IMG/VR virus record: IMGVR_UViG_3300031578_000046
Coordinates: 1-53,888 of that record
Length of the DNA stretch: 53,888 bases
Reading direction: 5' to 3' (one strand)
Source: a virus
Taxonomy: Duplodnaviria; Caudoviricetes
In this document: piece by piece, positions 1 to 53,888 of the stretch
How positions within the stretch are numbered: position 1 is the first letter of the stretch
Layout of the letters: each line of letters opens with the position of its first letter
The notes under the pieces: generated by a model
Databases searched by the model: none
What the model saw: the letters and a program-made list of their open reading frames with translations, nothing else
Told to the model about the DNA's origin: nothing
Position numbers and translations under genes: made by a program

Positions 1-177
1 AATAAAGCTGATGTTTAAAATTTTTATAATTTTCTCTGCCTATTGGTTGTCTATCTGGTTTAATTCGTAAAGCTCCATAAAAATATTTATTAAATTCACC
101 GGTTGTATCGAAATAAACAACATCATTCATTGACTGTTTTAGCTTCATTACAGCAAGTGTTATCTTCTTTACATACT
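1..177 (+). repeat. Terminal overlap, copy 1
   Basis: Matches 53712-53888 except C51 vs T53762. Confidence 0.95.
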
Positions 178-265
178 CGTTACTGTATTTCTTAAACTTA
201 ATCAATTTAAGGCCATCCCATACAGCAATTAATATATGTTTATCGGTTACTTTAATCGTTATCAT
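1..265 (-). CDS. 5' part of 163-aa junction-spanning gene (terminase C-terminal-like)
   Basis: ATG at 265 (MITIKVTDKH...) is in frame with ORF 53485..53859 after circularisation. Confidence 0.75.
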   Translation of the reverse strand, partial: MITIKVTDKHILIAVWDGLKLIKFKKYSNEYVKKITLAVMKLKQSMNDVVYFDTTGEFNKYFYGALRIKPDRQPIGRENYKNFKHQLY

Positions 266-1550
266 TTTTAAATATATTGTTTAGATTGTTTTCATTTATT
301 AAATCACTTGGTGAAATTAAAGGATATTCATAATAAATAAAATATCCACCAGCCTCAGTTATATGATCAAATCCACTAGACTTATCAGGTATCCCATTCT
401 TATCATTTGGCATTCTTTCTAATGCTTCCGTATATTCTGGGCAAGTACGAGTATTTACAAAATAGTTTTTATCTCCATTGCCATTGCAAAACATCCTATT
501 CATATTTTTTATCCGGTCTGTAACAACCGGGTTAGTTGACCTATATTTTACAATGAAACCAGCTTGTTTCAATTGCTCAATATCGGTAGTATCTGCATTA
601 GTTGACCTATTCTTACCACTTGAATCTGGATATATTATAATTTTATTGTTTTTATAACGTTCTTTAATTACATTTATCATTGATTCAGTATCATATACTT
701 TGGTAATTTCATCAACTGCAATAGGTTGTGATCTTATAACATGAGTAACAGCGTGCATATTTCCTATATTAAAATCCATTCCAATATACAACGTATCATT
801 TTCTTTAAAATACTCATCTGAATGATTTTCTTTCCGGTTAAATTTATAATATACCGTTCCTGATGTTAGGTTAACAAATTCACCGTGTAAATAAGCTTTT
901 AATTGTATATCATCGTATAACTCCCGTAAGCCGTCAATATATCCATCACCTAAATTATCAGCATTATCTAAGGTATCTAATTGATATAACTTTTTATTGA
1001 TATTAGCTTGTTTAACAAAAAAATTATACATATAAGCATAACCCTCCGGGGTGCTAACAAAGTCAATACAGTTCTTTGTTGACTTTTTAAATGAGTTCCG
1101 GCTGCTTATCCTTTTAATTGCATCAATCCTCTTATTAGGGTGAACAACATCAACCTCATCTATTAACGAATATCCGACTGAATAAGAAACAATCCTGTCA
1201 GGTGTATCCATTGATCTCATCCATATCTCACCGTAAGGTGTTATTAACTTACTCTCTGCTTTATTGTGCTTATGTACGGTTTTTATGCTTTCAAATATAT
1301 TATCAAATTTAGGAATTAACATATCTTCTATCAAACCATAGGTAGGTAAGTAATAAGCTATTGGAACTCCTGGGGCTTGCAGTAATTTAGTTACAACTTT
1401 AACCGATGCGGCTAAACTCTTCCCACTCTGGTATCCTCCAACTATTCCTGAATGTAAATGTTTTGATTTTATAAAGTCCTTTTGAGTTTGATGTAAACGA
1501 CTTAAATTTAACTTATTGTTTTTGTCGATATATATAATATCATTCATCAA
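252..1550 (-). CDS. terL: Terminase large subunit
   Basis: Walker A GGYQSGKS, Walker B LIDEVD, STPEG motif, nuclease motifs YIGMDFN and FDHITEA. Confidence 0.92.
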   Translation of the reverse strand: MMNDIIYIDKNNKLNLSRLHQTQKDFIKSKHLHSGIVGGYQSGKSLAASVKVVTKLLQAPGVPIAYYLPTYGLIEDMLIPKFDNIFESIKTVHKHNKAESKLITPYGEIWMRSMDTPDRIVSYSVGYSLIDEVDVVHPNKRIDAIKRISSRNSFKKSTKNCIDFVSTPEGYAYMYNFFVKQANINKKLYQLDTLDNADNLGDGYIDGLRELYDDIQLKAYLHGEFVNLTSGTVYYKFNRKENHSDEYFKENDTLYIGMDFNIGNMHAVTHVIRSQPIAVDEITKVYDTESMINVIKERYKNNKIIIYPDSSGKNRSTNADTTDIEQLKQAGFIVKYRSTNPVVTDRIKNMNRMFCNGNGDKNYFVNTRTCPEYTEALERMPNDKNGIPDKSSGFDHITEAGGYFIYYEYPLISPSDLINENNLNNIFKNDND

Positions 1551-1854
1551 ATGTTATCCCTTTTATATCTATGCTTTTAGTCTCAACCTTTTCGGCTATT
1601 TTTCCATACAAAGTATCTTTTATTTCTTTATATGCTGCAACATCTCCTTTTAATGCTTTTAATATTATGGCCAATTCAATCTTATCTTCAAATGTTCCTT
1701 TAATTTCTTTTCCACTTGTAGGGTCTTTAACTTTAGTATTAGCCTCAATCCATTGTCGTAATAATGTAGCCCTATTTTTAGTTCCTTTTGGTTTCCCTTT
1801 TGGATTTCTTATTTCTCCTTTAACAGGAGGTTTTATATTTTGAGGATTTGGCAT
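1540..1854 (-). CDS. terS: Terminase small subunit (putative)
   Basis: Immediately upstream of TerL; N-terminal GEIRNPKGKPKG motif and GDVAAYKEI helix typical of phage TerS-like proteins. Confidence 0.7.
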   Translation of the reverse strand: MPNPQNIKPPVKGEIRNPKGKPKGTKNRATLLRQWIEANTKVKDPTSGKEIKGTFEDKIELAIILKALKGDVAAYKEIKDTLYGKIAEKVETKSIDIKGITFDE

Positions 1855-1916
1855 ATTTATCAAATCAATTTCAAATCAATTAAACAAAATTATAAATTAT
1901 TTATATCATTTCAAAA

Positions 1917-2699
1917 TTATAAATTCAAATAATCTTCATTTGTCTCATTTCCAGATAAATAAACTCCTTTGTTATGAATTAACAAATCTTTTTTAATATA
2001 AAATTTATCATTCATATTTGATTGTCTTAATATTCTAACTGATTCAAATATAAATTTTGACCAATCAATTGATTTATCAATTCCTTTATAATTATTTATT
2101 TTACCTATTTTAACATGATCAATAAACTCAACTACTTTTGATAGTAAATTTAATGACTGTTCTGGAAATATAACAGGCTCAAAACTTGCCCAGGTTTTTA
2201 TCCCATTATTTGCTAATATTTCTAATATATTAATTCTTTCAATTGGTAAGGCTGCCCCAGATTCCCAATATAAAGAATCTTTATTATTGTCAAATGTTAA
2301 TGTAGCACCTATTTTAATTCTACTACCAAATAATTTAATAAGTTCTAAATCTTTTAATATATTTTTACCCCCCTTAGTAAGGATTGCCACTTTGTGATTA
2401 TACTTATTTAAAATTGTTAATACCTTAGTAGTTATTTCAGGATTAATACCACAATAAGGGTCTCCGGTAAATGAAAGTAATATCTGATGACATCCTTTAT
2501 TTTTTTGTGCAGATTTTTCAAGTTCTTTAAATCCTTTTTCATCTGGAATAAAAATAATTTTATGATTATAATTACTATTAAATCGTCCTAACATGTTGGG
2601 AACATAACAATACTTACAATTATGAGGACATCCTTTGTAATAATTCAGTGCTAATGGGCTATATTCTCTTGCCCTACCTGTTGGTTCATAAATTTTCAT
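1917..2699 (-). CDS. Radical SAM protein (SPL-like)
   Basis: CPHNCKYC (CxxxCxxC) motif, SFTGDPY, ILTKG, SFEPV. Confidence 0.85.
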   Translation of the reverse strand: MKIYEPTGRAREYSPLALNYYKGCPHNCKYCYVPNMLGRFNSNYNHKIIFIPDEKGFKELEKSAQKNKGCHQILLSFTGDPYCGINPEITTKVLTILNKYNHKVAILTKGGKNILKDLELIKLFGSRIKIGATLTFDNNKDSLYWESGAALPIERINILEILANNGIKTWASFEPVIFPEQSLNLLSKVVEFIDHVKIGKINNYKGIDKSIDWSKFIFESVRILRQSNMNDKFYIKKDLLIHNKGVYLSGNETNEDYLNL

Positions 2700-2880
2700 A
2701 TATTTATATATTAAGTTTGAAAATAAAAATAATTTTTTCTGTCAATAAAATATCCCTATCCTCTGAGTATTATTTTGTAAAACACCGTCTATATAAATAT
2801 GATTTAGTAATAAGTTTTTTGTTTTTTCACTTACGTTTTTTTGTTTATTCCTTCTTTTATTTCTTTTCTTTAGTTCCTAT

Positions 2881-3111
2881 TTAGATATTATGTTCCCCGT
2901 CATCAATCCACTCAAACCCGGCGGATTCTATTTTAGCATATTTTTTAGGCATTCCCATATTTTCTGCAAATACATTAGAAAAATCTTGTAAAAAATGAGC
3001 TGTTTTAATTACGTTTTTTAGATCAATCAGAAAATTATCTAAATTATTTTTATTAGTACACTTTATCATATCTTGTACTGTATTTATTTGGTGTTTTTTA
3101 TTTTTTTTCAT
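2881..3111 (-). CDS. Hypothetical protein
   Basis: ORF with AT-rich leader, co-oriented with neighbours. Confidence 0.6.
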   Translation of the reverse strand: MKKNKKHQINTVQDMIKCTNKNNLDNFLIDLKNVIKTAHFLQDFSNVFAENMGMPKKYAKIESAGFEWIDDGEHNI

Positions 3112-3143
3112 GTAATTTTATAAATATTAATTTTTCATATTAT

Positions 3144-3428
3144 TTAAGTAAATAACCAAATTATTAAACCTATAATAATTAATGCACATCCAAATATTAA
3201 ATATCCTAATTTTTGATCTTCATTTACATTGTTTAAAGGTATAATTTTTTTAATGAAAAAACTATTTAACACATCGTCTTCATGCCCAGCTGGTAAATTA
3301 TATTCCTTTATTCTTTTTTTGCTTTTTATAAAAAACAACTCTCTAACATATTCTTTTGATATTCCACACATACGCTCAACGCCTTGCTGGCCTCCTATTT
3401 CATAATATATGTCGTAATAGTTATTCAT
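3144..3428 (-). CDS. Hypothetical protein with C-terminal TM helix
   Basis: ORF; hydrophobic C-terminus. Confidence 0.6.
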   Translation of the reverse strand: MNNYYDIYYEIGGQQGVERMCGISKEYVRELFFIKSKKRIKEYNLPAGHEDDVLNSFFIKKIIPLNNVNEDQKLGYLIFGCALIIIGLIIWLFT

Positions 3429-3440
3429 AATTTTTAAAAT

Positions 3441-3503
3441 AAAGTGGAGTAAACGATAATCTCTATTGCTTACGATTGTAAATTATTTGGTTTCTCCACT
3501 TTT
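3441..3503. promoter_or_regulatory. Intergenic inverted repeat (hairpin)
   Basis: AAAGTGGAG ... CTCCACTTT arms between two ORFs. Confidence 0.35.
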
Positions 3504-3505
3504 AT

Positions 3506-3697
3506 TTAATTTATTTGTGATTCATCAAAATGCGTTTCAATTGCTTTAATACAATTTTTCGCATCAATGTTGAGGCTTAATCTTTCATTATTCAATCTTA
3601 CAGCGTCTTTAGTACTCAGCTCTTCAATTGCTTTTAAAACAACTTTAATTTCTTTCTTAAATTGTTTTTTCTCTTTATCATTAAATTGTTGTGCCAT
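3506..3697 (-). CDS. Hypothetical protein
   Basis: ORF in tightly packed cluster. Confidence 0.55.
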   Translation of the reverse strand: MAQQFNDKEKKQFKKEIKVVLKAIEELSTKDAVRLNNERLSLNIDAKNCIKAIETHFDESQIN

Positions 3698-3699
3698 AA

Positions 3700-3993
3700 T
3701 TAATTAATTTTTAAGTTTTGGTAATGTAAATTTTTTATTTCTGCTAATTCCAAATCTTTTTCTAATTCCTCAATATCTAAATTTCCAAATGTAGGTATTG
3801 GAGGCTCAATTAAAATCGAATTTTTTAAATATCCAGATAATTCAAAATAATATTGAATCCTTTCTAAATGCCAATCATAACCACATCCACTCAATGCTTT
3901 GTTATTTTTTTGATAACATGCCCAGTCTATATGATAATCTATAAGTGATTGGGTTGTCTTTATTAAATACTGCTGTTTTTTAGTATATTGCAT
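3700..3993 (-). CDS. Hypothetical protein
   Basis: ORF with overlapping start/stop. Confidence 0.6.
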   Translation of the reverse strand: MQYTKKQQYLIKTTQSLIDYHIDWACYQKNNKALSGCGYDWHLERIQYYFELSGYLKNSILIEPPIPTFGNLDIEELEKDLELAEIKNLHYQNLKIN

Positions 3994-4178
3994 TAATTTA
4001 AATAAATTATTTCAATTTCTCCTTTTTTTAATATATCAGTTTTTAAAAATACATTACCATCTTCATTAGTTATTGGTATTATATATTTTACCATTAATGG
4101 CTTTTTATCATCACCTATTATTATTTCCCTTAAATCATAAACTTTTTTATTCTTTAAATTTCTAACCTGTATTTGCAT
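3993..4178 (-). CDS. Hypothetical protein
   Basis: ORF with overlapping start/stop. Confidence 0.55.
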   Translation of the reverse strand: MQIQVRNLKNKKVYDLREIIIGDDKKPLMVKYIIPITNEDGNVFLKTDILKKGEIEIIYLN

Positions 4179-4347
4179 GGTGAATTTTTTTTATATCAAA
4201 AATATATTTATGCCTGTTATTATTATAAAATCTGTAAATTAAATTATCACCATAAAGCTCGGTTATTAAATCCATTAATAACTTGCTATTTTGGAAATTA
4301 TCTATTAACCTTATTAAAGCTTCCTGTTCTTCTAGGTTTTTAATCAT
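4162..4347 (-). CDS. Hypothetical protein
   Basis: ORF with overlapping start/stop. Confidence 0.55.
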   Translation of the reverse strand: MIKNLEEQEALIRLIDNFQNSKLLMDLITELYGDNLIYRFYNNNRHKYIFDIKKIHHANTG

Positions 4348-4712
4348 TATTTTATAATGAAAGTATCAGGTTTTGCAATATATAATTCTCCGCATCTTAA
4401 ACATTTACGTCTAAATGGCCTGCAATTAGGTTTTATTAAATAAGTTTTTCTTAATGTTGCTATTCCGGTAGTAAACTCATCTACATATACGCATTTACAT
4501 GAATCATAAGGATATTTTTTTGTGTAAATAATATCTCTTAAATAAAAAATTCTGGAAGGAATATGATTTTTACAAATTTCTTTCTTGCCTATTGTATCAC
4601 CTTCAAATATATAAATTTGTTGAGAATACATTTTATTAGCCAATAAAAGCCATAAAATTATTACAAATAGGACTATTGCTAAAATTTTATATGTATTTAT
4701 TCTAAATTGCAT
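4347..4712 (-). CDS. Hypothetical membrane/secreted Cys-rich protein
   Basis: N-terminal hydrophobic segment; CxC and CxxC motifs. Confidence 0.6.
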   Translation of the reverse strand: MQFRINTYKILAIVLFVIILWLLLANKMYSQQIYIFEGDTIGKKEICKNHIPSRIFYLRDIIYTKKYPYDSCKCVYVDEFTTGIATLRKTYLIKPNCRPFRRKCLRCGELYIAKPDTFIIK

Positions 4713-4749
4713 AGTTCAAAAATATAAAATATTAATTAGAATTGCAAAT

Positions 4750-4980
4750 TTAATAATTATCGGTTACAAGTTTTAAACCATTAAATTTATAAATTTTTAA
4801 TTTTCGTTTTATTGCCCCCTGATAGCTTATATTTTCATCTTTGGCATATTGTGATAATGTTTTAATATTTAAAATAATAGCAACGTGTTCAAAAATTTGA
4901 ACCAAATCATCATTATTTAGCTCTCCCTTATGAATACATGCAAATAATCTATCTTTTATAATAAGCGATCTATCAGACAT
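4750..4980 (-). CDS. Small putative DNA-binding (HTH-like) protein adjacent to attI-like site
   Basis: KTLSQYAKDENISYQGAIKR resembles an HTH; start codon 40 bp from the array crossover at 5021. Confidence 0.65.
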   Translation of the reverse strand: MSDRSLIIKDRLFACIHKGELNNDDLVQIFEHVAIILNIKTLSQYAKDENISYQGAIKRKLKIYKFNGLKLVTDNY

Positions 4981-4989
4981 TTATGTTAA

Positions 4990-5023
4990 GTTTAAAATTT
5001 TGAACTGACTTTATACAATTGTT
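4990..5023 (+). other. attI-like array entry site, copy 1
   Basis: GTTTAAAATTTTGAACTGACTTTATACAATT-GTT, directly before the first cassette. Confidence 0.7.
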
Positions 5024-5294
5024 AGCGGCAAGCGAAGAAAGGCTTCGGCATTGGCTTCCAATATATTATTTTATTACTTGGTGGTGGACTGCTTTTATAT
5101 CTATTTTCCCACTTCTCACTACCATCGGTAAATTTAAAGTGCATTAAATGGTGTATTGTTCTGTTTTCAAGCATTACAATATATTCTGCTGTCATATCTG
5201 TTTGCGGTGGATAAAAAATATATGAACGCCAGCCGCTAACAAGCAATATAAAAAATGCCTTAAAGTGTGCTAAAATTGAAGTTCTTGTTTTCAT
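5022..5294 (-). CDS. Cassette gene, DUF551-like C-terminus
   Basis: IIYWKPMPKP motif; starts in attC loop, TAA at crossover. Confidence 0.6.
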   Translation of the reverse strand: MKTRTSILAHFKAFFILLVSGWRSYIFYPPQTDMTAEYIVMLENRTIHHLMHFKFTDGSEKWENRYKSSPPPSNKIIYWKPMPKPFFACR

Positions 5295-5358
5295 ATTTAC
5301 TTTATTTTTAATTGATAAATTAGTTCTTTGTAGTCGGCACTTTTCATATTGCCGACCA

Positions 5359-5697
5359 TTAGGCAACATAATGCGCTACTGCTGCCATCCAAAGTATATG
5401 TATAACGTTATCAACTATCACATGCCCCCAAAATTTGCTAAAATCATTCTGGAATTTACCAGTCACCCTGCAAAACCAAGCTACAAAATGTGTTCGGTCT
5501 TGTATGTAATGTTGTACTGCAATAAGCAATAGTTGTATTAAACTTAGTTCTGTAAATATAAACGGTATCATGTACGTTAAAATGTGTACACTACACGCAA
5601 AGTCGCTTTTCTTTTTGTTACCTGCCATCCAATCATTTTGTAGCAAGTAGTCACCTATTAAGTGGGCTAATATCCAAGGCAAATTTAGTCCTATCAT
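5359..5697 (-). CDS. Cassette gene, DUF3307-like membrane protein
   Basis: LAHLIGDYLLQNDWMA, QHYIQD, DNVIH motifs. Confidence 0.75.
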   Translation of the reverse strand: MIGLNLPWILAHLIGDYLLQNDWMAGNKKKSDFACSVHILTYMIPFIFTELSLIQLLLIAVQHYIQDRTHFVAWFCRVTGKFQNDFSKFWGHVIVDNVIHILWMAAVAHYVA

Positions 5698-5951
5698 AAT
5701 TACGTTGCCTAACAATAAATATAGCAAATAGCCAAGTTAGGCGTGCATTTGTCACTATCTGCGTGTTTATAATCATTTTACTGTATTCAAAGTTTGTGCT
5801 ATTTATGGCTACTTGCCATATTCTCAACGTTAGCAAACATTAAAACGATTTGCTAACACGGTATATAACCAATGCTTACCGTGTAGCTTCGTATTAAGTT
5901 TCTGCAAGTGCTTTAAAAATTTTGCCAACGCTCTTTAATTTTTTTCAAAAA

Positions 5952-6383
5952 TTATTTTTTAGTTTCATCACAAATATTATATTTTGGACAATAAGTACAT
6001 GGCTGTGGAGGTTTTAAAAAATCATCATTTTTTACAGTAAAAAATTCATATAAGTCTTTGCATAAATATCTATCACACTTTAAAGGCATTCTTTCACCTC
6101 CATTTTTAATTATTGATTTTATTCTTAATTTACCATAACGCCAAGGTGATTCTAATTTATATGAATACATTTGTATATTTTTTACTTTACAATAAAAATC
6201 TATACTTAAATACTCACCATCTTCAGATGTTTCAGTTTCTTTTATTAAATGTTTACAAAAATTAAAACACGAATGTTTATTATTAGGATTTTCTTTACAT
6301 GCTTTTTCGTGTTTTATGCAATCATTTGACCTTTTATAAATTTTATTACAGTAATCGCATTTAAAAGCTTCTATTTTTTCCAT
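5952..6383 (-). CDS. Cys-rich (zinc-finger-like) protein inside an attC loop
   Basis: CDYC...HEKAC and CTYC motifs. Confidence 0.65.
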   Translation of the reverse strand: MEKIEAFKCDYCNKIYKRSNDCIKHEKACKENPNNKHSCFNFCKHLIKETETSEDGEYLSIDFYCKVKNIQMYSYKLESPWRYGKLRIKSIIKNGGERMPLKCDRYLCKDLYEFFTVKNDDFLKPPQPCTYCPKYNICDETKK

Positions 6384-6547
6384 AATTTATTTATATTAAT
6401 GTTAAAAAATGCCCCCTAAAAATTTTTAAAACAGGAACTCCTGTTCTCGTATCGAAATTTGTAGGTTTATTCGCACTGGTCATATACCCACCGTTATGTA
6501 CAAGCGCAAAGCAGTACATCTAATAAAGTTCAGTGGGAGTAATTTTA

Positions 6548-6736
6548 TTATTTTTTCTTCCTACCTCCTCTTTTAACATCAAGTTTTCTAACTTCTAATT
6601 GCCAATCTAAATGTATCGGAAATTTTTTACCTTTTAAAGTATGATAATTATAACCTAATTCATCACACATAATTTTTAAATTACCAAACGGCATAATTTG
6701 CTTTTTATACCAATCAATATATAGTATTGTTTTCAT
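6548..6736 (-). CDS. Hypothetical protein (cassette cargo)
   Basis: ORF with AT-rich leader. Confidence 0.55.
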   Translation of the reverse strand: MKTILYIDWYKKQIMPFGNLKIMCDELGYNYHTLKGKKFPIHLDWQLEVRKLDVKRGGRKKK

Positions 6737-6862
6737 TTTTATTTTCCCAAAATATTATTGATGATTCAAATGGATATATAACTCTTGCTTGATGTTTTCC
6801 ACATTTAATACATTTTCTTTCAGAAGGAGTTATCATAATCCATTTATGTCTATGTAATAATT

Positions 6863-7054
6863 TCATATTTGTGTAGCTTTTAAATTACTTAAATCTGGAA
6901 AATTTATTAAACAATTGAGTTTATTAATCGCTCTGTGTTTTGCATTATCTTTAGTTGTGGCATCAATAAACATTGTTTTTCCTTCTGGAAATAATTTTTG
7001 AGCAAGTTTACAATTTCGCCCCTTACTACTTAATTCTACTGCAAATGTTTTCAT
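6863..7054 (-). CDS. Hypothetical protein (cassette cargo)
   Basis: ORF downstream of a promoter-like element near 7082. Confidence 0.55.
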   Translation of the reverse strand: MKTFAVELSSKGRNCKLAQKLFPEGKTMFIDATTKDNAKHRAINKLNCLINFPDLSNLKATQI

Positions 7055-7286
7055 ATATTATGTGATTTTTTTAATTATACGTAAATATAGTTATTATGTT
7101 TCTAATAAACAAGAATTATAGTGTTTATTTTTCTATTTTAATTAAAATATTTTTGCCATCACACAAAAAATAATAAAATTACCTTTCTTCGTAGCGTGCT
7201 AAGTGGCTGATAATGCGCCAGTACATAACACGCAATAAAGCACATTAAAACGATGCCTTATTGCTGTCCGTTGTACGCAATAAAAA

Positions 7287-7493
7287 TTACTTACGTACTA
7301 GTATATTTAATGGTTCTTTGCCTTTTCCTATCAAATATTTATCTACCGCAATTGCAGCTTCTCTTTCTGTATCATAAGTTTTTCTGCAAACATTTGGCAG
7401 TGTTATCATCCAGTAATTTTTATCAGTAGTTTGAGCACACTGCTGTACATATTTGTATTTACTTTTTCCGTATTTTGTTGTCTGTTGTGCCAT
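7287..7493 (-). CDS. AP2-like DNA-binding protein (cassette gene)
   Basis: SKYKYV...W...TYDTEREAAIAVD pattern. Confidence 0.55.
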   Translation of the reverse strand: MAQQTTKYGKSKYKYVQQCAQTTDKNYWMITLPNVCRKTYDTEREAAIAVDKYLIGKGKEPLNILVRK

Positions 7494-7602
7494 AAGTCGT
7501 AATTTTAAAAGCGTACAACACGCTGTATAGTTAATAAGCCGGATAGTTTTGTGCGTTGATTTGGGGCTGTGTGGTCGGCTTACATAACCATACAGCCATC
7601 CA

Positions 7603-7896
7603 TTATAAACAAGCGTAAATAAGCACACCTAAGATTAAACCAACTACAAAACCTACAATTCTGTTATTTATTGGATCGTTCCAAAAACGCCAGTTTATAA
7701 CATTTTGTAAATGCAAGCCGTTTGCGCTCGCATCAGCTTTCACAGCCGCACTATCTAAACTATCAAATACGGTGTCTTTAATCTCATCCCATATTTCAGG
7801 TTCGTGTTTTTTAATCAACCTTAATAATTTAAAGTAAGTTTCTCCATTCATTGAAACTCCGCTAATTGTCACTTTTACATCTTTAATATCTGCCAT
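7603..7896 (-). CDS. Cassette gene with C-terminal TM helix
   Basis: Starts in attC loop, TAA at crossover. Confidence 0.6.
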   Translation of the reverse strand: MADIKDVKVTISGVSMNGETYFKLLRLIKKHEPEIWDEIKDTVFDSLDSAAVKADASANGLHLQNVINWRFWNDPINNRIVGFVVGLILGVLIYACL

Positions 7897-7975
7897 CGCT
7901 CGGTTATTTATAATTTATATTCACGTTCATAATTTTGTGCTATTTTCAACAACGGCCAGCACTTACAAGTTGCCG

Positions 7976-8281
7976 TTAGCGGCAAGCTGGCCTCCACAAT
8001 TCAAATTTATCCATTAATCCGTCATCCCTCATCACCTTACCTACTCCTATATATTCAGCTTCTACCCAATCTATATTTCCTTTATATCTAATTCTATCAC
8101 CTATTTCTGGCTTTTCATCTTCAATATTCAGCCAGCCGCTAACATGCGGTATAGGTAATTTGCCGTCCTCCGATTTAAGTTTGTGCAAATCTGCCAAAAA
8201 ATTATCAACTAATTCTTTTGTTTCAAATCCTTCCAATGCTTTAGAAAGATTTTCATACTTTGTTATTAATTTCTGTATCAT
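7976..8281 (-). CDS. Cassette gene, hypothetical
   Basis: Starts in attC loop (LPIPHVSG), TAA at crossover. Confidence 0.6.
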   Translation of the reverse strand: MIQKLITKYENLSKALEGFETKELVDNFLADLHKLKSEDGKLPIPHVSGWLNIEDEKPEIGDRIRYKGNIDWVEAEYIGVGKVMRDDGLMDKFELWRPACR

Positions 8282-8355
8282 AATTTTTTTAAGTTAAGTA
8301 TTTCAATTCAAGTCTGGTGCGGTGCGTGGGGCAAACATACCCATACCGCCAGCCG

Positions 8356-8607
8356 TTAGGCACAATGGTAAGTTGCACCTTTCTTCCATTCCTCCACACG
8401 CTTTTGTGCTGCCTCTAATGTTTTAAAGCTTTTACTAAATGGTTGTAGTATCGGCCAAGTTTGTATCACACCACCCCACGCATTTGTTCTGTACCAACTC
8501 CATTCTTTGCGTTTCCACCAAAGCATTCCTTTTTCTTCATATCCTCGTATTTGTATCTCAAATGCTCCGCAATATTCTCTAATTCTATATTCTACTTCTT
8601 TTTTCAT
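8356..8607 (-). CDS. Cassette gene, hypothetical
   Basis: Fills the cassette body, TAA at crossover. Confidence 0.6.
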   Translation of the reverse strand: MKKEVEYRIREYCGAFEIQIRGYEEKGMLWWKRKEWSWYRTNAWGGVIQTWPILQPFSKSFKTLEAAQKRVEEWKKGATYHCA

Positions 8608-8748
8608 AAACCACTGTGCCTAACAATAAATATAGCAAATAGCCAAGTTAGGCTTGTATTTGTCACTATTTGCATGTTTATAATCATTTTACTGTATTCA
8701 AAGTTTTGTGCTATTTATGGCTACTTGCCATATTATCAACATTAGCAA

Positions 8749-9000
8749 CTATAAATTGCCTTCAATAAATCTATCTACGTGTCTTTCTGGTATGTACAGG
8801 TGCATTTCCTCGTCCTCATTAATCCATTCACGAAAGGCAATTAACAGTTCCCTTCGGTTGCTAACAACGGGTATAGCAAATAATTTTACTATCTTTTCTG
8901 TGTAATTGTTAATACTTTCTTGTATTTCACCAATTGTATTATCTCTCTCGGTAATCTGATTCTCAAATTCAATTAATAATTTTTTTACTTCTTTTTTCAT
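8749..9000 (-). CDS. Cassette gene, hypothetical
   Basis: Starts in attC loop (FAIPVVSN). Confidence 0.6.
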   Translation of the reverse strand: MKKEVKKLLIEFENQITERDNTIGEIQESINNYTEKIVKLFAIPVVSNRRELLIAFREWINEDEEMHLYIPERHVDRFIEGNL

Positions 9001-9055
9001 AATATAGTTTTTTAGTGTTTCAAATCCGTAAAATTACATTGCCATACCCAAAACG

Positions 9056-9295
9056 TTATAAAACATTTGCCAACCGCACTATTGTTGTCAATTTAATTTC
9101 TTCTTTTTTCAGTGGACATTCATTTGGGATATTTCCGTCACGGCTATTCTCGTGTGTTATTATCATACACTTGTATGGGTCTTTAAGCTTTTCAAAATAT
9201 GGATGACCACATTTCATAGCATTTCCTGATGTCGTGTAGAATGGACATTCATTCCAACATCCTTTTACTTTTTTGGTTTTCTTTATAATTTCCAT
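9056..9295 (-). CDS. Cassette gene, Cys-rich hypothetical
   Basis: CWNECPF...CPLK; TAA at crossover. Confidence 0.6.
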   Translation of the reverse strand: MEIIKKTKKVKGCWNECPFYTTSGNAMKCGHPYFEKLKDPYKCMIITHENSRDGNIPNECPLKKEEIKLTTIVRLANVL

Positions 9296-9490
9296 CGTTA
9301 AAAACGTTTTATAACAACGTATAAAATTAATTGCTACGTTATTGGGTTATTTAATGTATTTACTTTTAATCAATTTTTAGTAGTTTGCGAAAGTCGTGCA
9401 TCTAACACGCAACTAATCTTATACCAACGTTATACACAAGCGTAAGAAAGTTTCGTTCATTTAATCAACACCTGTGCAACCTTGCCATAA

Positions 9491-9679
9491 TTATTTTTTG
9501 CCTTCGCTCTTACAATTTTTCAAATTGTTTAGGAATTGGTTTAATGGTTCTTCCCAATGTTTAGCAAGTTTTTGAGAGCCGTTAACAGCTTTTACTAAAG
9601 TAGTGTCGGGCATCTTTAATTGTCGTTCTATTCCTCTAAGGCTTAACGAGTCTTTATTTTTTCTTAGCCATTCTAACAT
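9491..9679 (-). CDS. Small HTH protein (cassette cargo)
   Basis: LSLRGIERQLKMPDTTLVKAVNG, Cro-like HTH. Confidence 0.6.
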   Translation of the reverse strand: MLEWLRKNKDSLSLRGIERQLKMPDTTLVKAVNGSQKLAKHWEEPLNQFLNNLKNCKSEGKK

Positions 9680-10050
9680 GAAGCTCCGCTTAAATAGTTA
9701 GCCATATTGCATGTATCAAATAATGATGCAGGTTTTTTAATCCTTTCATTATTTTCTTCTAATCCTTTTAGGATCCATTCTAATTTTTGAATGTCTTGTA
9801 TTTGCTCCATTATCGTAATTCTGCCTTTACTTTCTCCTTCGCTACCAGTTTTATGAACTAAACACACAACACCACCAACCGAAACATAAGCACCTATTAT
9901 TTCATATTGGATTAAATCATCTTCAATATAATCAACCCAACCGCAACTACAATAAGCGTTTGTTTTTATACTATTATTAATAATACGCTCAGCCTCATTA
10001 CACATTAGCTTGATAAGGGCTTGTTTTGCTTCTTTAATTTCAGTTTTCAT
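9673..10050 (-). CDS. Hypothetical protein (cassette cargo)
   Basis: ORF downstream of the promoter at 10078-10085. Confidence 0.6.
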   Translation of the reverse strand: MKTEIKEAKQALIKLMCNEAERIINNSIKTNAYCSCGWVDYIEDDLIQYEIIGAYVSVGGVVCLVHKTGSEGESKGRITIMEQIQDIQKLEWILKGLEENNERIKKPASLFDTCNMANYLSGASC

Positions 10051-10077
10051 AATCTTAGTTTTTCGTTAAACAATATC

Positions 10078-10085
10078 CAAATATA
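10078..10085 (-). promoter_or_regulatory. Bacteroidota -7 promoter element
   Basis: TATATTTG on minus strand matches TAnnTTTG, 28 bp upstream of ATG. Confidence 0.55.
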
Positions 10086-10280
10086 AGGGTAATATATTTA
10101 ATATCCTAATATAAAGGTAAAAAAAGAACCCCTCCCTAAAAAATAATTATTACTTCCGTGTTTCAAATGTAGGTAAGTGATTAAACGCCAGTGTATAACA
10201 ACGCATAAAAATAAAAGCCTTTGGAAGCTTATTATTTCAAATTAACGTTGTAGTGTCGGCTTCAATTCTTATGCAAACCG

Positions 10281-10496
10281 TTAGGTTTCATTTGCCACCG
10301 CCACACGGTTATCAGACTCCCACGCCTCAATTGCAAAATGCTGTGACCGTATGTAGTTTTCATGACTACGATAGCCACATTTAGAACATTCAAGCCTAAA
10401 AGCAACACCGTTAAACGAACTGCCATTGTCTCCACATTCTTTGTCTATTTCTGCTTCTCCTCCGCATTTTTTACATGGTATTTTTTCTGTACTCAT
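10281..10496 (-). CDS. Lar-like zinc-ribbon protein (cassette gene)
   Basis: PCKKCGGEA...CSKCG...AIEAWE pattern of Lar restriction-alleviation-like proteins. Confidence 0.55.
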   Translation of the reverse strand: MSTEKIPCKKCGGEAEIDKECGDNGSSFNGVAFRLECSKCGYRSHENYIRSQHFAIEAWESDNRVAVANET

Positions 10497-10670
10497 AATC
10501 TTGTTTTTACCCCACCGCACAAAACGAAAACCTAACAATTTATATATTGCAAATTTTTTAGTAATTGTAGGTGAGTGGTTATTAATTTATTTTATCTCTA
10601 ATTGTTAATTTATCTCATTCTGGTTGCAAAATTCGACAACATATAAGTTGCCGTTAGCAGCCATACAAGG

Positions 10671-10847
10671 CTACTTTTCATATCTTATTGCTCTGTCTTT
10701 CATTATGTGCCCACACTCAATGCATGGCTTTTCAAACCACACTTTACCATCATGCTTACATCCTTTACATACAGTTATTTCAACCTTAGTAGTACGGCTG
10801 CTAACAATATGTTTAGGTAATTGGGATTTTGTGTTATCTTGTTTCAT
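10671..10847 (-). CDS. 58-aa Cys-rich cassette gene (not in ORF track)
   Basis: MKQDNTKSQLPKHIVSS...CKGC...CIEC; starts in attC loop. Confidence 0.5.
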   Translation of the reverse strand: MKQDNTKSQLPKHIVSSRTTKVEITVCKGCKHDGKVWFEKPCIECGHIMKDRAIRYEK

Positions 10848-10930
10848 TGCATTTCAATTTTAAGTTTATCAATATTTGGTAGGGTAGTGCAAGTAATCCC
10901 AACTACCCAAACACTCAACATTAGGGCGAA

Positions 10931-11251
10931 TTAAGCCGACTTAATAAGTTTAAGGCTATCTTCACCAAAACCCGAAAAAGAATTGAAATTATAGCAGGTG
11001 TTTGCTTTTACAAATGCTTTCTGCCAAAGTTCCATCCCTTTGCTTCCAAGTACATATAATGGAGTTCCGTCACAATCTCTAACGCATCCAATTATATACA
11101 GTCTCATTCCTGCATATTCACAATCTTCATCCCAAGCTATAATTTCAACCAAGTCATCTACTTTATACTTGTGCTGTTTAGCGTTATTTTCTTCTCTATA
11201 AGTTTTCCCAGTTTTCGGGTTTTTAAGGTCTGCAATATTTATAAGTTCCAT
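10931..11251 (-). CDS. Cassette gene, hypothetical
   Basis: Fills the cassette body 10920-11275. Confidence 0.65.
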   Translation of the reverse strand: MELINIADLKNPKTGKTYREENNAKQHKYKVDDLVEIIAWDEDCEYAGMRLYIIGCVRDCDGTPLYVLGSKGMELWQKAFVKANTCYNFNSFSGFGEDSLKLIKSA

Positions 11252-11371
11252 ATCTAAAAATTAACTCGCCCTAACAATAAATAAACCCAATATGGCAGGG
11301 GCAAGGTTCTGCCATTGTTTAAAGTTCGGTAGGCTGCCAAACTGTGTTTATTAAAACCGTTGTGTGTAATA

Positions 11372-11665
11372 CTACTTACTAAGCTCAATTAAGCAATTCT
11401 TTAGTATTTCAAACGCATCCTCTTGCGCTGCTTCTGTTGTGGAAAATCCAGCCCCACGCTCACTCGGTTCATGCAAGCTTTCTTCTAACACTTGCAATGC
11501 TTTTTCGGCAGCATCTTCTATTGCGTTATCCACACGCTCACGCTCTTCAATTTCTTCCATAGCTATTCCATAACCTTCCCAGTTATCTACTCCAGCGCAT
11601 TCCAACGCACGCATTTTAGCTTCAATCAACTCTAATTCTTTTAATCTACTTTTTGAAATTTCCAT
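11372..11665 (-). CDS. Cassette gene, hypothetical phage protein
   Basis: ALECAGVDNWEGY motif familiar from small phage proteins. Confidence 0.65.
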   Translation of the reverse strand: MEISKSRLKELELIEAKMRALECAGVDNWEGYGIAMEEIEERERVDNAIEDAAEKALQVLEESLHEPSERGAGFSTTEAAQEDAFEILKNCLIELSK

Positions 11666-11797
11666 TTTATTTAAGTTTTGCGGCTTAAAGTACTACACAC
11701 AACAACGTATATAGTTAAAAAGCCATGTTAATATTCGTTCATTTAATCAGCGTTTGCAGTTGGCTTTCAAACCATATACCAACGTTAGCGGTAATTG

Positions 11798-12178
11798 CTA
11801 CACCACTATCGGCTCTTCGCAAAATGGACATTCGCCAATCTGTATTACTTTTGTTTTGTAGAAGCTCCACGCACTAGCCCTATCAATTTCACTTTCGGTT
11901 ATTGGTGTATACCAGTTTCCAGAAACTTCGCCTGTAATATCATAATATCGTCCATTGTATTTAGTTATTACGTGGTCTTTTTCTTTGCTTATAAAAGCCT
12001 CACTTTCTGGGAAGAATGTTTTTAGCAACAAGTGAAATTGATAACACGCACCATTCATATAAATCATTTCAATATACCTATCTGTTTGGCGAAGTGCGTT
12101 AATAAACCGCAACATACCGCTAACAATACCTATATTTAATTGGGCGTTTACTGCCTCTTCAAACTCTTTTGCTTCCAT
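11798..12178 (-). CDS. Cassette gene, hypothetical
   Basis: Starts in attC loop; GACYQF...HV...YYDITG. Confidence 0.65.
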   Translation of the reverse strand: MEAKEFEEAVNAQLNIGIVSGMLRFINALRQTDRYIEMIYMNGACYQFHLLLKTFFPESEAFISKEKDHVITKYNGRYYDITGEVSGNWYTPITESEIDRASAWSFYKTKVIQIGECPFCEEPIVV

Positions 12179-12251
12179 TTTGCTTTACTTTATATTGATA
12201 ATTTAGTGCTATTAATGCCCAACTAAACATAGCCGAGCCGTTAGCAAACAT

Positions 12252-12455
12252 TTATAAACCGAATCGTTCAGGTTTATAAATTTCGTGCTTCCAATCTTTT
12301 AAATGAGTTTCAGTACTCTTTTTAATTTTTGCGTGTGCAGGTATTTTTTGGTCAGTAAGCAAACATTCGAATATCAAGCCAGTAAATACCTTAGGAGCTG
12401 TATAGTCTTCTAACCAGTAAACTATTCCTATTTCTAAATTTTGTGTGTAGTGCAT
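12252..12455 (-). CDS. Cassette gene, hypothetical
   Basis: Fills the last cassette of array 1; start taken at MHYTQN. Confidence 0.5.
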   Translation of the reverse strand: MHYTQNLEIGIVYWLEDYTAPKVFTGLIFECLLTDQKIPAHAKIKKSTETHLKDWKHEIYKPERFGL

Positions 12456-12745
12456 AATAAAACGATTTGCTAACACAACCTATACACCATAAAGCGATAT
12501 AGTATTGTATTAAGATTAAACATTGTGCTCTTTTTGCTATGTCTATTTTTGGCATGAGTATTTTTTAATTTTTATTTATTAATAAGATATTATTTTTACC
12601 GGCTTCTTTACCTGCATAATAAAATTCTAAAAATTTAGTAAAAAATAACATATCAAATTCTTTTCGTGTAAATTTATTACTTATAGTTTCATAAACTTCG
12701 TCCATAAATTTAGTTATATCAAAACATTATTTTTCTTCAAAAAAA

Positions 12746-14134
12746 TTAAAACATGTCATTTTCGAATTCTTTATTTACTTCTAAATAATTATCAAATATT
12801 ACAATATCTTCAACATCCCATTTTGTAAGACTATTATCATTAACCTTTACTATTATATCATCTAACATTCCATTCCTATGTTTAGATATTATAATTTCGA
12901 CAATATTAACAAGCGAATTACCCTCATCATCTTGAAAAATTCCATATTTTTCAGGCCTATGTAAAAACATTACAATATCTGCATCTTGCTCAATAGCTCC
13001 TGATTCTCTTAAATCAGAAAGCTGAGGTCTTTTACTACTTCTGTTTTCAACACCTCTGTTCATTTGGCTTAATGCAATAATAGGTATATCTAATTCTTTT
13101 GCCAAAACCTTTAGCCCCCTGGATATACTTGATATTTCTTGTTCTCTACTTTTTTTATTTTGTTCATTCGAATTTGTCATTAATTGAATATAATCAATTA
13201 TTATCAATTGAATATCATATTTCATTTTTAATCTTCTTGCTTTAGCCCTTAATTCCATTAAAGATAATGCCGCCGTATCATCTAAATATATAGGCAAATC
13301 GACTATTTTGTTTAAATGATTATCCAATATTTCCCATTCTATATTACCATCTCTTAAATTAGTTGGTGTATATTCTGAATCAATACACATTAATCGCCCT
13401 GTTAATTGATTTGTTGACATCTCTAATGAAAATAAAGCAGTTGGCACATTTGAATTTTTAGCACAATTAAGCGCATAAGCAGTTTTTCCCATTGATGGCC
13501 GAGCTGCTATAATTATTAAATCAGTTTTTTGCCATCCTGAAATAATTCTATCCACCCTTGTTATACCAGAAGGAATACCAGTTAATTTATTTTTTTGCTT
13601 TTGTATTATTTCGATTTCTTTAATCTTATCTCTTATAGCTTCTTTTAAAATAACGGCATCTTTTTTAATATTAAAATCAGTCACTTGATATAATTCATTT
13701 TCAGAATAATCTATTAAATCTTCTAATTCAATTGATTCATCAAAGGCCATATTTTGTATGGCCGATGAAACCCTTATTAATTCCCTTTGTATAAATTTCT
13801 GATAAATAATTCTAGAATGAAACTCTATATTTGATGCAGAAGCAATACTATTAGTAAGTTGTATAATATAAAAAGGGCCACCAATTTGATCTAATTTGCC
13901 TGATAATCTTAATTGTTCTGTTATTGTTAATATATCAATAGGATTTGACTTTGTATTTAATTCTATTGCAGCTTTATATATTATTTGATGAGCTTCTTTA
14001 TAAAAGCTATCTGGTTTTAAAAAATCACATATTTCATAAATAGCATCTTGTTCTAACATTAAAGCTCCTAATACAGCTTCTTCCATATCCACAGCTTGCG
14101 GAGGTATTTTACCGTATTCAAAATAATTATTCAT
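12746..14134 (-). CDS. dnaB: Replicative DNA helicase
   Basis: PPQAVDMEEAVLGALM, AARPSMGKT, FSLEMS, IIIDYIQL, SDLRESGAIEQDAD, KHRNG. Confidence 0.97.
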   Translation of the reverse strand: MNNYFEYGKIPPQAVDMEEAVLGALMLEQDAIYEICDFLKPDSFYKEAHQIIYKAAIELNTKSNPIDILTITEQLRLSGKLDQIGGPFYIIQLTNSIASASNIEFHSRIIYQKFIQRELIRVSSAIQNMAFDESIELEDLIDYSENELYQVTDFNIKKDAVILKEAIRDKIKEIEIIQKQKNKLTGIPSGITRVDRIISGWQKTDLIIIAARPSMGKTAYALNCAKNSNVPTALFSLEMSTNQLTGRLMCIDSEYTPTNLRDGNIEWEILDNHLNKIVDLPIYLDDTAALSLMELRAKARRLKMKYDIQLIIIDYIQLMTNSNEQNKKSREQEISSISRGLKVLAKELDIPIIALSQMNRGVENRSSKRPQLSDLRESGAIEQDADIVMFLHRPEKYGIFQDDEGNSLVNIVEIIISKHRNGMLDDIIVKVNDNSLTKWDVEDIVIFDNYLEVNKEFENDMF

Positions 14135-14266
14135 TTTTGTCTTTTTATATATTCCATTAAACCAGGTAAGTTTTCTTCAATACCAAAAACTATAAATTTC
14201 ATTCTATCATTCATATTAATATGTTGTTTAGGTTTTTTAGTTTCAAAACCTTCTAATGATAATTGA

Positions 14267-14941
14267 TTATCTAATTGGTTTTTCATTTTGTAATTGTTTT
14301 CTTAAATTAATACCCGTTTTTATTTGTGTATTTATTTTATTTTCATCTTTAAACCAAACATTAATAGCTTTTTGTTTCCAATTTTTAACTGGCTTGTCAT
14401 TTGAATCTTTCCAGTCATTTATTGAATATGATTTAAACATTTTAATTGCAGTATCTTCTTTATATCCGTTTTCTTTAAAATATTGTTTAACATCATCTAA
14501 AATTGGAGGTATAAATATATTTACTTTCTTTTTCTTTACTTTACTTTCCTTTACTTTAATAGTATTACGTTTTATATTCGATTGTTTTACGTTCGTATTA
14601 CGTTCGTATTTTTCCCAACGTTTATTAATACTTTCACGTGCCTTTTCACTTTTCGCAGCCCTTAAATTCAATCTATCTATAACACTTTCTGACCAGAACT
14701 TTTTATCATCTTTTTTAAATAAATCAAAGTCAAATAATAGTGATTTTATAAGTTCGTTATTTGTTCGTAATTCGAATGAAATACGTTCGTATTCAGTAAA
14801 TAATAAATAGCCGCCTTCTTCATAAAGCATTTCAATTAAACACCAATAAAGCCCAATGCCCTCAAGTTTATGTTTCATTAAAACTTTAACAAGCTCTTTG
14901 TCATTTCTAGCGTAGTAATCGTGTGAAAAATAATCCTTCAT
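14267..14941 (-). CDS. Phage replication initiator (DUF4373-like N-terminus)
   Basis: YFSHDYYARND...GIGLYWCLIEMLY; C-terminal PPILDDVKQYF...W...PVKNWK; adjacent to dnaB. Confidence 0.75.
   Translation of the reverse strand: MKDYFSHDYYARNDKELVKVLMKHKLEGIGLYWCLIEMLYEEGGYLLFTEYERISFELRTNNELIKSLLFDFDLFKKDDKKFWSESVIDRLNLRAAKSEKARESINKRWEKYERNTNVKQSNIKRNTIKVKESKVKKKKVNIFIPPILDDVKQYFKENGYKEDTAIKMFKSYSINDWKDSNDKPVKNWKQKAINVWFKDENKINTQIKTGINLRKQLQNEKPIR
14588..14792. repeat. Iteron-like repeats within initiator gene
   Basis: TACGTTCGTAT at 14588, 14599 and 14782. Confidence 0.5.
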
Positions 14942-15069
14942 AATTCTTAATATATGAAGCAGTCACCCTGTTAGGAATACAGCTAACTCAGTAGAGGAAG
15001 TGCCAGGGCAACTGCATATTTTAATTGTGTGTGTGTTTTCATTAGACTAAATTAACTATATTCCTACAA

Positions 15070-15077
15070 CAAATATA
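15070..15077 (-). promoter_or_regulatory. Bacteroidota -7 promoter element for replication operon
   Basis: TATATTTG on minus strand. Confidence 0.55.
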
Positions 15078-15088
15078 CTAATTTATAA

Positions 15089-15436
15089 TTAAAAAATACT
15101 ATTCTTAATTAAGTTTTTAAAATGTTTTTTTATTAACCGTCCAGTTAATTTATAATAATTTTCACTGCAATGTACATATTCATACCGTTTTATAGTTGAT
15201 TTAGAATAACCAGTTAATTTTGACATTTCTTTTCTACTTAACTCCATTTTTTCACGCCTTAATTTCACTATATCCGATATGCAAATATCAAATGGATCAA
15301 TACATGAATCGCATATATCACATTTTTCGCCAACCCAACCTATTCTTAGATAGGATATGTGTAAACAAATAAAACATTTACTTTTAATTTTAGATGCATT
15401 AATTAAAAAAGATTCTTCGGTGCATATATGTCCCAT
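15089..15436 (-). CDS. XRE-type HTH protein with Cys-rich N-terminus
   Basis: RREKMELSRKEMSKLTGYSKSTIKRYE. Confidence 0.7.
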   Translation of the reverse strand: MGHICTEESFLINASKIKSKCFICLHISYLRIGWVGEKCDICDSCIDPFDICISDIVKLRREKMELSRKEMSKLTGYSKSTIKRYEYVHCSENYYKLTGRLIKKHFKNLIKNSIF

Positions 15437-15439
15437 AAT

Positions 15440-15643
15440 TTATTTTTTTATATTTTTATTAAATTCATATTGTGATTTATTAATTTTATTATCGGGTTTT
15501 TTTGTTAAAATAAAAGTTCTATCATTTATTTTAACTTTTCGGTATAATTTTTCTCTCTCTCTTTGTTTTGCTTGCAATTGAATAATTTTTTTTTTATGCT
15601 TAGTGATTTTTTCTAAATCTTGATTTTTATTTATTATTTCCAT
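15440..15643 (-). CDS. Hypothetical protein
   Basis: ORF in packed operon. Confidence 0.5.
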   Translation of the reverse strand: MEIINKNQDLEKITKHKKKIIQLQAKQREREKLYRKVKINDRTFILTKKPDNKINKSQYEFNKNIKK

Positions 15644-15650
15644 GATACAA

Positions 15651-15869
15651 TTATTTATTTTTTTGGTAACCTATTATTTTTTTAGGTTCAATTTCAACTC
15701 GAATTATATTTTTATATTTATTATTCCATTTTTTTTTAAAAAATTCAATTTCATTGGTGTTTAAAGAACCATATATATAATTTATATTTTTGTTATTGCC
15801 TGTGACAATGCAGAAGTGACAATAATAAATTACACCCTGTTTTAATTCGCCTTTATATATTAGGTTCAT
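15651..15869 (-). CDS. Hypothetical protein
   Basis: ORF in packed operon. Confidence 0.5.
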   Translation of the reverse strand: MNLIYKGELKQGVIYYCHFCIVTGNNKNINYIYGSLNTNEIEFFKKKWNNKYKNIIRVEIEPKKIIGYQKNK

Positions 15870-16296
15870 TTTTTATTAAATTTTCAATTTCCTTAATCAT
15901 TTTTCTATATTCTGTATTTGTTTCGCATAAATTATTAACAGTTTTACACGAATATAATACAGTTGCATGGTGTTTATTACCAATTTCACTCCCTATTTTT
16001 GCCAATGTTAATTTTGTTAAGTTTTTTGAAAAATAATGAGCAATTTGCCTGGCTTGAACAAATTCTCTTTTTCTATTTTCACAGTTTAAATGAAAGTCTA
16101 ATATATTAAAATAATCGCAAATAACCTTTATAATATAATAAATATCTATATATTTTTTTCCAATTACTTTTAAAATTGCTTTACGACAATTCCATTTATG
16201 TTTAATTTTATTAATATTTTTTGAATTAATTTTATTAAGTTCGTTTGCTATTAAATTTATTTCATCAATTGAATAATAATTTAGAGTTTTTTTCAT
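15853..16296 (-). CDS. DnaA C-terminal HTH domain protein
   Basis: RKREFVQARQIAHYF...LTLAKIGSEIGNKHHATVLYSCKTV. Confidence 0.85.
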   Translation of the reverse strand: MKKTLNYYSIDEINLIANELNKINSKNINKIKHKWNCRKAILKVIGKKYIDIYYIIKVICDYFNILDFHLNCENRKREFVQARQIAHYFSKNLTKLTLAKIGSEIGNKHHATVLYSCKTVNNLCETNTEYRKMIKEIENLIKNEPNI

Positions 16297-16562
16297 TTTA
16301 CATTTATTTTTATCCATCTATTTAATATAGCATTTGCAGTATTTATATTGAATTTATACCGGCAATATAATCGTTCAATATAATTGTCAAAGTTAGGACA
16401 GCCGATAAGATTTTCATTAACTTTAATTTCAGATATAACACCTTTAATCCAAGCTTCTTTACGGTAGATTTCTAATTCTTTTTTATTCATTTTATTAGCT
16501 GCTATGCAAACGTAAATGAATAAAATTAGAATTGTTATGAAAATTATTGATAGTGTTTTCAT
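16293..16562 (-). CDS. Hypothetical membrane protein
   Basis: N-terminal TM helix. Confidence 0.55.
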   Translation of the reverse strand: MKTLSIIFITILILFIYVCIAANKMNKKELEIYRKEAWIKGVISEIKVNENLIGCPNFDNYIERLYCRYKFNINTANAILNRWIKINVK

Positions 16563-16987
16563 AAATTATAGTTTTTAAGGAATTTATTATAATAATTATC
16601 TGTTTTGTGTTTAGGTAAAAATCCACCACACCAAAACCGGGCTACTTTTTCAGGATTATATTCCGAGTTCCAATAATCGTTAATAATATAAAACATTTCA
16701 ATAGATTTGGAAAAGTTAAATCTATCATCATAAGAATAGTTAAATCCAGAAATACGATTAGCCTCATCAACAGCAATTTTAAACATTTGTAATATTCCAG
16801 AAGCTTTAGATCGTTTATTTATTGCCTTTTCATTAAAGTTTGATTCGATTTTCATTATAGTAAAAAGACATTTTTCTTTTCTTAAAACAAGCTCCTTAAA
16901 TTCTTTAAAAATATCAAAGTTTAATTCTTTGTTTTTTAGTGGAAGAAAAATAAACGTTATAAGTATAATTATAATCATTTTTTTCAT
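16559..16987 (-). CDS. Lytic transglycosylase (SLT-like) with N-terminal hydrophobic segment
   Basis: IMKIESNFNEKAIN...ASGILQM motif. Confidence 0.75.
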   Translation of the reverse strand: MKKMIIIILITFIFLPLKNKELNFDIFKEFKELVLRKEKCLFTIMKIESNFNEKAINKRSKASGILQMFKIAVDEANRISGFNYSYDDRFNFSKSIEMFYIINDYWNSEYNPEKVARFWCGGFLPKHKTDNYYNKFLKNYNL

Positions 16988-17038
16988 TAATATTAATTTG
17001 GTTAATATTTAAGACAATAGATTTTCTATTGAATATTG

Positions 17039-17072
17039 GTTTAAAATTTTGAACTAACTTTATTCAATTGTT
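17039..17072 (+). other. attI-like array entry site, copy 2
   Basis: GTTTAAAATTTTGAACTAACTTTATTCAATT-GTT. Confidence 0.7.
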
Positions 17073-17448
17073 AGCAATCAGTTTGCCGAGCAGAGCAATC
17101 ATAATCACCGTGTTTACATATATTGTTTTCATTATTTGCACAAGCATTTGAGTAGCAAACCGAATTGCTAACAAGTTGTATAATTAATGCTTTGTTCTCG
17201 TCTGTAATTTTTGCCCACGCACACTTTTCTTTGTCAAGTCCGTACAAGGCATTGCTAATCTCATTGTTAATATCTTCCCACCTATCATCTTCCTCAATCT
17301 CCTGCTCTTCCTCACATCCGCATTGCCTGCATATAGTTGTGTTTAAATGCCACTTATTACTACATACACCATCGTTTAGGTCAAATATTGCTCCGCAATG
17401 CTCGCAGGGTGTTGGCATTTCCATTTGTTCTAAATCATATTCTTCCAT
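17071..17448 (-). CDS. Cassette gene, Cys-rich
   Basis: CEHC/CRQC; starts in attC loop, TAA at crossover. Confidence 0.6.
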   Translation of the reverse strand: MEEYDLEQMEMPTPCEHCGAIFDLNDGVCSNKWHLNTTICRQCGCEEEQEIEEDDRWEDINNEISNALYGLDKEKCAWAKITDENKALIIQLVSNSVCYSNACANNENNICKHGDYDCSARQTDC

Positions 17449-17529
17449 CGCTCGTAAATTTTAAAGTTTGTATCTCGTATTATCTTTTCTGCAAATTTGG
17501 TAAAGCGCACTAATCATACAACAGTACCG

Positions 17530-17841
17530 TTATGCCCCATTAGGCTTAACATCTTCTACTCTATATTTAAGTACTTCTGTTTCTGAAACACCGCAACACA
17601 CGCATCTAATTACATCTACTATTTCATCGTGCATTATTTCGGCTGCAGGGCTTTGTACTGGCACATCTACCCAAGTGTTACTACGTAGTCGCCCAATAAC
17701 TTTGTGTGTGTATTGTTCATTTTTACAGCCATGTCTTTTCTGCTCAATTATTCCGTAATCTCCAAAATCTAAAACGGGGCATAACAATGCATCATATTGC
17801 ATAGCCTCGTTGTTATCGGTAGTTTCGTTCTTTTTATTCAT
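17530..17841 (-). CDS. Cassette gene, hypothetical
   Basis: Starts in attC loop, TAA at crossover. Confidence 0.6.
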   Translation of the reverse strand: MNKKNETTDNNEAMQYDALLCPVLDFGDYGIIEQKRHGCKNEQYTHKVIGRLRSNTWVDVPVQSPAAEIMHDEIVDVIRCVCCGVSETEVLKYRVEDVKPNGA

Positions 17842-17913
17842 TTCAGTTTATATTTTAAGGTTTGTAATTCTAATCAAAAGGCTACGCAACATATGCTAGC
17901 CATTATCGGCAAC

Positions 17914-18624
17914 CTAAAAAGACAGCGTACCTTGTTTGATACTTTCTGAAATTCGTTTGATTGCCTTGTCAATATATTCTTTGTCGATTTCACACGCTGT
18001 TAAGTGTAAATTCATTTTATCTAATCGGTTTGCTTTATCAACTGCCAAAGCTATTGAGCCGCTCCCGAAATGGGTATCTAATATCTTCATTCCTTCGGTT
18101 GCGTAGTTTTTTAAAGTATAACTATACAAACATATTGGTTTTTGTGTGGGATGGAACGTGCCCCCTTCACGCACTAAAACAAGTGGATTTTTAGTATATT
18201 CACGCAAAGCCCTATTAAATGAAGTGTAAGCAAGTTCAGCATCGGAACTGCTAAAATTACCACGGTCTTTTCTCCATATAATCCAGCCCATCGAAGGCTT
18301 TAAATATTCCACCATATAGTTAGCTCCCCAAATTATTTGGTTTTTGCTTACTCTGTATAATTCTTTAAAGTAATCTTCTGTTGGTATGTTTGTATCCCAG
18401 CCTTTAAATTCGTGGGCTTTTCTTCCTCCGTGGCTTCCGCTTGTTTGTTTTGCACCATCATACCCAATCCCATAAGGTGGGTCAACAATAGCCAAATCAA
18501 AGTATTTATCAGGGTATTGCTTCATAATTTCCATACAATCAGCGTGGAAAAGAGAAAGAAAAGGCAGCCGATAACACTCGCTATATGCAATTTGGGGGTC
18601 GGTGGTATTCGTAAGTTCGTTCAT
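17914..18624 (-). CDS. DNA methyltransferase (N6-adenine/N4-cytosine, beta class), cassette gene
   Basis: DLAIVDPPY, HPTQKP, ILDTHFGSGS. Confidence 0.92.
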   Translation of the reverse strand: MNELTNTTDPQIAYSECYRLPFLSLFHADCMEIMKQYPDKYFDLAIVDPPYGIGYDGAKQTSGSHGGRKAHEFKGWDTNIPTEDYFKELYRVSKNQIIWGANYMVEYLKPSMGWIIWRKDRGNFSSSDAELAYTSFNRALREYTKNPLVLVREGGTFHPTQKPICLYSYTLKNYATEGMKILDTHFGSGSIALAVDKANRLDKMNLHLTACEIDKEYIDKAIKRISESIKQGTLSF

Positions 18625-18849
18625 TTAATTTACATTTGTTAAGTTTGATAGTGCAGTGCTTTTAATTCCCAAACTGCACATAGCGGAAACGTTAGCAATA
18701 ATTAGCCATCACACGCCATTCATTCTACTTTCAATGATTAGAAATCCATTCTACTATTTGGCGAACCCTCAAAGTTCTAATAAATTCCCTTTGTATTTTA
18801 AGCAAATTATACCTAATAATATTTGAATTATTTCCCATATTAATCCATA

Positions 18850-19188
18850 TTATAAATTGAAAGGTATGTTATTTTTCTCTAAATTCAAAATTATTTTGTT
18901 AAAAATAGCCTCATCAATTAATAAAATATCCATCATTACATCATTGAATAATGGTAATATTTCAATTGCATCTGTTATATTATTATCAAAAATATCATGA
19001 CATTGGTGATGTGCTAACCCTGTATTCAAATCCATACATTCATATTCTTTACTCTCAGATATTCTAATCTTATGGGCTAATTGACCATGACTTCCAATAA
19101 AATGGCCGCAAAAAATACAATAAGGCTCTTTTTCTATTAGCCACTTTTTACGTTTTGATTTCCAGTTTTTTATCTGATTATTTGTCAT
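18850..19188 (-). CDS. HNH-like endonuclease
   Basis: CIFCG...QLAH...NTGLAHHQCH. Confidence 0.55.
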   Translation of the reverse strand: MTNNQIKNWKSKRKKWLIEKEPYCIFCGHFIGSHGQLAHKIRISESKEYECMDLNTGLAHHQCHDIFDNNITDAIEILPLFNDVMMDILLIDEAIFNKIILNLEKNNIPFNL

Positions 19189-19640
19189 TATATAAAGTTT
19201 AAAATATCCCGTTCAAAATCCTCCATTGAAATATCTTTTAAAAAGTGTTTCAATATTACATCTAGAGATTTACTATAAATCTCGCTAAATTTATTATTAT
19301 CCATGCTTTTAAATGATATACTTCTTGCTTGCGGTATTGGATTACTATCCTCTTTTAATGTTGGGATTACATCAAATTCACCTATTAATATCATTATATA
19401 TTTTCTTATCTTATCAATATGGCCAAAATCAACCATTAAATTTTCCGGTAAATGATTAATAGTACAATTTAATAAAGCGAAGTACTTTCTATGAAAATCA
19501 ATATTCCTTTCTTTCCATGTTTCAATCTCACAATAATCGCCCTCATCTAATTTAAGTAACTTTTTAAAATTATCATCATTTATAGCACTAATTCCGGTCA
19601 TAAAAAATTCTAAGTTTTTTATTTGTAATTTAGCTTTCAT
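19188..19640 (-). CDS. DUF1367/NinB-like protein
   Basis: RNIDFHRKYFALL and RSISFKSMD...FSEIY. Confidence 0.7.
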   Translation of the reverse strand: MKAKLQIKNLEFFMTGISAINDDNFKKLLKLDEGDYCEIETWKERNIDFHRKYFALLNCTINHLPENLMVDFGHIDKIRKYIMILIGEFDVIPTLKEDSNPIPQARSISFKSMDNNKFSEIYSKSLDVILKHFLKDISMEDFERDILNFI

Positions 19641-19915
19641 AAATTAATAGTCTCTTTATGTTGGGATGATTTGAATATCATTATTTGCATTTTTTACGTT
19701 CAAGTTTTTTCATGTTCTTTATTTTAATTTATATGTTTTAAAGAATATAGCCCCATTTATTATATAGGAGGTTTTAGGTAGAGCATGTTGCGACTAGTAC
19801 GCAGAGCATGGATAAATGGCTAATGTTTTTCTCCCTAGGATTGAGAACTTCATGTTAGCCCCTGCTGCTATATTCATATTAATTTTTAGTTATTTTGTAG
19901 TCATTTTTTTTACTT

Positions 19916-20161
19916 TTAAACAATACCATCATCATTAGTTAATAGGTTTTTAATTAAATCGTCTCTTGTTTTAAAGATAAACTCCTCATTAATAATACAA
20001 GGGGAGTAATTTTCTTTAGTACCTTTATTTAAGTAATATTGTATATTCGCAATACCTTCATCTACGGTTATATCAATTTTAGTAATAGGTAAATGCCTTG
20101 CTTTACTTTGAATTATTACCCACACTTGTTGACCTTCGTTGAATTTAGTTTCAATTTTCAT
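19916..20161 (-). CDS. Hypothetical phage protein
   Basis: MKIETKFNEGQQVW start common in Bacteroidota phage proteins. Confidence 0.6.
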   Translation of the reverse strand: MKIETKFNEGQQVWVIIQSKARHLPITKIDITVDEGIANIQYYLNKGTKENYSPCIINEEFIFKTRDDLIKNLLTNDDGIV

Positions 20162-20296
20162 AATTTTAGTTTTTAGTTATTTTATAATTAATTTCATTGC
20201 TTTTTAATAGTCTTATTTTTCGAGTATCTAGCCTTTCAATGGCCCATCCCATTAATTGTTCTATCTGTTTTAAGTCGTCTTTAGTTTTCATAATAT

Positions 20297-21073
20297 TTAA
20301 AATAAAGTGTTATCAACATTTTCTTTTTTGAAACTTAATGGATATTCAAGTATTTTAGGATTAGCCTTTTTATTTGCCCTCCACCATAATTTTTGACAGT
20401 ATTCAAAATATTCATAATTTTCATCAATACTATTTTTCGACTCTTCTAATTTCCAACCCTTCCCCTGTATTACTTTGCCTGTTTTATCTTCGCCCCTGGT
20501 TGCAGCTTTTAAATGAAGTATTCCGGTTTTCTCAATCTTATAGTTAGGATTAAGCATATCCCATGCCTTAGCATAAGCCGCAATTTGTAAATAATGGCTA
20601 TCATAAACAGCATTACCTGACTTATAATCAATTAACCAAATTGAACCATTTAATTTGCATATCATATCAATTGTGCCGCCAAAACCTAGTTCATCTGATG
20701 CAAAAGAAAATTCATGAACTATAATTTCAGGATTATATTTAAACATAAATTCCATCGCCTTACAAAGAAGTACCCATTCATCCCATTTCCACAATTCAAC
20801 TTCATTATCATTCATATATTTTAATTGTCCTGTTTTAACAAATTGATCTATTCCGTTGTGTACATTACTCCCAATTTCACCAGCTTCTTTTAATATTTGC
20901 GAAGCATTCATCCCCACCTGTTTAAGCCAAATAGTAAAAGCAGCACCTTTTGGGTAGGCTTCAAGAAACGTTGTAACTGAGGGTAACCATGTACCCGGGT
21001 TTTTCTTTGATTCGTAGTAATGTTCGTCCGGAATTACTATCTTATTATTAAGATTGTCTATAAATTTATTCAT
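20297..21073 (-). CDS. PD-(D/E)XK exonuclease
   Basis: LPSVTT, GSNVH, GGTID...LIDYKS, QIAAY. Confidence 0.85.
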   Translation of the reverse strand: MNKFIDNLNNKIVIPDEHYYESKKNPGTWLPSVTTFLEAYPKGAAFTIWLKQVGMNASQILKEAGEIGSNVHNGIDQFVKTGQLKYMNDNEVELWKWDEWVLLCKAMEFMFKYNPEIIVHEFSFASDELGFGGTIDMICKLNGSIWLIDYKSGNAVYDSHYLQIAAYAKAWDMLNPNYKIEKTGILHLKAATRGEDKTGKVIQGKGWKLEESKNSIDENYEYFEYCQKLWWRANKKANPKILEYPLSFKKENVDNTLF

Positions 21074-21161
21074 TATTTTTTATTTTATTATAGAATAGTA
21101 TTTAAAAATTTCTTGTTTTATTTTCATTAAATTCAATATAAACATCCATACTTTTTTAAAC

Positions 21162-21674
21162 TTATTTATGAATTTTACCACCCGACAATTCACATAAAAA
21201 TTGAAGCACCATTTCTAATTCAGGATTTCTAAATGCAAAAGACAAATAATCAATTGGTTCTCTATAATGATAATCATTTAATCTAATGTGTTCACGACAA
21301 GCTTTTTCTGTTAAGAATGCATTTTCATATTTATCTGATAGCTCGTAATTTATTTTATAAAATCCCATATCTTCAAGTAATTCCTCTATTTCGCCTCCAT
21401 CTAAATTATTATACAACTCATTATCCTCTTTCGAATCGTTATCCCATTCTTTATATTCGAAAATAGTTTCCCTTATATCTTCATCAGTTTCAATTTTTGA
21501 ACCATCATAATACCATGCTTCAATTCCACAACCTTCAGCGGCGGCGACTTCTTCTTTTGTTTGTATTTGGAAGAAATAAGGCATTGCAGTACACCTATGA
21601 TTTTGTGTGTTTAATTCTTCAGATAAGTTCATTAAGAACTCATACATTTCATCATTTACTTTGATTGTTTTCAT
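21162..21674 (-). CDS. Hypothetical acidic phage protein
   Basis: Long ORF, co-oriented. Confidence 0.65.
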   Translation of the reverse strand: MKTIKVNDEMYEFLMNLSEELNTQNHRCTAMPYFFQIQTKEEVAAAEGCGIEAWYYDGSKIETDEDIRETIFEYKEWDNDSKEDNELYNNLDGGEIEELLEDMGFYKINYELSDKYENAFLTEKACREHIRLNDYHYREPIDYLSFAFRNPELEMVLQFLCELSGGKIHK

Positions 21675-21677
21675 TAT

Positions 21678-22046
21678 TTATTTTTTATTTAAATATTCAT
21701 AAAACTTTTCAGCAAGCGCAATTATATTTTCGGTTTTTACTTGTTGATCTGTAATTTTAATTGCGGTAATAGCACATTCAAGACTTATTTTTCTTTTTTC
21801 CAATGTCCAGTCTTTTTGAAATTTACCTCCGGATTTTTGATTTGGAATGTTGAAGATATATCTTTCTTCATTATTATAATCTTTTCGCTTCATGTCAACT
21901 TCAATTTCCTGACCAATTGGCAACCCTAAAAATAGAGTATCAAAAGCAGACCCTTTACGGCCATCTTCTAGCTCAATTTCAATTATTGGTTTTTCATTCC
22001 ATTTTTTACCGGAATCAATACAGTTTTTTATTTTTACTTTTTCCAT
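21678..22046 (-). CDS. Hypothetical protein (possible ssDNA-binding)
   Basis: Beta-rich N-terminus, near exonuclease; function inferred from position only. Confidence 0.5.
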   Translation of the reverse strand: MEKVKIKNCIDSGKKWNEKPIIEIELEDGRKGSAFDTLFLGLPIGQEIEVDMKRKDYNNEERYIFNIPNQKSGGKFQKDWTLEKRKISLECAITAIKITDQQVKTENIIALAEKFYEYLNKK

Positions 22047-22053
22047 AGTTTTA

Positions 22054-22248
22054 TTATTTAAATTTCCAAAATACGTCTAAATCTTGATTTATTTCTATTT
22101 CTTTTAATATTGTAATTTTAATAAATGCTAATGATTCAGGATTGTTCTTATAGTAAGATTCGGCTATTTGTTTAGCAATATTGCAGTCAGTCGTACTACA
22201 TTCTTTTTTATTTGTTAATATGTTTCTAAATTGGTATATCATGGACAT
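22054..22248 (-). CDS. Hypothetical protein
   Basis: ORF in operon. Confidence 0.5.
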   Translation of the reverse strand: MSMIYQFRNILTNKKECSTTDCNIAKQIAESYYKNNPESLAFIKITILKEIEINQDLDVFWKFK

Positions 22249-22562
22249 ATATATTTATAATTTTTAATATTAGTCTTCAATATATAATCCTTGTATGAAT
22301 TGGTTATTTCACTAATTATCAACTCAACATCACTTTCTGATATTGGATAACAATACTCAATTAGCCCTATTTCTTCTGCAAATTCACCGGCATCATATAT
22401 ACATTCTAATTGAATATCAATTTTTCTAATTCTATCCTGTATAAATATTCGATGAATAAAGCTTACCGCACTGTTAGATTTAATTTCGTGTGTTATATCC
22501 ACCTCTTTCATATTTAAACCATTTTCTAAAAATGATATAAATTGTTGGTAATTTTCAAACAT
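22239..22562 (-). CDS. Hypothetical protein
   Basis: ORF in operon. Confidence 0.55.
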   Translation of the reverse strand: MFENYQQFISFLENGLNMKEVDITHEIKSNSAVSFIHRIFIQDRIRKIDIQLECIYDAGEFAEEIGLIEYCYPISESDVELIISEITNSYKDYILKTNIKNYKYICP

Positions 22563-22773
22563 AGTTTTAAATTTTGGTTTCGTTTAAATAATAAATATAA
22601 GCCAAAAATTCTTTCATGATCTGATTATCATTTTCAGTTACTTCGCTGCCTGGTGATAATTGATAAAGTTTATTTAATTGTTTCATAGCTGTTTGTTTAA
22701 TTATATTTAAAGATAATTAATAATTTTTATAAAATATATGACTTTTATCATGTTTTGTTATTTATAATCATTA

Positions 22774-22828
22774 TTAATAATTATCAGTTACAAGTTTTAA
22801 ACAAATTAATAAGCGATCTATCAGTCAT
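22774..22828 (-). pseudogene. Internally deleted remnant of gene 4750..4980
   Basis: Sequence matching 4750-4778 is joined to sequence matching 4959-4980. Confidence 0.75.
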
Positions 22829-22837
22829 TTATATTTA

Positions 22838-22871
22838 GTTTAAAATTTTGAACTAACTTTATTCAATTGTT
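22838..22871 (+). other. attI-like array entry site, copy 3
   Basis: GTTTAAAATTTTGAACTAACTTTATTCAATT-GTT. Confidence 0.7.
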
Positions 22872-22879
22872 GTGCGCAA

Positions 22880-23170
22880 TTAAAACGCACCTTCCTGCTC
22901 AATTTCTTCTATCTTTAATTCAAGTTCATCCACATTTTCTGCTTCTTCAATACCCCATTGTCTTAGTTCGTCATTACTTGCCCTTAATTCTTCCAAATAA
23001 TCAATGCAACTTTCAAGTTCATAAGACATATCAGCGGCTGCGGAGTATAAATCATCGTATTCAAGTCCTTCTAACTCTCTGTCTTTATACAATACTTGCT
23101 TTATAGCTTTTATGTATTTATCAATATCAGGGCAAGTATGCTTTATCGGTTCTCTAATATGTGAAGCCAT
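22880..23170 (-). CDS. Cassette gene, coiled-coil phage protein
   Basis: HTCPDID...LEELRASNDELRQWG. Confidence 0.65.
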   Translation of the reverse strand: MASHIREPIKHTCPDIDKYIKAIKQVLYKDRELEGLEYDDLYSAAADMSYELESCIDYLEELRASNDELRQWGIEEAENVDELELKIEEIEQEGAF

Positions 23171-23314
23171 AATTAACTGCGCACAACACTAAATAAAACA
23201 AATAGCCGTGCTATGCGGTCTTTTTAAAGCTATTTGTAAGTTTGTAATATATTTAATCTTTGTAGCTATTATCTTGGGCTACTAGTTTTATTATTTACGT
23301 TAGCAACAAGCCTG

Positions 23315-23683
23315 CTATTCAAAGCATTTTTTATTCTTGTTGCATACGTGGTTTATTGGTCTTATAGTGCAATTACTAGCATTTTTGCAGGCCAGATTGC
23401 TAACACCAAATATATTTAATGCTTGGTTGGTGCTTTTAATAGGCATTTCGCCCTCACACACTTTTTGCAAAGCTTCTATATCTATCAAGTTTAGTTCTTC
23501 AGCAATACTATATGCTATCTCATACGTGCCTTTTGCTTTTTTGGGCTTATGGTTTCTAAACTCAATTTCTCTGCCTAACTCAAAGTCGTATCTCTTATCT
23601 GTAAAAGGCACTTGCTTCGTGTAGCTGTAATCAACTATTAGCTTCCTTTGGTGTCCATCAAATTTTATGTTATATATTGCCAT
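23315..23683 (-). CDS. Cassette gene, hypothetical
   Basis: Starts in attC loop (LNIFGVSN). Confidence 0.6.
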   Translation of the reverse strand: MAIYNIKFDGHQRKLIVDYSYTKQVPFTDKRYDFELGREIEFRNHKPKKAKGTYEIAYSIAEELNLIDIEALQKVCEGEMPIKSTNQALNIFGVSNLACKNASNCTIRPINHVCNKNKKCFE

Positions 23684-23757
23684 CGCTCTGTATTTTTATC
23701 GTTTGTACTATTAATTAAAGTTCGTGCTAATTTTACGCACTAAACATATTTTTTTCG

Positions 23758-23967
23758 TTAGCGGTCATTGTCGTTCTTTTTCAACCATCGCATAAATGAG
23801 TTAAACCCTGCATCTATTTCGGCTTCTGGGCTATATGGTGCAACTTCTCCTAAGTTTGTAGCTTTCCATTCATCTACCAATTTTTCTACTTTTTGGTAAA
23901 ACAACGAACCGCTAACACTAAATATAGGCAAATTGCCGTTTTTATTTGTTTCTTTATTTGTACTCAT
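23758..23967 (-). CDS. Cassette gene, hypothetical
   Basis: Starts in attC loop (LPIFSVSG), TAA at crossover. Confidence 0.6.
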   Translation of the reverse strand: MSTNKETNKNGNLPIFSVSGSLFYQKVEKLVDEWKATNLGEVAPYSPEAEIDAGFNSFMRWLKKNDNDR

Positions 23968-24031
23968 AGGTCAGTTTATTTTATTAAGTTTCTACTAATT
24001 TTCAAGGGCAATCAGCCCATATTATTTTCCA

Positions 24032-24220
24032 TTATAAACAATAAAAATATGACAGCATTGCCATTAATCCAACCACACCAATCATACCACAAATCACAGC
24101 AATTTTACCACCTATCATTAATCTTCTACCATGTTTTTCATTTTCAACCACCACTCCCCACACACGGTATTCTGGTTCAATGTGTATTATCTTACTTTCG
24201 TCAATTATTGGTTCTTTCAT
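24032..24220 (-). CDS. Cassette gene with TM helix
   Basis: TAA at crossover; hydrophobic C-terminus. Confidence 0.55.
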   Translation of the reverse strand: MKEPIIDESKIIHIEPEYRVWGVVVENEKHGRRLMIGGKIAVICGMIGVVGLMAMLSYFYCL

Positions 24221-24340
24221 GTTTTAAAAGTTTATAACAATATACATAGTTAATTTACCGTGCTTTATTGCTACATTGGTTTATAATTTAATCTTTATCT
24301 TTTTGTTGTTGCCTCAGTTTAAACGCACCTTACCCAAACG

Positions 24341-24613
24341 TTAACTTTTGCATTTTATGCATTTTTTATCAGAAATTGAATGTTCCTTTAGTGCTATAAA
24401 TGCCTTATTTTTTTCAATTGGACTTCCATTTTCATCGGTAAATTTACATTTTTCAATTTGAGTTACTATCTCACTTAAATATTCGTATTTCATAAAAAAA
24501 TCACGAATAAGTTTAGCACATTGCTTTACCATACTTCGACCTTCCTTTTTACAGGCTTCTTTAAATTTCTCTTTTTCCTCGTCTGTTACTTTTATTTTTT
24601 CTATGTATGCCAT
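24341..24613 (-). CDS. Ribbon-helix-helix-like protein
   Basis: EKIKVTDEEKEKFKEACKKEGRSMVKQCAKLIRDF. Confidence 0.5.
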   Translation of the reverse strand: MAYIEKIKVTDEEKEKFKEACKKEGRSMVKQCAKLIRDFFMKYEYLSEIVTQIEKCKFTDENGSPIEKNKAFIALKEHSISDKKCIKCKS

Positions 24614-24637
24614 AATTTTATAGTTTTTACCACCAAA

Positions 24638-24697
24638 AGCCCGAACGTTTCCGAACGGGCTGAAATCCTGCAAGAACTTTACAGGAAACTTGCAGGG
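24638..24697 (-). terminator. Tandem GC-rich hairpins (terminator-like)
   Basis: AGCCCG...CGGGCT followed by a U-run on the minus strand; second stem CCTGCAAG...CTTGCAGG. Confidence 0.5.
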
Positions 24698-24913
24698 TTA
24701 AAATATTCCTTCAATTCTATAATTTACAGTTGAACGAGCAAGTAAATTATCTATTTGAAATTCCAATTCATCATAATTTTCTGGCTCTTCTTCAAAGAAA
24801 TAACACCCAAATTCTGAATTCCATTCAGTATAAAAATCAGAGTTTGCAATAGCTTCGTGAATAACTCTTTCTGCATCCTTTGTACTTGGAGTTAATTGTA
24901 GTCCTGTTTTCAT
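24698..24913 (-). CDS. Hypothetical acidic protein (probable early gene)
   Basis: ORF with repeated leader sequence. Confidence 0.6.
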   Translation of the reverse strand: MKTGLQLTPSTKDAERVIHEAIANSDFYTEWNSEFGCYFFEEEPENYDELEFQIDNLLARSTVNYRIEGIF

Positions 24914-25027
24914 TTTGTAAAGTTTTTAGTTAATAATTATTTGTTTTATTAATTATAACGTCTAAATTACGTATAAGTTTTAATATATTATATGACTTTT
25001 GTCATGTTTTGTTATTTATAACCATTA

Positions 25028-25082
25028 TTAATAATTATCAGTTACAAGTTTTAAACAAATTAATAAGCGATCTATCAGTCAT
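25028..25082 (-). pseudogene. Second deleted remnant of gene 4750..4980
   Basis: Same deletion junction as 22774-22828. Confidence 0.75.
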
Positions 25083-25091
25083 TTATATTTA

Positions 25092-25125
25092 GTTTAAATT
25101 TTTGAACTGACTTTATTCAATTGTT
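25092..25125 (+). other. attI-like array entry site, copy 4
   Basis: GTTTAAATTTTTGAACTGACTTTATTCAATT-GTT. Confidence 0.7.
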
Positions 25126-25280
25126 ATCGTTCATTGCCGTGAAAAGGCAGTGTTTAAAACGAATAGAAAGAAGCACGGCAACGAAAACGATAACAATGCG
25201 TAAATTCCATGCTTACTTTCTACCTCGTTTCTAAGTCGGTGGGTAATCGAGCAATTAAAAATAAAAGCCCTCACACCGTT

Positions 25281-25511
25281 CTAATCAACTTCGGTAAAAT
25301 CTACATAATAAGTTTTACCAGGAACTAAATAATCTTTGGCAACTGCATTTTTATCAACCTGTATGGTTATGTTACCAGACGGTGTCGCTTCTGCAAACTG
25401 ATTATTTTCCTCGTTGTCTTTGTCATTAGTTCCGTAAACCGCTGACAATTTTGCCTCTTTGTTTCCATAACTGTATTCAGTTACAGAATCGCAATTAAAT
25501 TTTGCTCTCAT
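25281..25511 (-). CDS. Conserved-looking small phage protein inside an attC loop
   Basis: MRAKFNC...EENNQFAEATPSG...YYVDF. Confidence 0.65.
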   Translation of the reverse strand: MRAKFNCDSVTEYSYGNKEAKLSAVYGTNDKDNEENNQFAEATPSGNITIQVDKNAVAKDYLVPGKTYYVDFTEVD

Positions 25512-25638
25512 TTGTAAAGTATTTATTATTTGGGTACTCTATTAAAAGTTTTCCCCTTCCCTTTTTTATTTTTAATTTGTTCTCGTTTCAACTTCATCGG
25601 TTATTCCGCACGTAACTTACGCTAATCATTATATGGCA

Positions 25639-25821
25639 TTAAAGAGCAAGTTCACAAGCCTTACTTCCGTCTTTTAATCTTAAGCAGAATTTACAGTGTT
25701 TATACTTTGGTAAGTTACACCAACTACTATCAGCGTGTGGGCATTTATCATTATTATGGTCGTAGTCTTTATTAACGCCATATAACACGCTGTCATAGGT
25801 AATTTTGCTATCTTTTTTCAT
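25639..25821 (-). CDS. Cassette gene, Cys-rich
   Basis: Starts in attC loop. Confidence 0.5.
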   Translation of the reverse strand: MKKDSKITYDSVLYGVNKDYDHNNDKCPHADSSWCNLPKYKHCKFCLRLKDGSKACELAL

Positions 25822-25913
25822 CTTTAGTATGTATTTATAAGTTTGTAATTCTAATTAATTTTAGTGCTGTTTGTAGGGCAAAACTACCCATACAGCCATT
25901 CATTAGCCGTAAT

Positions 25914-26351
25914 TTAAACGACCGTTGTAACTGTATAGTCTTTCATTACTATTTGAAAATCTTTGACAGGGTATTTACCAGACCCACCAAGTTTTTCAAT
26001 TAATGAAAGCACTTCATCGGTTAATATTTCTCGTTCAATTTCGGAAATATTTAAACCCTTTACTCGTTCCATATATCTAATAATAGCGTGTTCTGAAACT
26101 TTAACATTACTGTTATTGTTAAATGAATTAATAGTTTCTTTTAATTTAGTTATTGCCTGTAATTTTTGATTGTATTCTCGTTGTTTATTAGCAACTTCAA
26201 TTTTCAAAACTTCGGCATCTCCAATCATTATATTTAATTGAGATTGTAATTGTTTTATTTTTCGTATATCATTCATAATAAATAAACTACGGCTAACACG
26301 GTATATATGCCATGCGCCAATTAGTGTCGTGCTATTATTTAAGTTTGTCAT
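25914..26351 (-). CDS. Cassette gene, coiled coil plus VSEHAIIRY domain
   Basis: ORF; start either in the attC loop or at MNDIRK. Confidence 0.65.
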   Translation of the reverse strand: MTNLNNSTTLIGAWHIYRVSRSLFIMNDIRKIKQLQSQLNIMIGDAEVLKIEVANKQREYNQKLQAITKLKETINSFNNNSNVKVSEHAIIRYMERVKGLNISEIEREILTDEVLSLIEKLGGSGKYPVKDFQIVMKDYTVTTVV

Positions 26352-26387
26352 GGGCGCACGTCACATATACCCATCCGTTAGGTTTAA

Positions 26388-26672
26388 TTAAAAAATACCA
26401 CGAATCAGAGTATCAATCATGGGCTTCAATAATTTAAAACTATCGAGTTTATTGCTATCTACATCATTCTCGGTTATTCCAAACCAAAACAATATAGGAA
26501 GTGGAACATTTGTAGCCAATGCAATTTTCTCTATTACATCCATACTTGGCTTTTTTTGTCCATTTTCCACTTGGCTTAAATACGTTTGTGTAATTCCTAT
26601 TTGTTGAGCAAAATTGCATTGTGTTTCATTTCTGCTCTTCCTAATTGTTTTTACTGCGTTACCTATTTGCAT
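26388..26672 (-). CDS. XRE-family HTH regulator (cassette gene with own promoter)
   Basis: IRKSRNETQCNFAQQIGITQTYLSQVENGQKKPS; TACCTTTG promoter element at 26697-26704. Confidence 0.85.
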   Translation of the reverse strand: MQIGNAVKTIRKSRNETQCNFAQQIGITQTYLSQVENGQKKPSMDVIEKIALATNVPLPILFWFGITENDVDSNKLDSFKLLKPMIDTLIRGIF

Positions 26673-26806
26673 AATATTTAGTTTTAAATTATTTACCAAA
26701 GGTAATATAATATTCCTAATAATGAAACATTGCAAGGTATTTTTTAACTAAAACCTAACAATGTATAAAATTCATTAAAACGAAATTTTATACTCAACGT
26801 TATAGG

Positions 26807-27157
26807 CTATTGCCCTTCAAAATCTTCATTTAGGTATATGCCCTCACCGTCTAACTCATAGCCCATCTCATCTGTCTTCCATTTTACGTGTTTGGTAATT
26901 ATTCTCTTTGTTCCTGCTTTCTCCCCCCACTCTTCTTTGTCGTTTTTGATTGTCACCTCAGTGCCAACTGGCAACAAGCCAATAACAAAGTGTAAGCCCA
27001 ATAATTTTAACTTAGCAGTATTCTGTTTAATAAACTGCGTAGTTATTTGGTCAAGGTCATAATTTCCCTCTGTATCTTCTTGTTGTGCGTTGTCAACATA
27101 TTCCCAATAATCCTTTAATAAATTTTTCATTTCGTTATTTTTAAGTCGTTTTTTCAT
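26807..27157 (-). CDS. Cassette gene, hypothetical
   Basis: Reads through the attC half site (LHFVIG). Confidence 0.6.
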   Translation of the reverse strand: MKKRLKNNEMKNLLKDYWEYVDNAQQEDTEGNYDLDQITTQFIKQNTAKLKLLGLHFVIGLLPVGTEVTIKNDKEEWGEKAGTKRIITKHVKWKTDEMGYELDGEGIYLNEDFEGQ

Positions 27158-27184
27158 TTTGTAAAGTTTTTAGTTAATAATTAA

Positions 27185-27448
27185 TTAATTGATATAAGCT
27201 CTTGAGGCATCATAACTCAATGATGAAGCATATTTATAGGATGCGTTACTATTTTTCCAATCTTCTTTATCTGATTTTAAAAAATTAAATGCACTTGATA
27301 ATGCTTTAACAGCTTCCTTTTTTGTGTTGAAAATTAGTTCTTTATTATTAAATTGCAGATTTTTTTCTACACAATTATCTGTCATAATTGAGTTTCTTAA
27401 TGTTGAATTTCCTGCAAATTGGCCGGTAATAATAATTGAAGTTTTCAT
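27185..27448 (-). CDS. Hypothetical protein (probable first early gene)
   Basis: Follows promoter-like repeat and late-operon terminator. Confidence 0.6.
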   Translation of the reverse strand: MKTSIIITGQFAGNSTLRNSIMTDNCVEKNLQFNNKELIFNTKKEAVKALSSAFNFLKSDKEDWKNSNASYKYASSLSYDASRAYIN

Positions 27449-27544
27449 TTTGTAAAGTTTTTAGTTTGTAATTAATTATACGTTAAATATACGTATAAGT
27501 TTCGACATATACAAATGTTTTCGTAGTTTATAACCATTCTAAAT

Positions 27545-27572
27545 AAAAAACCCCGTACATTTCTGGACGGGG
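27545..27572 (-). terminator. Rho-independent terminator ending the late/lysis operon
   Basis: CCCCGT...ACGGGG stem followed by a U-tract on the minus strand. Confidence 0.7.
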
Positions 27573-27599
27573 CCTAACTAAACTAAAACCTATGAAAAA

Positions 27600-27878
27600 C
27601 TACTTCTTTTTACCGAAAAACTGTTTTTTAATTATATTCCATAATTTCAATCCTTCATCATAAGCTTCTAATGTTTCATTTGCCGAAACTTCTAATAATT
27701 TTAAAAGTTTTGTTTTTTCTTCTTTTGTTAATCCATCTTTAAAAGCTTCTTTAGCATATTTAGCTAATTTAATATTAGCATCAATTGCCTCTTTAGCTTC
27801 CTTAATAAAAGCCCTCACAATACCTATTAATGTCCCGGCGACTGCAAGTATTCCTAAAATCAATGTTAATTTTTCCAT
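27600..27878 (-). CDS. Membrane protein of lysis module
   Basis: N-terminal TM helix, downstream of endolysin candidate. Confidence 0.55.
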   Translation of the reverse strand: MEKLTLILGILAVAGTLIGIVRAFIKEAKEAIDANIKLAKYAKEAFKDGLTKEEKTKLLKLLEVSANETLEAYDEGLKLWNIIKKQFFGKKK

Positions 27879-28081
27879 ATTATTATATTTAAAGTGTTTT
27901 GAAATGCTTCGTGTATATCTTTTTTGCCATTATCTAATTCTAATGTTTCAATTTCATCAATAACCCCGTCTTTTTTAGCTTTCCTTTTTCTTATAATTTG
28001 CCGTGTAGCATAATAAACTAATAAATAAAAGTCCTTATCGGTTAGTAATAATTTTAATATTGAAAATGCTATTAATCTCAT
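27866..28081 (-). CDS. Hypothetical protein of lysis module
   Basis: Overlapping start/stop with neighbours. Confidence 0.5.
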   Translation of the reverse strand: MRLIAFSILKLLLTDKDFYLLVYYATRQIIRKRKAKKDGVIDEIETLELDNGKKDIHEAFQNTLNIIIWKN

Positions 28082-28482
28082 TATGATTTTATTGTTATTA
28101 ATGATTCATTTGGTAATATATCGTAAATTTTATTCATTGTATTACGTGAATTTATTACATCTCTAAGTCTATCATTATTAATATCAATAAACATTTCTCC
28201 AGGCAATAAACATCCTTTAGAATGGCTTACATAGTTCCCCGGGTGCATTAAAACACCTGCACGATTTGGAACATTAAAAAATCGTAATACTTTACCATAT
28301 TTTTTATGCACTTCTTTTTTAACCTTATAAATTCCCTCTGGAATACAGCTTGTATTTTTTTGGTTATTCAACCACGGACGCTCTAAAATGTAGCATTTAA
28401 ATATTAATTTTTCATCTTCTTTAATTTCAAACAACCCCTCTGTTTGTTTTTCAAAATAGTTTCTTTTTAATATTAAACTCAT
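28081..28482 (-). CDS. DUF5675-like protein (candidate endolysin)
   Basis: LERPW...SCIPEGIY...VPNRAGVLMHPGN...SKGCLLPG. Confidence 0.75.
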   Translation of the reverse strand: MSLILKRNYFEKQTEGLFEIKEDEKLIFKCYILERPWLNNQKNTSCIPEGIYKVKKEVHKKYGKVLRFFNVPNRAGVLMHPGNYVSHSKGCLLPGEMFIDINNDRLRDVINSRNTMNKIYDILPNESLITIKS

Positions 28483-28485
28483 TAT

Positions 28486-28851
28486 TTATTTTGTTAAAAT
28501 GTCTATTATTTGCTTTTGATGTTGGCTTAATTTACTGTCCATATTTATTGATAAATTATCAATTTTAGTTTCAATTTTTGTAATATTGTCTTTATTTATC
28601 TTATGAAGATTTGTAAGATTATCTATTTTAATATTCACCTTATCAATTTCTTCACTAACAATTTTTTTATCGGCCTTTGTTTTCATAGCAGATTCAAATT
28701 GCTTAAATGAATTTTTTTTCATCTTATAAAATAAACCCCATGTTGAAATAATTATAGCAGCCCCTGTTCCAGTTATTGTTGCCCCTCCGGTTGATGTAAG
28801 CTCAATAAATAATAAATAAAATTTATACATAATGTAATAATTAAGCACCAA
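28486..28851 (-). CDS. Holin-like membrane/coiled-coil protein
   Basis: TM segment followed by coiled coil, next to endolysin candidate. Confidence 0.45.
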   Translation of the reverse strand: MVLNYYIMYKFYLLFIELTSTGGATITGTGAAIIISTWGLFYKMKKNSFKQFESAMKTKADKKIVSEEIDKVNIKIDNLTNLHKINKDNITKIETKIDNLSINMDSKLSQHQKQIIDILTK

Positions 28852-29136
28852 ATAACTTTATTAACTTCTAAATATTTATTATAAATATCTGTTTTATAAT
28901 ATTTATCTAAAAATTTAAAAAAATCATTTAATAAATAAGAAAATAAAAAAACTTTAAAGAACCAATTAACCGGAATAAATAAAAACAATCTTGATTTTTT
29001 ATTAAACTCGCTTTTTATTAGCCCCTCGGTTAATATGACTATTCCTGTATCTTTTATTGTTAAAATATATTGTTAATAATTTGTTAATATCATTTATTTT
29101 TTGTATCTTTCTTTTTTTAAACTAAAATTTACTACT

Positions 29137-29631
29137 ATGAAAAATTTATTTATTTTAATCGGTTTAGTTTTTGTTGTTAATTGTTATTCTCAAAGAGAAA
29201 ATATCCTAAGTTTTTCTTATGCTCCTGGTTCAAATGAAATAGGATTAATTTACATTTCAAAACCTATTTTTAGCTTGCAAAAAGATTATAAGCTTTATTC
29301 TTCATTCGAATATGGTAATTATAAACTAATTGAAAGAAAAGTAAGCCGTATTGGTCTAGGGTTTTCAACTGATATAGATTCGAGAGTTAGTTATAACTTT
29401 GCTATTTCTATAAATATTGAAAAATCAGATACCGTTATTATTAGTTATACATCTGGAGGTATTACAACTAATGTTATTCCAGTAAGACCAATTACCTCTG
29501 AAATGGGGTTAACATTTCAAATTAGTCAAAGAACTTATTTAACAATTATGTCTGATCTAATTCATCAAGCCATATTTTATAATAATTTTGCAGCCCCTCA
29601 TTTTAAATTTGGACTAGGTTATAAATTTTAA
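29137..29631 (+). CDS. Putative outer-membrane beta-barrel protein (moron)
   Basis: Signal peptide, amphipathic beta strands, C-terminal FGLGYKF; only credible plus-strand gene. Confidence 0.7.
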   Translation: MKNLFILIGLVFVVNCYSQRENILSFSYAPGSNEIGLIYISKPIFSLQKDYKLYSSFEYGNYKLIERKVSRIGLGFSTDIDSRVSYNFAISINIEKSDTVIISYTSGGITTNVIPVRPITSEMGLTFQISQRTYLTIMSDLIHQAIFYNNFAAPHFKFGLGYKF

Positions 29632-29644
29632 TTCAAAGAACTTA

Positions 29645-30304
29645 TCAATCTTTTATTAATCTTATTGACATGCCGTCATAAGCGTTTGAGGGACCTAAAC
29701 AAGGATTAAGAATACTTGCTGTATTATAATGCAACCTCATAAAATAATAATAAACACTCGTGCTTTTAAATTTCATATAAAAATATTGATTTATTTGTGA
29801 AAAATTATATATATCTAATTGATAAAAGCCGCATGGTCTAGCACTAAAATGAATAGTATCAATAGCCCCTGTATTTGGACTTTGCCAATATGTAGTTCCT
29901 TCCTCTTTTAAAAAACCTCCATTAATAGCATAATCACAGTTTCTTGGTATTCCGAGGATTAATCTGAGTGTTTGAAATTCATTAGTGTCCGGGATATGCC
30001 AACCGCTTATATTTTCTGACATTCTATTAGCTCCTGTATCAGTATACAATATTCCATATTCCCAATATGATGTGGAATCATTATCATACCAATACATTCC
30101 GGTATCATTATCCATATACCTAAGGTTTTCACACATCCAAGTTTGAGTGCCTACCGTCACAATTTCATATTTTATTCCACCGATAGTAGAACTATCAAGT
30201 GTGTACACAATACTATCATTATTATTACCTATTATAAAAAATGGCACTTGACAAAAACTGTCAAGACTAAAAACAATAAATAATATTATTAATATTTTTT
30301 TCAT
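29645..30304 (-). CDS. FISUMP (Fib_succ_major) domain protein with signal peptide
   Basis: VGTQTWMCENLRY, YGILY, GWHIP, WQSPNTGA, FSARPCG, GMSIRLIKD. Confidence 0.85.
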   Translation of the reverse strand: MKKILIILFIVFSLDSFCQVPFFIIGNNNDSIVYTLDSSTIGGIKYEIVTVGTQTWMCENLRYMDNDTGMYWYDNDSTSYWEYGILYTDTGANRMSENISGWHIPDTNEFQTLRLILGIPRNCDYAINGGFLKEEGTTYWQSPNTGAIDTIHFSARPCGFYQLDIYNFSQINQYFYMKFKSTSVYYYFMRLHYNTASILNPCLGPSNAYDGMSIRLIKD

Positions 30305-30305
30305 A

Positions 30306-33305
30306 TTATAAATCTTGTAAATCATCAATACTTGTTACAATCATTTTCCAGCCATTATAATAACAGCTTAATAAAGTATGTGAGCTTGCTGTTGCTGTTA
30401 TTGTTGGCTGAGTGCCTTCGGTTGCTCTCCATTTATCGGCTGCTAATGTTACCGCATACCCTGTACCCCCTTGTATTATTTCAATTAAATAAGTGCCTAT
30501 TTCAGCATTACTATAATCTAATACTGTTATTTCATCAGGTGTTAAAACAAATAAATTTGAGCCGCTTAAATCTAAAGTATAACTACCTCCATCATTAATT
30601 GAATCTCTATTTGTAAAAATTATTTGATCGAACTGAGAATTAGTGGCTTTTATATTCCCATTAATCTCAAAAGTATCTGTTGCGGCTGGTAGAGTTACTA
30701 TTAAATCATTGCCGTCTTCGTGCAATGATACTGAGCCTATTTTTAAGCTGTCATTAATTAACACATTCCCATTTACCTCTAGTTTTTCTGAGGGGGTTGT
30801 TGTTCCTATCCCAATAAATCCAGTATTTCCTTTTATAACTAAAGCATCAACAGAAGCCCCTATGCCATTAAAATAAAAATCAGGGGAATTATTATCATCA
30901 TAATCATAAATTCCAAAACTCCAGCTATTATCTTCATTTTGTATCCGCATAGAAGCATCCCTATCACTTTCATACAAATGAAAAATATTAGATGGATTAT
31001 TAACTCCTATTCCAACATATCCATTCTCAGCAATTCTCATTTTCTCATCCCCATCAATATTAAATATATGAGATGAAGCATCATAATAACCACTATCGGC
31101 TGTGATGTATAATTTCAATGTGTTTGACCCAATAAATAAAGTGTCCTTTAAATGCAACCCCAAAGAAGTAAGCCACATTTTGCGAGTGCCGTTAATACTA
31201 AATACAGTTGAATCCTGACTTGTGTAAAAACTGGTATTAGCATAACTGCCTGCTTTTAATGGATTAACGATAAAAGCAATCCTTTCACTCCCTCCAGTTC
31301 GATTTTCTATTTTACCCCCTGTTATTAATGAAAAATCCTCATCTGTTGCATCCATTCCATAGGCTTGAGTTGCGTAGTTTCCTACGGTGGCATTTGAATT
31401 GGTTATTAAAGAAGATATTGTCGGGGTTGTTGTTGCACTTGCACTTTCAATGTGGAGTTTGGCGAGGGGGGATATTGTTCCTAGACCTAATTTTCCATTA
31501 TATTTTAATCTCATTTTTTCTGTCCCCACTGTATTAAAATCTAAATTACTACCCGATGGGGCTGTTCCGAAAAGTATATCCCCATATTCTGCCCCATTTG
31601 CGTTATTAATTATCTGCCCAAAAATACCAGCATATATATGTGGATTTCCGCCTACATCTTTTAATCCAAAAGAACCGCCCCCAGAATAATCCCCTATCTG
31701 AGCTACTGCCCCCCCGGCTCGGCCTTTTATATATGAATGCGTTACCCCGTATGTATTATTTGAATTTCTTTGTTGATAAACAGAACTTGAATTATTATCT
31801 ATACCTACTATATTCAATGCAAAAATTGGTGTTGCTATTCCTACTCCTATATTATCAAAATAACCCGTATCTGCCTGAAATTTCCGCCCGTCTGTTTTTG
31901 GGCTTATTATATTACCTATTAATTCAAATAAACTCGTATCTGCTATGTCCGCTTTTAAAGCCAAAGAATCAATTAATTGAGCATCCGTTACAAAATTACT
32001 ATCACCAACACTTACAAGCGTCCTATCAATTATACTTCCTGCAAAATCTGATGTATCTGAGCTATGTATATAACCGGATGTATCTGCAATAAGATTATTA
32101 ATATTAGTTAGATTAGTATTAATACGGGTGTTATGTTCTTGTAAGGTATCGAGATGCACGGCGGCCGTATCATATAATGCTGATATACTATCATGTACGG
32201 CTAATAATGAATCATTAATAATTGCTCTTATACTATCGATTGTTTCGGTAGAGTCTATAAAATCTCTATTTAATAGTGAATCATAAAAATCTGCTAATTT
32301 CAAATAATTATTAGTAAAATACTCCTCGGATAAAGGTGTTAACCAATTACTAGCTTCTTCACCCTGGTAATATATATATGTTGTTGTATTCTGAGACCCC
32401 CCTGTTGTTTGCATGTAAATTTTACCGACTAATCGTGAATTACTTGCAGCAGTTCCATAGCTAGTTGACAAAACAGTTGATATTTGAAATTCATCCTTAC
32501 TTGTAACTAAACTACTTAAATTTGATGTTGAAATTAGGTGTTCAGTACCATCATTTTCACGTTCATAAAAATCCCAATATAAACGTACACTTCTATTCCC
32601 TGCTGTTTTTTGAGCATGAATATGAAGTGTATATATACCGGCAATTAAGCTATCGAATGCAAGCCCCGATGGTGAAATCCACTCTTCAATAAGTGTATTC
32701 GTTTCAGCATCGACTGATGTATTTACTGATGCTGTTGTAAGTTCGCTAGGAGTTAATGATGTTTGTTTATATGTAGCTACCGCAATATCAGCAGCATCTA
32801 ACAAATAATATCTAGCTCCTAAATTAACATTTGCAGCCACATATTTTTCTACCCATTCAGCATCAACAAGATTATGCTGCATAAGAGAGTCGTGGTCATC
32901 TCTAAGGCTTGGATTATTATTAAACAATGTTATTGAAGCTGTATCAATTTCTGCATAGGTAGAATAAATCGAATCAGCTATTAATGTATCGAGCGTTAAT
33001 GTTGGACGTAAACTATCTTGTAAAGCATCTTTTCTTAATAAATCTGTTCTTAAATTACTTGCGGTGTCATCAATTTCAGATTGTATAGTAACAATGGTAT
33101 CTTTTAATTGAGTTATTGTCACCCATTCGGTAATGCTATCTTGAATCATTGGGTGACGTGTTGAGTCATAACGATAAGTTTGTCCATTTCCAGAACCGGC
33201 AAATTGAATAGAATCAACATTTATATAATATACATCATTAGCATATTGTTGAGAAAATACACTAATTGAAATAAAGCTAAATAATAATAATAATATCTTT
33301 TTCAT
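30306..33305 (-). CDS. Tail-fibre-like protein with signal peptide
   Basis: Repeated G(N/F/Y)(V/I)GIG..P..KL(H/E)(V/I) units; position after tail genes. Confidence 0.7.
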   Translation of the reverse strand: MKKILLLLFSFISISVFSQQYANDVYYINVDSIQFAGSGNGQTYRYDSTRHPMIQDSITEWVTITQLKDTIVTIQSEIDDTASNLRTDLLRKDALQDSLRPTLTLDTLIADSIYSTYAEIDTASITLFNNNPSLRDDHDSLMQHNLVDAEWVEKYVAANVNLGARYYLLDAADIAVATYKQTSLTPSELTTASVNTSVDAETNTLIEEWISPSGLAFDSLIAGIYTLHIHAQKTAGNRSVRLYWDFYERENDGTEHLISTSNLSSLVTSKDEFQISTVLSTSYGTAASNSRLVGKIYMQTTGGSQNTTTYIYYQGEEASNWLTPLSEEYFTNNYLKLADFYDSLLNRDFIDSTETIDSIRAIINDSLLAVHDSISALYDTAAVHLDTLQEHNTRINTNLTNINNLIADTSGYIHSSDTSDFAGSIIDRTLVSVGDSNFVTDAQLIDSLALKADIADTSLFELIGNIISPKTDGRKFQADTGYFDNIGVGIATPIFALNIVGIDNNSSSVYQQRNSNNTYGVTHSYIKGRAGGAVAQIGDYSGGGSFGLKDVGGNPHIYAGIFGQIINNANGAEYGDILFGTAPSGSNLDFNTVGTEKMRLKYNGKLGLGTISPLAKLHIESASATTTPTISSLITNSNATVGNYATQAYGMDATDEDFSLITGGKIENRTGGSERIAFIVNPLKAGSYANTSFYTSQDSTVFSINGTRKMWLTSLGLHLKDTLFIGSNTLKLYITADSGYYDASSHIFNIDGDEKMRIAENGYVGIGVNNPSNIFHLYESDRDASMRIQNEDNSWSFGIYDYDDNNSPDFYFNGIGASVDALVIKGNTGFIGIGTTTPSEKLEVNGNVLINDSLKIGSVSLHEDGNDLIVTLPAATDTFEINGNIKATNSQFDQIIFTNRDSINDGGSYTLDLSGSNLFVLTPDEITVLDYSNAEIGTYLIEIIQGGTGYAVTLAADKWRATEGTQPTITATASSHTLLSCYYNGWKMIVTSIDDLQDL

Positions 33306-33315
33306 AAGTTTTATA

Positions 33316-34137
33316 TTAAGGTACATCTGATGTTAGATACGAAAACGCAAAGGCTAATTTATATGTTGATGCAAAATTATAATCATAAAATATCTTTATT
33401 TGTCCATTATAATAAAAATCAGCACCCCAATCATAAGAATCTGATCCCCCCCAATTTCCTAAAGACAAAAAAGATGAAGTAGCGACCCCACAATTGTGGG
33501 GTCTAAGGGCTGATGGTATTGTATAATTAGTGACTGTAACGGAAGTTCCTCCATTATCAAATATTAAACATATATTACCTATTACCATATCTCCCGTTTT
33601 TCTCAGCGACATATATCCTATAGTATCTGCCCCTACTTTTAATATTTGATCGTCTACCTCTGTAATATTTAAATCAATCACTAAATTTACGCTCGCCCTC
33701 CATTGTGTGGTTTCATCAATATCCTGTAAAAATTGTGATACTGATAATCTTCTATCTTCAGTTTCGCTTAAATCATAGAGTGTCATATAATCATTAACGC
33801 TAGCCGTTACTAATGGGGTTTGTGATACTATATAAGGGTTAAGCTGAAGTAATGATACTTTTCTTTCTATATTGGACGTGGTGTCGGTCGTTATTCTTGC
33901 AAATGTTGCTGATCGGCTTAAATCACCATTCAACAATTGTTCATGTTTAATTTTAGGACTTACAATTGACCATGGGATAGCCATAGTGTAATCATTTACT
34001 ACGCTTGTAGAATCATCAACTATAAACTTAGCTGAATCAGTATAAACGCTTAATTGACTCATTTCAAAAATTCTTTCATTTTGTCCATAAATATTTACGA
34101 CAAATAATAATAATACGATTTTTAATAGTGTTTTCAT
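33316..34137 (-). CDS. Tail-associated protein with signal peptide
   Basis: Position; IPSALRP motif of fibre C-terminal domains. Confidence 0.55.
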   Translation of the reverse strand: MKTLLKIVLLLFVVNIYGQNERIFEMSQLSVYTDSAKFIVDDSTSVVNDYTMAIPWSIVSPKIKHEQLLNGDLSRSATFARITTDTTSNIERKVSLLQLNPYIVSQTPLVTASVNDYMTLYDLSETEDRRLSVSQFLQDIDETTQWRASVNLVIDLNITEVDDQILKVGADTIGYMSLRKTGDMVIGNICLIFDNGGTSVTVTNYTIPSALRPHNCGVATSSFLSLGNWGGSDSYDWGADFYYNGQIKIFYDYNFASTYKLAFAFSYLTSDVP

Positions 34138-34141
34138 AATT

Positions 34142-35086
34142 TTATCTTATTTTGTGTCTTAATGTGCCTGTTTTTGTTCTTATTGGGTTTCTGTTTTTAT
34201 CTATCACATAATGTGTTTCTTCAGCGGCTACAGCCTCCAACACATCATAACTCTCAAATCCTATATCCTGTAATTTTACACTACCACTATAGATATATGT
34301 ATTTGGTATTTTTTCATAATTTAAAGAATCTTCTGCCCTATATTGTCTATTGTTTATAAAAAGATTATCATGTAATATAGCAAGATTTAATTGACGTATT
34401 ACCCAAAAAGGAACGGGGCCAAGCTGTAAATTTACATACTCAAGCGCATTCCCTTGTAATAAATTGAATATTCCATTAACCCCGGAATATCCTGTTTTTA
34501 TTTGCCCCGGTTCTATATCAAAAAATCTAGATTCTAATCTAAAAATATTATATTTTACGCCGTAATAAATGCCATCATTATTATAAGATGTTGTATTATT
34601 ATAATATTTAACCACAACAGTATCGCCCTCGTTAATAGATGATACATAAAAAGGTTCACATCTATAAGTTTGTGACGTATTTATTGTTGCAATAACATAA
34701 TACCAGCCTCCTAATACTGAGCAGTCTATATTAAAATCATAATAACTTACTAAACCGTATGAAGTGTTGACAGTTGTTGTAGCCGATGGAATGGCGATAC
34801 TAGATACTTCCACATCTGTTCTAAAATTACGGAGGCTAAATGAACCGATAGTATGTATAGTTGCAATTTGCGTGTTTATTTGATCCCCAGTTCCTGTATT
34901 GTCATATTTAGGAAAATAATTCCAATCGTCATCAGTATTTGGTACAACTAAATTACCTAGTAATCTATTATCTAACAATGGTAAAGTTCCTGCTTGATTA
35001 TCAGTTCTAACCCATCGTAAAACATTACTTTTGGCAATTCTTACGCCTCCATCACTTATATCAATATCTCCGGTAGTTGCGCTCAT
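34142..35086 (-). CDS. Putative tail protein
   Basis: Position in tail operon. Confidence 0.55.
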   Translation of the reverse strand: MSATTGDIDISDGGVRIAKSNVLRWVRTDNQAGTLPLLDNRLLGNLVVPNTDDDWNYFPKYDNTGTGDQINTQIATIHTIGSFSLRNFRTDVEVSSIAIPSATTTVNTSYGLVSYYDFNIDCSVLGGWYYVIATINTSQTYRCEPFYVSSINEGDTVVVKYYNNTTSYNNDGIYYGVKYNIFRLESRFFDIEPGQIKTGYSGVNGIFNLLQGNALEYVNLQLGPVPFWVIRQLNLAILHDNLFINNRQYRAEDSLNYEKIPNTYIYSGSVKLQDIGFESYDVLEAVAAEETHYVIDKNRNPIRTKTGTLRHKIR

Positions 35087-35535
35087 TAAATTTTTTCTAT
35101 TATTTTATATTTTACCGTTATGGTATTTCCCGTTCCATTATAAATATCCCAATAAAATTGTCCAGCAATTACAGAACTTTGTTTAAAATTTATTAATGCA
35201 TCTATAGTGCCAAGCCCTGATTTTGGAATAAATTTACCAGTAGTTCCATCATATACAAATTCCATTTCAATTTTATATCTATCTGTAGAATTTATTATAA
35301 ATGCTTTTACTGACCAATATTGATAAGTCGCTACGGCTCCTAATGGTATAGCTGTACTTCCCAATGTTGTTACTGTTAATGGAGTCCATTCACCTACAGC
35401 AATAGCTAATACATAAGCATCAAAACCAGCTTTCGAAAGTCTTTTATTAGTAGCATTTGAATCTCTAGTCATCATAAAATGATCATCTGCTATTGGTTCG
35501 GTTATAATTGTTGCGTTTGCTGAAAATTTAGCCAT
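35086..35535 (-). CDS. Putative tail protein
   Basis: Position in tail operon. Confidence 0.5.
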   Translation of the reverse strand: MAKFSANATIITEPIADDHFMMTRDSNATNKRLSKAGFDAYVLAIAVGEWTPLTVTTLGSTAIPLGAVATYQYWSVKAFIINSTDRYKIEMEFVYDGTTGKFIPKSGLGTIDALINFKQSSVIAGQFYWDIYNGTGNTITVKYKIIEKI

Positions 35536-35546
35536 TTTTTATATTT

Positions 35547-37304
35547 TTATGCTGCCTCAAATTCTATCATTGAACTTTCATCTTCAAATTCTATATAATC
35601 ACTTTCATCTTCAAATTCCATGTAAGTGGGTTCTAATGCTGTAATACTTCGGGGTTCCCATCCCATTATATTAAAATCACTTCCATCTGTTGGGTTTATT
35701 GATGTTTCCCGTAACCATATATAATTATAATCATCATCTATTTCACTCCAATATTTAAGATAATAACCGGGATAATCTCTTATTTCTGCAAAATTACCTG
35801 GGCTTAATGATGCATTTAAATCAATTTGCATACCGCTTAATAATACGGCTGTATCAGGAGCTAAATCATCAATTGCAATATTTGTATTATCAGTTACAAC
35901 AATTGTACTTCCTGTTAACTGACTGCTTACTTTGCTTAAATTTTCAGCCCCTTGAAATTTCAAATACTCACCTGTATTATGTAATAAACTCGTTTTTATC
36001 CAACGGCCTCTATTATATATACATTGTGTTGGTCTTATTCTTAAATTTGTGTAAAGGGGAGCCGCTCCATAAATTCCAGTTACTACACTTTGCCAACCTT
36101 CAATATTATCTCGGCTTTTTAATGTTGCCCCGTCATAATAAGCGTCAATTACAAATATAGCCTCATCAGTATCGAATGCCTCAGTATCTTTACTACGTCC
36201 GCTTACAGGGTTAGCTCTTGCCCTTTCTATATCTGCTGGACTTGCTGAAAAGTTACTTATTATAGATTGTGTATTACTAAAATTAATTAACGGGCTTGTA
36301 TAACTTACCTTTCCGCTGTAATCACTTAACCCTTCTTCATTATCCTTTGAAAATTTAGTATAACCAACTTCATAAATATTATTAAAAAATTCTGAAATAG
36401 GTTTTTTTCTTATATCACTTATATCACCTTTTTCTAATACAAATGAATATTGTTTATTTTTAAAAAAATAACTAAGTTCTTCAATTATAATATAGGGTAA
36501 TCCATCAATATACTCAACTGCCATACCTAAAGGCTGGATAAGATTTAAAACTTGAAAAATATAATCAAAGTTTGTTACAAAATCTGTTTTCCCTGATACT
36601 TTAGAATTGTTTTCATTTGGTAAAATACCGCTTATTAAAAGCCCTTTACTAAACATTACTAAACTTAAATCACCATTAACTGCATAATCATAACTAGCAT
36701 TAAATCCGTTTGAACTTAAATTAGTGCGGCCAAGTATTGAGCTTTTTAAAAGATCATGGCCGAAGTCGGTTATTTTTTGTAATAATTTAGTTACTAACTC
36801 AAAAGGCGGTATTACTTTTATTGATGTTGCTTCGTAACCACCTGCCCCATCGCTTCCCGTTAATGATAAATCAAAAAAGTCGCTTAAAAATCCTAAAGTT
36901 TCAAGTCCTCCCAAAGAGTATTTTGAATTATAATCTATTTCTAATTTTGAACGGTCATTTAATTTCGTGTTAAAACTCGAATCGCTTACATTGGCATTTA
37001 TAAAAAATCTCTCTTCATTATGTCCTTCTAAATTTATTATGCCATCTATTAAAATTTTCCATTCAGAATTTTCAAAATATTCAATTGAACATTCAATAAT
37101 AATATCTAATCCATCGGCTGCTATTTTAGATTTTATCCAAGTTCGTGATGTTTCAGTAAATCCAAATTCTTCAGTAAATTCCCTAATAACATTATTAGTT
37201 GGATTAACCTTTAATTTATAACCCATTTGCCCGAATCCTCTCGGTAAATCGTTTATATTAATCGTTAAACTATCAGAATCATATGTTAAAACCATTCTCC
37301 ACAT
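35547..37304 (-). CDS. Putative tail tip/hub protein
   Basis: Directly downstream of tape measure gene. Confidence 0.6.
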   Translation of the reverse strand: MWRMVLTYDSDSLTININDLPRGFGQMGYKLKVNPTNNVIREFTEEFGFTETSRTWIKSKIAADGLDIIIECSIEYFENSEWKILIDGIINLEGHNEERFFINANVSDSSFNTKLNDRSKLEIDYNSKYSLGGLETLGFLSDFFDLSLTGSDGAGGYEATSIKVIPPFELVTKLLQKITDFGHDLLKSSILGRTNLSSNGFNASYDYAVNGDLSLVMFSKGLLISGILPNENNSKVSGKTDFVTNFDYIFQVLNLIQPLGMAVEYIDGLPYIIIEELSYFFKNKQYSFVLEKGDISDIRKKPISEFFNNIYEVGYTKFSKDNEEGLSDYSGKVSYTSPLINFSNTQSIISNFSASPADIERARANPVSGRSKDTEAFDTDEAIFVIDAYYDGATLKSRDNIEGWQSVVTGIYGAAPLYTNLRIRPTQCIYNRGRWIKTSLLHNTGEYLKFQGAENLSKVSSQLTGSTIVVTDNTNIAIDDLAPDTAVLLSGMQIDLNASLSPGNFAEIRDYPGYYLKYWSEIDDDYNYIWLRETSINPTDGSDFNIMGWEPRSITALEPTYMEFEDESDYIEFEDESSMIEFEAA

Positions 37305-37306
37305 AA

Positions 37307-39652
37307 TCAGCCGTATTTTTTATTAAGGTAAATTTTACGTTCGTTTCTTTGTCTTACTTCTGCAATTGTTACACCTTTATATATTGTTTGCGGTGTGTTT
37401 GATATTCCTTTAATAATTTTATTTCCAAGTTCATCAAAATCTTTTTTTCTTATTGTATTAATATCGCTTACTTCACGTCCTCTCATTGCTAAACTAGCAA
37501 GTTCACTTTGTATATTATCGTTCGGAATAACATCACTACCTTTGGGTAAGTTTATCATTGTTGGTTCGTTAACAAGAAACTTATCATTATTAGGTAGTTT
37601 TATTAATTCAGTTTGCGAACCTCCGGTGGCCGAGTCTCCCACTACTGCTATACCTCCCTCAAAATTTTTCACTCCTTTGTAAAATGATGGTATTTCTGGT
37701 AATGGTTGAGCTAAAACAGTTGATGCTTGTAAAACCCCTGATGCAATAACTAAAGGTACTGCAAAAATTGCCCCGACACCAGTTTGCCCAGTTACTTTCA
37801 TCGCTCCTACGGCTGTATTTATTGCAATTTCACTTAATGCAATGGATTTATTTAATATCGCTTGCTTACGTTGTATTTTAGCTACTGCTATTGCCTTTTC
37901 TTGTTCTAATTTTTCAGTATCCTTCCCGTTCTTTTTTGCTAATGCAATATCATCATCATATCCTCTTGCTGTCATTTCTTGTTTACGATCAAATAACTCA
38001 TTAGCCAAATCAAAAGCAGCGTAGGCAGTTTCTTTTTTTAATTCCCCTAGTTTTTTTTCTAATTCTATTTGATCTAATATTCTTTGAGCTTCTTTAGCGT
38101 ATGCCTCTTGATTTTGTTTATCTATTTCATCTAAATTTTCTTGATTTAATGACTCGCCCTCTGCAAACATTTCTTCTTCTAACTTTAGAATATCTTCATT
38201 AAATTTCTTTTGTTCAGAGATTTTGCTTTTTTTAATAGCTATTGCCTTTAAATTTTCTTCATCCTGAATAGTAAACAATGTAGCAAACATCCTTTTATTA
38301 TCTTTAAACACAGATTCTTGTACTGTCAATAAATCAATATATGTTTTTGTTAAAGCTTCACGCCCTCCAATTCCCTCATCAACTATTTCATTTTGTCCTT
38401 CATATTTACTTGTTAAATCTTCATTTCTTTTAATTGCCTCTTGTACATAATTTAACTCTGTTTCATAAGAATCTATCATAAAAGGAATACCATCTTCCCT
38501 AGCTCTACGTAAATTTGATGCTATATTTATTTCCTTTTCCCTTAATATTGTTAACTCATTTTGAGCTTTTGAAATTATCCCGTAGTTTTTTAAATAATCA
38601 ATTATTTCTTTTTCGCTCATTCCTGATCGTTGCTCTGCTATCTTAAATTCAGCATCAAAAGCTAATTTAGCATTCTCAACTCTCCCCTTATTTAATTTTT
38701 CCTGTATTGCTATAAACTCTTTAGCTGACTTCGTTCTTTCAGCATTTGTTTTTGAAACATCTTTAGCAATCTTCTCTAATTCTGTTAAATTATGAGTTTG
38801 TTCAGCTTCAAGTATTGATTGCATCCTTACCCTATCACCTATATCATCTAAAGTTTTTGCATATTCCTCTCCAGCCTTTCTTGCATCTTTAAAATTTTGG
38901 ATTAATTCTTTAAATGACGTTTCGCCAGTTGCAATACTTCTAAAAACTCCATTCATTCCCTCTTTTAATCCACCTGCAAATATCGCAAACTTATCTCCAG
39001 TACTTTGTACTGAATTAATCATTGTATCTAAACCTTTCTTTAACAATTGAACACCTACATTAACACCTGCAAATGCTAATCCACCTTTTACTATTGCCTT
39101 GAAATAACCACCAATTCCCTTTGTTTGTTTTTGAGCTGCATTAGCAGCTTTATTCATTAATTTATTATTTTTATCTTGCTCAGTATTTATTGCCTGTAAA
39201 TTTTTACGCCCTTGTTTAGTTGTTAAATCTAATTTCTTTTTTTGTTCATTAAGTTCTTTATTTCTATTTGTTAATTTTTGTAAAGTACCTATTTCTTTAT
39301 TTTGCTCTGCGATCTCTTTTTTAGCCTGTTCAGTTACTTCTTTGCTTTTTCTTCTTTTTTCTTCCTTTGCCTTTGCTAGTAATAATTCAGCATCTTTTTG
39401 TTTAGTACTTGCGTTTTTTAAATCTGTTTCAAGTTTTATAGTCTGATTTACAGTATCAGTATATTTTTTTTGTTCTGTATTTAATTGTGTTGTTGCTGTT
39501 TTTAATTCATTAATATTTTTTGCACCTGAAATTTTACTCCCATAAGTAGACATAGTTTTTAACTGCTCGTTTACTTTCAATAAACTGGCATAAATATCAT
39601 CAAACGCTTTTTTTACGTTTGGATTAACTAATTGTTTATCATTTATAGCCAT
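37307..39652 (-). CDS. Tail tape measure protein
   Basis: 781 aa, helical/coiled-coil, hydrophobic segments, C-terminal FYKG...GGIAVVGD...LPKGSDVIP. Confidence 0.85.
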   Translation of the reverse strand: MAINDKQLVNPNVKKAFDDIYASLLKVNEQLKTMSTYGSKISGAKNINELKTATTQLNTEQKKYTDTVNQTIKLETDLKNASTKQKDAELLLAKAKEEKRRKSKEVTEQAKKEIAEQNKEIGTLQKLTNRNKELNEQKKKLDLTTKQGRKNLQAINTEQDKNNKLMNKAANAAQKQTKGIGGYFKAIVKGGLAFAGVNVGVQLLKKGLDTMINSVQSTGDKFAIFAGGLKEGMNGVFRSIATGETSFKELIQNFKDARKAGEEYAKTLDDIGDRVRMQSILEAEQTHNLTELEKIAKDVSKTNAERTKSAKEFIAIQEKLNKGRVENAKLAFDAEFKIAEQRSGMSEKEIIDYLKNYGIISKAQNELTILREKEINIASNLRRAREDGIPFMIDSYETELNYVQEAIKRNEDLTSKYEGQNEIVDEGIGGREALTKTYIDLLTVQESVFKDNKRMFATLFTIQDEENLKAIAIKKSKISEQKKFNEDILKLEEEMFAEGESLNQENLDEIDKQNQEAYAKEAQRILDQIELEKKLGELKKETAYAAFDLANELFDRKQEMTARGYDDDIALAKKNGKDTEKLEQEKAIAVAKIQRKQAILNKSIALSEIAINTAVGAMKVTGQTGVGAIFAVPLVIASGVLQASTVLAQPLPEIPSFYKGVKNFEGGIAVVGDSATGGSQTELIKLPNNDKFLVNEPTMINLPKGSDVIPNDNIQSELASLAMRGREVSDINTIRKKDFDELGNKIIKGISNTPQTIYKGVTIAEVRQRNERKIYLNKKYG

Positions 39653-40302
39653 TATGCGGCTTTATTTTGAGCGTTCATCTGTTCACGAGTTTTTATTACT
39701 TCAATCATTCTCTTCTTAGCACTTATAAATGTTAACATACTATCTTTATATATGTCTATCTTTATATTTGCCATGCTTTCGATAAGTAATACTATTTCTA
39801 AATAGCTTGTATTCCCTTTTTTTTCTTTAGTTTTCTTTTCAATTAAGTCCTCAATTTCTTTGTTTTTTCGGTTTATCTGATTTGTTTTATTTATAGCTCT
39901 GTTTCTTAATCGATCTATTTCTTTTTCAAGTTCATCAATATTAGTATAGTTTAATTTGTAATCCATTTGAGCCAATATGTTTTCAAAAAAATCAAAGTCT
40001 AATTTTATTCCAGAATATTTATAACCCATTAAAAAAAGAACATTTAATATAAATTGCTGATCTGACTGTAATCTAACAACCATTTTACTTAAATCTAAAA
40101 GCTCATTTTGTTGTGGAGGATCAATCTCATCATATTTTTCTTTTAATACATCCCTTGTTTCTTCAAGTTCTTTAATATTATCAACATCAGGCAGTTCCAT
40201 GTAATTATCTAAAACAAGTAAATACCTGGCATCTTCAAAACTTTCGAAAAAGCTAAATACTGTACAAAATTTTAGTTCTTTATATACCTTTGGTAATATC
40301 AT
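39652..40302 (-). CDS. Putative tail assembly protein
   Basis: Directly upstream of tape measure gene. Confidence 0.5.
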   Translation of the reverse strand: MILPKVYKELKFCTVFSFFESFEDARYLLVLDNYMELPDVDNIKELEETRDVLKEKYDEIDPPQQNELLDLSKMVVRLQSDQQFILNVLFLMGYKYSGIKLDFDFFENILAQMDYKLNYTNIDELEKEIDRLRNRAINKTNQINRKNKEIEDLIEKKTKEKKGNTSYLEIVLLIESMANIKIDIYKDSMLTFISAKKRMIEVIKTREQMNAQNKAA

Positions 40303-40714
40303 TTAATATCTCTTTTTCAAAGTCCGGTGCTAAGTTTAGATTATCAATTTTTTGAATCCCAAAAATAGGCTGGCCACTTACTAAGTTGACCAGCTTATCT
40401 CTTTTACTATCTTTGGAATCTATCTCAGAATTATTATTATTCTGTTTTAAAAAGAACTTTTCAGTAAAATCACCCTCTAAATAAAAGTTATAACGCTTTC
40501 CAGCATTGAATAAAAGCCCCTCAGCCGCTTTACCTTTATAATAATCTTGGCTTGCATATTCAGGAAACTTACCACCATTAGCATCTTCACCCCTTTTTAG
40601 TTGGTTTACATTTTCATCAATCAACTCCGCTTCATTTTTCTTTAGAACCCTTGCTTCTATTTCCTGAAGGTTTAGATTCTTTAGATTTGTCAATAGTATC
40701 TGTATTACTTCCAT
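40280..40714 (-). CDS. Putative tail completion protein
   Basis: Position; NVNQLKRGEDANG...Y...K pattern. Confidence 0.5.
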   Translation of the reverse strand: MEVIQILLTNLKNLNLQEIEARVLKKNEAELIDENVNQLKRGEDANGGKFPEYASQDYYKGKAAEGLLFNAGKRYNFYLEGDFTEKFFLKQNNNNSEIDSKDSKRDKLVNLVSGQPIFGIQKIDNLNLAPDFEKEILNDITKGI

Positions 40715-40865
40715 TATCTTTTATTTTACCACCGAGTTGAACAAAAATCTTTTCATAATCAAATGGAACATTATGAAAGATTGCTTTAAATTTCTCTAAA
40801 GTACACTTGCCTTTTATTCCAAGTGTGATATTATGTTCTTTGCCGGTCTTATCAAATACTATCAT
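40632..40865 (-). CDS. Hypothetical protein (tail module)
   Basis: Overlapping start/stop with the tail tube candidate. Confidence 0.5.
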   Translation of the reverse strand: MIVFDKTGKEHNITLGIKGKCTLEKFKAIFHNVPFDYEKIFVQLGGKIKDNGSNTDTIDKSKESKPSGNRSKGSKEK

Positions 40866-41755
40866 TATGCTACTGCTGGGGTTACACTTCCTGTTACTCC
40901 TTTACTCTCGATAAATTCATAATCTATTCCTGCATAAACTAAGGCCGCTGAGACTAGATTATAAGTCGTTGCCGTTCCGTCTGTCATTGTAAAAGTATAA
41001 GTTCCGCCTCCATCATCTGAAAATACCGAAGTAGTTCCGCCGGTCACAGTAAATAAAGATTCTGTTAAATTAGCAACGCCATTTCCTGATTCATCAATAA
41101 CAGTTACTGTTACGTTATATAATGCGCCTGTTGCCGTTGCTGCAATTGTAACCTCTCTTACTGATTCAAGTTCATCAAATAAAAAAGCCGTTGGCTTAAG
41201 AATTTTATTATACTGCTCGTGATCTGATTTATTACTAAATGAAACGCTTCCTTTGACAACCATAATGTCATTAAAAGGAATAGTTTTTTGATCAATCGAA
41301 AAGTCTGCAACTCGCAAAGGGTAAAAAATAGTTCCCGTTGCATCTGTTCGACCTTCAATAATATTATCATTCCAAATAATATATAGATCGAAATCTTTAT
41401 TATTAAGAGTGAAAAGATTGTTCATTACAGCATTTTCAACATTAAACATAAAGTCAAATCCATATTCGCCATCATTTAAGGTGTTGATTTGACCGCTTGT
41501 AAATGTTTTCTTTTCTGCTGCTGTTGTAGTTTCTGCACCTTCTACAATTAAAGGTGTTTTATACCATCTTCCAGTAGTTTGTAATAACCCTGTTGAATAG
41601 GTTGCTTTTAATATAGCCGCCGCTGCGGTTGCTATATTTGCTCCTTTTGGCACAAGTAACATCCATTTTGCATGAAGCTTTTTTTCAGCTACACGCCCTG
41701 CCTTAGTACCAATAGGCGTGACATCATCTGTGTTCGGTAATTGATTAAATCCCAT
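40865..41755 (-). CDS. Putative major tail protein with C-terminal Ig-like extension
   Basis: Size, position, Thr/Gly-rich C-terminal beta domain. Confidence 0.6.
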   Translation of the reverse strand: MGFNQLPNTDDVTPIGTKAGRVAEKKLHAKWMLLVPKGANIATAAAAILKATYSTGLLQTTGRWYKTPLIVEGAETTTAAEKKTFTSGQINTLNDGEYGFDFMFNVENAVMNNLFTLNNKDFDLYIIWNDNIIEGRTDATGTIFYPLRVADFSIDQKTIPFNDIMVVKGSVSFSNKSDHEQYNKILKPTAFLFDELESVREVTIAATATGALYNVTVTVIDESGNGVANLTESLFTVTGGTTSVFSDDGGGTYTFTMTDGTATTYNLVSAALVYAGIDYEFIESKGVTGSVTPAVA

Positions 41756-41759
41756 TTTT

Positions 41760-42290
41760 TTAAATTTTATTTACGTTAATATTTTTAAAGCTCAAATAAA
41801 TTGCATCGACAATAAGATTGAGTTTGTTTTGTTTTGTATCCTCAGCACCTAAATAATAAAGGTCTTCATGATCATGTTCTATTTCTTGTTTATTATTCCA
41901 AAACCAATTACTTACTTCCATTTTTGCCATAAATGAATTATAAATTGGATATAAAGAAGTTTTGAAAACATTACTTAGTCTCTCATCTGATGTATATTTT
42001 CGATCTGATTCATCAATAATATACATATCGAAACTAAGCTCATTAAAAGGGCTAAAACTCACTTCTTTAAATTTTATAGTAGGAAGTATCAATAAAATAG
42101 CAGGAAATTTCTTACCAACTACACTATATTGTGACAATACTTGTAAGTTATTGGCTATCTCTAACCAATGACCTGAATAGAATTTAGGAATATTATTAGG
42201 ACTATCACCTGTTTGAATAGATGTAACCAACGCCGATATTACATCGGTAGGGTAAAAAATTGTATCTTGTGATATGTTATTAAATCCCAT
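41760..42290 (-). CDS. Putative tail terminator
   Basis: Position; KFPAILLI motif. Confidence 0.5.
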   Translation of the reverse strand: MGFNNISQDTIFYPTDVISALVTSIQTGDSPNNIPKFYSGHWLEIANNLQVLSQYSVVGKKFPAILLILPTIKFKEVSFSPFNELSFDMYIIDESDRKYTSDERLSNVFKTSLYPIYNSFMAKMEVSNWFWNNKQEIEHDHEDLYYLGAEDTKQNKLNLIVDAIYLSFKNINVNKI

Positions 42291-42826
42291 TATTCTAATG
42301 ATAAATATTGTCCATAATTTGTACAATCAGTTAAAAGTTCAGGGTAATAATCAGTTGATAACCCATTTTTATAATCCATGTAATCAATTGCGTCCTTATA
42401 ATAATCAACTCCCTTATTCCATGCCCTTATCATTTTAACCCTTAAATTACCGAGTGAAGAAACCGAATTTTCAGTCTCCGATTTCTTTTCTCCGGTATCT
42501 GAATCAAAACTTTGCTTTTCTCTCTTAAAATAAAAATAAACAAAACTGGCTAACATCTTTTTCAAACCTACCCATTCATATTTATACCCGTCAATAGTTA
42601 CTATCTCACCATCTCTTAAAACTGTATAAACATCTTCATCTTCATTATCTGTTAAATATTGATAAAGAGCTTCACCAAATAACTCCCGGAATATCTTTTG
42701 TTGATACTCGGTTATTATCGTATTTAAATCAGCTTGTTTAGCTAAATCAATAACGCTAGTTGGTCCTATATTTAAATATAAAATGCCTGTAAAATCCTCA
42801 TATGTTATAATGTTAGCCAGTGCCAT
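42290..42826 (-). CDS. Putative head-tail adaptor
   Basis: Position; ELFGEALY...GLKKMLASFVYF. Confidence 0.55.
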   Translation of the reverse strand: MALANIITYEDFTGILYLNIGPTSVIDLAKQADLNTIITEYQQKIFRELFGEALYQYLTDNEDEDVYTVLRDGEIVTIDGYKYEWVGLKKMLASFVYFYFKREKQSFDSDTGEKKSETENSVSSLGNLRVKMIRAWNKGVDYYKDAIDYMDYKNGLSTDYYPELLTDCTNYGQYLSLE

Positions 42827-42833
42827 GTTATTC

Positions 42834-43022
42834 TTATTTTAAAAACCCTTTTTGTTGCTTTTGCTTTTCGGCTGCTTTTGCTTTCTTTGCATCGTTCATC
42901 TTTTGAATCTTTGCTTTATTAGCCTCTTCATCTTTTAAATAAATGGCTTTTTTAGCTTTTACCAAAATGTCAGCAACTATGCCGGTGCAAATTTTTTGAT
43001 TACTTTTTATTCGTGCTTTCAT
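42834..43022 (-). CDS. Small basic protein (head module)
   Basis: ORF in late operon. Confidence 0.55.
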   Translation of the reverse strand: MKARIKSNQKICTGIVADILVKAKKAIYLKDEEANKAKIQKMNDAKKAKAAEKQKQQKGFLK

Positions 43023-43033
43023 TGTTAATTATT

Positions 43034-45766
43034 TTAATTACCTGCAGGTGATACTAATACCCATTGAGTTCCATCATAAACAGCCATAACTACTGATCCT
43101 GTATTAATTTCGCTGCCTTCTAATGCGCTTGGAGCTGCACCTGGAGCTTGTTCATATACATTTTTGGCAGTACCGCCATCAACGGCAATAGTAAGGGTAG
43201 TTGTATTTGCCCCCTCGGCTACAAACATAATCATTAATCCAGCCTGTAATGCAGGTAAATCAGGAGTATAATCAAGTGCTACGGCAGAAGCAGCAGTACC
43301 ACCAACTCCGGCAGCATCGCAAAAATTCCACGTTGCCCCACGTATATTACTATTCCCTAAATTAGTTACTCCATCAGTTGCATTATTAATTACTTCTCCA
43401 TTCTGCAATTTAATATCATTATCGCACCCGGTAATTTTAATGCCATCGAACCAATCTAAACCATTTGATTTAATATATAATCCAGAAAAATTAGCACTTG
43501 CGTTAATAGTAGCCCCTGCATTTATTGATCCATCAATTGTTATTCCAGTTACATGTTCAGTTGCTCCAACTGAAAACCCTGCTTCTGATTCAATTGCTGC
43601 ACTTATAGCGTCAAATGTGCCATTACCGCTTAAAACTGATGTTCCTGATTGTTCAGCATAAGCCCAAAGACCAGCATGTACTCCGTCAGCTATATTAACA
43701 TCCCTTAATCTAAATTGGCTTTCACTTCCAACAATAGTTGATTGATTTGTTTGATTAGTTGTCATTGCCAAAGCACGTGAATATGTTCCAGCAAATACTT
43801 TTCCTGCTGTAGCCGAATAATCAACCATACTGTAAATCCCAAGCCCTGCATTAGTATTAGAAGATGTTTCCGGCAAAACTATATGTTCGCCTGTATACCC
43901 CCAGCTACCAACTGAGCCAACTGTATCAATTAACAACGGGTCGCTAACAGTTATGTTAGTCCCATCGGCTGTTAAAGCATCTAAAGCAATAGAACCAACA
44001 TTAGCAATATCCCCATCGCTTAAATCAAGCGCATCGGTGGCTAAATTTATAGTTCCATAATCAACGCTTGTTACTCCCGTTGAGCTTGTTGCTGTCCATG
44101 TATCAGCAGAAGGTGTTAAAACTAAATCTTCTGATTGTCCTAATAATTGAATACTTAAAACATCATCCGATCCAATTACTACACCAGAAGCTCCATCGAC
44201 ATCATATACATCTGAAAGCATTGTAGCTGCAACGATTGTATCTGTAGTAAGTATTTTCCCATCAGAAGTAATATCGCCTAATCCTGTGGCAATTCCAGTC
44301 ACCCCAATATCCCAATCGCTCGTATTTATTGCCACCGTCTCAGTTCCTGCACCAATAGCAATTGCTGAACCATCAGCTTTAATTGAATCTAATTCAATAT
44401 TTCCTACATTAGTAATATTTCCATCAGATAAATCAATTGAAGTTGTAAATGTCGGGGATGTAGAGAAAACCAAATTAGTTGATGTAGTTCCAGTAGCACC
44501 AGAAGCCGTATATCCAGTAATATTATTAAAAGATGTTATTGAAGCTGTTAAAGCATTAGTGCCTCCGTTTGCAACTGGTAATACACCTGTTACACCTGTT
44601 GTCATAGGTAAACCAGAGCAGCTTGTCAATATACCTGCTGATGGAGTTCCAAGTGTGGGGGTTACTAAAGTTGGAGATGTAGCCCTCACGGGTGCGCCTG
44701 TTCCTGTTGCTGTTGTCCAAACTGGTGCGCTTCCTGCGCCACCACCGACTAATATTTCAGTAGTAGCTCCGTTATCTAATGTTAATAATTCTGCATCAGT
44801 TATTGAACCATCACTACCATAAGTTGCTGCGCTTACTGTGCCGCTTGCTTTAATAGCTCCGGTAACATCAAGTTCAACTGTTGGAACGGCTGTTTTAATA
44901 CCTACCAAACCATCTGGATTTAAATTAATGTCCCCCTCCGCTGCTGCCGCATCTACTGTAGCAATTGTTAATGCTCCATCGGCTGCAACCGTTGCAGTTG
45001 CGTAATTAGTTGCATCATAATTTAACCTTAATTGTTCTGTAGTGGCAGTCGTGCTAATTTTACCTGTGCCTGTAATTGTTGTTCCACTTATTGCGCCTGT
45101 TGATGTAATAGCTCCTATCCCGGTCATTGCTCCAGTTGCATCAATAGCCCAATCACTTGATGTAATTGCGGTTGTACTTCCTGCATCTCCTAAAGTTAAA
45201 GCTCCAGTTCCCCCAGCCGCAATCGTTAAAGCTGCATCGGCATTATTATCAGCACTTGTTATCGTTACAGTTCCGGCGGTTGCCCTTGATACTGTTAATG
45301 TACCTGAATTAGCAGGTATATCATAAGCGTTACTAGTTTTAACCTCGAAAACATCAATTAAAGTTTGTTGAGTTGCTCCACTTGCTACAAATTCAACTTT
45401 CAAATAATTATAATTAATTGGCGATGTACTTGTAATTGATCCGTCATCACTATCGGAGGTCCAAGTTATAGCCGAACCGATTGCAACCCATGAGCTAGTT
45501 GATGTTACTTTTCCATAAGCTGTAATAGTTACTGAAGGGGTTCCTGAAACATCTTCTAATCCAATTGTGAAAACTTGGTTTTGTGCGTATTTCTGCCTAT
45601 TTTCTATCGTGAAAGTAGTTGTTTCGCTAGTATTTGTCGTGTCGCTTGCATCTAAAGATACTGGCCTTAATTCTGTGTAACCAGTCCTAATACTTAATGT
45701 TCTATCTGCTGCATTACTGATTAATGCTGCAAAAATCAGTAATATTAATATAGTATATTTTTTCAT
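43034..45766 (-). CDS. Large Thr/Gly/Ala-rich fibre- or decoration-like protein with signal peptide
   Basis: Directly downstream of capsid gene; SPTLVTPTLGTP and GVLPVANGGT fibre-type motifs. Confidence 0.65.
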   Translation of the reverse strand: MKKYTILILLIFAALISNAADRTLSIRTGYTELRPVSLDASDTTNTSETTTFTIENRQKYAQNQVFTIGLEDVSGTPSVTITAYGKVTSTSSWVAIGSAITWTSDSDDGSITSTSPINYNYLKVEFVASGATQQTLIDVFEVKTSNAYDIPANSGTLTVSRATAGTVTITSADNNADAALTIAAGGTGALTLGDAGSTTAITSSDWAIDATGAMTGIGAITSTGAISGTTITGTGKISTTATTEQLRLNYDATNYATATVAADGALTIATVDAAAAEGDINLNPDGLVGIKTAVPTVELDVTGAIKASGTVSAATYGSDGSITDAELLTLDNGATTEILVGGGAGSAPVWTTATGTGAPVRATSPTLVTPTLGTPSAGILTSCSGLPMTTGVTGVLPVANGGTNALTASITSFNNITGYTASGATGTTSTNLVFSTSPTFTTSIDLSDGNITNVGNIELDSIKADGSAIAIGAGTETVAINTSDWDIGVTGIATGLGDITSDGKILTTDTIVAATMLSDVYDVDGASGVVIGSDDVLSIQLLGQSEDLVLTPSADTWTATSSTGVTSVDYGTINLATDALDLSDGDIANVGSIALDALTADGTNITVSDPLLIDTVGSVGSWGYTGEHIVLPETSSNTNAGLGIYSMVDYSATAGKVFAGTYSRALAMTTNQTNQSTIVGSESQFRLRDVNIADGVHAGLWAYAEQSGTSVLSGNGTFDAISAAIESEAGFSVGATEHVTGITIDGSINAGATINASANFSGLYIKSNGLDWFDGIKITGCDNDIKLQNGEVINNATDGVTNLGNSNIRGATWNFCDAAGVGGTAASAVALDYTPDLPALQAGLMIMFVAEGANTTTLTIAVDGGTAKNVYEQAPGAAPSALEGSEINTGSVVMAVYDGTQWVLVSPAGN

Positions 45767-45770
45767 ATTA

Positions 45771-47147
45771 CTATACATATATAAGTGCATTCCAATCAGT
45801 ATCTACAGAATCAGAATATATTACAGCCGCCTTGTCACGTACTGCAAATGCTATTCTAACTTTTACAATAACAGTTTTTTGTCCTTCAGTGGCATCGGTT
45901 CCATTATAAAGAATCTCTAATGTCATTTCTTTACGTTTACCAATTATCAATTGTTTAGTATCGACAACTGCCATTGTGTCGGCTGTAATCCCGGTTGATT
46001 CAAAAATCCTTAATCCGTTTACAAAAACAGGTCTACCTATATTATCAAAAGACACTCTTCTATCACTAACTGAGTTATTTAATAGGTCTTTCAATTGACT
46101 GAGAATAGTCACTTCCTGGGGATTCATAATTATTGCATTCGGAATATATTTATTTGCCTTGCATTCATCCGCCATAATACCAATAAGATCAATAATATTT
46201 GCTCCAGGTATAGCTGCTGCATAAGCAGTACCAGAATAATCAGTATGCTTATTTGCCGTAAACAAACCAGCCAACGCCGTTGAATCATCTCCGGCAGTTC
46301 CTAAAATCTGACCATCAATATTGTCAAGAATTTTATCAGGAAATACAATTGCAATTTCATCTAATGCTTCAGGAAGATCATCTAATGTTTCATCAGATAA
46401 AGTACCATATGTTGAAATATAAAACGCTTTAAATTCAACGGTTTTAAGTAAGAAGCTTGATTGACTTGGTGCTGATCCTTCTGTTTTTGTACCAGCTCCA
46501 TCAGAATAACTATACGCAACCATCACAGACATATATGCTTTAGATATTCCTTTTGATGGCATCCATTCCATTACATGAGGATAAATTGTAAGAGGTATTC
46601 CAACTCTTGTAGGGTCAAGTTCAGTTAAGCGAACAGTAGCTACATTTGATTGGACAATATTACTCTCTAACATATCAACCGCTTTCATTGTGAAAACAGG
46701 AGAGGTGTTATTGCCTTTTTCGGTAAAATAATCTTTTAAAGATAGCCTGTGACCGTTATCGTCATTTTTTTCTGTAAGGACATCTTTCTTTTCCATTATT
46801 GCTTCTTCTAAGGCTTTCCTAAAAGTTCTTGGAGCTTTATTAGTATTGCCGTTTTCTTGCATTCCTTTTACAGCTAATCCAATTTCCTCAATTGATTTTT
46901 CAGCTTTTGCCTGTGCTTCAATCATTTTGGCTACTGAATCATTTAGTTTTTTCATGCCTTCGTTGTCAAGATTATCAGCAATTTGCTTATTAATCTCATC
47001 AACTTTTTTATTCAATTGCTTTTCTGTTATTGATTCTTTTTTCGAATCATCTAACATTTTTTGCACCTTACTTTCTATATCGGAAAGCAAAGCCGCTTTT
47101 TCTTGCTCGTCTTTTACTTTTTGAGCTTCAATCTCTTCTTTTGTCAT
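45771..47147 (-). CDS. Major capsid protein (HK97-like)
   Basis: N-terminal coiled-coil scaffold domain; SDETLDD, QILGTAG, AIIMNP; gene order. Confidence 0.85.
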   Translation of the reverse strand: MTKEEIEAQKVKDEQEKAALLSDIESKVQKMLDDSKKESITEKQLNKKVDEINKQIADNLDNEGMKKLNDSVAKMIEAQAKAEKSIEEIGLAVKGMQENGNTNKAPRTFRKALEEAIMEKKDVLTEKNDDNGHRLSLKDYFTEKGNNTSPVFTMKAVDMLESNIVQSNVATVRLTELDPTRVGIPLTIYPHVMEWMPSKGISKAYMSVMVAYSYSDGAGTKTEGSAPSQSSFLLKTVEFKAFYISTYGTLSDETLDDLPEALDEIAIVFPDKILDNIDGQILGTAGDDSTALAGLFTANKHTDYSGTAYAAAIPGANIIDLIGIMADECKANKYIPNAIIMNPQEVTILSQLKDLLNNSVSDRRVSFDNIGRPVFVNGLRIFESTGITADTMAVVDTKQLIIGKRKEMTLEILYNGTDATEGQKTVIVKVRIAFAVRDKAAVIYSDSVDTDWNALIYV

Positions 47148-48001
47148 TTTTTAAAATTTAAATTGTTTCTTAAAAATTCATATTTGCTTTGAGTGCTTTC
47201 ATTTAGCGGCTCTATTTTTTCTTGAGTGGATTGCTCCGGCTCATTATATAATTTTTGAGTGTCTTTTAAAGACGGCTCATAATTTTTTACCCATAAAGTA
47301 GGCGTTACGCTATTACTTCCGAATACAACTGCACTGCCCTCTCTCTTTTTAGCTTCGTAAACAACCCAGAAATAACCATATTCATCAGCTACATCTGGAT
47401 TAACAGCTTTCTTTTTCATTTCTTCAAAAAATGCCATTTGCTTTTCGCTTTGTTCATCATAATATGCCAAATCTATATTTACATAAATCATCCCTATAGA
47501 ATGTTGCTTCACATCACCATTTATATAAGTATCAAACATAAATGGCATTTTAGATTTTTCGAGTATAAATTCGTTTATATTTATTGTCGTTTTAAAATCA
47601 ATATCTAATCCTATTTTATTAAAATTTGTTTTTTCATTATAACTTTTTGCTTTACTTGATATTACATTTTCAAATTCAGCTTTATGTTGTTTTAAATGGT
47701 AAGAATAAGGATTATCACTAACCGTTTTATTCCATATTTCTGGCATGTGTAAATCTAAATGACTATCAATAATATTTGTTGAGTTTATTACAGATTTCAC
47801 ATGTATTATATCAGATGTTATATTCTCAATTACTGGTTCATATTCTTTTGTGGTTATATTATCAATAAGTGCTGATGAATTAGTTTTATATTCAGACATT
47901 TTGATTTGTCTCATTTCATCAAAATTATTTTTAATAAAACGTGTTTGATCCATTTTAGTCTCAAACTTTTTGTCTGGAAATTGTTTTATGATATAATTCA
48001 T
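47144..48001 (-). CDS. Prohead protease-like protein
   Basis: Between portal and capsid; DSHLDLH, QHSIGM, EGSAVVFGSN. Confidence 0.65.
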   Translation of the reverse strand: MNYIIKQFPDKKFETKMDQTRFIKNNFDEMRQIKMSEYKTNSSALIDNITTKEYEPVIENITSDIIHVKSVINSTNIIDSHLDLHMPEIWNKTVSDNPYSYHLKQHKAEFENVISSKAKSYNEKTNFNKIGLDIDFKTTININEFILEKSKMPFMFDTYINGDVKQHSIGMIYVNIDLAYYDEQSEKQMAFFEEMKKKAVNPDVADEYGYFWVVYEAKKREGSAVVFGSNSVTPTLWVKNYEPSLKDTQKLYNEPEQSTQEKIEPLNESTQSKYEFLRNNLNFKK

Positions 48002-48093
48002 AGCTTTATTTTTTAATTATTTTACCCTCATTTAAAGCTTTTTTCTTTTTCTTATCAAGCTTTTTAATTTTTTCAATTTCTTCTTTTGTCAAT

Positions 48094-49392
48094 TTAGTTT
48101 TCATTGTTATTTTCTTTTGATTTTAATCCTCGACCTGTTGGTTTTAAACCTTGGGATATTAAAACGTCATCTCCGGTAACTAACCCTTCGTTATATAAAG
48201 CCAACATCCTATTATTTTGCTTTGTTAATATATCTTCTTTGGTACTTAAATTTTCTTGTAATACTTCTATTTTACTATAATCAGGAACTATCCATTTATT
48301 ATTTTCAGCTAATCCGAAATCAATAGATTGCGTTTCTCTATAATCTTCAACCATCGGCTGAATTATAGAGTTATATAATTGCTTAAGCGTTTCAGCTCCA
48401 TTCCTTAACAAGGCAACTCGGTTATCCATTAATAAAGAAGGGGGAAAACCTCCTATTGCTTTACATATTGCCCTAAAATCTGCTTCGTTATTTTCATTTA
48501 TATTAAGGCTTCCAAAATCAGGTGATATATTCTGATAAGTCATATTATGATTCATAAATTTAAAAAGGCTTCCTCCTTTTTTTGCACCATAATTATATTT
48601 AAAATCATCTATTACTCTTTGCTTTTCTTTAGGGTCCAATATAGCACCATCAGGATCGTTATTAATAAACATGCCCCAAGCTCCACGATTTATATAAAAA
48701 TGATATTTAGTCTCATAACCTTCTTTGATTGTCTTTGTAGCCATGATAGCCGAGTAAGCCCTCGACTGCCCATAAGCATAGGCTCCATCATCAAAATTAA
48801 GTTGAGAATCTTTAAAATGACTTATATCTTTAGGGGCTATATTTTTAACGTTATTTATCCCATATTTAAGTTGGTAATATTTTATATAATTATCTCGAAA
48901 ATCCACATTAGGATCAACTTTATCATATAACATCTTATCAAAAATAATATTAACATACTTAACAGGTAATAAATAAAGGTGATTTGCAAACTTCATACTT
49001 CCAATGCCTCTATGCATGTTCGTATAATTATCGCCAAATAATAAATAATTTATAAATGTCGTTCGTAAAAAATTTGTTGAACTTTGATAAGGGTTTGGTT
49101 TATCCAATATCTTATCTATCTCAGGTAGTTTTATTGGTATTTCTTCACCTTTAGTATTATAACTTACTGTTTTATATGGTATTTTTGCAGCTAAATTAGC
49201 GCAATACTTAATTGGTGATGATAATTCCGGAACTGAATTAAACATATCAAGTAATACCGTATCGCTTTTTGTTATTGATGTTTGATTACTTAATAAATTT
49301 AATTGAGATGAATTTGGAGTCCAACTTATATTTCTTTCTTGAAATGATTTTGTGGTAATATTATCTATCTTATCAAATAATTTTATTTCCAT
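48094..49392 (-). CDS. Portal protein
   Basis: LDKPNPYQS, YLLFGDNY, ISHFKD, YGQSR, ICKAIGGFPPSLL. Confidence 0.88.
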   Translation of the reverse strand: MEIKLFDKIDNITTKSFQERNISWTPNSSQLNLLSNQTSITKSDTVLLDMFNSVPELSSPIKYCANLAAKIPYKTVSYNTKGEEIPIKLPEIDKILDKPNPYQSSTNFLRTTFINYLLFGDNYTNMHRGIGSMKFANHLYLLPVKYVNIIFDKMLYDKVDPNVDFRDNYIKYYQLKYGINNVKNIAPKDISHFKDSQLNFDDGAYAYGQSRAYSAIMATKTIKEGYETKYHFYINRGAWGMFINNDPDGAILDPKEKQRVIDDFKYNYGAKKGGSLFKFMNHNMTYQNISPDFGSLNINENNEADFRAICKAIGGFPPSLLMDNRVALLRNGAETLKQLYNSIIQPMVEDYRETQSIDFGLAENNKWIVPDYSKIEVLQENLSTKEDILTKQNNRMLALYNEGLVTGDDVLISQGLKPTGRGLKSKENNNEN

Positions 49393-49550
49393 TCTGTTAT
49401 TTTATTAGGTAAATAACAAAATATAGTAATAGTTAATAAGGTCCCAATGATTTGAAAACCTAAATAAACATCATACCAAATAGATATAAGTATAGCAGGA
49501 AGTATAAGGATAATAGATATATACGCAATAACCTCTAGTATTTTACGCAT
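49383..49550 (-). CDS. 55-aa two-TM protein (not in ORF track)
   Basis: MRKILEVIAYISIILILPAILISIW...; overlaps portal start. Confidence 0.45.
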   Translation of the reverse strand: MRKILEVIAYISIILILPAILISIWYDVYLGFQIIGTLLTITIFCYLPNKITEWK

Positions 49551-49744
49551 TTAATAATGCTTATTTTAATTTAGACTAAATAAATATAAGCAAAACTAAA
49601 ACAAAAAAAACGAAATAGCAAATTATTTCGTTAATTTATTTAGAATTGTTCTAAATAATTTTTGTCTTCTGTTTTTTTTTCATAGTATTATTTTATTTTT
49701 CTAAGTTTCATATTTAGTATTTTTACAGATTCATATTATTACCG

Positions 49745-50044
49745 TCATGGCAAATATTTACCCACTACACGTATTTGAGTTAAAGAGTATCCTTCTTCAT
49801 GTTTATTTGTTTTTACAAAAAAACCATAAGCCCCAGCCCATTCATGCGCCCCAGTTGGGAAATATGCGTCAAACTCGCCAAAACAGACAATTCCATATTC
49901 TGAATCATCCCAACTCGCAAATTCTCCCTTTACCTTGTCGCCTATCCTATATTTTATTCCATCTATTTCACAATAAATACTTGCCATAACAATAGATAAA
50001 ATCCATTGCTTAAATTGTGCTAATTTGTTACGTAAGTATTTCAT
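49745..50044 (-). CDS. Cassette gene, hypothetical
   Basis: Starts in attC loop (WILSIVMAS), TGA at crossover. Confidence 0.6.
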   Translation of the reverse strand: MKYLRNKLAQFKQWILSIVMASIYCEIDGIKYRIGDKVKGEFASWDDSEYGIVCFGEFDAYFPTGAHEWAGAYGFFVKTNKHEEGYSLTQIRVVGKYLP

Positions 50045-50110
50045 ATTAAGTTTATTTTGTATTTGAACATTTGTTTTCTAAATCGCAACGTATCTTATCT
50101 GAACCGCCAA

Positions 50111-50335
50111 TTAAGACGTACGGATAAACATTTCACACATTGTGCATCCGTATTGTGATTTTTTAAATATTGAGCATTTACGAAAATCGTTTTTCTCTTT
50201 GCAGTAATTTTCACTATCAACTACATTTGACAAATCCTCAATTCTATCACATTGCGATTTTAATCTTTCAGAAGTTCGGTTTTCCTCTTTGATACATCTT
50301 GCAATTAGGATAATTTCTTGTAATTCAGTTTTCAT
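50111..50335 (-). CDS. Cassette gene, Cys-rich
   Basis: Fills the cassette body; start taken at MKTELQ. Confidence 0.5.
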   Translation of the reverse strand: MKTELQEIILIARCIKEENRTSERLKSQCDRIEDLSNVVDSENYCKEKNDFRKCSIFKKSQYGCTMCEMFIRTS

Positions 50336-50662
50336 TTTGATTAAAATATTAACTGGCGGTAACACACAATAAAAAATATATGGGTGTTTGTGCCAAATTG
50401 TGCAGCTGTACCTTTAATTTGATTCAATGTATGCGGATAGGCTACTGCTTTAAATCCCATACATTTCTTATTGCCAACATTATACACAAGCGTAAGAAAG
50501 TTTCGTTCATTTAATCAACACCTGTGCAAACTTGCCATAATTATTTTTGCCCTCGCACATGTTCTACAAGTAAGTCCTGTATATAATTTTTAAGGTCTTT
50601 TTTTGCCTTTACTGCAAGTATTTGAAGCTTTTCAAGTACTTTGTTTTCTTCTGGTATATCTA

Positions 50663-50851
50663 TTAGTTTTCGCATTTCCACATTTTTTCAATTTCACTTC
50701 CAGTTAGCGCATGTGCTTTTCTATTTTCATAGTATTTATCACACAATTCTTGTTGCTCAAATTTTGCAAGGTCATAGTTCCACCACGCCATTGCACTTTG
50801 TCTATATTTGCTCATGTTATTAAAAATTATCCCATTCAGAAATACTTCCAC
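50663..50851 (-). CDS. Hypothetical protein (cassette cargo)
   Basis: AMAWWN...LTGSEIEKMW. Confidence 0.55.
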   Translation of the reverse strand: MEVFLNGIIFNNMSKYRQSAMAWWNYDLAKFEQQELCDKYYENRKAHALTGSEIEKMWKCEN

Positions 50852-51059
50852 TATTGTTTTTCAATCTCAATCTTAGGTTTACAATTCCTTTTATATCATA
50901 AGTGCTTCTTACGTACTTGATAGCCGATTCCATTTTGTGAAATCCTAAACCAAAAACCTCTAATCTATTCCAAATATCACTATGTCCTAGCGCATATTCA
51001 ACTTCAAAAATATCTTCCATAATCTTAGTATTAAATTTGTTTCTGTAAATATATAACAT
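50820..51059 (-). CDS. Hypothetical protein (cassette cargo)
   Basis: ORF; likely start MEDIFE. Confidence 0.5.
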   Translation of the reverse strand: MLYIYRNKFNTKIMEDIFEVEYALGHSDIWNRLEVFGLGFHKMESAIKYVRSTYDIKGIVNLRLRLKNNSGSISEWDNF

Positions 51060-51230
51060 ATATACGACATATACAAATAAAAATTATAGAAAATAACCCC
51101 TCCCTAAGAAAATAATTATTACTTTCGTGTTCCAAATGTAGGTAAGTGATTAAACGCCAGTGTATAACAACGCATAAAAATAAAAGCCTTTGGAAGCTTA
51201 TTATTTCAAATTAACGTTGTAGTGTCGGCT

Positions 51231-51557
51231 TCAATTCTTATGCAAACCGTTATGGGCATTAACCACTTGTCGTAATCTATCAAATTCTTTATTGTCAAAT
51301 AAATCATCGTCTGGATAAATTTCAAACTCATAAAGCTTTATTTGCTTATATTCTGGATACATATTTTCATACATCCAATTTTCAATCCAAGAGCTATTTT
51401 CAAATTCAGTTCTAATAGTATCTCCTTGGCATAAATTTATATAGCATAACAATTGCTGTTTATCTTCAAAATCTCCATAAAGCTTTTTGGTGTCAACAAC
51501 TTGTTTTTTTGTTTCGTTTATAAAGTACATTTGAATACTCATATCACACAATGCCAC
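51231..51557 (-). CDS. Cassette gene, hypothetical
   Basis: Fills the cassette and reads into the adjacent attC. Confidence 0.6.
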   Translation of the reverse strand: MALCDMSIQMYFINETKKQVVDTKKLYGDFEDKQQLLCYINLCQGDTIRTEFENSSWIENWMYENMYPEYKQIKLYEFEIYPDDDLFDNKEFDRLRQVVNAHNGLHKN

Positions 51558-51690
51558 ATAACAATTTGTAAAAATAATAGCCTGCTATGTGGTCTTTTTA
51601 GAGCTATTATCGATTATTAAACTATTGTATTTCAATCAATATTTCTGCGTATTTACGGCTACTATTCTTATACCAACGTTATATGCAAGG

Positions 51691-51942
51691 CTACACCCGT
51701 TTAAATTCATAAGTTATATCCTTGTTTTCGTGCTGCGTAAAAATTACGTCATACTGTGGCACAGCATCGCCCTCTTTTAGTTTATCAAACATTTTTGAAA
51801 CTCCATACATATACCAAGTATCATTTTCCCAATGCCTAAACTCTATATGCGTTGGGCGAAAATCTTTCATAAAAATACATAATCGTTCCCAATCATTTAC
51901 ATATAATTCATTGCTAATTTTTACTAATCCTTTATTCATCAT
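51691..51942 (-). CDS. Hypothetical protein
   Basis: ORF in last cassette of array 5. Confidence 0.6.
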   Translation of the reverse strand: MMNKGLVKISNELYVNDWERLCIFMKDFRPTHIEFRHWENDTWYMYGVSKMFDKLKEGDAVPQYDVIFTQHENKDITYEFKRV

Positions 51943-52007
51943 TCAATCTTTATCTATCAATAGTTTCGCCAGCGCTAAATTCAATTTCTCTGTAATTTGT
52001 TTTCATT

Positions 52008-52589
52008 TTATATTATTTTAAGTTTTACAAGTTCATTAAAACAACGCTCAGTAGCTATCACATCATTAGCAGCATTATGAGCCTCAAATGTTTCACTAAA
52101 TAGTTTAAAATATAGCTCTTCAAGTGTTGGAAACTTTGGTTTATTACTATTTTTTTGTTTAAGGCCGCAAAACTTAATAGTCTTCATCATTGTGTCTATT
52201 CGTTTATTTTTGTGTAGAGCAAAAATAAGACTATCAACATTACTATTATTATATAATCTTAAATAATTTGCCTTAATTATTGAAGTATCGAAATAAATGT
52301 TATGACCAATTATCTTATCAGCTATTAAACAATTTTTAATAAATTCTAAAAAAACTAATCCAAAATCAACACCCGTTTTATTAGCTATTTCATTTGTTAT
52401 ACCATGTATTTTAGTTGATTCAATTGGTATTTCGTAGCCTTCAGACTTAATAATATAATCATTTACATTAAGTTCATCTGATCTTTTCCAGGCAATCTGC
52501 ACTATATAAGGAAATTGCATGTAATCAGTTTTCCAATGCAATCCTTTAGGAACTAATCCGGTTGTTTCTATATCAAATGTTATATTCAT
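52008..52589 (-). CDS. DEDDh 3'-5' exonuclease (DnaQ-like)
   Basis: FDIETTG, IHGIT, GHNIYFD, AHNAANDV. Confidence 0.9.
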   Translation of the reverse strand: MNITFDIETTGLVPKGLHWKTDYMQFPYIVQIAWKRSDELNVNDYIIKSEGYEIPIESTKIHGITNEIANKTGVDFGLVFLEFIKNCLIADKIIGHNIYFDTSIIKANYLRLYNNSNVDSLIFALHKNKRIDTMMKTIKFCGLKQKNSNKPKFPTLEELYFKLFSETFEAHNAANDVIATERCFNELVKLKII

Positions 52590-52662
52590 TCTAATTATTT
52601 TAAAGTTTTTTTAATTGATCTTCTAAATATTCATTGTGAGTTTACTCCACTGTTATAAACAA

Positions 52663-52869
52663 TTAGCCCTCGCACCGCTCTTTCAAGCATACTTTTGAAG
52701 AACATCTTTTGAGGTACTTATTGCAGAAATAAACCTGCTTAACCTCCATGCTTTCTATTCCCTTAGTGTTAGGTCTAAATTCTACTTTTTCAGTTTCTTT
52801 CGTATTCATTAATTCCGCAGTTTTGTTCTGCAAACACTCGCTGAATTGTATTCTAAATGATTTTGCCAT
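52663..52869 (-). CDS. Cassette gene, hypothetical
   Basis: Fills the cassette body. Confidence 0.55.
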   Translation of the reverse strand: MAKSFRIQFSECLQNKTAELMNTKETEKVEFRPNTKGIESMEVKQVYFCNKYLKRCSSKVCLKERCEG

Positions 52870-52882
52870 CGCTAATAAAAGT

Positions 52883-53161
52883 TTATAACAATATGTATAT
52901 GTAATACAGCCAATTAAGTTTAGTTTTAAGTTGAAAATATGTGCAAGGCTGTACTACACATACATTCAACGGTGTACATAAGGTAATTGTGCAATCTGGG
53001 CAAGTCCCATTAGTCATTAAGATATGTTCGTTGCAAATTTCGCAAACCGCCACTTCGTTATTTCTAACAATAGATAAACGCAATATTTCGTTTTGCATTT
53101 TACCTTTTGTTAGTTCTCCTTTATTGTATCTGTCTACAATTTTTTGTATTTCTAATCTCAT
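52883..53161 (-). CDS. Cassette gene, possibly chimeric/read-through
   Basis: Starts in one attC loop and reads through the next attC. Confidence 0.45.
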   Translation of the reverse strand: MRLEIQKIVDRYNKGELTKGKMQNEILRLSIVRNNEVAVCEICNEHILMTNGTCPDCTITLCTPLNVCVVQPCTYFQLKTKLNWLYYIYILL

Positions 53162-53217
53162 AATACTGCGTTTATCATTAACATTAGCTAATTACTTTCA
53201 TAATATTTTAGTTTAAG

Positions 53218-53409
53218 TTATTTTTTTAATAATCTTATTTCATATCCAAGATAGTTGGCATATTTTACTAATAAATCATGTGGCATTTTTCTTTTTTTAG
53301 CTTCATATCGACTCATTGTATCATCATTAACTTCTAAATGTTTTGCTGCTATTTTTTGTTTTATTTTTTGCTGCTTTCTTAATTCTACTAAACTATCTAA
53401 TATATTCAT
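53218..53409 (-). CDS. XRE-family HTH protein
   Basis: LRKQQKIKQKIAAKHLEVNDDTMSRYE; TAAATTTG promoter element at 53439-53446. Confidence 0.8.
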   Translation of the reverse strand: MNILDSLVELRKQQKIKQKIAAKHLEVNDDTMSRYEAKKRKMPHDLLVKYANYLGYEIRLLKK

Positions 53410-53484
53410 TTTGTCAATTAGTTTTAGATAAACTAGTACAAATTTACAATTAAATAATTAGAATAACAAAACTTTATACACATT

Positions 53485-53888
53485 TTATCCCATTCCCTTT
53501 AGAACTGCAAAGAATCTATAAGAAAGTAAATCTACTAAATCAATATCCCGGCCTAAAGATTCAATTATCTGTTTACGTGAAATGATTTCAAGTTTATTAT
53601 TCTCTGAATATTTATTTTGCTTAACATGCTGTAATTCCTGTTTTAATTCATCATTAGGAAACTTACATTCAACAGATAAAGTACCGTTATTGATTGATTT
53701 AATGAAATAAAAATAAAGCTGATGTTTAAAATTTTTATAATTTTCTCTGCCTATTGGTTGTTTATCTGGTTTAATTCGTAAAGCTCCATAAAAATATTTA
53801 TTAAATTCACCGGTTGTATCGAAATAAACAACATCATTCATTGACTGTTTTAGCTTCATTACAGCAAGTGTTATCTTCTTTACATACT
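53485..53888 (-). CDS. 3' part of junction-spanning terminase C-terminal-like gene
   Basis: NFKHQLYFYF...ELKQEL...KLEIISRKQIIESLGRDIDLVDLLSYRFF. Confidence 0.7.
   Translation of the reverse strand, partial: YVKKITLAVMKLKQSMNDVVYFDTTGEFNKYFYGALRIKPDKQPIGRENYKNFKHQLYFYFIKSINNGTLSVECKFPNDELKQELQHVKQNKYSENNKLEIISRKQIIESLGRDIDLVDLLSYRFFAVLKGMG
53712..53888 (+). repeat. Terminal overlap, copy 2
   Basis: Matches 1-177 with one mismatch. Confidence 0.95.

Follow-up and report, generated by a model that had tools for sequence, protein, structure and literature searches.

In integrons, the two ends of each cassette are complementary to one another. The same property was found in six arrays of a tailed-phage genome of ~53.7 kb, which makes up the window (the whole 53,888-nt stretch of DNA that was analysed); the host of the phage probably belongs to Bacteroidota. 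The arrays share with bacterial integrons (class 1 and Vibrio chromosomal) the head-to-tail order of the cassettes, the GTTRRRY / RYYYAAC cores with a crossover consistent with G|TT, a bottom-strand bias, and folded attC sites with an R box, an unpaired spacer, an L box, and a variable loop (modal length 80-120 nt). In related contigs, a recombinase gene and a conserved junction also lie at one array end. However, the phage-linked enzyme is a XerA-like protein of ~266 aa without ~48 residues of IntI4, the phage cassette genes are antisense to the attC polarity, the R box reaches 9-11 bp of cassette-specific sequence, gene 5' ends lie inside some attC loops, and several arrays occur in one phage genome, the recombinase being missing from the window. 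The array system of the window is not a canonical integron because the linked recombinase has no IntI insertion and the cassette genes are reversed.

Xer-family enzymes also serve mobile DNA in the single-strand attP of CTX phage and in the pdif modules of Acinetobacter. The mobile DNA is a folded phage single strand in the former and a gene module flanked by inverted sites in the latter. In both, the host supplies XerC/D and the sites are conserved, dif-like, and 28 bp long, whereas each site of the window is a split hairpin (40-120 nt or more) whose arms are unit-specific. Array-linked XerA-like recombinases are encoded on Bacteroidota, Nitrospirae, and Desulfitobacterium chromosomes as well; they are 39-74% identical to the phage enzymes (mostly 41-49%) and are labelled 'site-specific tyrosine recombinase/integron integrase' in NCBIfam (NF040815). 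Like the phage enzymes, they have no IntI insertion and adjoin canonical-looking arrays of the same RTT-X ... X'-AAC type. Unlike them, they have 330-380 aa with an N-terminal extension, the array lies downstream of the gene, and the cassette genes are sense (96 versus 19). A blastn comparison of the window attCs with the bacterial XerA-like arrays resulted in no similarity.

Small CALINs of virulent phages have already been published, and the available text of Qi et al. 2023 (PMC9892861) gives 17 of them, each with at least two predicted attCs and with two to three in the main-text examples. As described there, they resemble the window in their attC-type sites, the lack of an integrase, and a methylase as cargo. 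They differ, within the same text, from the ~30 sites in six arrays of the window, which cover ~28% of the genome, and from the repeated attI-like junction, the recombinase family of related phages, and the inverted genes described here. Our literature searches returned no published work with arrays on this scale, with such a linked recombinase, or with inverted cassette genes. We consider it probable that the phage keeps its accessory genes as integron-type cassettes in six arrays, a XerA-like enzyme being the most likely recombinase.

Array organisation and unit pairing

Array 1 (5021..12474; site polarity +, genes on the - strand) comprises 17 consecutive RTT-X ... X'-AAC units with attC-like spacers, and the whole series given by the initial annotation was recovered: 5021-5240, 5358-5713, 5829-5857, 6493-7229, 7270-7519, 7602-7701, 7975-8143, 8355-8624, 8741-8865, 9055-9315, 9429-10199, 10280-10536, 10653-10805, 10920-11275, 11359-11703, 11784-12124, and 12240-12474. 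Its four example pairs are all present, namely GTTAGCGGC at 5021 with GCCGCTAAC at 5232-5240, ATTAGGCAAC at 5358 with GTTGCCTAAC at 5704-5713, GTTGTACGC at 7270 with GCGTACAAC at 7511-7519, and GTTATACAC at 9429 with GTGTATAAC at 10191-10199.

The other arrays have the same + polarity. Array 2 (17070..18700) contains units 17070-17172, 17529-17785, and 17902-18575, closed by an attC at 18575-18691. Array 3 (22869..24341, right end approximate) contains 22869-23187, 23299-23404 (a pair of 7 nt only), 23757-23916, and 24031-24238, and Array 4 (25123..26986) contains 25123-25194, 25628-25786, 25902-26297, 26377-26759, and 26799-26986 (one mismatch). Array 5 (49738..51686) is formed by 49738-50363, which has an attC-like stretch inside (49983-50112), by 50479-51168, a diverged duplicate of 9429-10199, and by 51249 to ~51563 (indel). 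Array 6 (52652..53183) has one unit, 52652-52889, and an attC-like site at 53068-53183. The proposed array starts at 17070, 22869, 25123, and 52652 were retained, and that at 49744 was moved to ~49738, where the pair has one mismatch. Arrays 5 and 6 are irregular, which was counted against our main explanation; Array 5 has no D1 element and is less regular than the others.

D1 is a conserved 69-nt element that ends in CAATT|GTT; a different cassette follows each of its four copies. The copies at 4959..5021, 17008..17070, 22807..22869, and 25061..25123 (all +) stand at the left ends of Arrays 1 to 4, the first at an attI-like position, and the 24-nt core was found four times versus zero expected. 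Copy 1 covers the 5' end of a 76-aa ORF (4750-4980, - strand) along with the DNA upstream of it; holding the start of a small ORF, D1 could be a mere repeated promoter region.

Under a strict pairing rule (RTT followed by 8 nt or more whose reverse complement precedes AAC-A, 40-1200 nt apart, at least two G/C in the variable part), the window gave 25 pairs versus a mean of 2.58 and a maximum of 9 in 100 shuffles; the reversed order (AAC first, RTT after) gave 10 pairs. A loose rule (RTT plus 8 nt ... AAC) gave 70 pairs, barely above the background of this AT-rich DNA (50 shuffles averaged 37.5). Whether a unit opens with G or A shows no covariation with its closing C, which agrees with a crossover at G|TT. 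In total, 30 units were delimited by pairing, and an independent AAC-stem-RTT scan resulted in 31 sites on the + polarity and 7 on the - polarity (10.6 in shuffles). The 33 attC-like sites counted initially are plausible, the exact number not being reproduced. Inverted ends on every unit would also fit short elements of the transposon or foldback kind, bounded by terminal inverted repeats, each of which inserted independently. Nevertheless, the ends are unit-specific apart from the GTTA/TAAC core, the units follow each other head-to-tail in a regular series of single polarity, target duplications were not seen at the inspected unit borders, and the window has no transposase, which makes such an origin very improbable.

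By our own delimitation, the arrays together cover ~14.9 kb of the ~53.7 kb (28%), and thus the estimate that about a quarter of the genome is made of cassettes holds. In the statement that the phage stores and shuffles them, shuffling is read from comparison between genomes and not from an observed reaction. Counter-defence genes are among the cargo. On the - strand, the cassettes encode a T7 gp5.9-like RecBCD inhibitor (11372..11665; PF25708, 53.2 bits, cut-off 24.5), an N6/N4 DNA methylase in the last unit of Array 2 (17914..18624; PF01555, 49.8 bits) with no restriction partner seen nearby, and an HTH_3 DNA-binding protein (26388..26735; PF01381, 46 bits). Phage cassette genes were antisense to the attC polarity in 236 cases versus 44, and in 11 versus 1 within the window.

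Anatomy and folding of the attC-like sites

The spacers between units measure 40-636 nt, in rough agreement with the 55-290 bp noted initially, and 16 of 24 fall into two classes of 80-84 nt and 112-118 nt. All 24 follow the common plan AAC-A-(N1-4)-stem ... stem-(N4-8)-RTT and are attC-like, with an R box, an asymmetric unpaired spacer, an L stem, and a variable loop. The smallest clear attC of Array 1 (7221..7278, +) reads R'' GTACATAAC, ac, L'' GCAATAA, loop, L' TTATTGC, tgtcc, and R' GTTGTACGC, with 41 nt from R'' to R'. The oversized 636-nt spacer (5857..6493, +) still has paired flanks (GGTATATAACC / GGTCATATACC) and contains the entire Cys-rich ORF 5952-6383 (- strand). Six of the 16 Array 1 units have R'' within an ORF and the 5' end of the gene in the attC loop; this is unusual for attCs and was counted against our main explanation.

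The predicted hairpins were obtained for all 19 circularised attCs: on the bottom strand, each showed a paired R box, an internal loop, and an L stem (9/9 R-box pairs in 18 sites, 8/9 in one). The bottom strand folded more stably in each of the 19 (mean z -3.9) and in 138 of the 156 non-identical attCs taken from phage contigs including the window. In this larger set, own flanks paired at -13.17 kcal/mol versus -5.59 for non-own flanks, and 139 attCs were below the 5th percentile of the non-own flanks.

In this phage, the better-folding strand is also the mRNA-sense strand, and D1 and the other leaders look promoter-like. The palindromes might accordingly be regulatory or RNA elements (terminators, mRNA stabilisers) of relic or passive modules. 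Shuffling would then come from homologous exchange between spacers of similar sequence, a route proposed for the promoter stem-loop cassettes of T4-type phages. However, own-end complementarity is specific to each unit over distances of up to 770 nt, where it is useless to a local hairpin. Additionally, the strand bias recurs in bacterial arrays with sense genes (27 of 33 attCs), and it therefore tracks the site polarity and not the mRNA strand.

Homology breakpoints in other phages

As the integron-like reading predicted, homology between phages ends at the GTT/AAC positions. Among 124 viral loci, 105 of the left HSP ends coincided with AAC-3 and 64 of the right ends with RTT+3, where ~2-3 per position are expected; a further 22 left ends were at RTT-2, and 25 and 29 right ends at AAC 0 and +1. 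The cassette at 7270..7602 (+; body 7270-7519, attC 7511-7602) is also present in Tenacibaculum phage Gundel_1, with homology beginning exactly at CGTT, and its attC centre shares 94% identity with an attC that contigs G002/G003 carry after another cassette. Cassette bodies stay with the R''-side attC, as 334 HSPs crossed only the R'' junction versus 32 that crossed only the R' junction. Branching of metagenome contigs also coincides with unit borders: of the 24 loose ends listed, 16 were at most 11 nt from one. No circular cassette junction was seen in these data, which consist of assembled contigs and do not display such junctions.

Between phages, no DNA is as conserved as the spacers, which could therefore be substrates of homologous recombination, and the window has no recombinase. 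Even so, passive shuffling of regulatory modules is quite improbable, given the sharp breakpoints a few nt from GTT/AAC and the recombinase tightly linked to the arrays of related contigs. Near-identical attC centres carry different R'' boxes (window 7519-7602 versus G003), and many homology blocks extend from TAAC to GTTA only; a crossover strictly at G|TT leaves both unexplained.

The linked recombinase and the proposed mechanism

The window was found to encode neither a tyrosine or serine recombinase nor a Y1 transposase, and for this reason its arrays may be inactive. The record has a completeness rating of 51%, by which a recombinase could lie off the contig, and a 177-nt terminal repeat, which argues for a complete record. 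Relatives of the XerA-like tyrosine recombinase were found in 217 IMG/VR contigs, of which the best 80 were used for the locus analysis. Upstream of the recombinase (383 kb in all), these 80 loci contained 370 units with the expected polarity, versus 66, 46, and 73 in three controls (other polarity, other side). The upstream sequence extended to 1 kb or more in 63 of these loci, of which 62 had at least one unit and 48 at least three, and in 36 loci a junction with the approximate consensus TATATATAATA|GTTA was 10-125 nt (mostly 37-53 nt) from the start codon. At bacterial loci, 103 units versus 13 of the other polarity were downstream of the recombinase (202 kb, 53 loci).

The sites might instead be ordinary integron attCs (CALINs) moved by a canonical, I2-bearing IntI of the host or a plasmid, the Xer-like enzyme being unrelated, e.g. 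a lysogeny integrase. The cores fit GTTRRRY / RYYYAAC and the R-UCS-L-VTS plan, and in the available text of Qi et al. 2023 (PMC9892861), IntI1 recombined five of six virulent-phage attCs, one of them from Polaribacter phage P12002L, in which we found the same type of unit flanking a methylase gene (29237-30011). However, one-polarity units and a start-codon-proximal junction so tightly upstream of the recombinase are hard to square with an unrelated integrase, and the bacterial relatives of this enzyme adjoin arrays too. IntI also appears scarce in the likely hosts, since the part of the IntegronFinder 2.0 report consulted gives only one complete integron in Bacteroidetes (PMC9024848). Movement by a canonical IntI is hence unlikely, though of the alternatives considered it is the least so.

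The catalytic residues RKHRH-Y were invariant in 20 of 20 sequences of the XerA-like enzyme, which scored 156-159 bits, below the integron-integrase cut-off of 265. The IntI-specific insertion that it lacks lies between KDR and HxxR in IntI4; it is stated to be essential for integron function in the text available for PMC8138268, and the accessible portion of PMC7790495 states that the I2 helix gave single-strand recombination. Recombination of single-strand hairpins by a XerA-like enzyme is therefore an assumption.

In the proposed mechanism, a cassette on the + strand would read TT-X, body, X'-YAAC (R''), a spacer of 2-4 nt, L'', a variable loop, L', a spacer of 5-8 nt, and R (G or A); its body would hold one to three small - strand genes, and G|TT would be the crossover point. 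In the excised circle, its own TT-X would meet its own attC and complete an R box of 9-11 bp, so the ends of a unit would be complementary yet different between units. Recombination would act on the folded bottom strand, which is the - strand here. Most likely, the enzyme is the XerA-like recombinase and not IntI; in related phages, the gene of this recombinase and the first G|TT of the array are 37-53 nt apart. Since this phage lacks the gene, its cassettes would depend on an enzyme supplied in trans, either from a co-infecting phage or from a copy in the host. The entry point of new cassettes would be the D1 junction heading four arrays, D1 acting as attI. As the genes are antisense to the site polarity, one-directional phage transcription would traverse the arrays towards the attI-like end. 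Together, these results suggest that phages trade accessory genes much like bacterial integrons do.

Phage genome and cassette arrays

The record is of the linear class, comprises 53,888 bases and is rated 51% complete in IMG/VR. It carries a 177-nt direct terminal repeat (1-177 and 53712-53888, 99% identity), and the genome is therefore probably complete at ~53.7 kb, despite the rating and the linear class. The GC content is ~30%, and the minus strand holds almost every ORF. The core phage genes encode the large terminase, portal, major head protein, tail fibre, and DnaB helicase. Further genes encode a DnaA-C-like protein, a PD-(D/E)XK nuclease, a DNA methylase, an exonuclease, and a radical-SAM protein (1917-2699; PF04055, 44.9 bits), the last adjoining the packaging genes. 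The leader TTTTCATTTTGTAAAGTTTTTAGTT (plus strand) recurs at 14266-14312, 24900-24949, 27144-27193, and 27435-27484, directly 5' of minus-strand gene starts, and is probably a phage promoter or ribosome-binding region. No tRNA was found in the window, and an Rfam scan of it gave 0 matches; we know of no attC family in Rfam. A scan of IMG/VR through DnaB did not find a close relative of this phage.

The initial annotation had described consecutive units that open with RTT plus a unit-specific arm (X) and close with the reverse complement of that arm before AAC, G|TT being the presumed crossover. Every end pair quoted as an example was recovered in place, and 17 head-to-tail units tile positions 5021-12474 under strict or loose own-end pairing. 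Further arrays recur at 17070-18575, 22869-24238, 25123-26986, ~49738-51686, and 52652-53183. The six arrays occupy 28% of the genome, in agreement with the quarter first proposed. A loose pair search returned 70 pairs against a background of 37.5, only about a twofold excess in this AT-rich window. The strict rule demanded RTT plus at least 8 nt, the reverse complement before AAC-A within 40-1200 nt, and at least two G/C in the variable part; it returned 25 pairs against 2.58 in 100 shuffles (maximum 9). The first base of the unit is G, or A in about one third of 30 units, without covariation with the closing C.

The variable part X changes from unit to unit, and this separates the arrays from Xer/dif (pdif) modules, which are bounded by conserved 28-bp XerC-spacer-XerD sites. 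The window unit ends have only GTTA/TAAC in common, and the rest is unit-specific. Six arrays with ~30 sites, in a window where no frame encodes a tyrosine recombinase, a serine recombinase, or a Y1 transposase, correspond to clusters of at least two attCs with no integrase nearby (CALINs), an assignment made by our own site criteria and not those of IntegronFinder.

Two observations concern the cassette bodies. The 29-nt unit at 5829-5857 is a copy of the 12240-12474 cassette that retains both ends and has lost almost its entire body through internal deletion. The cassettes at 9429-10283 and 50479-51252 have both ends and the following attC in common (93-95%), around interiors of 771 and 690 nt, respectively.

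Site anatomy, cassette genes, and the D1 junction

The spacers between units (attCs) followed a common plan in 24 cases (plus strand): X'-YAAC, A plus 1-3 nt, a stem arm, a variable middle, the complementary arm, 4-8 nt, and RTT-X. In these 24 spacers, the first stem arm often begins with (G)TATAG or GCATAA, the complementary arm is often CCATAY, and the 4-8 nt before the next RTT-X usually end in C. Spacer lengths peak at 80-84 nt and at 112-118 nt and range overall from 40 to 636 nt. A scan independent of unit pairing (YAAC, 2-5 nt, 9-bp stem, 4-8 nt, RTT) found 31 sites of plus polarity against 7 of minus polarity and 10.6 in shuffles (maximum 22). Exactly one top-strand A.C mismatch, equivalent to a bottom-strand G.T wobble, was present in 21 of the 31 hits.

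For the folding analysis, each attC was fused computationally with the opening 8 nt of its own cassette, to mimic the excised circle (n=19). R/L-box hairpins, on which the integron reading depends, formed in all 19: on the bottom strand, beyond the paired R box, the structure continued through an asymmetric internal loop (~5 versus 2-3 nt) into an L stem of ~10-20 bp capped by a terminal loop. Because the units were chosen by their complementary ends, R-box pairing was to be expected; the L stem is independent of that choice. The bottom strand was also the more stable in every case (mean -16.9 versus -14.3 kcal/mol for the top strand; mean z -3.9). Covariation was examined in 156 non-identical attCs drawn from the window and from other viral loci. 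In this set, the flanks of a site (22 nt after AAC and 22 nt before RTT) paired with each other at -13.2 kcal/mol, versus -5.6 with the flanks of other attCs. Own-flank pairing beat the 5th percentile of the mismatched set in 139, and the bottom strand was the more stable in 138. The bottom-strand bias was also present in bacterial arrays, where the genes lie on the top strand (27/33 attCs). Because the bias persists there, it tracks site polarity and not the mRNA strand, which argues for a role at the DNA level. The features of integron attCs were thus all found: RYYYAAC/GTTRRRY cores, L boxes, an unpaired central spacer, a variable loop, and bottom-strand preference.

Cassette genes are antisense to attC polarity in the phages, by 236 versus 44 in the viral loci and 11 versus 1 in the window; ORFs co-directional with attC polarity, as expected of an integron, are not the arrangement of either. 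The stop codon falls inside the RTTA box in 203 of the 236 antisense genes. In 6 of 16 array-1 units, the outer core at the closing end of the cassette (R'') lies inside the ORF, which places the 5' end of the gene in the attC loop. Most cassette ORFs (50-145 aa) have no Pfam match. Those that could be assigned encode a T7 gp5.9-like RecBCD inhibitor (11372-11665), an orphan N6/N4 methylase (17914-18624), an HTH protein (26388-26735), a YunG-like protein, and a DUF3307 protein (the last two by Pfam match), with a sub-threshold match to a Lar-like zinc ribbon. Separately, a Cys-rich ORF at 5952-6383 (143 aa, no Pfam hit) lies whole inside the attC-like spacer 5857-6493, the flanks of which still pair; either capture of a gene by the loop or insertion into the attC could account for it.

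A 69-nt element, D1, is present in four copies (4959, 17008, 22807, and 25061), each ending in CAATT|GTT at the start of arrays 1-4, the attI-like position. A different cassette follows each copy, no integrase stands beside any of them, and arrays 5 and 6 do not have D1. Since the start of a 76-aa ORF (4750-4980) falls within the element, D1 may represent a repeated promoter region, either in addition to an entry function or in place of it. At two other copies this ORF has collapsed to a remnant (22774-22830 and 25028-25084). A 34-nt D1 pattern had no exact match outside the window.

Cassette boundaries in other genomes

If G|TT is the point of exchange, as the initial annotation proposed, homology with other phages should end there. 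This prediction was confirmed in an all-against-all comparison of 124 viral sequences, in which homology blocks stopped at the GTT/AAC sites: 105 left ends lay 3 nt before the C of AAC, and 64 right ends lay 3 nt after the R of RTT, with ~2-3 expected per position. Smaller peaks of block ends (22, 25, and 29) mark the cassette bodies. Blocks crossing only the R'' junction (body plus the attC after it) numbered 334, versus 32 crossing only the R' junction at the opening of the next unit. This imbalance fixes the polarity: judged from the alignments, the attC of each cassette is the one on its R'' side, and G|TT is the main point of exchange, as it is in integrons.

The cassettes accordingly have G|TT borders and an attC of their own each, with the exception of central attCs common to different R'' boxes. 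For example, the window central attC at 7519-7602 is 94% identical to one in G003, an array-bearing viral contig, behind a different R'' box. This feature departs from the pattern of exchange at G|TT. Some exchange seems to take place at AA|C, perhaps via top-strand events. A model of minus polarity, in which a gene is followed by its own attC in the canonical style, was also considered, because of the stop codons found in the TAAC box. The junction linkage (334 versus 32), the position of D1 and the recombinase, and the asymmetry of the spacers spoke against it, and it was rejected.

Among cultured phages, blastn with the array gave only three short hits. The unit at 7270-7519 and its attC are also found in the Tenacibaculum phage Gundel_1, which belongs to a different family. 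The similarity starts exactly at CGTTGTACGC, spans the gene and the R'' box, fades across the attC, and ends at the next RTT. Over the whole Gundel_1 genome, units were not enriched (16 and 8 pairs versus 9.3 in shuffles), and this phage has a shared cassette and perhaps its neighbour, without an array. The Polaribacter phage P12002L showed weak enrichment (8 and 10 pairs versus 4.9 expected). Its methylase gp35 (29237-30011 of the comparison locus) is bounded by GTTAGGCAC ... GTGCCTAAC, a unit of the window's type that is part of a published CALIN.

In IMG/VR, a scan with an 18-nt attC motif found 44 loci, about the estimated chance number. Eighteen of them hold 5-11 strict pairs on one polarity per ~11 kb, versus ~0.5 expected. 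Since the total is near chance and only 18/44 have at least five strict pairs, the 18-nt pattern alone is no evidence. The sequence that the window has in common with the motif loci is mostly attC.

Part of the array was also found in seven runs labelled as soil metagenome, four of which were compared as assembled contigs. The contigs from these four runs break at attCs: 16 of 24 listed loose ends lie at most 11 nt from a unit border, versus ~10% expected, and depth rises about three- to ten-fold in the attC-rich bin 5671-5927. The sides of the listed joints are short (20-30 nt), and other genomes with the same attCs are their probable source. Cassettes and attCs of the window are thus present in different surroundings in these samples. 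The original observation is real and its integron-like reading holds.

Array-linked recombinases and a possible second integron lineage

Five array-bearing records were checked for PF00589. Two, of one lineage, have a tyrosine recombinase and three do not, one of the three being rated 100% complete. In the two carriers, the contigs G002 and G003, the recombinase gene starts ~50 nt from the first G|TT of the array. Relatives of this recombinase occur in 217 IMG/VR contigs, and the best 80 of the 217 are 57-100% identical. Upstream of the gene in these best 80 loci, we counted 370 units of the expected polarity in 383 kb, and 66, 46, and 73 units in the controls (other polarity, other side). Upstream sequence of 1 kb or more was available for 63 of these loci. 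Of the 63, 62 carry one unit or more and 48 carry three or more, and in 40 a unit end lies within -80 to +130 nt of the match start. The recombinase-side junction was located in 36 loci, at 10-125 nt from the start codon and in most of them at 37-53 nt; its consensus is close to TATATATAATA|GTTA. D1 was considered as a homologue of this consensus; the likeness comprises only ~8/11 AT-rich positions and was not counted as homology.

The phage recombinases are 263-269 aa long, and their catalytic residues are invariant. The best relative of solved structure, Pyrococcus XerA (4a8e), aligns over the full length, whereas the alignment to IntI4 (2a3v) splits, with 31 residues (query 177-207) opposite 79 of IntI4 (180-258). 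Judging by this split, the enzyme lacks the IntI-specific insertion of the catalytic domain (the I2 helix). The nearest NCBIfam model is XerA / 'integron integrase', which the phage proteins match at 186-189 bits, below the cut-off of 220; the integron-integrase model TIGR02249 gives 156-159 bits, below its cut-off of 265. An IntI-type integrase is therefore not found in this system, as the window has no tyrosine recombinase and the linked recombinase has no I2 insertion.

A profile scan of one genome per species returned 555 bacterial relatives. The 80 retained are 39-74% identical (the majority 41-49%) and belong mostly to Bacteroidota, with some from Nitrospirae, Desulfitobacterium, and others. 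The bacterial proteins have an N-terminal extension and no IntI insertion, and their 222-226 bits lie just over the XerA / 'integron integrase' cut-off. Here the arrays are on the downstream side of the recombinase gene: across the 53 loci whose flanks could be used (202 kb), 103 units were counted, versus 13 of the other polarity. In Flavobacterium saccharophilum DSM 1811 (7776-15768 of its locus) and Desulfitobacterium sp. Sab5, the gene for a tyrosine recombinase that has no IntI insertion precedes 6-9 cassettes with the window's site type, nine of them in F. saccharophilum. Neither locus would count as a complete integron for IntegronFinder, which requires an IntI-type integrase. Bacterial cassette genes are sense to attC polarity (96 versus 19), and given this opposite orientation, the phage and bacterial cassettes look like separate pools on one site plan. 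The window attCs have no blastn similarity to the bacterial arrays.

Mechanistically, an Xer-like enzyme would cut and join the folded bottom strand at G|TT. Excised circles would re-enter at the recombinase-side junction or, in the window phage, at D1, and this phage would borrow the recombinase in trans. The single-strand step by such an enzyme is uncertain because the IntI insertion is missing: the insertion is described as essential for integron function (PMC8138268), and the I2 helix is reported to have given single-strand recombination (PMC7790495). For the window arrays, whose activity is putative, the most fitting category is a variant of the integron kind, outside the IntI-defined family.

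Earlier work describes 17 phage CALINs, one of them in P12002L, and recombination of 5/6 phage CALIN sites by IntI1 (Qi et al. 2023, PMC9892861). IntegronFinder 2.0 detected a single complete integron in Bacteroidetes, where integrons are reported to be nearly absent (PMC9024848). The literature, as far as our search covered it, described no large phage arrays, array-linked recombinase without the IntI insertion, or inverted phage cassette orientation; Table S1 of PMC9892861, with all 17 CALIN phages, might include larger arrays.

We tentatively propose, as a serious possibility that stops short of probable, a second integron lineage without IntI. In this lineage, an I2-less XerA-like enzyme would recombine folded attC-type hairpins, and the lineage would be widespread in Bacteroidota and in other bacteria and present in at least 217 viral contigs. 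In phages the system would run as a mirror image, its genes antisense and read towards attI, and would serve to accumulate and exchange counter-defence and other accessory genes. Some complete phages, the window phage with its six arrays among them, would keep arrays only, with the recombinase supplied in trans. If so, the I2 insertion would be no prerequisite for cassette recombination, and the 'hyperplastic regions' of this phage group would be site-specific cassette libraries.

The prevailing view holds that integrons are bacterial and run by IntI, the extra helix of which permits recombination of folded single strands. More than a quarter of this lytic-type phage genome consists of cassettes, and its site type, together with a dedicated I2-less recombinase, recurs in hundreds of viral contigs and in Bacteroidota chromosomes, a blind spot for integron-finding tools that need the IntI signature. 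If the arrays are active, they would give phages a site-specific route to swap counter-defence genes, the gp5.9-like RecBCD inhibitor and the orphan methylase being among the cargo. Part of phage mosaicism would thereby be explained, and the evolution of attC recombination from Xer-type enzymes would become testable at the bench.

Follow-up and report, generated by a model that had tools for sequence, protein, structure and literature searches.

What does a sequence of 34 nt do that recurs four times in one phage genome, each time in an intergenic gap directly ahead of a gene or gene run? A preliminary description of this DNA had taken the copy at 4990–5023 and its three counterparts for attI-like entry sites of an integron platform, each heading an array of gene cassettes. 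The analysis presented here leads to another reading, to which we give about even odds (a probability of roughly 0.5): the 34-mer may be the promoter/operator module of a small gene, named P0001, which was duplicated at the junction cores of cassettes and which would restart or regulate transcription after each cassette row.

The window, by which we mean the whole stretch of DNA that was analyzed (53.9 kb), is the entire IMG/VR virus record IMGVR_UViG_3300031578_000046. It carries a direct terminal repeat of 177 bp (1–177 and 53712–53888, 99% identity) and is probably a complete genome; the record is classified as linear, with 51% completeness. Its GC content is 30%, and matches to PHROG families identify a large terminase, a DnaB-type helicase, a replication initiator, a methyltransferase, an exonuclease, a portal, a major head protein, and tail fibres. 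All PHROG-matched genes and nearly all other long ORFs are located on the minus strand. The sole sizeable ORF on the plus strand (29101–29631, 176 aa, no Pfam match) is flanked by the tail-fibre genes on one side and by the beginning of the early region on the other, within a minus-strand gap of 656 nt; a divergent control region may be located here. Searches of the window gave no Rfam family and no tRNA.

The consensus TTTG, 17–23 nt, TAnnTTTG has five full matches on the minus strand and two on the plus strand, and four of the five minus-strand matches occupy gaps immediately upstream of genes (Table 1). No Shine–Dalgarno-like sequence is visible ahead of the start codons inspected. Together, the Bacteroidota-type promoter matches and the lack of visible Shine–Dalgarno sequences make a host of Bacteroidota type likely, as judged from the DNA; the terminase, only about 40% identical to those of many unrelated phages, gives no host clue. 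The canonical match directly behind the P0001 stop codon was used as the yardstick of promoter geometry for this phage and, with its 4-nt distance from the next ATG, would yield a leaderless transcript.

Searches for close relatives at the DNA level gave no match when 21 kb of the window were compared by megablast with 50,697 phage records, when the 186-nt module was compared with the same number of phage records by blastn, or when IMG/VR was scanned twice with exact patterns. A tblastn search with P0001 against cultured phages was likewise negative, and a DnaB-based hunt for related loci returned 27 candidates, none of which was confirmed. None of the six RNA runs found is listed as containing this phage. 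In four soil DNA runs, contigs break at the repeats, and none of the 15 joints listed (of 85) falls at an edge of the 34-mer, which makes this comparison uninformative.

Anatomy and conservation of the 34-mer and its gene

The four copies are found where the preliminary description had placed them, starting at 4990, 17039, 22838, and 25092. A degenerate 31-mer matches the window exactly four times, always on the plus strand, and none of 100 dinucleotide shuffles contained any match (chance expectation 0); 31 of the 34 positions are invariant over the four copies and three are variable. A four-way alignment confirmed that similarity halts at GTT, with A as the following base in three copies. 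The four first cassettes differ, as had been proposed: the ORFs on the right-hand side are unrelated to one another (best BLASTP E-value 1.8). The imperfect palindrome GTTTAAAW/TTTTGAAC noted within the 34-mer is present as well. Read on the minus strand, the sequence consists of a (T)AAC, an AT-rich spacer of 15 nt, and an imperfect dyad of 16 bp. Since the genes are on the minus strand, the 34-mer is upstream of the genes to its left, not of those to its right.

Toward the left, similarity continues: a 9-nt leader and the first seven codons of P0001 are common to three copies. The gene is intact only at copy 1. Copies 3 and 4, which are 95% identical over 148 nt, retain a stub of 14 codons, in which the first seven codons of P0001 run, out of frame, into roughly the final 37 nt of the gene. 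Copy 2 agrees with copy 1 at 32 of the 34 positions, with only 68% identity in the surrounding 69 nt; its downstream neighbour, after a leader of 51 nt, is a gene for a transglycosylase-domain protein (16559–16987, ATG at 16987). The intact gene, the stubs, and the lone 34-mer together indicate that the repeat unit was originally the 34-mer plus the gene. The copies arose by duplication of this whole module, with P0001 afterwards deleted internally in two copies and lost wholly in one, and with the 34-mer left intact. That the 34-mer persisted as P0001 decayed points to selection acting on the 34-mer. The P0001 coding sequence contains another dyad-like 16-mer, which may be no more than a result of coding conservation.

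Table 1. Positions of the modules, genes, promoter matches, cassette-like segments, and inverted-repeat elements discussed in the text.
Feature	Position	Strand	Remarks
Copy 1 of the 34-mer	4990–5023	−	dyad 4990–5005; 9 nt upstream of the intact P0001 ATG
Copy 2 of the 34-mer	17039–17072	−	34-mer alone, no P0001 remnant
Copy 3 module	22724–22871	−	34-mer 22838–22871, 9-nt leader, P0001 stub 22784–22828
Copy 4 module	24978–25125	−	34-mer 25092–25125, P0001 stub 25038–25082
P0001 gene (76 aa)	4750–4980	−	predicted: two N-terminal helices; C-terminal strand-helix-helix-hairpin, winged-helix-like
Second dyad-like 16-mer, inside the P0001 coding sequence	4887–4902	−	encodes VQIFE; also in the L005 homologue
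Canonical Bacteroidota-type promoter match	4717–4748	−	TTTG, 20 nt, TAnnTTTG; immediately behind the P0001 stop, 4 nt before the next ATG
Intergenic promoter matches	4717–4748, 1885–1915, 49591–49622, 53439–53470	−	full match to the TTTG/TAnnTTTG consensus
Right-hand ORFs	5022–5369, 17071–17448, 22880–23170, 25281–25511	−	compared by BLASTP among themselves
Segment at copy 1	5021–5240	−	GTTA + 5 nt ... complementary 5 nt + TAAC; score 18, reached by 17/300 shuffles
Segment at copy 2	17070–17172	−	self-complementary GTTA...TAAC ends; 0/300 shuffles
Segment at copy 3 (gene 22880–23170)	22869–23187	−	15-nt self-complementary GTTG...CAAC ends; 0/300 shuffles
Near-empty segment at copy 4	25123–25194	−	72-nt hairpin, stem GTTA to TAAC; 0/300 shuffles; energy −24.6, z −5.4
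Inverted-repeat elements, attC-like	5710–5832, 9312–9432, 11700–11787, 12121–12243, 26756–26802, 51559–51681	−	TAAC...GTTA
Relatives with the element family (L005, L006, L009, L013, L014, L016, L019)			left-arm profile

A handful of P0001 homologues turned up in metagenomes, and loci with such genes were recovered from IMG/VR and JGI contigs. All 11 testable homologues in other phage contigs share one layout, in which AAC(A/T) is followed by 13–16 nt, a 16-bp dyad, 0–3 nt, and the ATG. The loci tested were L005, L006, L007, and L009–L016 (by pattern) and L019 (by eye); L007 duplicates L005, which leaves ten distinct loci, and L008, which comes without upstream sequence, was left out. The dyad was measured in 15 copies, namely at nine distinct loci found by the pattern, at the second L016 site, at L019, and in the four window copies. 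Its six outer pairs are complementary at 4–6 of the six positions in all 15, against a background mean of 1.97 complementary pairs and a probability of 0.014 for five or more. The letters of the dyad differ between lineages and its symmetry is kept, that is, the half-sites co-vary by compensatory change.

The loose AAC–spacer–dyad pattern was found in four of five related records and is mostly single-copy in relatives (reversed-pattern controls, 0–2 per strand); L016 contains a second good copy, which stands before a different gene. In relatives, the gene downstream (for a DnaB-like helicase in L005) overlaps P0001 or directly adjoins it, so that P0001 heads a unit of core genes. Related groups of loci (L009/L010/L011 and L005/L006) lose similarity at AAC, so that the breakpoint at GTT, on which the entry-site idea depended, is present in the window and has its counterpart between related phages.

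The P0001 protein matched no family in Pfam or PHROG. Its AlphaFold2 model (pLDDT 86.8, from a 15-sequence alignment) has the order helix-helix-strand-helix-helix-hairpin, and the top Foldseek matches in the PDB are all winged-helix regulators, none of them significant (best E-value 0.19); a profile search of the PDB gave unrelated proteins, with a best E-value of 0.23. Structural neighbours of residues 30–76 or so in the Atlas carry HTH_17, an excisionase-type domain, at TM 0.45–0.55, and serve as leads only. The homodimer prediction scored 0.57, compared with 0.01 for the best of three controls. Of proteins solved as pairs of one chain, 20 of 30 reached this mark, as did one of 23 solved as single chains; these calibration counts are valid only roughly because a custom P0001 alignment was used. 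Between dimer runs, at least 93% of the contacts agree and the partner pLDDT is at least 79; the predicted interface is formed by residues 3–41, and the C-terminal part would stay free. By its model, P0001 thus looks like a dimeric DNA binder. Neither sequence nor fold comparison gave a significant match to the HTH_17/excisionase-type winged-helix proteins; P0001 may work like such a protein but cannot be assigned to that family. Three Cro/CI-type HTH_3 proteins are encoded among the small ORFs, separate from P0001.

Cassette-like segments and attC-like elements

At all four copies, a segment that ends in (T/C)AAC begins 70–317 nt upstream with a complementary GTT(A/G) sequence (Table 1). Among relatives, such a closing segment, with a match starting at GTT, is present at five of the ten testable sites (reached by 0 to 10 of 300 shuffles) and partial at a sixth; the remaining four sites have none, and one of these has just 194 nt of upstream sequence. 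In the window, every copy of the 34-mer lies exactly at the AAC/GTT junction core of a cassette-like segment.

A family of inverted-repeat elements occupies many minus-strand gaps between 5.3 and 26.8 kb and between 51 and 52 kb. These elements, of 47 to about 123 nt, run from (Y)TAAC to GTT(A/G), in which TAA is often the stop codon of the upstream gene, and they alternate with gene segments that have complementary ends (GTTA...TAAC). With a profile built from 17 left arms, about 20 sites score E <0.1, each of them on the gene strand; in seven relatives' loci the profile detects 13 sites at E <1, which again all lie on the gene strand and, moreover, all upstream of P0001. The arms vary between copies, each pairing with its own partner, with compensatory arm changes between phages, and the minimum-energy fold closes TAAC/GTTA in six elements. 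Counts of the motifs by themselves are not raised. RYYYAAC is the consensus used for strict attC pairs, and strict RYYYAAC...GTTRRRY pairs number two, versus 9.9 ± 4.3 in shuffles; loose TAAC...GTTA hairpins are not enriched either (25 versus 16–26), and the z-scores of two long elements folded as single-stranded DNA (−0.12 and +0.48) are no better than those of shuffles.

A copy of the 34-mer stands at the end of four of the window's five runs of attC-like elements. Along the direction of transcription, the 34-mer closes these rows, so that the picture of a sequence heading four arrays applies to their layout but not to their reading. With the verified cassette ends, the AAC breakpoints of the related pairs, and the run ends taken together, both "heads arrays" and "breakpoint at GTT" are structurally right.

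The element family extends to a cultured phage. Polaribacter phage P12002L has five matches to the left-arm profile, one of which is flanked by two methyltransferase genes and shares its loop motif with the window element at 26756–26802. According to Qi et al. (2023; PMC9892861), the CALIN of P12002L, which encodes two methyltransferases, has attC sites, one of which was recombined by IntI1. Short hairpin elements that share a loop motif of 8–10 nt were seen at 26756–26802 and in the 7055–7286 gap of the window, at L006:113, at L014:991, and around 30034–30064 of P12002L (L036); their stems differ by compensatory changes, and the loop motif is conserved from the soil phage to the marine Polaribacter phage.

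Other repeats in the window were recorded as well. Two duplications connect the early accessory region to the region of small genes that separates terminase from portal, one of 166 nt (10118–10283/51087–51252, 93%) and one of 80 nt (9424–9503/50474–50553, 95%); both sit in element-bearing gaps, and cassette/site units thus appear to have been copied between rows. A conserved stretch of about 27 nt whose end is the start codon recurs at four different small genes (24905–24931, 27149–27175, 27440–27466, and 51998–52024); it is a second repeated class of leader or promoter, distinct from the 34-mer.

A proposed promoter/operator module or a possible site of cassette entry

The co-varying dyad, the start codon, and the gene for a predicted dimeric DNA-binding protein are, on sequence grounds, arranged as in an operator/promoter. 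Along the minus strand, the module consists of a (T)AAC core, an AT-rich spacer of about 15 nt, the 16-bp dyad, a short leader, and P0001, with the dyad overlapping a putative weak promoter box of the −7 type. The co-occurrence of dyad and gene suggests that the dyad is bound by P0001 dimers. For copy 1 at 4990, this would amount to autoregulation, and at the other three copies the downstream transcription units would be put under the same P0001 control, so that, behind each row of accessory cassettes with hairpins between them, transcription would be restarted or gated. The sharp AAC/GTT edge would arise because the modules of the accessory region all join their neighbours at that core.

The promoter part of this proposal was compared with Flavobacterium johnsoniae, for which a −7 box with six nearly invariant positions (T−12, A−11, T−8, T−7, T−6, and G−5) and a transcription start 4–5 nt after the box are reported (PMC6847099). 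In L005 and L006, the box in the dyad matches five of the six invariant positions, the F. johnsoniae rule places the start at the A of the ATG, and the spacing between box and ATG is that of the canonical promoter at 4717–4748. The window copies have a −7-like box that matches four of the six positions, with T−12 and G−5 missing, at 13 nt from the ATG, and the −33 position in the 34-mer reads AACA, not TTTG. A promoter that is weak or depends on a factor would fit this geometry. General scans add little: a sigma-70 consensus scan gave 66 sites versus 59.6 ± 8.6 in shuffles, which is uninformative at 30% GC, and a terminator scan did not rise above shuffles. The one element run without a 34-mer, at about 51.2–51.7 kb, is followed downstream by the canonical match at 49591–49622 as its next promoter-type match, some 1.6 kb on, in line with promoters lying behind the ends of arrays. 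Counting against the promoter/operator reading, the fixed core-to-dyad spacing of 13–16 nt and the breakpoint at AAC fit a recombination site at least as well.

These same features carry the main alternative, which we regard as unlikely: the 34-mer would be an attI-like docking site at which a recombinase acting in trans inserts or removes TAAC...GTTA cassettes, with P0001 as an accessory factor. Core and dyad would then form a double-stranded partner site for a recombinase from the host or from another phage in the same cell, P0001 would be a dimeric protein of excisionase-like action, bound 15 nt away from the point of crossover, and the four copies would be four platforms. The segments that close at the terminal (T/C)AAC next to all four copies, and at five of ten sites in relatives, are what such a site would border, as are the four of five element runs that end at a copy and the 13 element matches in the first set of relatives' loci, all of them upstream of P0001. 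The start of similarity between related phages at AAC, the fixed spacing, the HTH_17 leads for the C-terminal half of P0001, and the occurrence of the same element family between the methyltransferase genes of P12002L, a phage for which attC sites, one of them recombined by IntI1, are reported (PMC9892861), point in this direction as well.

Against docking stands, first of all, the search for an enzyme. Tyrosine recombinases (PF00589) were detected in none of six records, that is, neither in the 53.9-kb record, for which the control search was positive in all 14 reference genomes, nor in five related P0001-bearing records (two with terminal repeats); of the 28 Pfam families found in 90 small ORFs, the 25 listed include no recombinase, and no recombinase PHROG was matched among the 20 larger window proteins scanned. 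No longer protein with a P0001-like part was found, which is weak evidence. The crossover core has the consensus GTTRRRY (PMC9892861), and none of the four heptamers at the boundary with the first cassette fits it; all that they share is GTT. The far ends of the five rows lack a conserved "other half", the best candidate being a 12-mer at E 0.075, and in the complete relative G002 a second element run is not ended by the motif. P12002L carries cassette elements, yet it lacks P0001 and any convincing head motif, which indicates that the module is not a general part of the cassette system. Finally, two of the four copies are plainly decayed duplicates of a gene start. Cassette genes next to an attI are transcribed away from it, starting at a promoter in the site, whereas here the adjoining minus-strand genes read toward the 34-mer; this orientation argument against a recombination role is weakened, because the cassette ends were verified.

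Taken together, the 34-mer is probably not an integron-style entry site. The claim of a phage-encoded, attI-like primary integration site is not supported: no tyrosine recombinase was detected in the record, GTTRRRY fits at none of four boundaries, and the element is the native upstream region of P0001. Of the multi-locus integron platform, what stands is the position of the copies at four AAC/GTT cassette junctions; two of them are duplicated gene starts with a gutted ORF. A broader version, in which P0001 and the 34-mer anchor a recombinase-less, mirror-image gene-capture platform in soil Bacteroidota phages and recruit a Xer-type recombinase from the host or a helper, is also doubtful. There, (T)AAC would be the crossover point, the excisionase-like dimer bound 15 nt away would recruit the recombinase, and copying of the anchor would have produced four independent cassette rows in one 54-kb genome. 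The docking and promoter/operator roles could, however, coincide.

A further alternative, which we consider very unlikely, treats the 34-mer as the left arm of a variant inter-cassette TAAC...GTTA element that carries P0001 or its stub as cargo in the loop. It draws on copy 4, in which TAAC and GTTA delimit 108 nt that form a single long, imperfect hairpin, where the 34-mer pairs with what is left of the 3′ end of P0001 through arms of 23–25 nt that are 76–78% complementary (single-stranded DNA z −2.59; three of 200 shuffles fold as well), and in which the stub followed by GTTA, 4 nt, and TAAC resembles an empty gene slot; the start of the 34-mer also weakly resembles the left arms of the family. 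When scored with the profile of 17 left arms, however, two of the 34-mer sites reach only E 0.31 and E 2.2 and the other two lie above E 100. Copy 3 fails to close (z −0.98), GTTA closure is missing from the intact copy, whose ends are not significantly complementary (P 0.1), and none of ten relatives shows complementarity between element and P0001 end at P <0.05, so that support for a cargo site comes from copy 4 only. That the copies are functionless scars, decaying leftovers of three extra P0001 genes, is suggested by the frameshifted stubs of two copies and the missing gene of a third but is highly improbable, given 31 of 34 positions that stayed invariant despite adjoining deletion and divergence, and given that each copy is kept in a gap directly ahead of a gene or gene run.

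If the promoter/operator reading is true, the module would explain how the core genes of the phage are insulated from its variable, hairpin-rich accessory region; if docking is true, the module would be the first candidate for the point at which cassettes enter a phage system without a recombinase of its own. In either case, the window shows a conserved row-closing module, with a small protein gene and with constant spacing between dyad and junction core, which recurs in unrelated phage contigs. Accessory-gene rows joined at TAAC/GTTA hairpin sites seem common in Bacteroidota phages. The attC-like sites of such phage rows in print so far are only the few of Qi et al. (2023; PMC9892861), and a limited literature search on integron-like phage cassettes found no description of a row-end module of this kind.

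Comparison with known systems

The integron attI site with its array shares several features with the 34-mer: variable cassettes adjoin a conserved sequence that is not a hairpin, the breakpoint coincides with the AAC/GTT core, and several different first cassettes occur. Unlike attI, the 34-mer has no integrase adjoining it or elsewhere in the record, and its core lies outside GTTRRRY. Furthermore, the cassette genes are transcribed toward the site, there are four copies per genome, and the sequence is the upstream region of a small gene that does not encode a recombinase.

The CALINs of virulent phages are related at the level of the elements, as P12002L shares the TAAC...GTTA family with the rows that the 34-mer closes. 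In its available text, the work that described them covers attC-type sites only and no conserved row-end module (Qi et al., 2023; PMC9892861). P12002L differs from the phage analyzed here in that it has no P0001 homologue.

A different parallel concerns regulation and the organization of P0001 itself. In both the P0001 module and the repressors of Cro/CI type, a small dimeric HTH-like protein (predicted in the case of P0001) is encoded behind a dyad that overlaps a likely promoter, and extra copies of the operator, here putative, stand ahead of other units. Small phage repressors of this type are autoregulated and have a dyad operator over their own promoter. Unlike them, P0001 matched no HTH Pfam family, and its binding to the dyad is suggested by the arrangement of the locus.

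PeSLs (promoter-early stem-loops), regulatory cassettes of T4-type phages (Arbiol et al., 2010, PMC2839356; Comeau et al., 2014, PMC4122927), come nearest to the module as a whole. Both are short repeated intergenic units in the accessory-gene regions of phages of lytic type; both start at the stop codon of the upstream gene, contain a stem-loop and a promoter (a presumed one in the 34-mer module), and end at the next start codon; and both mark joints between unrelated genes. In the module, the stem-loop lies just upstream of AAC in most copies, and its fold is significant in one of the four window copies (z −5.4). The promoters of PeSLs are described in these texts as perfect sigma-70 promoters with measured activity, whereas that of the 34-mer would be a weak one of the Bacteroidota −7 type. 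Compared with the PeSLs as described there, the 34-mer module adds a dyad together with a small gene of its own for a predicted DNA-binding protein, and its junctions lie at a fixed TAAC/GTTA core that is common to the attC-like elements. Judged by these analogies, the PeSL regulatory cassettes are the closest described analogues of the 34-mer module.

Follow-up and report, generated by a model that had tools for sequence, protein, structure and literature searches.

Integrons are understood as bacterial platforms expressing promoterless genes, genes which lie sense to their attC sites. Clusters of attC sites that lack an integrase, i.e., CALINs, have been reported from virulent phages as well, including Polaribacter phage P12002L, with at least two predicted attC sites each and with those of P12002L described as having 'divergent directions' (Qi et al. 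2023, PMC9892861). One P12002L attC is also reported, in section 3.4 of that paper, to have recombined with attI1 under IntI1. Cassette insertion at attG sites, in turn, is described as demonstrated in E. coli chromosomes (Loot et al., bioRxiv 10.1101/2022.09.11.507474).

A literature search recovered these phage CALINs but nothing on phage cassettes with an antisense layout or with attC sites that code. That is, phage attC clusters have already been published, and what was not found in print is the mirror-image, coding attC architecture presented here along with its scale. I consider it rather probable (roughly 0.65) that the units in question are integron-type cassettes, the mirror image of textbook ones, as found in a virulent-type phage without its own integrase.

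The phage and its cassette arrays

The window, i.e., the whole 53,888-nucleotide stretch of DNA that was analyzed, is from a tailed phage, with terminase, portal, tail, and DnaB genes present as well as genes for NinB and an exonuclease. A terminal overlap of 177 nt, with 1 mismatch, implies a period of 53,711 and a genome of about 53.7 kb. Every called gene is carried by the minus strand. The host probably is a member of the Bacteroidota, the DnaB homologues being cellular Bacteroidota proteins (55-61% identity, of value as a host hint only). Cultured phages display nothing beyond tiny DNA matches to the window, no terminase of the phage collection exceeds 41% identity to the one encoded here, and a scan of viral contigs using DnaB as a single protein found no relatives. 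A possible relative, G410 (53,758 bp), was dropped upon having three short pieces in common with the window. No Rfam family reaches its gathering score in a scan of the window.

Small units with cassette-specific matched ends, about 30 of them, together span 13.3 kb, or 25% of the genome. Features are given as coordinates, strand, and description, where plus is the attC top strand.

4959..5021, plus: conserved 'array start' sequence, first of four copies (others at 17008-17070, 22807-22869, and 25061-25123)
5021..12474, plus as attC top strand, genes on minus: cassette array 1, 17 matched-end units
5022..5358, plus: cassette; ORF 5022-5294 (minus) with its stop on the post-crossover TTA
5234..5364, plus: attC-like site, R''-2 nt-L''...L'-5 nt-R'
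5359..5829, plus: cassette; DUF3307 membrane-protein ORF 5359-5697 (minus) within the ends; attC 5707-5835
5830..6493, plus: cassette; end-to-end unit of 29 bp at 5829-5857
6494..7270, plus: cassette; three small ORFs within 6548-7054 (minus); attC 7223-7276, 54 nt
7271..7602, plus: cassette; ORF 7287-7493 (minus); attC 7513-7608
7603..7975, plus: cassette; ORF 7603-7896 (minus), stop on the crossover TTA; attC 7695-7981
7976..8355, plus: cassette; ORF 7976-8281 (minus), stop on the crossover TTA; attC 8137-8361
8356..8741, plus: cassette; ORF 8356-8607 (minus) within the ends; attC 8618-8747
9430..10280, plus: paralogue cassette, partner 50480-51249
17070..18697, plus: cassette array 2, 3 units
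17903..18691, plus: methyltransferase cassette; ORF 17914-18624 (minus); R'' 18569-18575; attC 18569-18697
22869..24346, plus: cassette array 3, 4 units plus a degenerate unit from 24341
25123..26805, plus: cassette array 4, 4 units; HTH regulator 26388-26672; attC 26753-26805, 53 nt
50479..51255, plus: isolated cassette, paralogue of 9430-10280; attC 51162-51255
52652..52889, plus: isolated matched-end unit around ORF 52663-52869 (minus)

The cargo of these cassettes includes a DNA methyltransferase, a Lar-like protein, a gp5.9-like RecBCD inhibitor, a membrane protein, and an HTH regulator. Similarity among the four 'array start' copies stops just after GTT(A), and an exact-pattern scan for relatives of the phage, with this repeat as the pattern, returned none.

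Matched cassette ends

With 'matched' ends, the R'' of an attC complements the first bases of its own cassette, as is seen with 26 pairs in the window. The strict version of this test pairs (G/A)TT plus 6 nt with 6 nt plus AAC then A, with at least two G/C, all within 800 nt. Against the 26 pairs so found, 200 block shuffles averaged 1.7 pairs and never exceeded 6, and the reverse complement had 8. The observation made in a preliminary description of this DNA, of cassette genes all on minus and tied to their recombination sites, is confirmed. A looser scan for inverted ends (80 versus 47 expected) was too noisy in such A+T-rich DNA, and the stricter test was substituted for it. The integrase-linked cassettes of a Vibrio integron have matched ends of 8-11 bp, like those of the window.

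Counting against an integron reading is the first base of R', which is A rather than G in 9 of 30 units, as this would turn the conserved AAC cleavage triplet into AAT on the bottom strand. Three units have GTTG in place of GTTA.

Geometry of the junctions

All 27 junctions examined possess the outer inverted boxes R'' (..AAC) and R' (GTT..), the layout R''-short spacer-L''...L'-long spacer-R', and an L''/L' score of at least 12. True L''/L' partners have a median score of 29 and a minimum of 20 (n=21), versus a median of 12.5, 95th percentile of 18.5, and maximum of 25 for mismatched partners (n=420). In 26 of the 27, more nucleotides separate L' from R' than R'' from L'' (medians 5 versus 3 nt), which bears out the shorter left spacer on plus that had been noticed earlier. 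So too with the A/C mismatches: transition mismatches within the L stems are, on plus, 50 A.C versus 6 G.T, and these A.C mismatches therefore become G.T pairs on minus.

At least one attC, that of cassette 5830-6493, has its half-sites 636 nt apart, with the whole of ORF 5952-6383 (minus) found between them; its L''/L' score is 27, its spacers are of 2 and 4 nt, and it has two A.C mismatches. Known attC sites are all far shorter than this, and the separation also is counted against an integron reading.

Extrahelical bases on the L'' arm are the mark by which an integrase distinguishes the bottom strand. The extra C that is canonical for L'' was seen at 2 of 27 junctions, again counting against an integron reading, and the window alignments assign 9 extra bases to L' and 5 to L''. 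Three control sets gave, for L'' versus L', 44 versus 1, 22 versus 5, and 12 versus 0. By this criterion, that is, plus is not clearly supported as top strand.

Which strand is the attC top strand

What does identify plus as the top strand, as the preliminary description had it, is spacer geometry, as read against same-phylum integrons with a linked integrase, together with the cassette breakpoints described below, which are the decisive evidence. With all of the cassette genes on minus, these genes are, also as previously claimed, antisense to the attC top strand. The typical layout, i.e., ORF sense to the top strand and attC downstream of the ORF, is not what is seen in the window. Calibration was with two integrons, G181 and G390, of which the orientation is fixed by intI and ORFs. 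On their top strands, all 12 G181 and all 8 G390 sites combine a left spacer of 2-3 nt with a C-rich one of 6-7 nt on the right.

A covariance model built from Vibrio plus Shewanella sites also prefers the proposed plus strand, if weakly. A model from Vibrio sites alone finds 15 attCs of Shewanella, with E values as high as 0.09, every one on the ORF strand. The combined model aligns end-to-end with 7 window junctions on plus versus 2 on minus, and both of the minus matches score below their plus counterparts. The best match, attC 26753-26805, has 17.3 bits on plus and 10.6 on minus, scores which are weak in that none has a window-wide E-value below 0.1, a point against an integron reading. 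Folding energy was dropped as a strand criterion, having failed in two of three control sets: The bottom strand is the more stable at 2 of 15 Vibrio, 12 of 12 G181, and 3 of 8 G390 sites. Minus is the more stable at 15 of 20 window sites, by this criterion that does not discriminate strands in controls.

From a different perspective, minus could be the top strand, with the genes sense and with start codon and leader supplied by the attC of the preceding cassette. Twelve units indeed look textbook-like on minus (GTT, 16-40 nt, ATG, ORF, stop in or near ..TAAC), as do the cassettes of integron G181, the minus-strand GTT is intact in 30 of 30 units, and the extra base in about 8 L' arms would then be on the canonical side. 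Such an arrangement nevertheless is very improbable given the same-phylum spacer asymmetry, which points to plus, the weak preference of the covariance model for plus, and the manner in which cassettes are inherited. Particularly, the methyltransferase gene keeps its upstream attC in every context and not its downstream one, and a pair of paralogous cassettes has its right-hand junction in common and not its left-hand one.

Starts and stops within attC sites

Reading plus as the top strand, gene stops and starts can be placed relative to the sites. Thirteen ORFs had been listed as stopping exactly upon the three bases following the crossover base. Twelve do so, with TAA on the TTA directly after the (G/A) of R'; the one at 49745 instead has TGA on G|TCA. 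A start codon is found in the attC loop in about half of cassettes, with the reading frame consequently running through L'' and R''. The roughly 16 such ORFs of the preliminary description are reduced to 13 units in which a junction ATG opens a frame through the right arm, and the eight shared peptides reported from these arms (LLVSG, PHVSG, PVVSN, HIVSS, GIVSG, QLVSN, FGVSN, and FSVSG) are all present. The arm is in the frame GTT-NNN in 10 of the 13, including 9 of 9 GTTAG arms. ORF 5022-5294 has its ATG in the attC loop and a frame through L'' and R'' (..FILLVSG..), ORF 7976-8281 has a frame through R'' (..PHVSG..), and ORF 7603-7896, of 97 codons, has its R'' (7695-7701) at codon 65.

In 12 further units the ORF is wholly between the arms. 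In unit 11798-12178, one of the 13, an ATG lies immediately beyond the arm, at the start of a Pfam match, such that the true start may lie inside of the arms and the attC-loop start probably is not the real one. The earlier interpretation is supported in part, namely as to strand, antisense genes, and overlap between attC and ORF, and probably not every start that it proposed is real.

Exchange of whole cassettes

Across other viral contigs, 15 of 62 loci scanned have a methyltransferase cassette with identical 9-nt ends. Read on the strand opposite the gene, similarity among these copies breaks off, on both sides, precisely at G|TT. Upstream of the gene, it starts just after the variable ..TAAC of the neighbor (12 loci where visible), and downstream it stops at ..ATAAC, to be followed by 14 different sequences. 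The attC upstream of the gene stays with it in every context, as the downstream attC does not. In 15 of 16 copies the start codon plus 16 or 20 in-frame codons are inside of the attC, the 16th locus being cut; for the window copy this is ATG plus 16 codons.

The paralogues 9430-10280 and 50480-51249 are alike over ~70 nt at the beginning and ~155 nt at the end, including the whole attC, with interiors that differ. Their similarity ends at the GTTA of the next R', and plus-strand G|TT sites bound it on both sides. Both cases show a cassette moving as a unit, with crossover at the G|TT of R'. As for single sites, a 78% identical copy of attC 5234-5364 is found in an otherwise unrelated phage record, with both flanks different, while attC 5707-5835 is nearly identical to attC 8618-8747. 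Contigs from four soil runs, as compared with 4800-24799, break at junctions, with alternative flanks from 5236, 5365, 5835, 7270, and 8363, including contigs with another left neighbor for cassette 7271-7602. With flanking pieces of just 20-30 nt, and with repeats inside the genome as a confounder, these breaks hint at population variation rather than prove breakpoints.

The methyltransferase attC is conserved as structure. Over 12 copies its stem consists of 18 pairs, 10 with compensatory changes, and two G.T positions, located where canonical extrahelical bases would be, are invariant on the gene-sense strand (12 of 12 copies). Gene-sense G.T pairs are equally expected of an RNA hairpin, and the junction hairpins might instead be primarily RNA elements, affecting translation control, processing, or stability, with modules shuffled by homologous or microhomology recombination at boundary motifs. 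Consistent with this are the stem irregularities, G.U-compatible on the mRNA-sense strand by 50 versus 6, the two invariant G.U positions, the start codon within the hairpin loop, and the phage-encoded NinB and exonuclease. I view this as improbable, since the breakpoints fall at a single base step, G|TT, between unrelated neighbors on both sides in at least 12 contexts, since cassette-specific ends complementary across a gene are needless for an intergenic RNA hairpin and yet are seen in integron cassettes, and since the R boxes and spacer geometry are those of DNA attC sites. The hairpins nevertheless may have a dual role, as both RNA and DNA.

The recombinase

No tyrosine recombinase is found in the window, with PF00589 without match in six frames and no integrase among the 99 ORFs scanned with Pfam or the 80 scanned with PHROG. 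The same is true, over cut-off, for five other phage records with such cassettes (0 of 5), and this too counts against an integron reading. Lacking intI and attI, the window represents a CALIN rather than a complete integron. The recombinase would be a host IntI: Integron integrases over the curated cut-off are present in 113 of 401 sampled genomes of one phylum, that of the Bacteroidales genome which has the DnaB type of this phage. No IntI over cut-off was seen in the Polaribacter genome searched.

Alternatively, the same architecture and breakpoints could be the work of another host or phage enzyme, with the likeness to attC convergent or distantly ancestral. The absence of an integrase from the six phages fits with this, as do the integrase-negative Polaribacter genome, the canonical extrahelical bases being mostly missing with two invariant G.T positions instead, the A-starting R' boxes, and half-sites up to 636 nt apart. 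So too does a cassette pool that looks phage-specific in the bacterial sample searched: The methyltransferase cassette has no close homologues there, only matches in 4 of 401 genomes at 43-48% identity, which is counted against an integron reading. This alternative is unlikely, however, as the geometry matches what attCs with a linked integrase show in this phylum, Vibrio has the same GTT/AAC core and matched ends, many genomes of the phylum encode IntI, and IntI1 reportedly recombined the P12002L attC.

Interpretation

Structure, covariation, and whole-cassette exchange among many phages, with G|TT breakpoints, are shown. Under the favored reading, of mirror-image integron-type cassettes, each cassette on plus begins with the TT of a G|TT crossover and ends with the G of the following one, its own attC coming last. 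Its small accessory genes, from one to three of them, are on the bottom strand of attC. From the perspective of the gene, attC is upstream, with the stop codon abutting or using the crossover TTA. A host integron integrase would recombine the folded gene-sense strand, and the unidirectional transcription of the phage would express the cassette genes, which may, as the preliminary description supposed, be adapted to read-through from phage promoters rather than Pc.

A more far-reaching version, which I hold only tentatively, is that phages of Bacteroidota type possess their own pool of mirror-image cassettes, in which attC serves as a portable 5' module and the gene-sense strand is the recombinogenic one. 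The module would consist of hairpin, start codon, and a short leader through L''/R'' in fixed frame, fused to varied anti-defense and host-takeover genes. Because the recombinogenic strand would be the gene-sense strand, in a co-directionally replicating phage it would be the lagging-strand template, a placement that may favor folding and fast cassette turnover during infection. The recombinase could be a borrowed host integrase or an enzyme still to be recognized.

As to why this matters, a virulent-type phage has about 25% of its genome in cassettes of opposite polarity, and at least one cassette, that of the DNA methyltransferase, has been swapped among many phages with integron-like precision. 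If true more widely, then accessory and anti-defense genes of the phages of this phylum would circulate by site-specific cassette exchange, attC sites could both code and act as 5' leaders, and tools expecting sense ORFs outside of attC would mis-call such arrays. With the window sites, one can also ask, in concrete and testable form, if the DNA of an infecting phage is acted upon by integron integrases of its host.

Comparison with known systems

The phage CALINs of PMC9892861 are like the window in being attC clusters without an integrase and with methyltransferase cargo, and P12002L has units built as in the window, with genes on minus. The accessible text of that paper describes no systematic antisense layout, coding attCs, or quarter-genome arrays, and its supplementary attC coordinates and oligos may bear on the strand of P12002L there treated as bottom. 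Insertion at attG, as reported by Loot et al., suggests an integrase route by which cassettes might be seeded into an attI-less replicon such as a phage; that work, in its accessible text, concerns E. coli chromosomes rather than phages and is silent on gene polarity.

Relative to canonical integron cassettes, those of the window have genes on the attC bottom strand, which places attC 5' of its own gene. Start and N-terminal codons are inside of attC, fixed G.T positions for the most part take the place of single-base bulges, loops are as long as ~600 nt, and the replicon is without integrase or attI. The Vibrio sedentary chromosomal integron used as a control (its array as found in phage record MK672802) differs in its ORFs, which are sense to the top strand, in having 3 extrahelical bases in L'', and in its 3 + 3 nt spacers. 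Its likenesses are the matched ends, AAC then AA, and C before GTT, along with homogeneous attCs of ~127 nt. The G181 and G390 integrons differ from the window in possessing an integrase, ORFs sense to the top strand, and an extra C in L'' at all sites, and resemble it in their short left and long C-rich right spacers, low G+C (0.29-0.40), and stop codons within the ..TAAC box. With integron cassettes generally, the window has in common GTT/AAC core boxes plus a second inverted box pair, unpaired spacers, structure kept rather than sequence, complementary ends, arrays of small genes, and breakpoints at G|TT.

Cassettes With Matched Ends

Small minus-strand ORFs in the window lie between inverted ends with a common core, [G/A]TTA.. 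on one side and ..TAAC on the other, where the 5 to 6 bases following the core vary between units but match inside each unit. Such pairing of a cassette's R'' with its own first bases is the signature of integrons. In a strict version of this test, ends had to be perfect 9-nt complements no more than 800 nt apart, with two or more G/C among the variable bases and an A after AAC. The window has 26 such pairs; 200 shuffles averaged 1.7 and never exceeded 6, and the reverse complement of the window yields only 8. Approximately 30 units, including three with weaker cores, make up 13,258 bases (25% of the genome) and are spread over six stretches, none of them (0/6) in the structural module:

5021-12474, cassette stretch 1
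17070-18697, cassette stretch 2
22869-24346, cassette stretch 3
25123-26805, cassette stretch 4
50479-51255, cassette stretch 5
52652-52889, cassette stretch 6

Ahead of the first cassette, four arrays carry a conserved sequence of 60-150 nt (4750-5027, 22724-22875, 24978-25129 and 17008-17076), with similarity stopping directly after GTT(A). In the copies at 22774-22875 and 25028-25129, a 14-codon ORF is left over from the small gene at 4750-4980. For this array-start sequence, a role as attI-like landing site is possible, as is one as promoter module.

Recognisable cargo, as judged from Pfam and PHROG scans, is of the host-takeover or anti-defence kind, and includes as well a DUF3307 membrane protein:

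10281-10496, Lar-like protein
11372-11665, gp5.9-like RecBCD inhibitor
17914-18624, minus strand, N6/N4 DNA methyltransferase (Pfam)
26388-26672, HTH regulator

Junctions and Their Polarity

Read on the top strand, an attC-like site of the window runs from R'' through a short spacer to L'', then from L' through a long spacer to R', with crossover at G|TT of R'. In all 27 junctions examined, a second pair of inverted boxes adjoins the outer boxes, between ..TAAC and the next GTT... The median score is 29 for true L''/L' partners (minimum 20, n=21) versus 12.5 for mismatched partners taken from other junctions (95th percentile 18.5, maximum 25, n=420). Most sites are 93-131 nt long and some are 53-54 nt, while coding sequence in the loop lengthens several to 200-450 nt. 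The half-sites of one cassette, 5830-6493, lie 636 nt apart and enclose a whole ORF. Both ends of this cassette are at 5829-5857, only 10 nt from each other, giving a 29-bp hairpin. Its L'' and L' boxes (within 5858-6499) flank ORF 5952-6383, and that gene therefore is part of the attC loop and not enclosed by the cassette ends.

Strand criteria were calibrated on integrons oriented by intI and by their ORFs. Two integron-bearing control genomes from the host phylum, G181 (G+C 0.39, intI divergent from the array) and G390 (G+C 0.29, intI co-oriented, attCs unusually long at ~222 nt), have their cassette ORFs on the strand reading GTT...ORF...AAC. Their top strands display a left spacer of 2-3 nt and a C-rich right spacer of 6-7 nt (12/12 and 8/8 sites), along with an extra C in L''. 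On the window's plus strand the right spacer is the longer in 26 of 27 junctions (medians 5 and 3 nt), A follows AAC, and C precedes [G/A]TT. Stem mismatches on plus are 50 A.C versus 6 G.T, and on minus these A.C mismatches therefore are G.T pairs. That is the same polarity as given in PMC5027507, where bottom strands have 1.24 G:T pairs per attC site versus 0.39. An extra base in L'', the canonical mark of orientation, is seen in only 2 of 27 window junctions, with alignments placing nine extra bases in L' and five in L''; this criterion is of no use in assigning the strand.

The preliminary description, which took plus to be the attC top strand with all cassette genes on minus, had proposed a covariance model as a check. 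With a model built on 15 Vibrio sites, 15 attCs of Shewanella were found, every one on the ORF strand, and these were added for a combined model. Applied to the window the latter favours plus, if weakly: seven end-to-end matches to junctions are on plus and two on minus, each of those two below its plus counterpart, with a best score of 17.3 bits and no window-wide E-value below 0.1. The assignment to plus is borne out by spacer geometry as found in G181 and G390 and by breakpoints at G|TT antisense to the gene. Folding energy was dropped as a strand criterion, since two of the three control sets did not bear it out. Inside ORF 52883-53161, positions 53062-53115 score 16.0 bits on minus and 10.3 on plus with the canonical-integron model, which could be a lone opposite-polarity site or chance.

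Exchange of Cassettes at G|TT

Cassettes are exchanged among phages at G|TT. Querying viral contigs with the window methyltransferase returned 69 loci, of which 62 were scanned for ends, seven partial matches being left out. The gene lies between exactly the window's 9-nt ends in 15 of the 62 and between other matched ends in four, and in 43 no exact 9-nt ends were detected. In gene sense, among 12 copies with visible upstream sequence, similarity starts directly after the neighbour's own variable ..TAAC, continues through spacer, L arm, loop, second L arm, spacer, arm and gene, and then stops at ..ATAAC, beyond which are 14 different sequences. The mobile unit therefore is bounded by G|TT antisense to the gene, with its attC upstream of that gene.

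A pair of paralogue cassettes, 9430-10280 and 50480-51249, is cut in the same manner. Common sequence starts at the R' crossover, the whole right-hand attC is in common (100% identity over 10186-10283), and similarity ends at the GTTA of the next R', with left-hand junctions unrelated. These two cassettes share the first ~70 nt and also the last ~155 nt, which comprise the upstream leader and the attC, and the genes between are unrelated, as though one cargo had replaced another within a constant frame. The canonical reading, i.e., of minus as the top strand with a gene's start borrowed from the preceding cassette, is excluded, since the methyltransferase and paralogue-pair breakpoints both fall at plus-strand G|TT.

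Overlap of attC With Coding Sequence

For at least one cassette, attC and gene overlap. Thirteen ORFs had been described as stopping on the three bases after the crossover base, and do so, 12 with TAA on the TTA after that base and the thirteenth with TGA on G|TCA; the remaining ORFs have their stops 8-18 nt into the cassette. The further claim, of starts inside the attC loop, stands in so far as an ATG in the junction opens a frame through the right arm in 13 units, and all eight of the shared peptides that had been listed are present in such frames. For the YunG-like gene (11798-12178), however, the ATG directly after the arm is the start both of the Pfam match and of homology to other phages, and its upstream start therefore is doubtful.

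GTTAG arms are read as Val-Ser in 9 of 9 cases, one alternative frame being closed by TAG; this use is 1-in-512 if the two open frames are equally likely, a figure which ignores the shared ends of units 5021 and 7975. For the attC at 5234-5364, whose coding sequence gives the leader MK..FILLVSG, a 78% identical copy occurs in an otherwise unrelated phage record, there with a different gene body and downstream cassette.

Conservation supports the methyltransferase start codon being located in the attC loop. An in-frame ATG stands 16 or 20 codons before the arm in 15 of 16 copies, the remaining locus being cut, and is kept despite leader sequences that differ between copies; the next in-frame ATG is 14 codons into the conserved enzyme. 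The stem of this attC has 18 pairs, 10 with compensatory changes, and two of its positions are G.T on the gene-sense strand in 12 of 12 copies. A purely RNA role for junction hairpins would be compatible with such G.U polarity of stems, but does not fit one-step breakpoints, nor matched cassette ends. A dual DNA and RNA role is possible.

Phage, Host, and a Probable Mechanism

The window is of a tailed phage, with large terminase (252-1547), portal (48094-49392) and tail-module proteins identified by Pfam on the minus strand, as is a DnaA-like HTH protein and the following:

12746-14134, minus strand, DnaB (Pfam)

G+C is ~30%. Positions 1-177 and 53712-53888 match as a direct repeat of 177 nt, apart from a single mismatch (51 versus 53762), for a period of 53,711, and the record, though classed as linear and 51% complete, probably is a complete genome, circularly assembled or terminally redundant. 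A radical-SAM protein gene (1917-2699) lies between the terminase and small-ORF regions. The sole sizeable plus-strand ORF (29101-29631, 176 aa, TTG start), between lysis-like and tail modules, is without a match in Pfam or PHROGs and is perhaps not a gene.

Cellular DnaB proteins of Bacteroidota/Bacteroidales are 55-61% identical to the phage DnaB, which looks like a host-derived replicative helicase; no closer phage homologue is among the matches listed. Given that identity, a Bacteroidota host is probable. The sequence is present in four soil-metagenome runs. In all four runs, summed contig depth is ~5-20x higher in bins 18140-18806 (methyltransferase 5' part plus attC) and 14138-14804 (replication-initiator gene), which suggests segments common to other, more abundant genomes in these samples.

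A host integron integrase, IntI, probably recombines the folded gene-sense (bottom) strand during infection. This is proposed because many members of the phylum carry IntI (113 of 401 sampled genomes, from the phylum of a Bacteroidales genome, score above the cut-off of the NCBIfam integron-integrase model), because recombination of one P12002L attC site by IntI1 is reported (PMC9892861, section 3.4), and because insertion by attC x genome-site recombination is described in bioRxiv 10.1101/2022.09.11.507474. Cassette genes would be expressed by the phage's unidirectional transcription. Were the phage to replicate co-directionally, the bottom strand, being also the sense strand, would be on the lagging-strand template, a placement reported in PMC5371416 to raise folding and excision.

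Several points count against IntI as the recombinase. No tyrosine recombinase is found among 99 Pfam-scanned or 80 PHROG-scanned ORFs of the window, nor any six-frame match to PF00589 in the record, and integrase is absent as well from five other carrier phages (0/5 over cut-off). Bulged bases are mostly missing from window sites, some of which have very long loops; R' begins with A in 9 of 30 units; and the methyltransferase cassette has no close copy in the 401 sampled genomes, but four matches at 43-48% identity.

Comparison With Known Systems

Phage CALINs, that is, clusters of attC sites lacking an integrase, are already known from PMC9892861, which lists Polaribacter phage P12002L as a carrier. 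A full-text literature search found no published account of cassette arrays on the window's scale, nor of antisense, coding attC cassettes in phages, with the supplements of PMC9892861, which may show P12002L strands, lying outside of that search. The integrase-linked Vibrio integron in phage record MK672802 displays, as does the window, cassette-specific end complementarity, of 8-11 bp. P12002L has units built like the window's, with genes on minus; the ends of its methyltransferase unit have 12 bases in common with window unit 8355-8624, and adjoining that unit is a 56-nt attC that has AAC-AA and whose L'' holds an additional A.

Follow-up and report, generated by a model that had tools for sequence, protein, structure and literature searches.

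In classical integrons the attC site acts as a folded bottom strand, recombination is carried out by IntI with the crossover at G|TT, and each cassette consists of an ORF followed by its own attC. The pdif modules of Acinetobacter plasmids are gene modules bounded by inverted short recombination sites; the palindromes of REP/RAYT systems are short, tagged and spread by a dedicated enzyme, and REPs do not bracket genes. T4-type phages reportedly carry PeSL (promoter-early stem-loop) cassettes, ascribed to Arbiol et al. 2010, which are thought to drive modular shuffling.

The locus described here lies in a phage genome held as an IMG/VR record of 53,888 bp (hereafter the window, meaning the whole stretch of DNA that was analysed) with ~30% G+C, in which the minus strand bears nearly all ORFs. 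A 29-nt hairpin at positions 5829-5857 is best read as an unfilled cargo slot; the hairpin frame to which it belongs is widespread and frequent among phages whose hosts are probably Flavobacteriia. The frame resembles integron cassettes in having a single-strand-specific folded site, mutually complementary ends and stop codons within the YAAC box, and the AA|C crossover that may operate here is the complement of the integron G|TT. Unlike integron cassettes, the gene-to-site orientation is reversed and the body hairpin travels upstream of its gene; the end pairing is much longer, and a fixed G.T may stand in for extrahelical bases; genes are found inside the site’s own loop, and a second exchange point appears to lie at the conserved loop. 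As in T4-type PeSL cassettes, short conserved stem-loops flank small accessory genes in plastic phage regions; PeSL cassettes rely on direct repeats, a promoter and homologous recombination, whereas the genes here lie within covarying inverted repeats and sigma-70-type promoters show no enrichment. The arrangement is also like that of pdif in placing gene modules between inverted short sites, though no Xer-type 11-6-11 site came to notice, and unlike REP/RAYT in that genes are bracketed and the Y1 transposase (PF01797) is missing from the phage.

The closest published system is that of Qi et al. 2023, who describe, in the part of the account available, integrase-free attC clusters in virulent phages including Polaribacter phage P12002L; IntI1 recombined one of two tested P12002L sites into attI1 (PMC9892861). 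P12002L holds two hairpins with the loop TCGTTTTAATG, which flank methyltransferase genes and may or may not be the tested attC sites (P12002L_attC2). The present locus shares with the P12002L cluster its imperfect palindromes with AAC/GTT cores, small co-oriented genes, absence of a phage integrase and methyltransferase cargo. The alternating two-hairpin chain, shared loop, empty and filled states, two slots, G.T bias and metagenome spread are features of the present frame alone when set against the available part of that account (PMC9892861). A literature search, which was incomplete and could have left others, returned only Qi et al. 2023 (PMC9892861) on this architecture. The loop word itself was found in one paper solely as part of a primer.

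Phage genome and likely host

252-1550: large terminase of the phage
12746-14134: DnaB helicase
17914-18624: DNA methyltransferase
19188-19640, minus strand: NinB/Orf-type recombination mediator, part of the phage’s own general recombination functions
20297-21073, minus strand: PD-(D/E)XK exonuclease, likewise one of the general recombination functions
48094-49392: portal

A replication initiator is also encoded by the phage. The two genome ends repeat ~177 nt with at least one mismatch, and the genome is therefore probably closed; CheckV gives the record a completeness of 51%. By tblastn the terminase and portal found distant relatives only, the closest cultured relatives of the portal being Polaribacter phages at ~26% identity; the structural region had no megablast match among cultured phages, and the DnaB protein, when used as the query for related loci, found no relative. 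Sequencing runs that match the window are labelled as soil metagenomes, with no RNA run among those listed. A Flavobacteriia-type host is considered likely because the hairpin recurs in contigs of Flavobacteriales/Bacteroidota MAGs and in one Lutibacter isolate.

The phage encodes no tyrosine recombinase (PF00589), serine recombinase or Y1 transposase (PF01797). The Lutibacter holmesii genome holds no integron integrase above the curated cut-off; the same search of 301 genomes of the Lutibacter holmesii family gave none above cut-off, and gave no match in the control genomes either.

The 29-nt hairpin

5829..5857, minus strand: 29-nt vacant arm hairpin, GTTAGCAAA / TCGTTTTAATG / TTTGCTAAC on the coding strand

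On the plus strand these positions read GTTAGCAAA CATTAAAACGA TTTGCTAAC, a perfect 9-bp inverted repeat with 11 nt between its arms. An earlier note on this DNA had described a gene-free CATT-AAAACG hairpin at this place, and its sequence and coordinates hold; no ORF is present within 5829-5857. The fold energy of the 29-mer is -7.0 kcal/mol (z = -3.8), a value equalled by none of 200 shuffles. The word CATTAAAACG occurs three times in the window against 0.25 expected, a number reached in one of 100 shuffles; the bare 9-mer GTTAGCAAA, with up to one mismatch, shows no enrichment (26 in the window, 25.7 expected). Perfect GTT(6N)...(6N')AAC pairs on the coding strand, with both halves within 1.5 kb, number 37 against 14.9 +/- 3.5 in 100 dinucleotide shuffles, the largest of which gave 25.

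The sequence 3' of the 29-mer is GTTGAGAAT and contains no T-run. An intrinsic terminator, which pairs a G+C-rich hairpin with a T-run, is ruled out by the absent T-run and by the lack of enrichment, as terminator-like sites number three in the window against 3.9 expected, none of them at the 29-mer. Promoter-like sites of the sigma-70 type are likewise no more frequent than expected (32 in the window against 37.3). A search of the whole window against Rfam with E up to 1 gave a single weak, unrelated match and no family. A CRISPR repeat mimic is also ruled out; the 12 genome contigs concerned carry single copies in phage-like gene contexts and no arrays.

Body hairpins and the alternating chain

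5021..12474, minus strand: unbroken chain of 14 arm hairpins alternating with body hairpins
5728..5828, minus strand: start of the next unit, directly after TTTGCTAAC; a conserved ~140-nt body, seen again at 8608-8748
5858..6492, minus strand: attC-like body hairpin of the unit that ends with the 29-mer, with L'' at ~6475-6492, L' at ~5858-5880 and a gene between them
5952..6383, minus strand: gene of 143 aa without Pfam or PHROG family, in the loop of this body hairpin
7223..7276, minus strand: short attC-type body hairpin in the empty body state, YAAC-stem-TCGTTTTAATG-stem'-GTTR
26753..26805, minus strand: short attC-type body hairpin with the same loop TCGTTTTAATG

Two kinds of hairpin alternate in the window, an attC-like body (YAAC...GTTR) and an arm hairpin (GTTR...YAAC). 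The 20 arm pairs tabulated, which were selected from the GTT/AAC pair matches for shared flanking context, include the 14 of the chain at 5021-12474; further arm hairpins lie at 17070-17785, 22869-26759 and 52652-52889. On the coding strand the stop codons of many genes fall inside YTAAC, after which G(G/T)TG-(G)TATA(T/A)G... comes first and ...TATAC-(G/A)TT-GTTR later. Gene-free bodies measure 40-116 nt plus boxes; other bodies contain whole genes.

The body at 5858-6492 has an inverted-repeat score of 22 between its first and last 40 nt, and its L''/L' pairing as read from the sequence runs ACGG, a bulge, TATAT, G.T, ACCA, G.T and TGC. The earlier proposal that 5829-5857 is an empty cassette does not stand, since the unit ending with the 29-mer does carry a gene: 5952-6383 occupies the body hairpin, which leaves the arm hairpin empty. 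The same relation is seen across relatives of the 29-mer, which lies a median of 38 nt past an ORF (129 contexts); the 26 nt before it pair with the stretch just after the previous YAAC|G, beyond the ORF, in 70 of 115 contexts (score at least 24) against 3 and 1 in controls, and an empty arm hairpin thus implies a gene in the body-hairpin loop. The reverse state, in which the gene occupies the arm hairpin and a short body is closed by TCGTTTTAATG, is found at 7223-7276, at 26753-26805 and twice in Polaribacter phage P12002L. That CATTAAAACG forms the loop of these two shortest attC-type hairpins of the window, as had been noticed earlier, is borne out; in the folds of 7218-7281 and 26748-26810 the outer stem leads through an internal loop to an inner stem of 10-11 bp, which the 11-nt loop closes.

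Such a layout invites comparison with an ordinary integrase-less integron array (CALIN) served by a host IntI, in which the 29-mer would be an ORF-free cassette. The bodies resemble attC in their YAAC...GTTR boxes, internal loop, second stem and variable loop, with total sizes of 54-135 nt, and show the attC architecture of two paired boxes, an unpaired spacer and a variable loop; many sites in the window together with no PF00589 match agree with the definition of a CALIN, and the P12002L attC cluster, as far as the available part of the source goes, includes one site recombined by IntI1 (PMC9892861). YAAC and GTTR are present at 20 of 20 arm pairs, GTT and AAC having been required by the search, whereas the full GTTRRRY is found in only ~3-4 of these 20 core sites; GTTAGGT and GTTAGGC fit it, and most arm pairs read GTTAGCx or GTTATxx. 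Strands are marked by G.T pairs, a fixed G.T and small bulges, which may stand in for the extrahelical G and T of attC, and we know of no integron in which own-end pairing of at least 9 bp with a fixed G.T is a trait. The cassette order of an ORF followed by its own attC is not seen in the window and its relatives, as linkage, indels and a shared module all show the body travelling 5' of the gene, opposite to its side in usual cassettes. Genes inside an attC-like loop, and the failure to find IntI in the phage and the sampled host family, speak further against this origin, which is considered very unlikely. The frame is attC-array-like, yet it deviates in the core beyond GTTR, in the side that travels, in the genes inside the site and in the absent integrase.

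Empty and filled forms

9055..9315, minus strand: filled arm hairpin GTTATAAAA...TTTTATAAC with a 79-aa Cys-rich ORF
10280..10536, minus strand: filled arm hairpin GTTAGGTTT...AAACCTAAC with a 71-aa ORF
11359..11703, minus strand: filled arm hairpin GTTGTGTGTA...TACACACAAC with its cargo at 11372-11665
12240..12474, minus strand: filled arm hairpin with the arms of the 29-mer, GTTAGCAAA-TCGTTTTATT-ATG...TAA-ATG-TTTGCTAAC
12252..12455, minus strand: cargo ORF P0001 of 67 aa, without Pfam family, inside 12240-12474
17529..17785, minus strand: filled arm hairpin GTTATGCCCC...GGGGCATAAC

The hairpin at 12240-12474 had been noted earlier to share its ends with 5829-5857; these ends read GTTAGCAAACATT ... 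AAAACGATTTGCTAAC, and a 67-codon minus-strand ORF is confirmed between them. The arm-CATT...AAAACG-arm layout was likewise found at 9055-9315, 10280-10536 and 17529-17785 as described, and the empty 29-mer with the arms of 9055-9315 is present in two other loci (L045 and L151).

Filled and empty forms were searched for as GTTR(5N)(T)CGTT ... ATG(5N')YAAC within 2.6 kb across 2.3 Mb of loci, which gave 228 matches against 0 in a control with the free arm letters reversed. These reduce to 92 distinct elements, of which 17 are empty, all of exactly 29 nt, and 75 are filled, of at least 106 nt; none of the 92 is 30-105 nt long. The filled elements comprise 32 arm types, with different ORFs between (T)CGTT and ATG, while one 11-nt loop is shared by all 17 distinct empty forms. 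The proposal that empty and filled states of one hairpin frame exist is thus upheld, with 17 and 75 elements against 0 in the control. The identical GTTAGCAAA/TTTGCTAAC arms enclose at least 11 different cargos of 106-596 nt, the 3' side always being (A)ATG. The start of the cargo ORF usually lies 18-28 nt past GTT, and TAA(A)TG or the final YTAAC often supplies its TAA stop. A comparison of filled with empty forms, akin to the one suggested earlier as a check of the junction, places the start of the cargos at CATT^AAAACG (coding TCGTTT(T)^...ATG), and randomly varying junctions did not occur.

The CATT...AAAACG layout is real but is only one among several classes of inner ends. Among 216 distinct arm-bracketed single-ORF elements, (T)CGTT...ATG accounts for 42, AGTA...TATT for 52 and TGGCG...CGCTT for 12, with 110 others. 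When the inner motif was not demanded, in loci chosen for a 29-mer, 133 contexts had the 11-nt loop, 31 had loops of 14-79 nt and 20 had loops of 82-100 nt; the 31 contexts with loops of 14-79 nt blur a strict division into empty and filled states. Some of the 82-100 nt loops encode mini zinc-ribbon peptides.

Nine candidate empty/filled pairs and four indels included no locus that stands empty in one contig but carries cargo in another. Most of the nine pairs lie within one contig, and the sole between-contig pair is a whole-unit indel. In Logan contigs of four soil runs, joints such as 7291>7498 and 9074>9292 would represent emptied cassettes; their shorter side is 22-30 letters, and they were not counted for this reason.

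Spread and covariation of the hairpin family

The exact 21-mer core is found in 57 IMG/VR contigs, nearly always as the complete 29-mer and with flanks that vary, and in 12 genome contigs, mostly from Flavobacteriales or Bacteroidota MAGs and including one Lutibacter isolate. A blastn search of a 43-nt region against cultured phages gave weak partial matches (E 0.2-9) in Polaribacter, Cellulophaga and Tenacibaculum phages. Unrelated large phages were also picked up by a 16-mer query, through chance matches within coding genes.

The general form GTTR(5N)-TCGTTTTAATG-(5N')YAAC occurs in at least 120 stretches. The pattern fixed only GTTR, the loop and YAAC and left five arm positions free; among the matches listed, 37 distinct 29-mers (arm versions) and 160 distinct contexts were seen, and the five free positions were all Watson-Crick in 137 of the 160 contexts listed, a pairing that the pattern did not demand. 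These loci were picked from the matches listed by the hairpin motif itself, and their counts are to be read as biased samples. Across the 37 distinct 29-mers all six of the six variable pairs change on both sides, and 93.7% of cells are paired against 68.8% in shuffles; the arm covariation score is 0.653 against 0.179, reached in none of 500 shuffles and approached by no slid register. Lack of enrichment, which the earlier note had named as an outcome that would count against the motif, did not occur, given the 57 contigs and the covarying arms.

The 29-mer could in principle be a deletion scar, i.e. the remnant of a hairpin-stimulated deletion of a cassette like 12240-12474; its ends are as in the filled cassette, and one base (A) is shared at the would-be junction. 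The identical 29-mer in 57 contigs with differing flanks, the single 11-nt loop in all 17 distinct empty forms, and the use of the same loop to close body hairpins that lack such arms make this origin hardly credible. We conclude that the 29-mer is no scar but belongs to a hairpin family that is under selection and strand-specific.

Which strand folds

Across 64 distinct long-range body stems, 1179 pairs are Watson-Crick, 94 are G.T and two are A.C, with 24 other mismatches; the stems are partly related by descent and not independent, so that a binomial p of 1e-25 overstates their independence; the asymmetry is plain all the same. Counted outward from the 9-bp arm, the second position holds a G.T pair in at least 119 of the 216 elements. 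Of 77 copies of the loop motif, 76 share a strand; ~60 of these set the orientation, and the informative ones are all but one of ~17. As G.T is kept and A.C is not, pairing is maintained on the coding strand only. The folded molecule may be either single-stranded DNA of the coding strand or mRNA, as the G.T bias fits both equally.

The second of these possibilities underlies an explanation by RNA, in which mRNA stems bracket the ORFs for RNase III-type processing or nuclease protection, the 29-mer is a 3' stabilising or processing hairpin of 5952-6383, and mosaic breakpoints are a by-product of conserved sequence; rRNA genes are bracketed by processing stems in this manner. The 94 G.T against two A.C pairs are a classic mark of RNA pairing, and the conservation of G.T at a fixed place, the constant position of the motif on the coding strand (76/77) with all genes co-oriented, and the close succession of ORF and 29-mer are all consistent with it. 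Against it, no Rfam family was matched, no T-run is present and terminator-like sites are not enriched; in addition, many ORFs stop in or beside the 3' arm, where terminating ribosomes would open the long-range stems. RNA function by itself also fails to explain identical frames round unrelated cargos, breakpoints at the loop and at YAAC|, and hybrid arms (described below). This explanation is considered somewhat unlikely.

Breakpoints and proposed exchange

12475..12560, minus strand: body module upstream of the filled hairpin 12240-12474, recurring in six other contigs as far as TCGTTT(T)

Where two contexts have the same 29-mer, 56 pairs share 40 nt upstream only, one pair downstream only and one pair on both sides. 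An ~85-nt module running from AAC|GGTTTGG... to ...GTTAGCAAA-TCGTTT(T) is common to L228, L063, L065, L124, L092 and L113, and window positions 12475-12560 share the 3' two thirds of it; similarity in this module begins at AAC| and stops at the loop position, beyond which the contigs carry five different cargos. Reciprocal hybrid arms are also present, GTTATGGCA with TGCTATAAC and GTTATAGCA with TGCCATAAC. Four indels were seen between related contigs, three of which (1821, 746 and 2104 nt) have ...YTAAC| at either border and comprise whole units, not loop cargo; the fourth (L208/L253) is not at a hairpin. Units are bounded by 4-6 shared letters at YTAAC|, and these letters fit both AAC| and AA|C. 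In these sequence comparisons the breakpoints are shown to fall at the base of the arm hairpin (YAAC|) and in the loop, after TCGTTT(T), as places where exchange would have occurred.

Unitigs from four soil runs break at hairpin elements. Summed contig depth at 5601-5867 in run X1 is 127 against ~22 beside it, contig depth being a weak measure; the raised depth fits a sequence common to several co-occurring genomes.

Breakpoints adjoining conserved boxes could stem from short-homology recombination; the frame could supply short homology to the phage exonuclease and NinB. In its full form this explanation treats the hairpins as homology linkers comparable to T4-type promoter-stem-loop cassettes, short shared sequences that permit Red-like shuffling between co-infecting relatives, the hairpin shape being irrelevant. 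The PD-(D/E)XK exonuclease and NinB/Orf mediator are encoded by the phage, the length of the shared module, ~85 nt, suffices for such recombination, and the unitigs of the soil runs break at the elements at a depth ~five times that of the flanks. Shared homology nonetheless leaves the arm covariation and the one-strand pairing unexplained, together with the unit borders of only 4-6 shared letters at YTAAC|, and it is considered decidedly improbable as the whole explanation.

Cargo genes

The cargo at 11372-11665 belongs to the T7 gp5.9 RecBCD-inhibitor family (PF25708, E 2.8e-14, 53 bits against a cut-off of 24.5). The ORF at 10281-10496, the cargo of 10280-10536, is weakly Lar-like, under the curated cut-off, and its predicted product is possibly a restriction-alleviation protein. 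The product of 11798-12178 is YunG-like from residue 22 on, which fits a true start just past the arm at 12124. Methyltransferases recur among the cargos, and homologous cargos, mostly methyltransferases, are found in different arms and in both slots; most other cargos are without a known family.

Proposed mechanism

The reading preferred here takes the cassette frame to be strand-specific and built of two hairpins, each a potential cargo slot, with the 29-mer as one of these slots left unoccupied and with exchange proceeding as proposed below; this claim as a whole is given a probability of about one half. On the coding strand a unit is written C | L''...L' - GTTR(5N)...(5N')YAA | C, in which L''/L' make up the attC-like body hairpin and GTTR.../...YAAC the arm hairpin. 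A gene can lie in the loop of either, and the 11-nt TCGTTTTAATG can close the other. When single-stranded, e.g. as the lagging-strand template, the coding strand would be expected to fold into a rod with a loop at each end, one small and one gene-bearing. Whole units would be exchanged at AA|C, and cargo would be exchanged or taken up at the loop; the agent may be a structure-specific recombinase that is not encoded by the phage, possibly aided by the phage exonuclease and NinB.

A bolder proposal, which is put forward as speculation and is itself unlikely, makes the frame a self-contained, integrase-less phage device for gene capture. TCGTTT^TAATG would then be a structure-defined insertion site on the single-stranded coding strand, at which promoter-less ORFs, many of them counter-defence genes, would be taken up or released, and the 29-mer would be the natural empty acceptor.

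Significance for phages and integrons

Integron biology has yet to explain how cassettes come by their hairpin sites, and the shuffling of accessory genes in phages is poorly understood. For the present frame, sequence alone reveals a vacant state, a constant junction and dozens of cargos, and the cultured Polaribacter phage P12002L, which has the same loop, makes the system bench-testable; the strand-specific G.T signature provides a simple computational handle for finding such arrays. The link between the 29-mer and the genesis of integron cassettes is an analogy; if the gene-capture proposal were true, the 29-mer would be a living model for the birth of hairpin-bounded cassettes, those of integrons included. 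Because the cargos include a RecBCD inhibitor, DNA methyltransferases and a possible restriction-alleviation protein, the frame may be a phage-side counterpart of the bacterial integrons that store defence genes, and the frame of the 29-mer may illustrate gene exchange and uptake in such phages.

Genes and short coding stretches within arm hairpins

The cargo of one arm hairpin (GTTR...YAAC), at 11372-11665, belongs to the T7 gp5.9 RecBCD-inhibitor family (PF25708, E 2.8e-14), making it a counter-defence gene carried as a cassette. Very short arm-bracketed elements of 72-118 nt encode mini zinc-ribbon stretches (CxxC...CxxC); these are also seen in loci outside the window, and within it they lie at:

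17070-17172, CxxC...CxxC element
25123-25194, CxxC...CxxC element

The arms of the element at 17070-17172 fall within a longer ORF (17071-17448), so some hairpin frames may bound protein modules instead of whole genes.

The 29-mer, the 29-nt gene-free arm hairpin, has two disagreeing arms at L120:70-98 and L163:13659-13687, both loci outside the window, where GTTAGCAAA or GTTATGGCA stands opposite TTTTACAAC; these copies look like products of within-loop exchange between two different hairpins.

Repeated intergenic sequences

In several of the arm hairpins, what comes after YAAC is not the usual body but a second intergenic repeat family, CAATTG(A/T)ATAAAGT(C/T)AGTTCAAAATTTTAAAC...; its two long copies (22563-22879 and 24914-25130) have about 150 nt in common. 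Two further intergenic blocks are each duplicated between far-apart regions of the genome, and each contains a body hairpin (attC-like, YAAC...GTTR) and a G-rich stretch, TTAGGGAGGGG, ahead of a gene. In other contigs, too, genes that occupy body slots have this G-rich stretch in front of them.

4981-5021, 16988-17070, 22563-22879 and 24914-25130, second repeat family
10051-10280 and 51060-51230, near-identical block of about 170 nt
9438-9490 and 50488-50540, near-identical block of about 53 nt

Genome organization and ends

The small-gene region is separated from the structural genes by a 793-nt stretch (28852-29644) lacking minus-strand genes, which is filled by the sole sizeable plus-strand ORF of the window (29101-29631, 176 aa, with no Pfam family). 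A radical SAM protein gene (1917-2699; PF04055, E 1.9e-11) adjoins the terminase genes.

About 177 nt are repeated at both ends of the record (1-177 and 53712-53888), with at least one mismatch between the copies (C/T, near position 50). The genome probably either closes into a circle or has redundant termini, and is probably close to complete, even though the record lists it as linear and 51% complete.

The 29-mer in a cultured bacterium

An exact copy of the 29-mer is present in the chromosome of a Lutibacter holmesii isolate (L152, on a 364-kb contig), surrounded by small co-oriented ORFs. This region may be a prophage or phage-derived island; if so, it would provide a second culturable system.

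Follow-up and report, generated by a model that had tools for sequence, protein, structure and literature searches.

Phage genomes are mosaics, most of whose uncharacterized genes, among them probable genes for anti-defence and host takeover, are found in variable regions, and how these genes pass between phages without disrupting anything is largely an open question. What kind of unit is formed, then, when nearly identical DNA brackets unrelated small genes at two distant sites of one phage genome? The window analyzed here, a stretch of 53,888 nucleotides from a virus of the Caudoviricetes (IMG/VR record IMGVR_UViG_3300031578_000046), contains two such sites, designated cassettes A and B, which lie 41 kb apart in a circularly permuted genome of ~53.7 kb. 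All genes of this genome are on one strand, and all features described below are on the minus strand, which is the coding strand. The phage belongs to a group of uncultivated soil phages whose hosts are probably Bacteroidota.

The shared shell of cassettes A and B

The flanks around the two small-gene sets are ~97% identical over ~165 nt upstream and ~80 nt downstream. In self-BLAST, the downstream flank at 9424-9498 aligns with 50474-50548 (97.3% over 75 nt, E = 2e-31) and the upstream flank at 10122-10283 aligns with 51090-51252 (97.5% over 163 nt, E = 4e-77); the same pairs are recovered by a separate repeat search (families D8 and D3). The matches between 9429-9507 and 50479-50556 and between 10127-10283 and 51095-51252 given in the initial annotation are right within ~5-9 nt, and alignment of the two copies reveals a run of ~120 consecutive positions without a difference in the upstream flank. 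Between the flanks, no similarity was detected by self-BLAST (word size 9, E = 1e-3), and the proteins of A and B do not match each other at E < 0.05; only 12 nt around the first start codon, ACTAAGATTATG, form a shared island. The intervening DNA is unrelated, as first described, and A and B have no detectable homology that would make them diverged homologs.

Upstream shell A (10118..10285) begins at the TAA stop codon of the preceding 85-aa gene, inside a TAACGG boundary motif. Within it are a hairpin resembling a terminator (~10205-10237), one strand each of the outer helix (GTTATACAC, 10191-10199) and the inner stem (ATAATTATTTTTT, 10138-10150), and a G-rich box, AGGGAGGGG, at 10121-10129. 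This shell is followed by a variable AT-rich spacer (10051..10117), of which the last 12 nt before the start codon are common to B and in which TATATTTG (10078-10085) is a promoter-like -7 box predicted from its motif. The cargo consists of A1 (9673..10050, 125 aa), which has no family match, and A2 (9491..9679, 62 aa), a possible helix-turn-helix protein with weak matches only (HTH_SB, E = 0.028; CI-like repressor PHROG, E = 0.004). The final codons of A2 (KSEGKK-stop) lie in downstream shell A (9424..9511). In this shell, a G-rich box, GCGAAGGC, is at 9500-9507, the inner stem is represented by AAAAAATAATTAT (9487-9499) and the outer helix by GTGTATAAC (9429-9437), and the boundary motif TAACGTTG (9425-9432) forms the end.

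Upstream shell B (51087..51254), into which a preceding 108-aa ORF extends by 22 nt, has its outer-helix strand at 51160-51168 and its inner-stem strand at 51108-51119. Cargo B (50541..51086) contains a promoter-like motif, TTG-N20-TATATTTA (51046-51076), and was initially described as two small genes plus a promoter-like sequence; the latter is present, but three ORFs are called, namely B1 (50820-51020, 66 aa), B2 (50663-50851, 62 aa, with a GTG start and uncertain), and B3 (50541-50675, 44 aa), which is possibly a ribbon-helix-helix protein and ends (RGQK-stop) inside the shell. Downstream shell B (50474..50556) ends in TAATGTTG (50475-50482). The term "early" is not supported for this copy, which is located between the terminase and portal genes. 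Gene calls in the window are simple ORF calls, and the helix-turn-helix and ribbon-helix-helix labels rest on weak matches and on reading of the sequence.

The motifs GCCYTCGC and CCCCTCCCT bound both cargoes in the A and B shells, as annotated. The ATAATTATTTT/AAAATAATTAT inverted repeat is likewise in place, but as an 11-nt repeat it is not the whole element: this AT-only repeat by itself is within chance (16 matches vs 12.7 expected; 18 of 100 shuffles reach 16), and it forms the inner tip of a far longer complementarity that is itself beyond chance.

Other contigs agree with the arrangement of the window. The independent metagenome contig L012 covers the whole of cassette A, from the unique flank to the end of the shell on the other side of the cargo, at 99.3% identity; a 744-nt Logan contig equals 9450-10193 without a difference; and contig L010, which begins inside upstream shell B, links that shell to its unique flank. 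The assembly chimera considered at the outset is unlikely given these three contigs. With cargo C of metagenome contig L011, the A-type shell is known with three sequenced cargoes. Further Logan contig joints, at 9511->10137, 9524->10138, and 9670->10066, hint at additional A-type cargoes, and a fourth, 9498->10140, fits copy B. In run X4, the depth is 88-101 over the shell and 6-24 over the cargo, a weak hint, each depth being a total across contigs. A micro-ORF of 18 codons within the upstream arm was also considered and discarded; its three copies differ by two nonsynonymous changes and one synonymous change and thus give no sign of coding constraint.

Complementary arms around the cargo

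The upstream and downstream flanks are imperfect inverted repeats of each other with ~50 predicted pairs, and these complementary arms are on either side of the cargo, 240-821 nt apart. The RNAduplex energies of the arms are -41.9 kcal/mol in A, -37.1 kcal/mol in B, -45.9 kcal/mol in the third cassette of the window (D), and -42.3 to -56.1 kcal/mol in five cassettes of the viral contig G002 (G0-G4); for each of these eight cassettes, none of 200 dinucleotide shuffles reaches the observed value. Together with a cassette of contig L021 (-40.0 kcal/mol, z = -4.4), all nine two-armed cassettes outperform every shuffle in pairing when full-length arms are used, and with shorter arms the observed value is reached by 0, 1, and 0 of 500 shuffles for A, B, and D, respectively. 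The best partner of seven of the eight upstream arms is in the same cassette or the same shell family; the exception is the upstream arm of G4, which pairs better with the downstream arms of other cassettes. The arms of one cassette are more complementary to each other than to the arms of other families.

Cassette D (7286-6480) is diverged from A and B and has compensatory changes in both arms. Its upstream shell (7160..7286; nhmmer E = 0.064, the best non-self match) combines a hairpin that follows the stop codon with one strand each of the outer helix (GTTATGTAC, 7221-7229) and the inner stem (GTAATTTTATTATTTTTT, 7165-7182). Cargo D (6548..7159) contains a promoter-like motif at 7082-7112 and ORFs at 6863-7054 (63 aa), 6714-6866 (50 aa), and 6548-6736 (D3, 62 aa, ending KRGGRKKK-stop). 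Its downstream shell (6480..6562; nhmmer E = 0.042) contributes the opposite strands of the inner stem (AAAAAATAATAAAATTAC, 6539-6556) and the outer helix (GTACATAAC, 6493-6501), and its end is formed by TAACGGTGGGTATATGA (6480-6496). A, B, and D each stand singly in the window and not in an array.

The outer helix is formed by GTTATACAC and GTGTATAAC in A, by GTTATGTAC and GTACATAAC in D, G1, and L021, by GTTGTGTG and CACACAAC in G0, by GTTAGCTG and CAGCTAAC in G2, and by GTTAGTTG and CAACTAAC in G4. Its ends, GTT...AAC, are constant and its middle covaries; an internal loop, in which upstream YTG is opposite downstream TTG, is constant too. The inner stem of A is 13 bp long and that of D is 18 bp long, and the differences are mirrored between the arms. 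Covariation of the arms within cassettes spans at least five arm sequence families, and each arm also has conserved stretches without pairing. The coding strand appeared to fold better in seven of eight cassettes, an asymmetry that would have argued for RNA and that vanishes with composition-matched controls; the composition-corrected z-score is better for the coding strand in five of nine cassettes and for the opposite strand in four, and thus there is no strand evidence for RNA over DNA.

The "promoter-bearing" character assigned to the segments holds at the level of motif: most cassettes have, inside the shell, a promoter-like motif of the Bacteroidota type (TTG-N20-21-TAnnTTT(G/A)-like), which is not enriched genome-wide (18 matches on the coding strand vs 28 on the opposite strand). 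The motif is downstream of the upstream arm in seven of the nine two-armed cassettes; a transcript started there would therefore lack that arm, and a stalk could form only in read-through RNA. The hairpin that follows the preceding stop codon has z-scores of -3.1 to -3.6 in A, L014, and D, where it is stable, but not so in L011 (z = -1.3).

Comparison of the cargo proteins with Pfam, PHROGs, and PADLOC gave nothing significant, and D3 has no homolog besides itself in a set of 5.8 billion proteins. The last genes of several cargoes fall into one or two small families (D3, G2b, and G0b; B3 and C2), and thus the cargoes are not wholly unrelated across the cassette family. Rfam covariance models gave no match at the gathering score in the whole window, the tRNA scan was likewise empty, and the single weak Rfam match in 6300-10400 (E = 0.15) is outside the shells.

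Cassette boundaries and relatives in other phages

Between metagenome variants that are otherwise nearly identical, gene blocks are gained or lost precisely at the motif TAAC/G, where the slash denotes the junction. A variable block of 635 nt (10286..10920), which encodes a Lar-like 85-aa protein and a 58-aa protein, is bounded by CC/TAACGG at 10285 and CC/TAATGTTG at 10925 and is absent from near-identical variants. One of these is L012, in which the deletion junction, GCCC/TAACGG, is inside the boundary motif; run X4 yields Logan contigs of the same deletion form, whose joint, 10280->10921, overlaps by 5 nt. Another copy of the motif, TAACGTTG at 11780..11787, marks a mosaic breakpoint at which the similarity to L012 ends (about 11787-11796), and in L010 the segment 52653-52970, which lies between half-motifs, is missing. 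The A/B similarity likewise stops on both outer sides at the boundary motif, which contains the palindrome AACGTT; the form TAAYG(G)TTG recurs in direct orientation at both cassette ends. Further intergenic copies are at 5825, 8737, 10916, 26795, and 51674. CAACGTTA occurs 7 times (1.27 expected; 0 of 100 shuffles reach 7), AAYGKT is found within 25 nt of the stop codon in 16 of 106 genes (~5 expected), and a stop codon followed by CG is found in 8 of 106 (2.1 expected). The motif was rejected as a promoter, there being no -7 box at a fixed distance after it, and a search for outer-helix partners of all boundary motifs (11-mers, up to one mismatch) was too strict to be informative.

The cassette architecture recurs in four other records from other samples. 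G002 contains its five cassettes consecutively, and the D-type shell is found with three further cargoes in three viral records. The arms of the D-type shells of the window, G002, G003, and L021 have 88-94% nucleotide identity, and the DnaB proteins of the window and G003 are 36% identical; besides DnaB and the arms, only four window proteins (34-57% identical) and one DNA stretch match any of these three records. The same D-type shell thus encloses different cargo in phages that share almost nothing else. Across the four records, the similarity begins exactly at the outer helix GTTATGTAC, to the left of which the DNA is unrelated; the right-hand boundary is less sharp and is followed by a semiconserved GG...GGTATGA. 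In L021, a methyltransferase-like gene lies between the copies of a perfect 92-nt inverted repeat of the downstream arm. Solo upstream shells also exist: that of G003 has no partner within 6 kb, and L011 retains only the 13-bp inner stem. The upstream arm may thus be functional by itself, or these copies may be in decay.

In the search for the shell elsewhere, exact shell probes have no matches in viral contigs or bacterial genomes; cargo C of L011 and the D-type relatives were found. The phage GenBank collection has no match to 9380-10330, portal relatives (L003-L005 and G001) have the structural module in common and lack the shell, and a DnaB-based locus search gave nothing; L020 was dismissed as a relative because its 19-mer match is due to chance. 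The same shell type is reused with different cargo, both in this genome and in otherwise unrelated phages. What remains of the proposed "reusable vector-like cassette" is this reuse, with three cargoes in A-type shells and three more in D-type shells; "captures" is not supported, as it implies a mechanism beyond what the sequences show.

Candidate explanations and known systems

We consider it somewhat probable that these elements are portable, insulated cassettes exchanged by recombination in the conserved shell, similar to the promoter-early stem-loops (PeSLs) of T4-type phages and provided with cassette-specific bracketing stems. Such a cassette family would occupy variable regions of soil phages that probably infect Bacteroidota. 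Its proposed anatomy runs from a hairpin after the previous stop codon through an upstream arm of ~65 nt ending in a T-run and a G-rich box, then usually a promoter-like spacer of its own and one to three small ORFan genes, the last of which often encodes a possible DNA-binding protein, to a G-rich box with an A-run and a downstream arm ending in ...AAC, followed by G(T/G)TGG. The shell would act as a context-independent frame in which transcription arriving from outside is terminated at the hairpin, the genes are expressed from a promoter within the cassette, and pairing of the arms seals the unit, most probably by forming in read-through RNA a stalk for processing or insulation, by analogy with the RNase III stalks that bracket rRNA genes. 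The stem may act in RNA or in DNA, to judge by sequence. The conserved shell and boundary motif would double as short homologies at which general recombination, including that by the phage exonuclease (20297-21073) and NinB/Orf-type mediator (19188-19640) encoded in the window, swaps, duplicates, inserts, and deletes cassettes; the junctions are equally compatible with a site-specific enzyme. A more tentative proposal, possible although doubtful, is that this is an undescribed phage cassette system in which the covarying GTT...AAC stem marks the unit, either as a structure-specific recombination site without a resident integrase or as an RNA insulator that frees any cargo from its context, and whose frames spread horizontally among phages with hardly any other sequence in common.

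Integron-like recombination, in which the folded arms form a single-stranded DNA site and a recombinase of the host or of another phage acts at AAC/G, is rather unlikely. The constancy of GTT...AAC and the internal loop beside a covarying helix suits recognition of structure and not of sequence, the junctions fall exactly at the boundary motif with its AACGTT palindrome, and the five-cassette array of G002 has a 268-aa tyrosine recombinase ~1 kb beyond it (Phage_integrase, E = 7e-39). However, a six-frame PF00589 search located a tyrosine recombinase in that one of five records, with none in the window, which has three cassettes, and none in G003, which is 95% complete; the G002 enzyme has no relative in the window by tblastn, and serine recombinases are absent from all five records. 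The label "attC" fails: the repeats lie on both sides of the cargo and do not make up a single palindrome behind the ORF, no recombinase is encoded in the window, and the core misfits GTTRRRY (5' strands GTTATAC, GTTATGT, GTTAGCT, and others). Most cassettes also carry their own promoter-like motif.

Duplicated regulatory DNA, with a terminator-plus-leader and 3' hairpin regions whose complementarity is a by-product, for example of opposed protein-binding sites, is an unlikely source of the pattern. Other repeated intergenic modules do exist in the window (5706-5836 with 8617-8748; 22724-22871 with 24978-25125), and the unpaired conserved stretches and solo upstream shells would suit this reading, as would the resemblance of GTTATACAC to a DnaA box in a phage encoding a DnaA-C-like helix-turn-helix protein. 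Against it stands the within-cassette covariation across at least five sequence families, and A and B share arms yet differ in their small proteins. Moreover, the arms are ~90% conserved in nucleotides where the replication proteins are 36% identical, and a regulatory site inherited vertically would hardly show such a contrast.

It is quite improbable that the cassettes are nonautonomous, MITE-like elements with passenger genes, the arms being long terminal inverted repeats served by a transposase in trans. Their ends are inverted repeats, they occur in otherwise unrelated genomes, and the left end of the D-type similarity is exact in four records. On the other hand, no target-site duplication was seen when the junctions of A, B, and the three D-type insertions (D, G1, and L021) were read by eye, and no transposase was found among the 40 window ORFs scanned. 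In addition, the A/B similarity runs 85 nt past the inverted repeat, up to the preceding stop codon, the right boundary of the D-type is not sharp, and at least five arm families would need equally many transposase specificities.

In Bacteroidota invertons, inverted repeats surround a promoter-bearing block. A similar segment that is flipped to turn its genes on or off, suggested by this layout and by the L021 inverted repeat, is very improbable: 10 of 10 cassettes (the nine two-armed ones and L011) point with the neighboring genes, no strand change occurs among the 15 of 18 joints listed from four metagenome runs, the window has no invertase, and the arms are long, imperfect, and bulged, unlike invertase sites. 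Least credible of all is a repeat created, or cargoes swapped, by misassembly, even though the window is a metagenome assembly, the Logan contigs break inside shells as repeats would, and L010 begins in one, since L012 independently spans cassette A, the architecture recurs in other samples, and the divergence of the third copy, D, is not explicable in this way.

The cassettes described here are a sequence-defined unit with a frame recognizable by structure, boundaries predictable at AAC/G, and naturally occurring examples in which cargo has been exchanged or cassettes have been duplicated, lost, or spread among unrelated phages, which makes the question of gene movement testable. Reuse of the frame with other genes in unrelated phages points to a route for trading genes between phages. 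If the stem insulates at the RNA level, nature would offer in it an equivalent of the insulators employed in synthetic biology, and a virome search by frame and not by gene would reveal portable accessory genes.

No description of phage cassettes bracketed by cassette-specific inverted repeats was found in the open-access literature searched. Phage morons are self-contained promoter-gene-terminator inserts, and none is known to have a reusable self-complementary frame. The short Correia/NEMIS elements of Neisseria terminate in long inverted repeats, which in RNA form folds cleaved by RNase III; these elements carry no genes and make target duplications. RNase III stalks bracket 16S and 23S rRNA, and RNase III sites lie between T7 early genes. 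As predicted for the cassettes, long-range pairing across a gene in a long transcript there defines a discrete unit; the predicted cassette loop, in contrast, would hold protein-coding genes and mostly a putative promoter.

The pdif sites are 28-bp XerC/XerD sites of common sequence. The dif modules of Acinetobacter plasmids are the subject of PMC6449649 and PMC13141974. Such modules resemble the cassettes as discrete gene modules that have inverted flanking sites, lack a recombinase of their own, and are shuffled between replicons. The cassettes differ in that they are in phages and not plasmids, and their flanks are 65-85 nt long, imperfect, and different between families.

An integrated integron cassette starts with TTRRRY, which pairs with its own RYYYAA near the 3' end, and attC is a single imperfect palindrome, compact at 60-140 nt, located 3' of the ORF, with R'' (RYYYAAC) and R' (GTTRRRY). 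Arrays of small, mostly ORFan cassettes (five in G002), a covarying structure, and constant AAC/GTT triplets are common to integrons and the present cassettes. Unlike integrons, the cassettes have no IntI, their palindrome spans the whole cargo, their triplets are at the outer and not the inner stem end, their strands GTTATAC, GTTATGT, GTTAGCT, GTTAGTT, and GTTGTGT misfit GTTRRRY, and most have a promoter-like motif.

PeSLs are ~100-bp motifs that combine a terminator with a sigma-70 promoter and are repeated directly on both sides of an ORF, and for which mini-circles have been demonstrated (Arbiol et al. 2010, PMC2839356; Comeau et al. 2014, PMC4122927). In contrast to PeSLs, the shell is bipartite, with an upstream part that differs from the downstream part and is inverted relative to it; the two parts are complementary in a cassette-specific manner, and direct repetition is limited to a boundary motif of 8-16 nt. 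The promoter-like boxes are TAnnTTTG (Bacteroidota type) instead of TTGACA/TATAAT, and the phages are not T4-like. The two systems have in common conserved intergenic modules in hyperplastic regions beside ORFan genes, which combine a terminator with a promoter and do so putatively here, as well as insertions and deletions between close relatives that fall at these modules (here in L012, L010, and run X4). In both, the modules are proposed to combine portable expression signals with homology for recombination.

Flanks of cassettes A, B, and D

All 106 called genes of the window lie on the minus strand (ORF map), on which the cassettes are described here. Cassettes A (9424 to 10285) and B (50474 to 51254) each hold small cargo genes between an upstream and a downstream flank, which together form the shell. 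The initial annotation had described matching flanks around unrelated cargoes 41 kb apart, and self-BLAST bears out both parts of that description. The upstream flanks (10122 to 10283 and 51090 to 51252) are 97.5% identical over 163 nt (E = 4e-77), with an aligned run of approximately 120 positions that contains no difference, and the downstream flanks (9424 to 9498 and 50474 to 50548) are 97.3% identical over 75 nt (E = 2e-31). Cassette A carries ORFs of 125 and 62 amino acids and cassette B carries ORFs of 66, 62, and 44 amino acids; no similarity between the cargoes was detected in the DNA (at E = 1e-3, self-BLAST) or the proteins (at E < 0.05), and none of these proteins has a significant family match in Pfam, PHROGs, or PADLOC. 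The upstream flank starts at the stop codon of the gene before the cassette, and the downstream flank starts within the final codons of the last cargo gene, i.e., it encodes the C-terminal ends KSEGKK* of the last gene in A and RGQK* of that in B, the latter because the A-run in B is one base shorter.

The outer helix of A is formed by GTTATACAC, which pairs with GTGTATAAC, and the middle helix by TTTAATCA, which pairs with TGATTAAA; the inner stem is next inward. The 11-nt AT-only inverted repeat proposed earlier is not significant alone, and it holds as the inner end of this extended complementarity. Duplex prediction gives -41.9 kcal/mol for A and -37.1 kcal/mol for B, and 200 dinucleotide shuffles of the respective downstream arm yielded no value as low for either cassette.

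The window was searched with profiles made from the flanks of A, B, and L011, a metagenome contig. The best matches outside these sources are at 7239 to 7164 (upstream type, E = 0.064) and 6556 to 6488 (downstream type, E = 0.042), in the correct order with approximately 610 nt between them. The corresponding cassette D (6480 to 7286) has its own hairpin, a promoter-like motif, and three small ORFs, and its downstream end is ATAACGGTGGGTATATGA. In its outer helix, GTTATGTAC pairs with GTACATAAC, and in its inner stem of 18 bp, GTAATTTTATTATTTTTT pairs with AAAAAATAATAAAATTAC. The arms of D pair at -45.9 to -47.3 kcal/mol, with no shuffle as low, whereas they pair poorly with the arms of A and B (-24.5 to -30.7 kcal/mol); the differences between D and A are mirrored on both arms.

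Pairing of a cassette's own arms beats all shuffles in each of the nine two-armed cassettes, and in seven rows of an 8 x 8 matrix an upstream arm pairs best with an arm of its own cassette or shell family, the one exception being the upstream arm of G4, a cassette of the viral record G002. The outer helix occurs in five sequence versions (ATACAC, ATGTAC, GTGTG, AGCTG, and AGTTG), all of which are enclosed by GTT and AAC, both of them constant, and are still complementary. Inward of it are a conserved internal loop and a second short helix, which likewise covaries.

Cassettes in other phages

A 24-mer of the upstream arm, used as a probe, retrieved three metagenome contigs. L010 and L012 are approximately 99% identical to the window, and L011 is from another phage, whose upstream arm is the same, without a difference over 47 nt. 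The L011 cargo is of a third kind (a 91-aa ORF and a frameshift-split small ORF ending in KSEGKK*); its 13-bp inner stem is retained, and the remainder of the downstream arm differs. Degenerate arm patterns retrieved four more viral records, G002, G003, L021, and L020, the last of which was rejected as a chance match. G002 has five cassettes in succession (G0 to G4), each with its own inner stem of 13 to 19 bp and its own outer helix. Two of them carry an acidic protein followed by a small protein, and the other cargoes are proteins of 132 and 67 amino acids, a single 82-aa ORF, and a 286-aa DNA methylase; G3 and G4 contain no promoter spacer, and the start codon directly follows the T-run. 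In L021, a D-type cassette encloses a further, different cargo (119 and 95 amino acids), and G003 has a solo upstream shell, with no partner arm found within 6 kb. A perfect 92-nt inverted repeat of the D-type downstream arm in L021 (9471 to 9562 and 10139 to 10230) encloses a 576-nt segment with a DPPY-motif methyltransferase-like gene, and represents either a recent inversion or duplication via the arms or an assembly artefact.

The D-type arms share 88 to 94% nucleotide identity among the window, G002, G003, and L021, with the onset of similarity exactly at the outer helix, and the cargoes in this shell differ among the window, G002, and L021. Beyond these arms, the only window DNA that matches those records is 50357 to 50484 (81.5% identity with G003). 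The DnaB proteins of the window and G003 are 36% identical, and only four other window ORFs, including that at 50341 to 50487, have a match in the three records (34 to 57% identity). Conserved arms around different cargoes in such distant phages indicate that the frame has moved between them, or is unusually strongly constrained, while its content changes. The stretch at 50357 to 50484 is intergenic and follows cassette B, its counterpart is at 12681 to 12810 in the otherwise unrelated phage G003; the 48-aa ORF at 50341 to 50487 is probably not a real gene.

Genome, boundary motif, and block differences

Positions 1 to 177 of the window repeat 53712 to 53888 with one difference (self-BLAST and repeat search), and L010 crosses the junction 53888/1, so that the genome is approximately 53.7 kb, complete, and circularly permuted or terminally redundant, although the IMG/VR entry describes the record as linear and 51% complete. 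The genome has a GC content of approximately 30% and encodes a terminase, a portal protein, a major head protein, and tail-fibre proteins, as well as DnaB, an exonuclease, a NinB/Orf-type recombination mediator, a DNA methylase, and a replication initiator. Its promoter-like boxes follow the pattern TAnnTTTG, which is typical of Bacteroidota. One further ORF (29101 to 29631) is on the plus strand, the sole sizeable one there, within the 793 nt that separate the early from the tail module. Its product has a signal-peptide-like N-terminus (MKNLFILIGLVF...) and the C-terminus ...GLGYKF, which resembles that of an outer-membrane beta-barrel protein, and the gene may be a moron.

The downstream arm terminates in AAC, after which comes G(T/G)TGG, and together these give the motif TAAYGTTG. 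Free-standing copies of it are also present in intergenic DNA, directly after stop codons; the motif occurs 7 times (1.27 expected; no such count in 100 shuffles), and, scored as AAYGKT, it is within 25 nt of the stop in 16 of 106 genes, where approximately 5 are expected. The upstream shell of A opens with the variant TAACGGTTTGCATAAGA, and the A/B similarity ends at the motif on both outer sides. Near-identical variants of the genome show whole-block differences there: L012 is without 10286 to 10920, with the junction GCCC/TAACGG, which combines the site at 10925 with that at 10285, and its similarity to the window ends just upstream of the motif at 11787; L010 is without 52653 to 52970, between half-motifs; and a Logan contig of the metagenome run X4 has the same joint as L012 (10280 to 10921), with a 5-nt overlap.

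The 318 nt at 52653 to 52970 comprise a 68-aa gene and the end of a 92-aa gene, and L010 is otherwise 99 to 99.9% identical to the window. The block without a counterpart in L012 includes the gene directly upstream of cassette A (10281 to 10538, minus strand), which encodes a zinc-ribbon protein with weak Lar-type restriction alleviation matches (Pfam, E = 3e-4; PHROG, E = 4e-6). A Logan contig of run X4 joins a gene resembling the last gene of A (9509 to 9670, 19 differences in 162 nt) to 10066 across another first gene, which suggests that exchange also occurs inside the cassette.

An intergenic module of approximately 130 nt (5706 to 5836 and 8617 to 8748, 95% identical; also 10884 to 10934) has TAAYGTTGAG at its start and TTGTTAGGC at its end, and a related copy is present in the distant relative G001 (locus L006). 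A 9-bp local hairpin (GTTAGCAAA with TTTGCTAAC) precedes it at 5840 to 5870, and the module could represent a structured RNA or else a boundary element that is "empty". A second intergenic family (22724 to 22871, 24978 to 25125, 4959 to 5024, and 17039 to 17075) opens right after stops with GCTAACAATTGAATAAAG; its first two members are 95% identical over 148 nt and 2254 nt apart.

No recombinase was found in 40 window ORFs scanned with Pfam and PHROG, and a six-frame search of the window found no tyrosine or serine recombinase family. Among the five records examined, only G002 has a tyrosine recombinase (268 aa; locus L018, 11378 to 12184, minus strand; Phage_integrase, E = 7e-39), approximately 1 kb beyond the five-cassette array, and tblastn found no relative of it in the window. 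With the exonuclease and the NinB/Orf mediator present, general recombination at short homologies would be the simplest source of the rearrangements; an unrecognized site-specific enzyme is a possible alternative.

Bracketing stem and known systems

The arms may act in RNA, as a stalk or insulator, a reading that we favor only tentatively, at somewhat below even odds. As an RNA structure, the hairpin that precedes the arm is good in A, D, and the further locus L014, and comparison of A with L014 shows it to covary, with G-U pairs; in G3 and G4, moreover, transcription must include the arm as the 5' leader. Stalks of this bracketing kind are a known means of excising units from long transcripts. 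However, a promoter-like motif lies inside the arms in most cassettes, and strand asymmetry was dropped as RNA evidence because the greater uncorrected stability on the coding strand is explained by composition. A role of the stem at the DNA level, as a recombination or excision structure, is somewhat less likely; the RNA and DNA roles are compatible and not mutually exclusive.

The nearest concept to these cassettes is the promoter-early stem-loop (PeSL) of T4-type phages, a conserved module with terminator and promoter that is found flanking ORFans and mediates shuffling (PMC2839356; PMC4122927). In contrast to the PeSL, the present frames are bipartite, self-complementary, and cassette-specific. 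One or two features are common to the frames and each of integron cassettes, dif modules, MITEs, and invertons, and at least one defining feature of each of these systems is lacking. The frames are therefore assigned to the mobile regulatory cassettes as a variant form, of which the bracketing stem is possibly the mark of a separate mechanism of its own.
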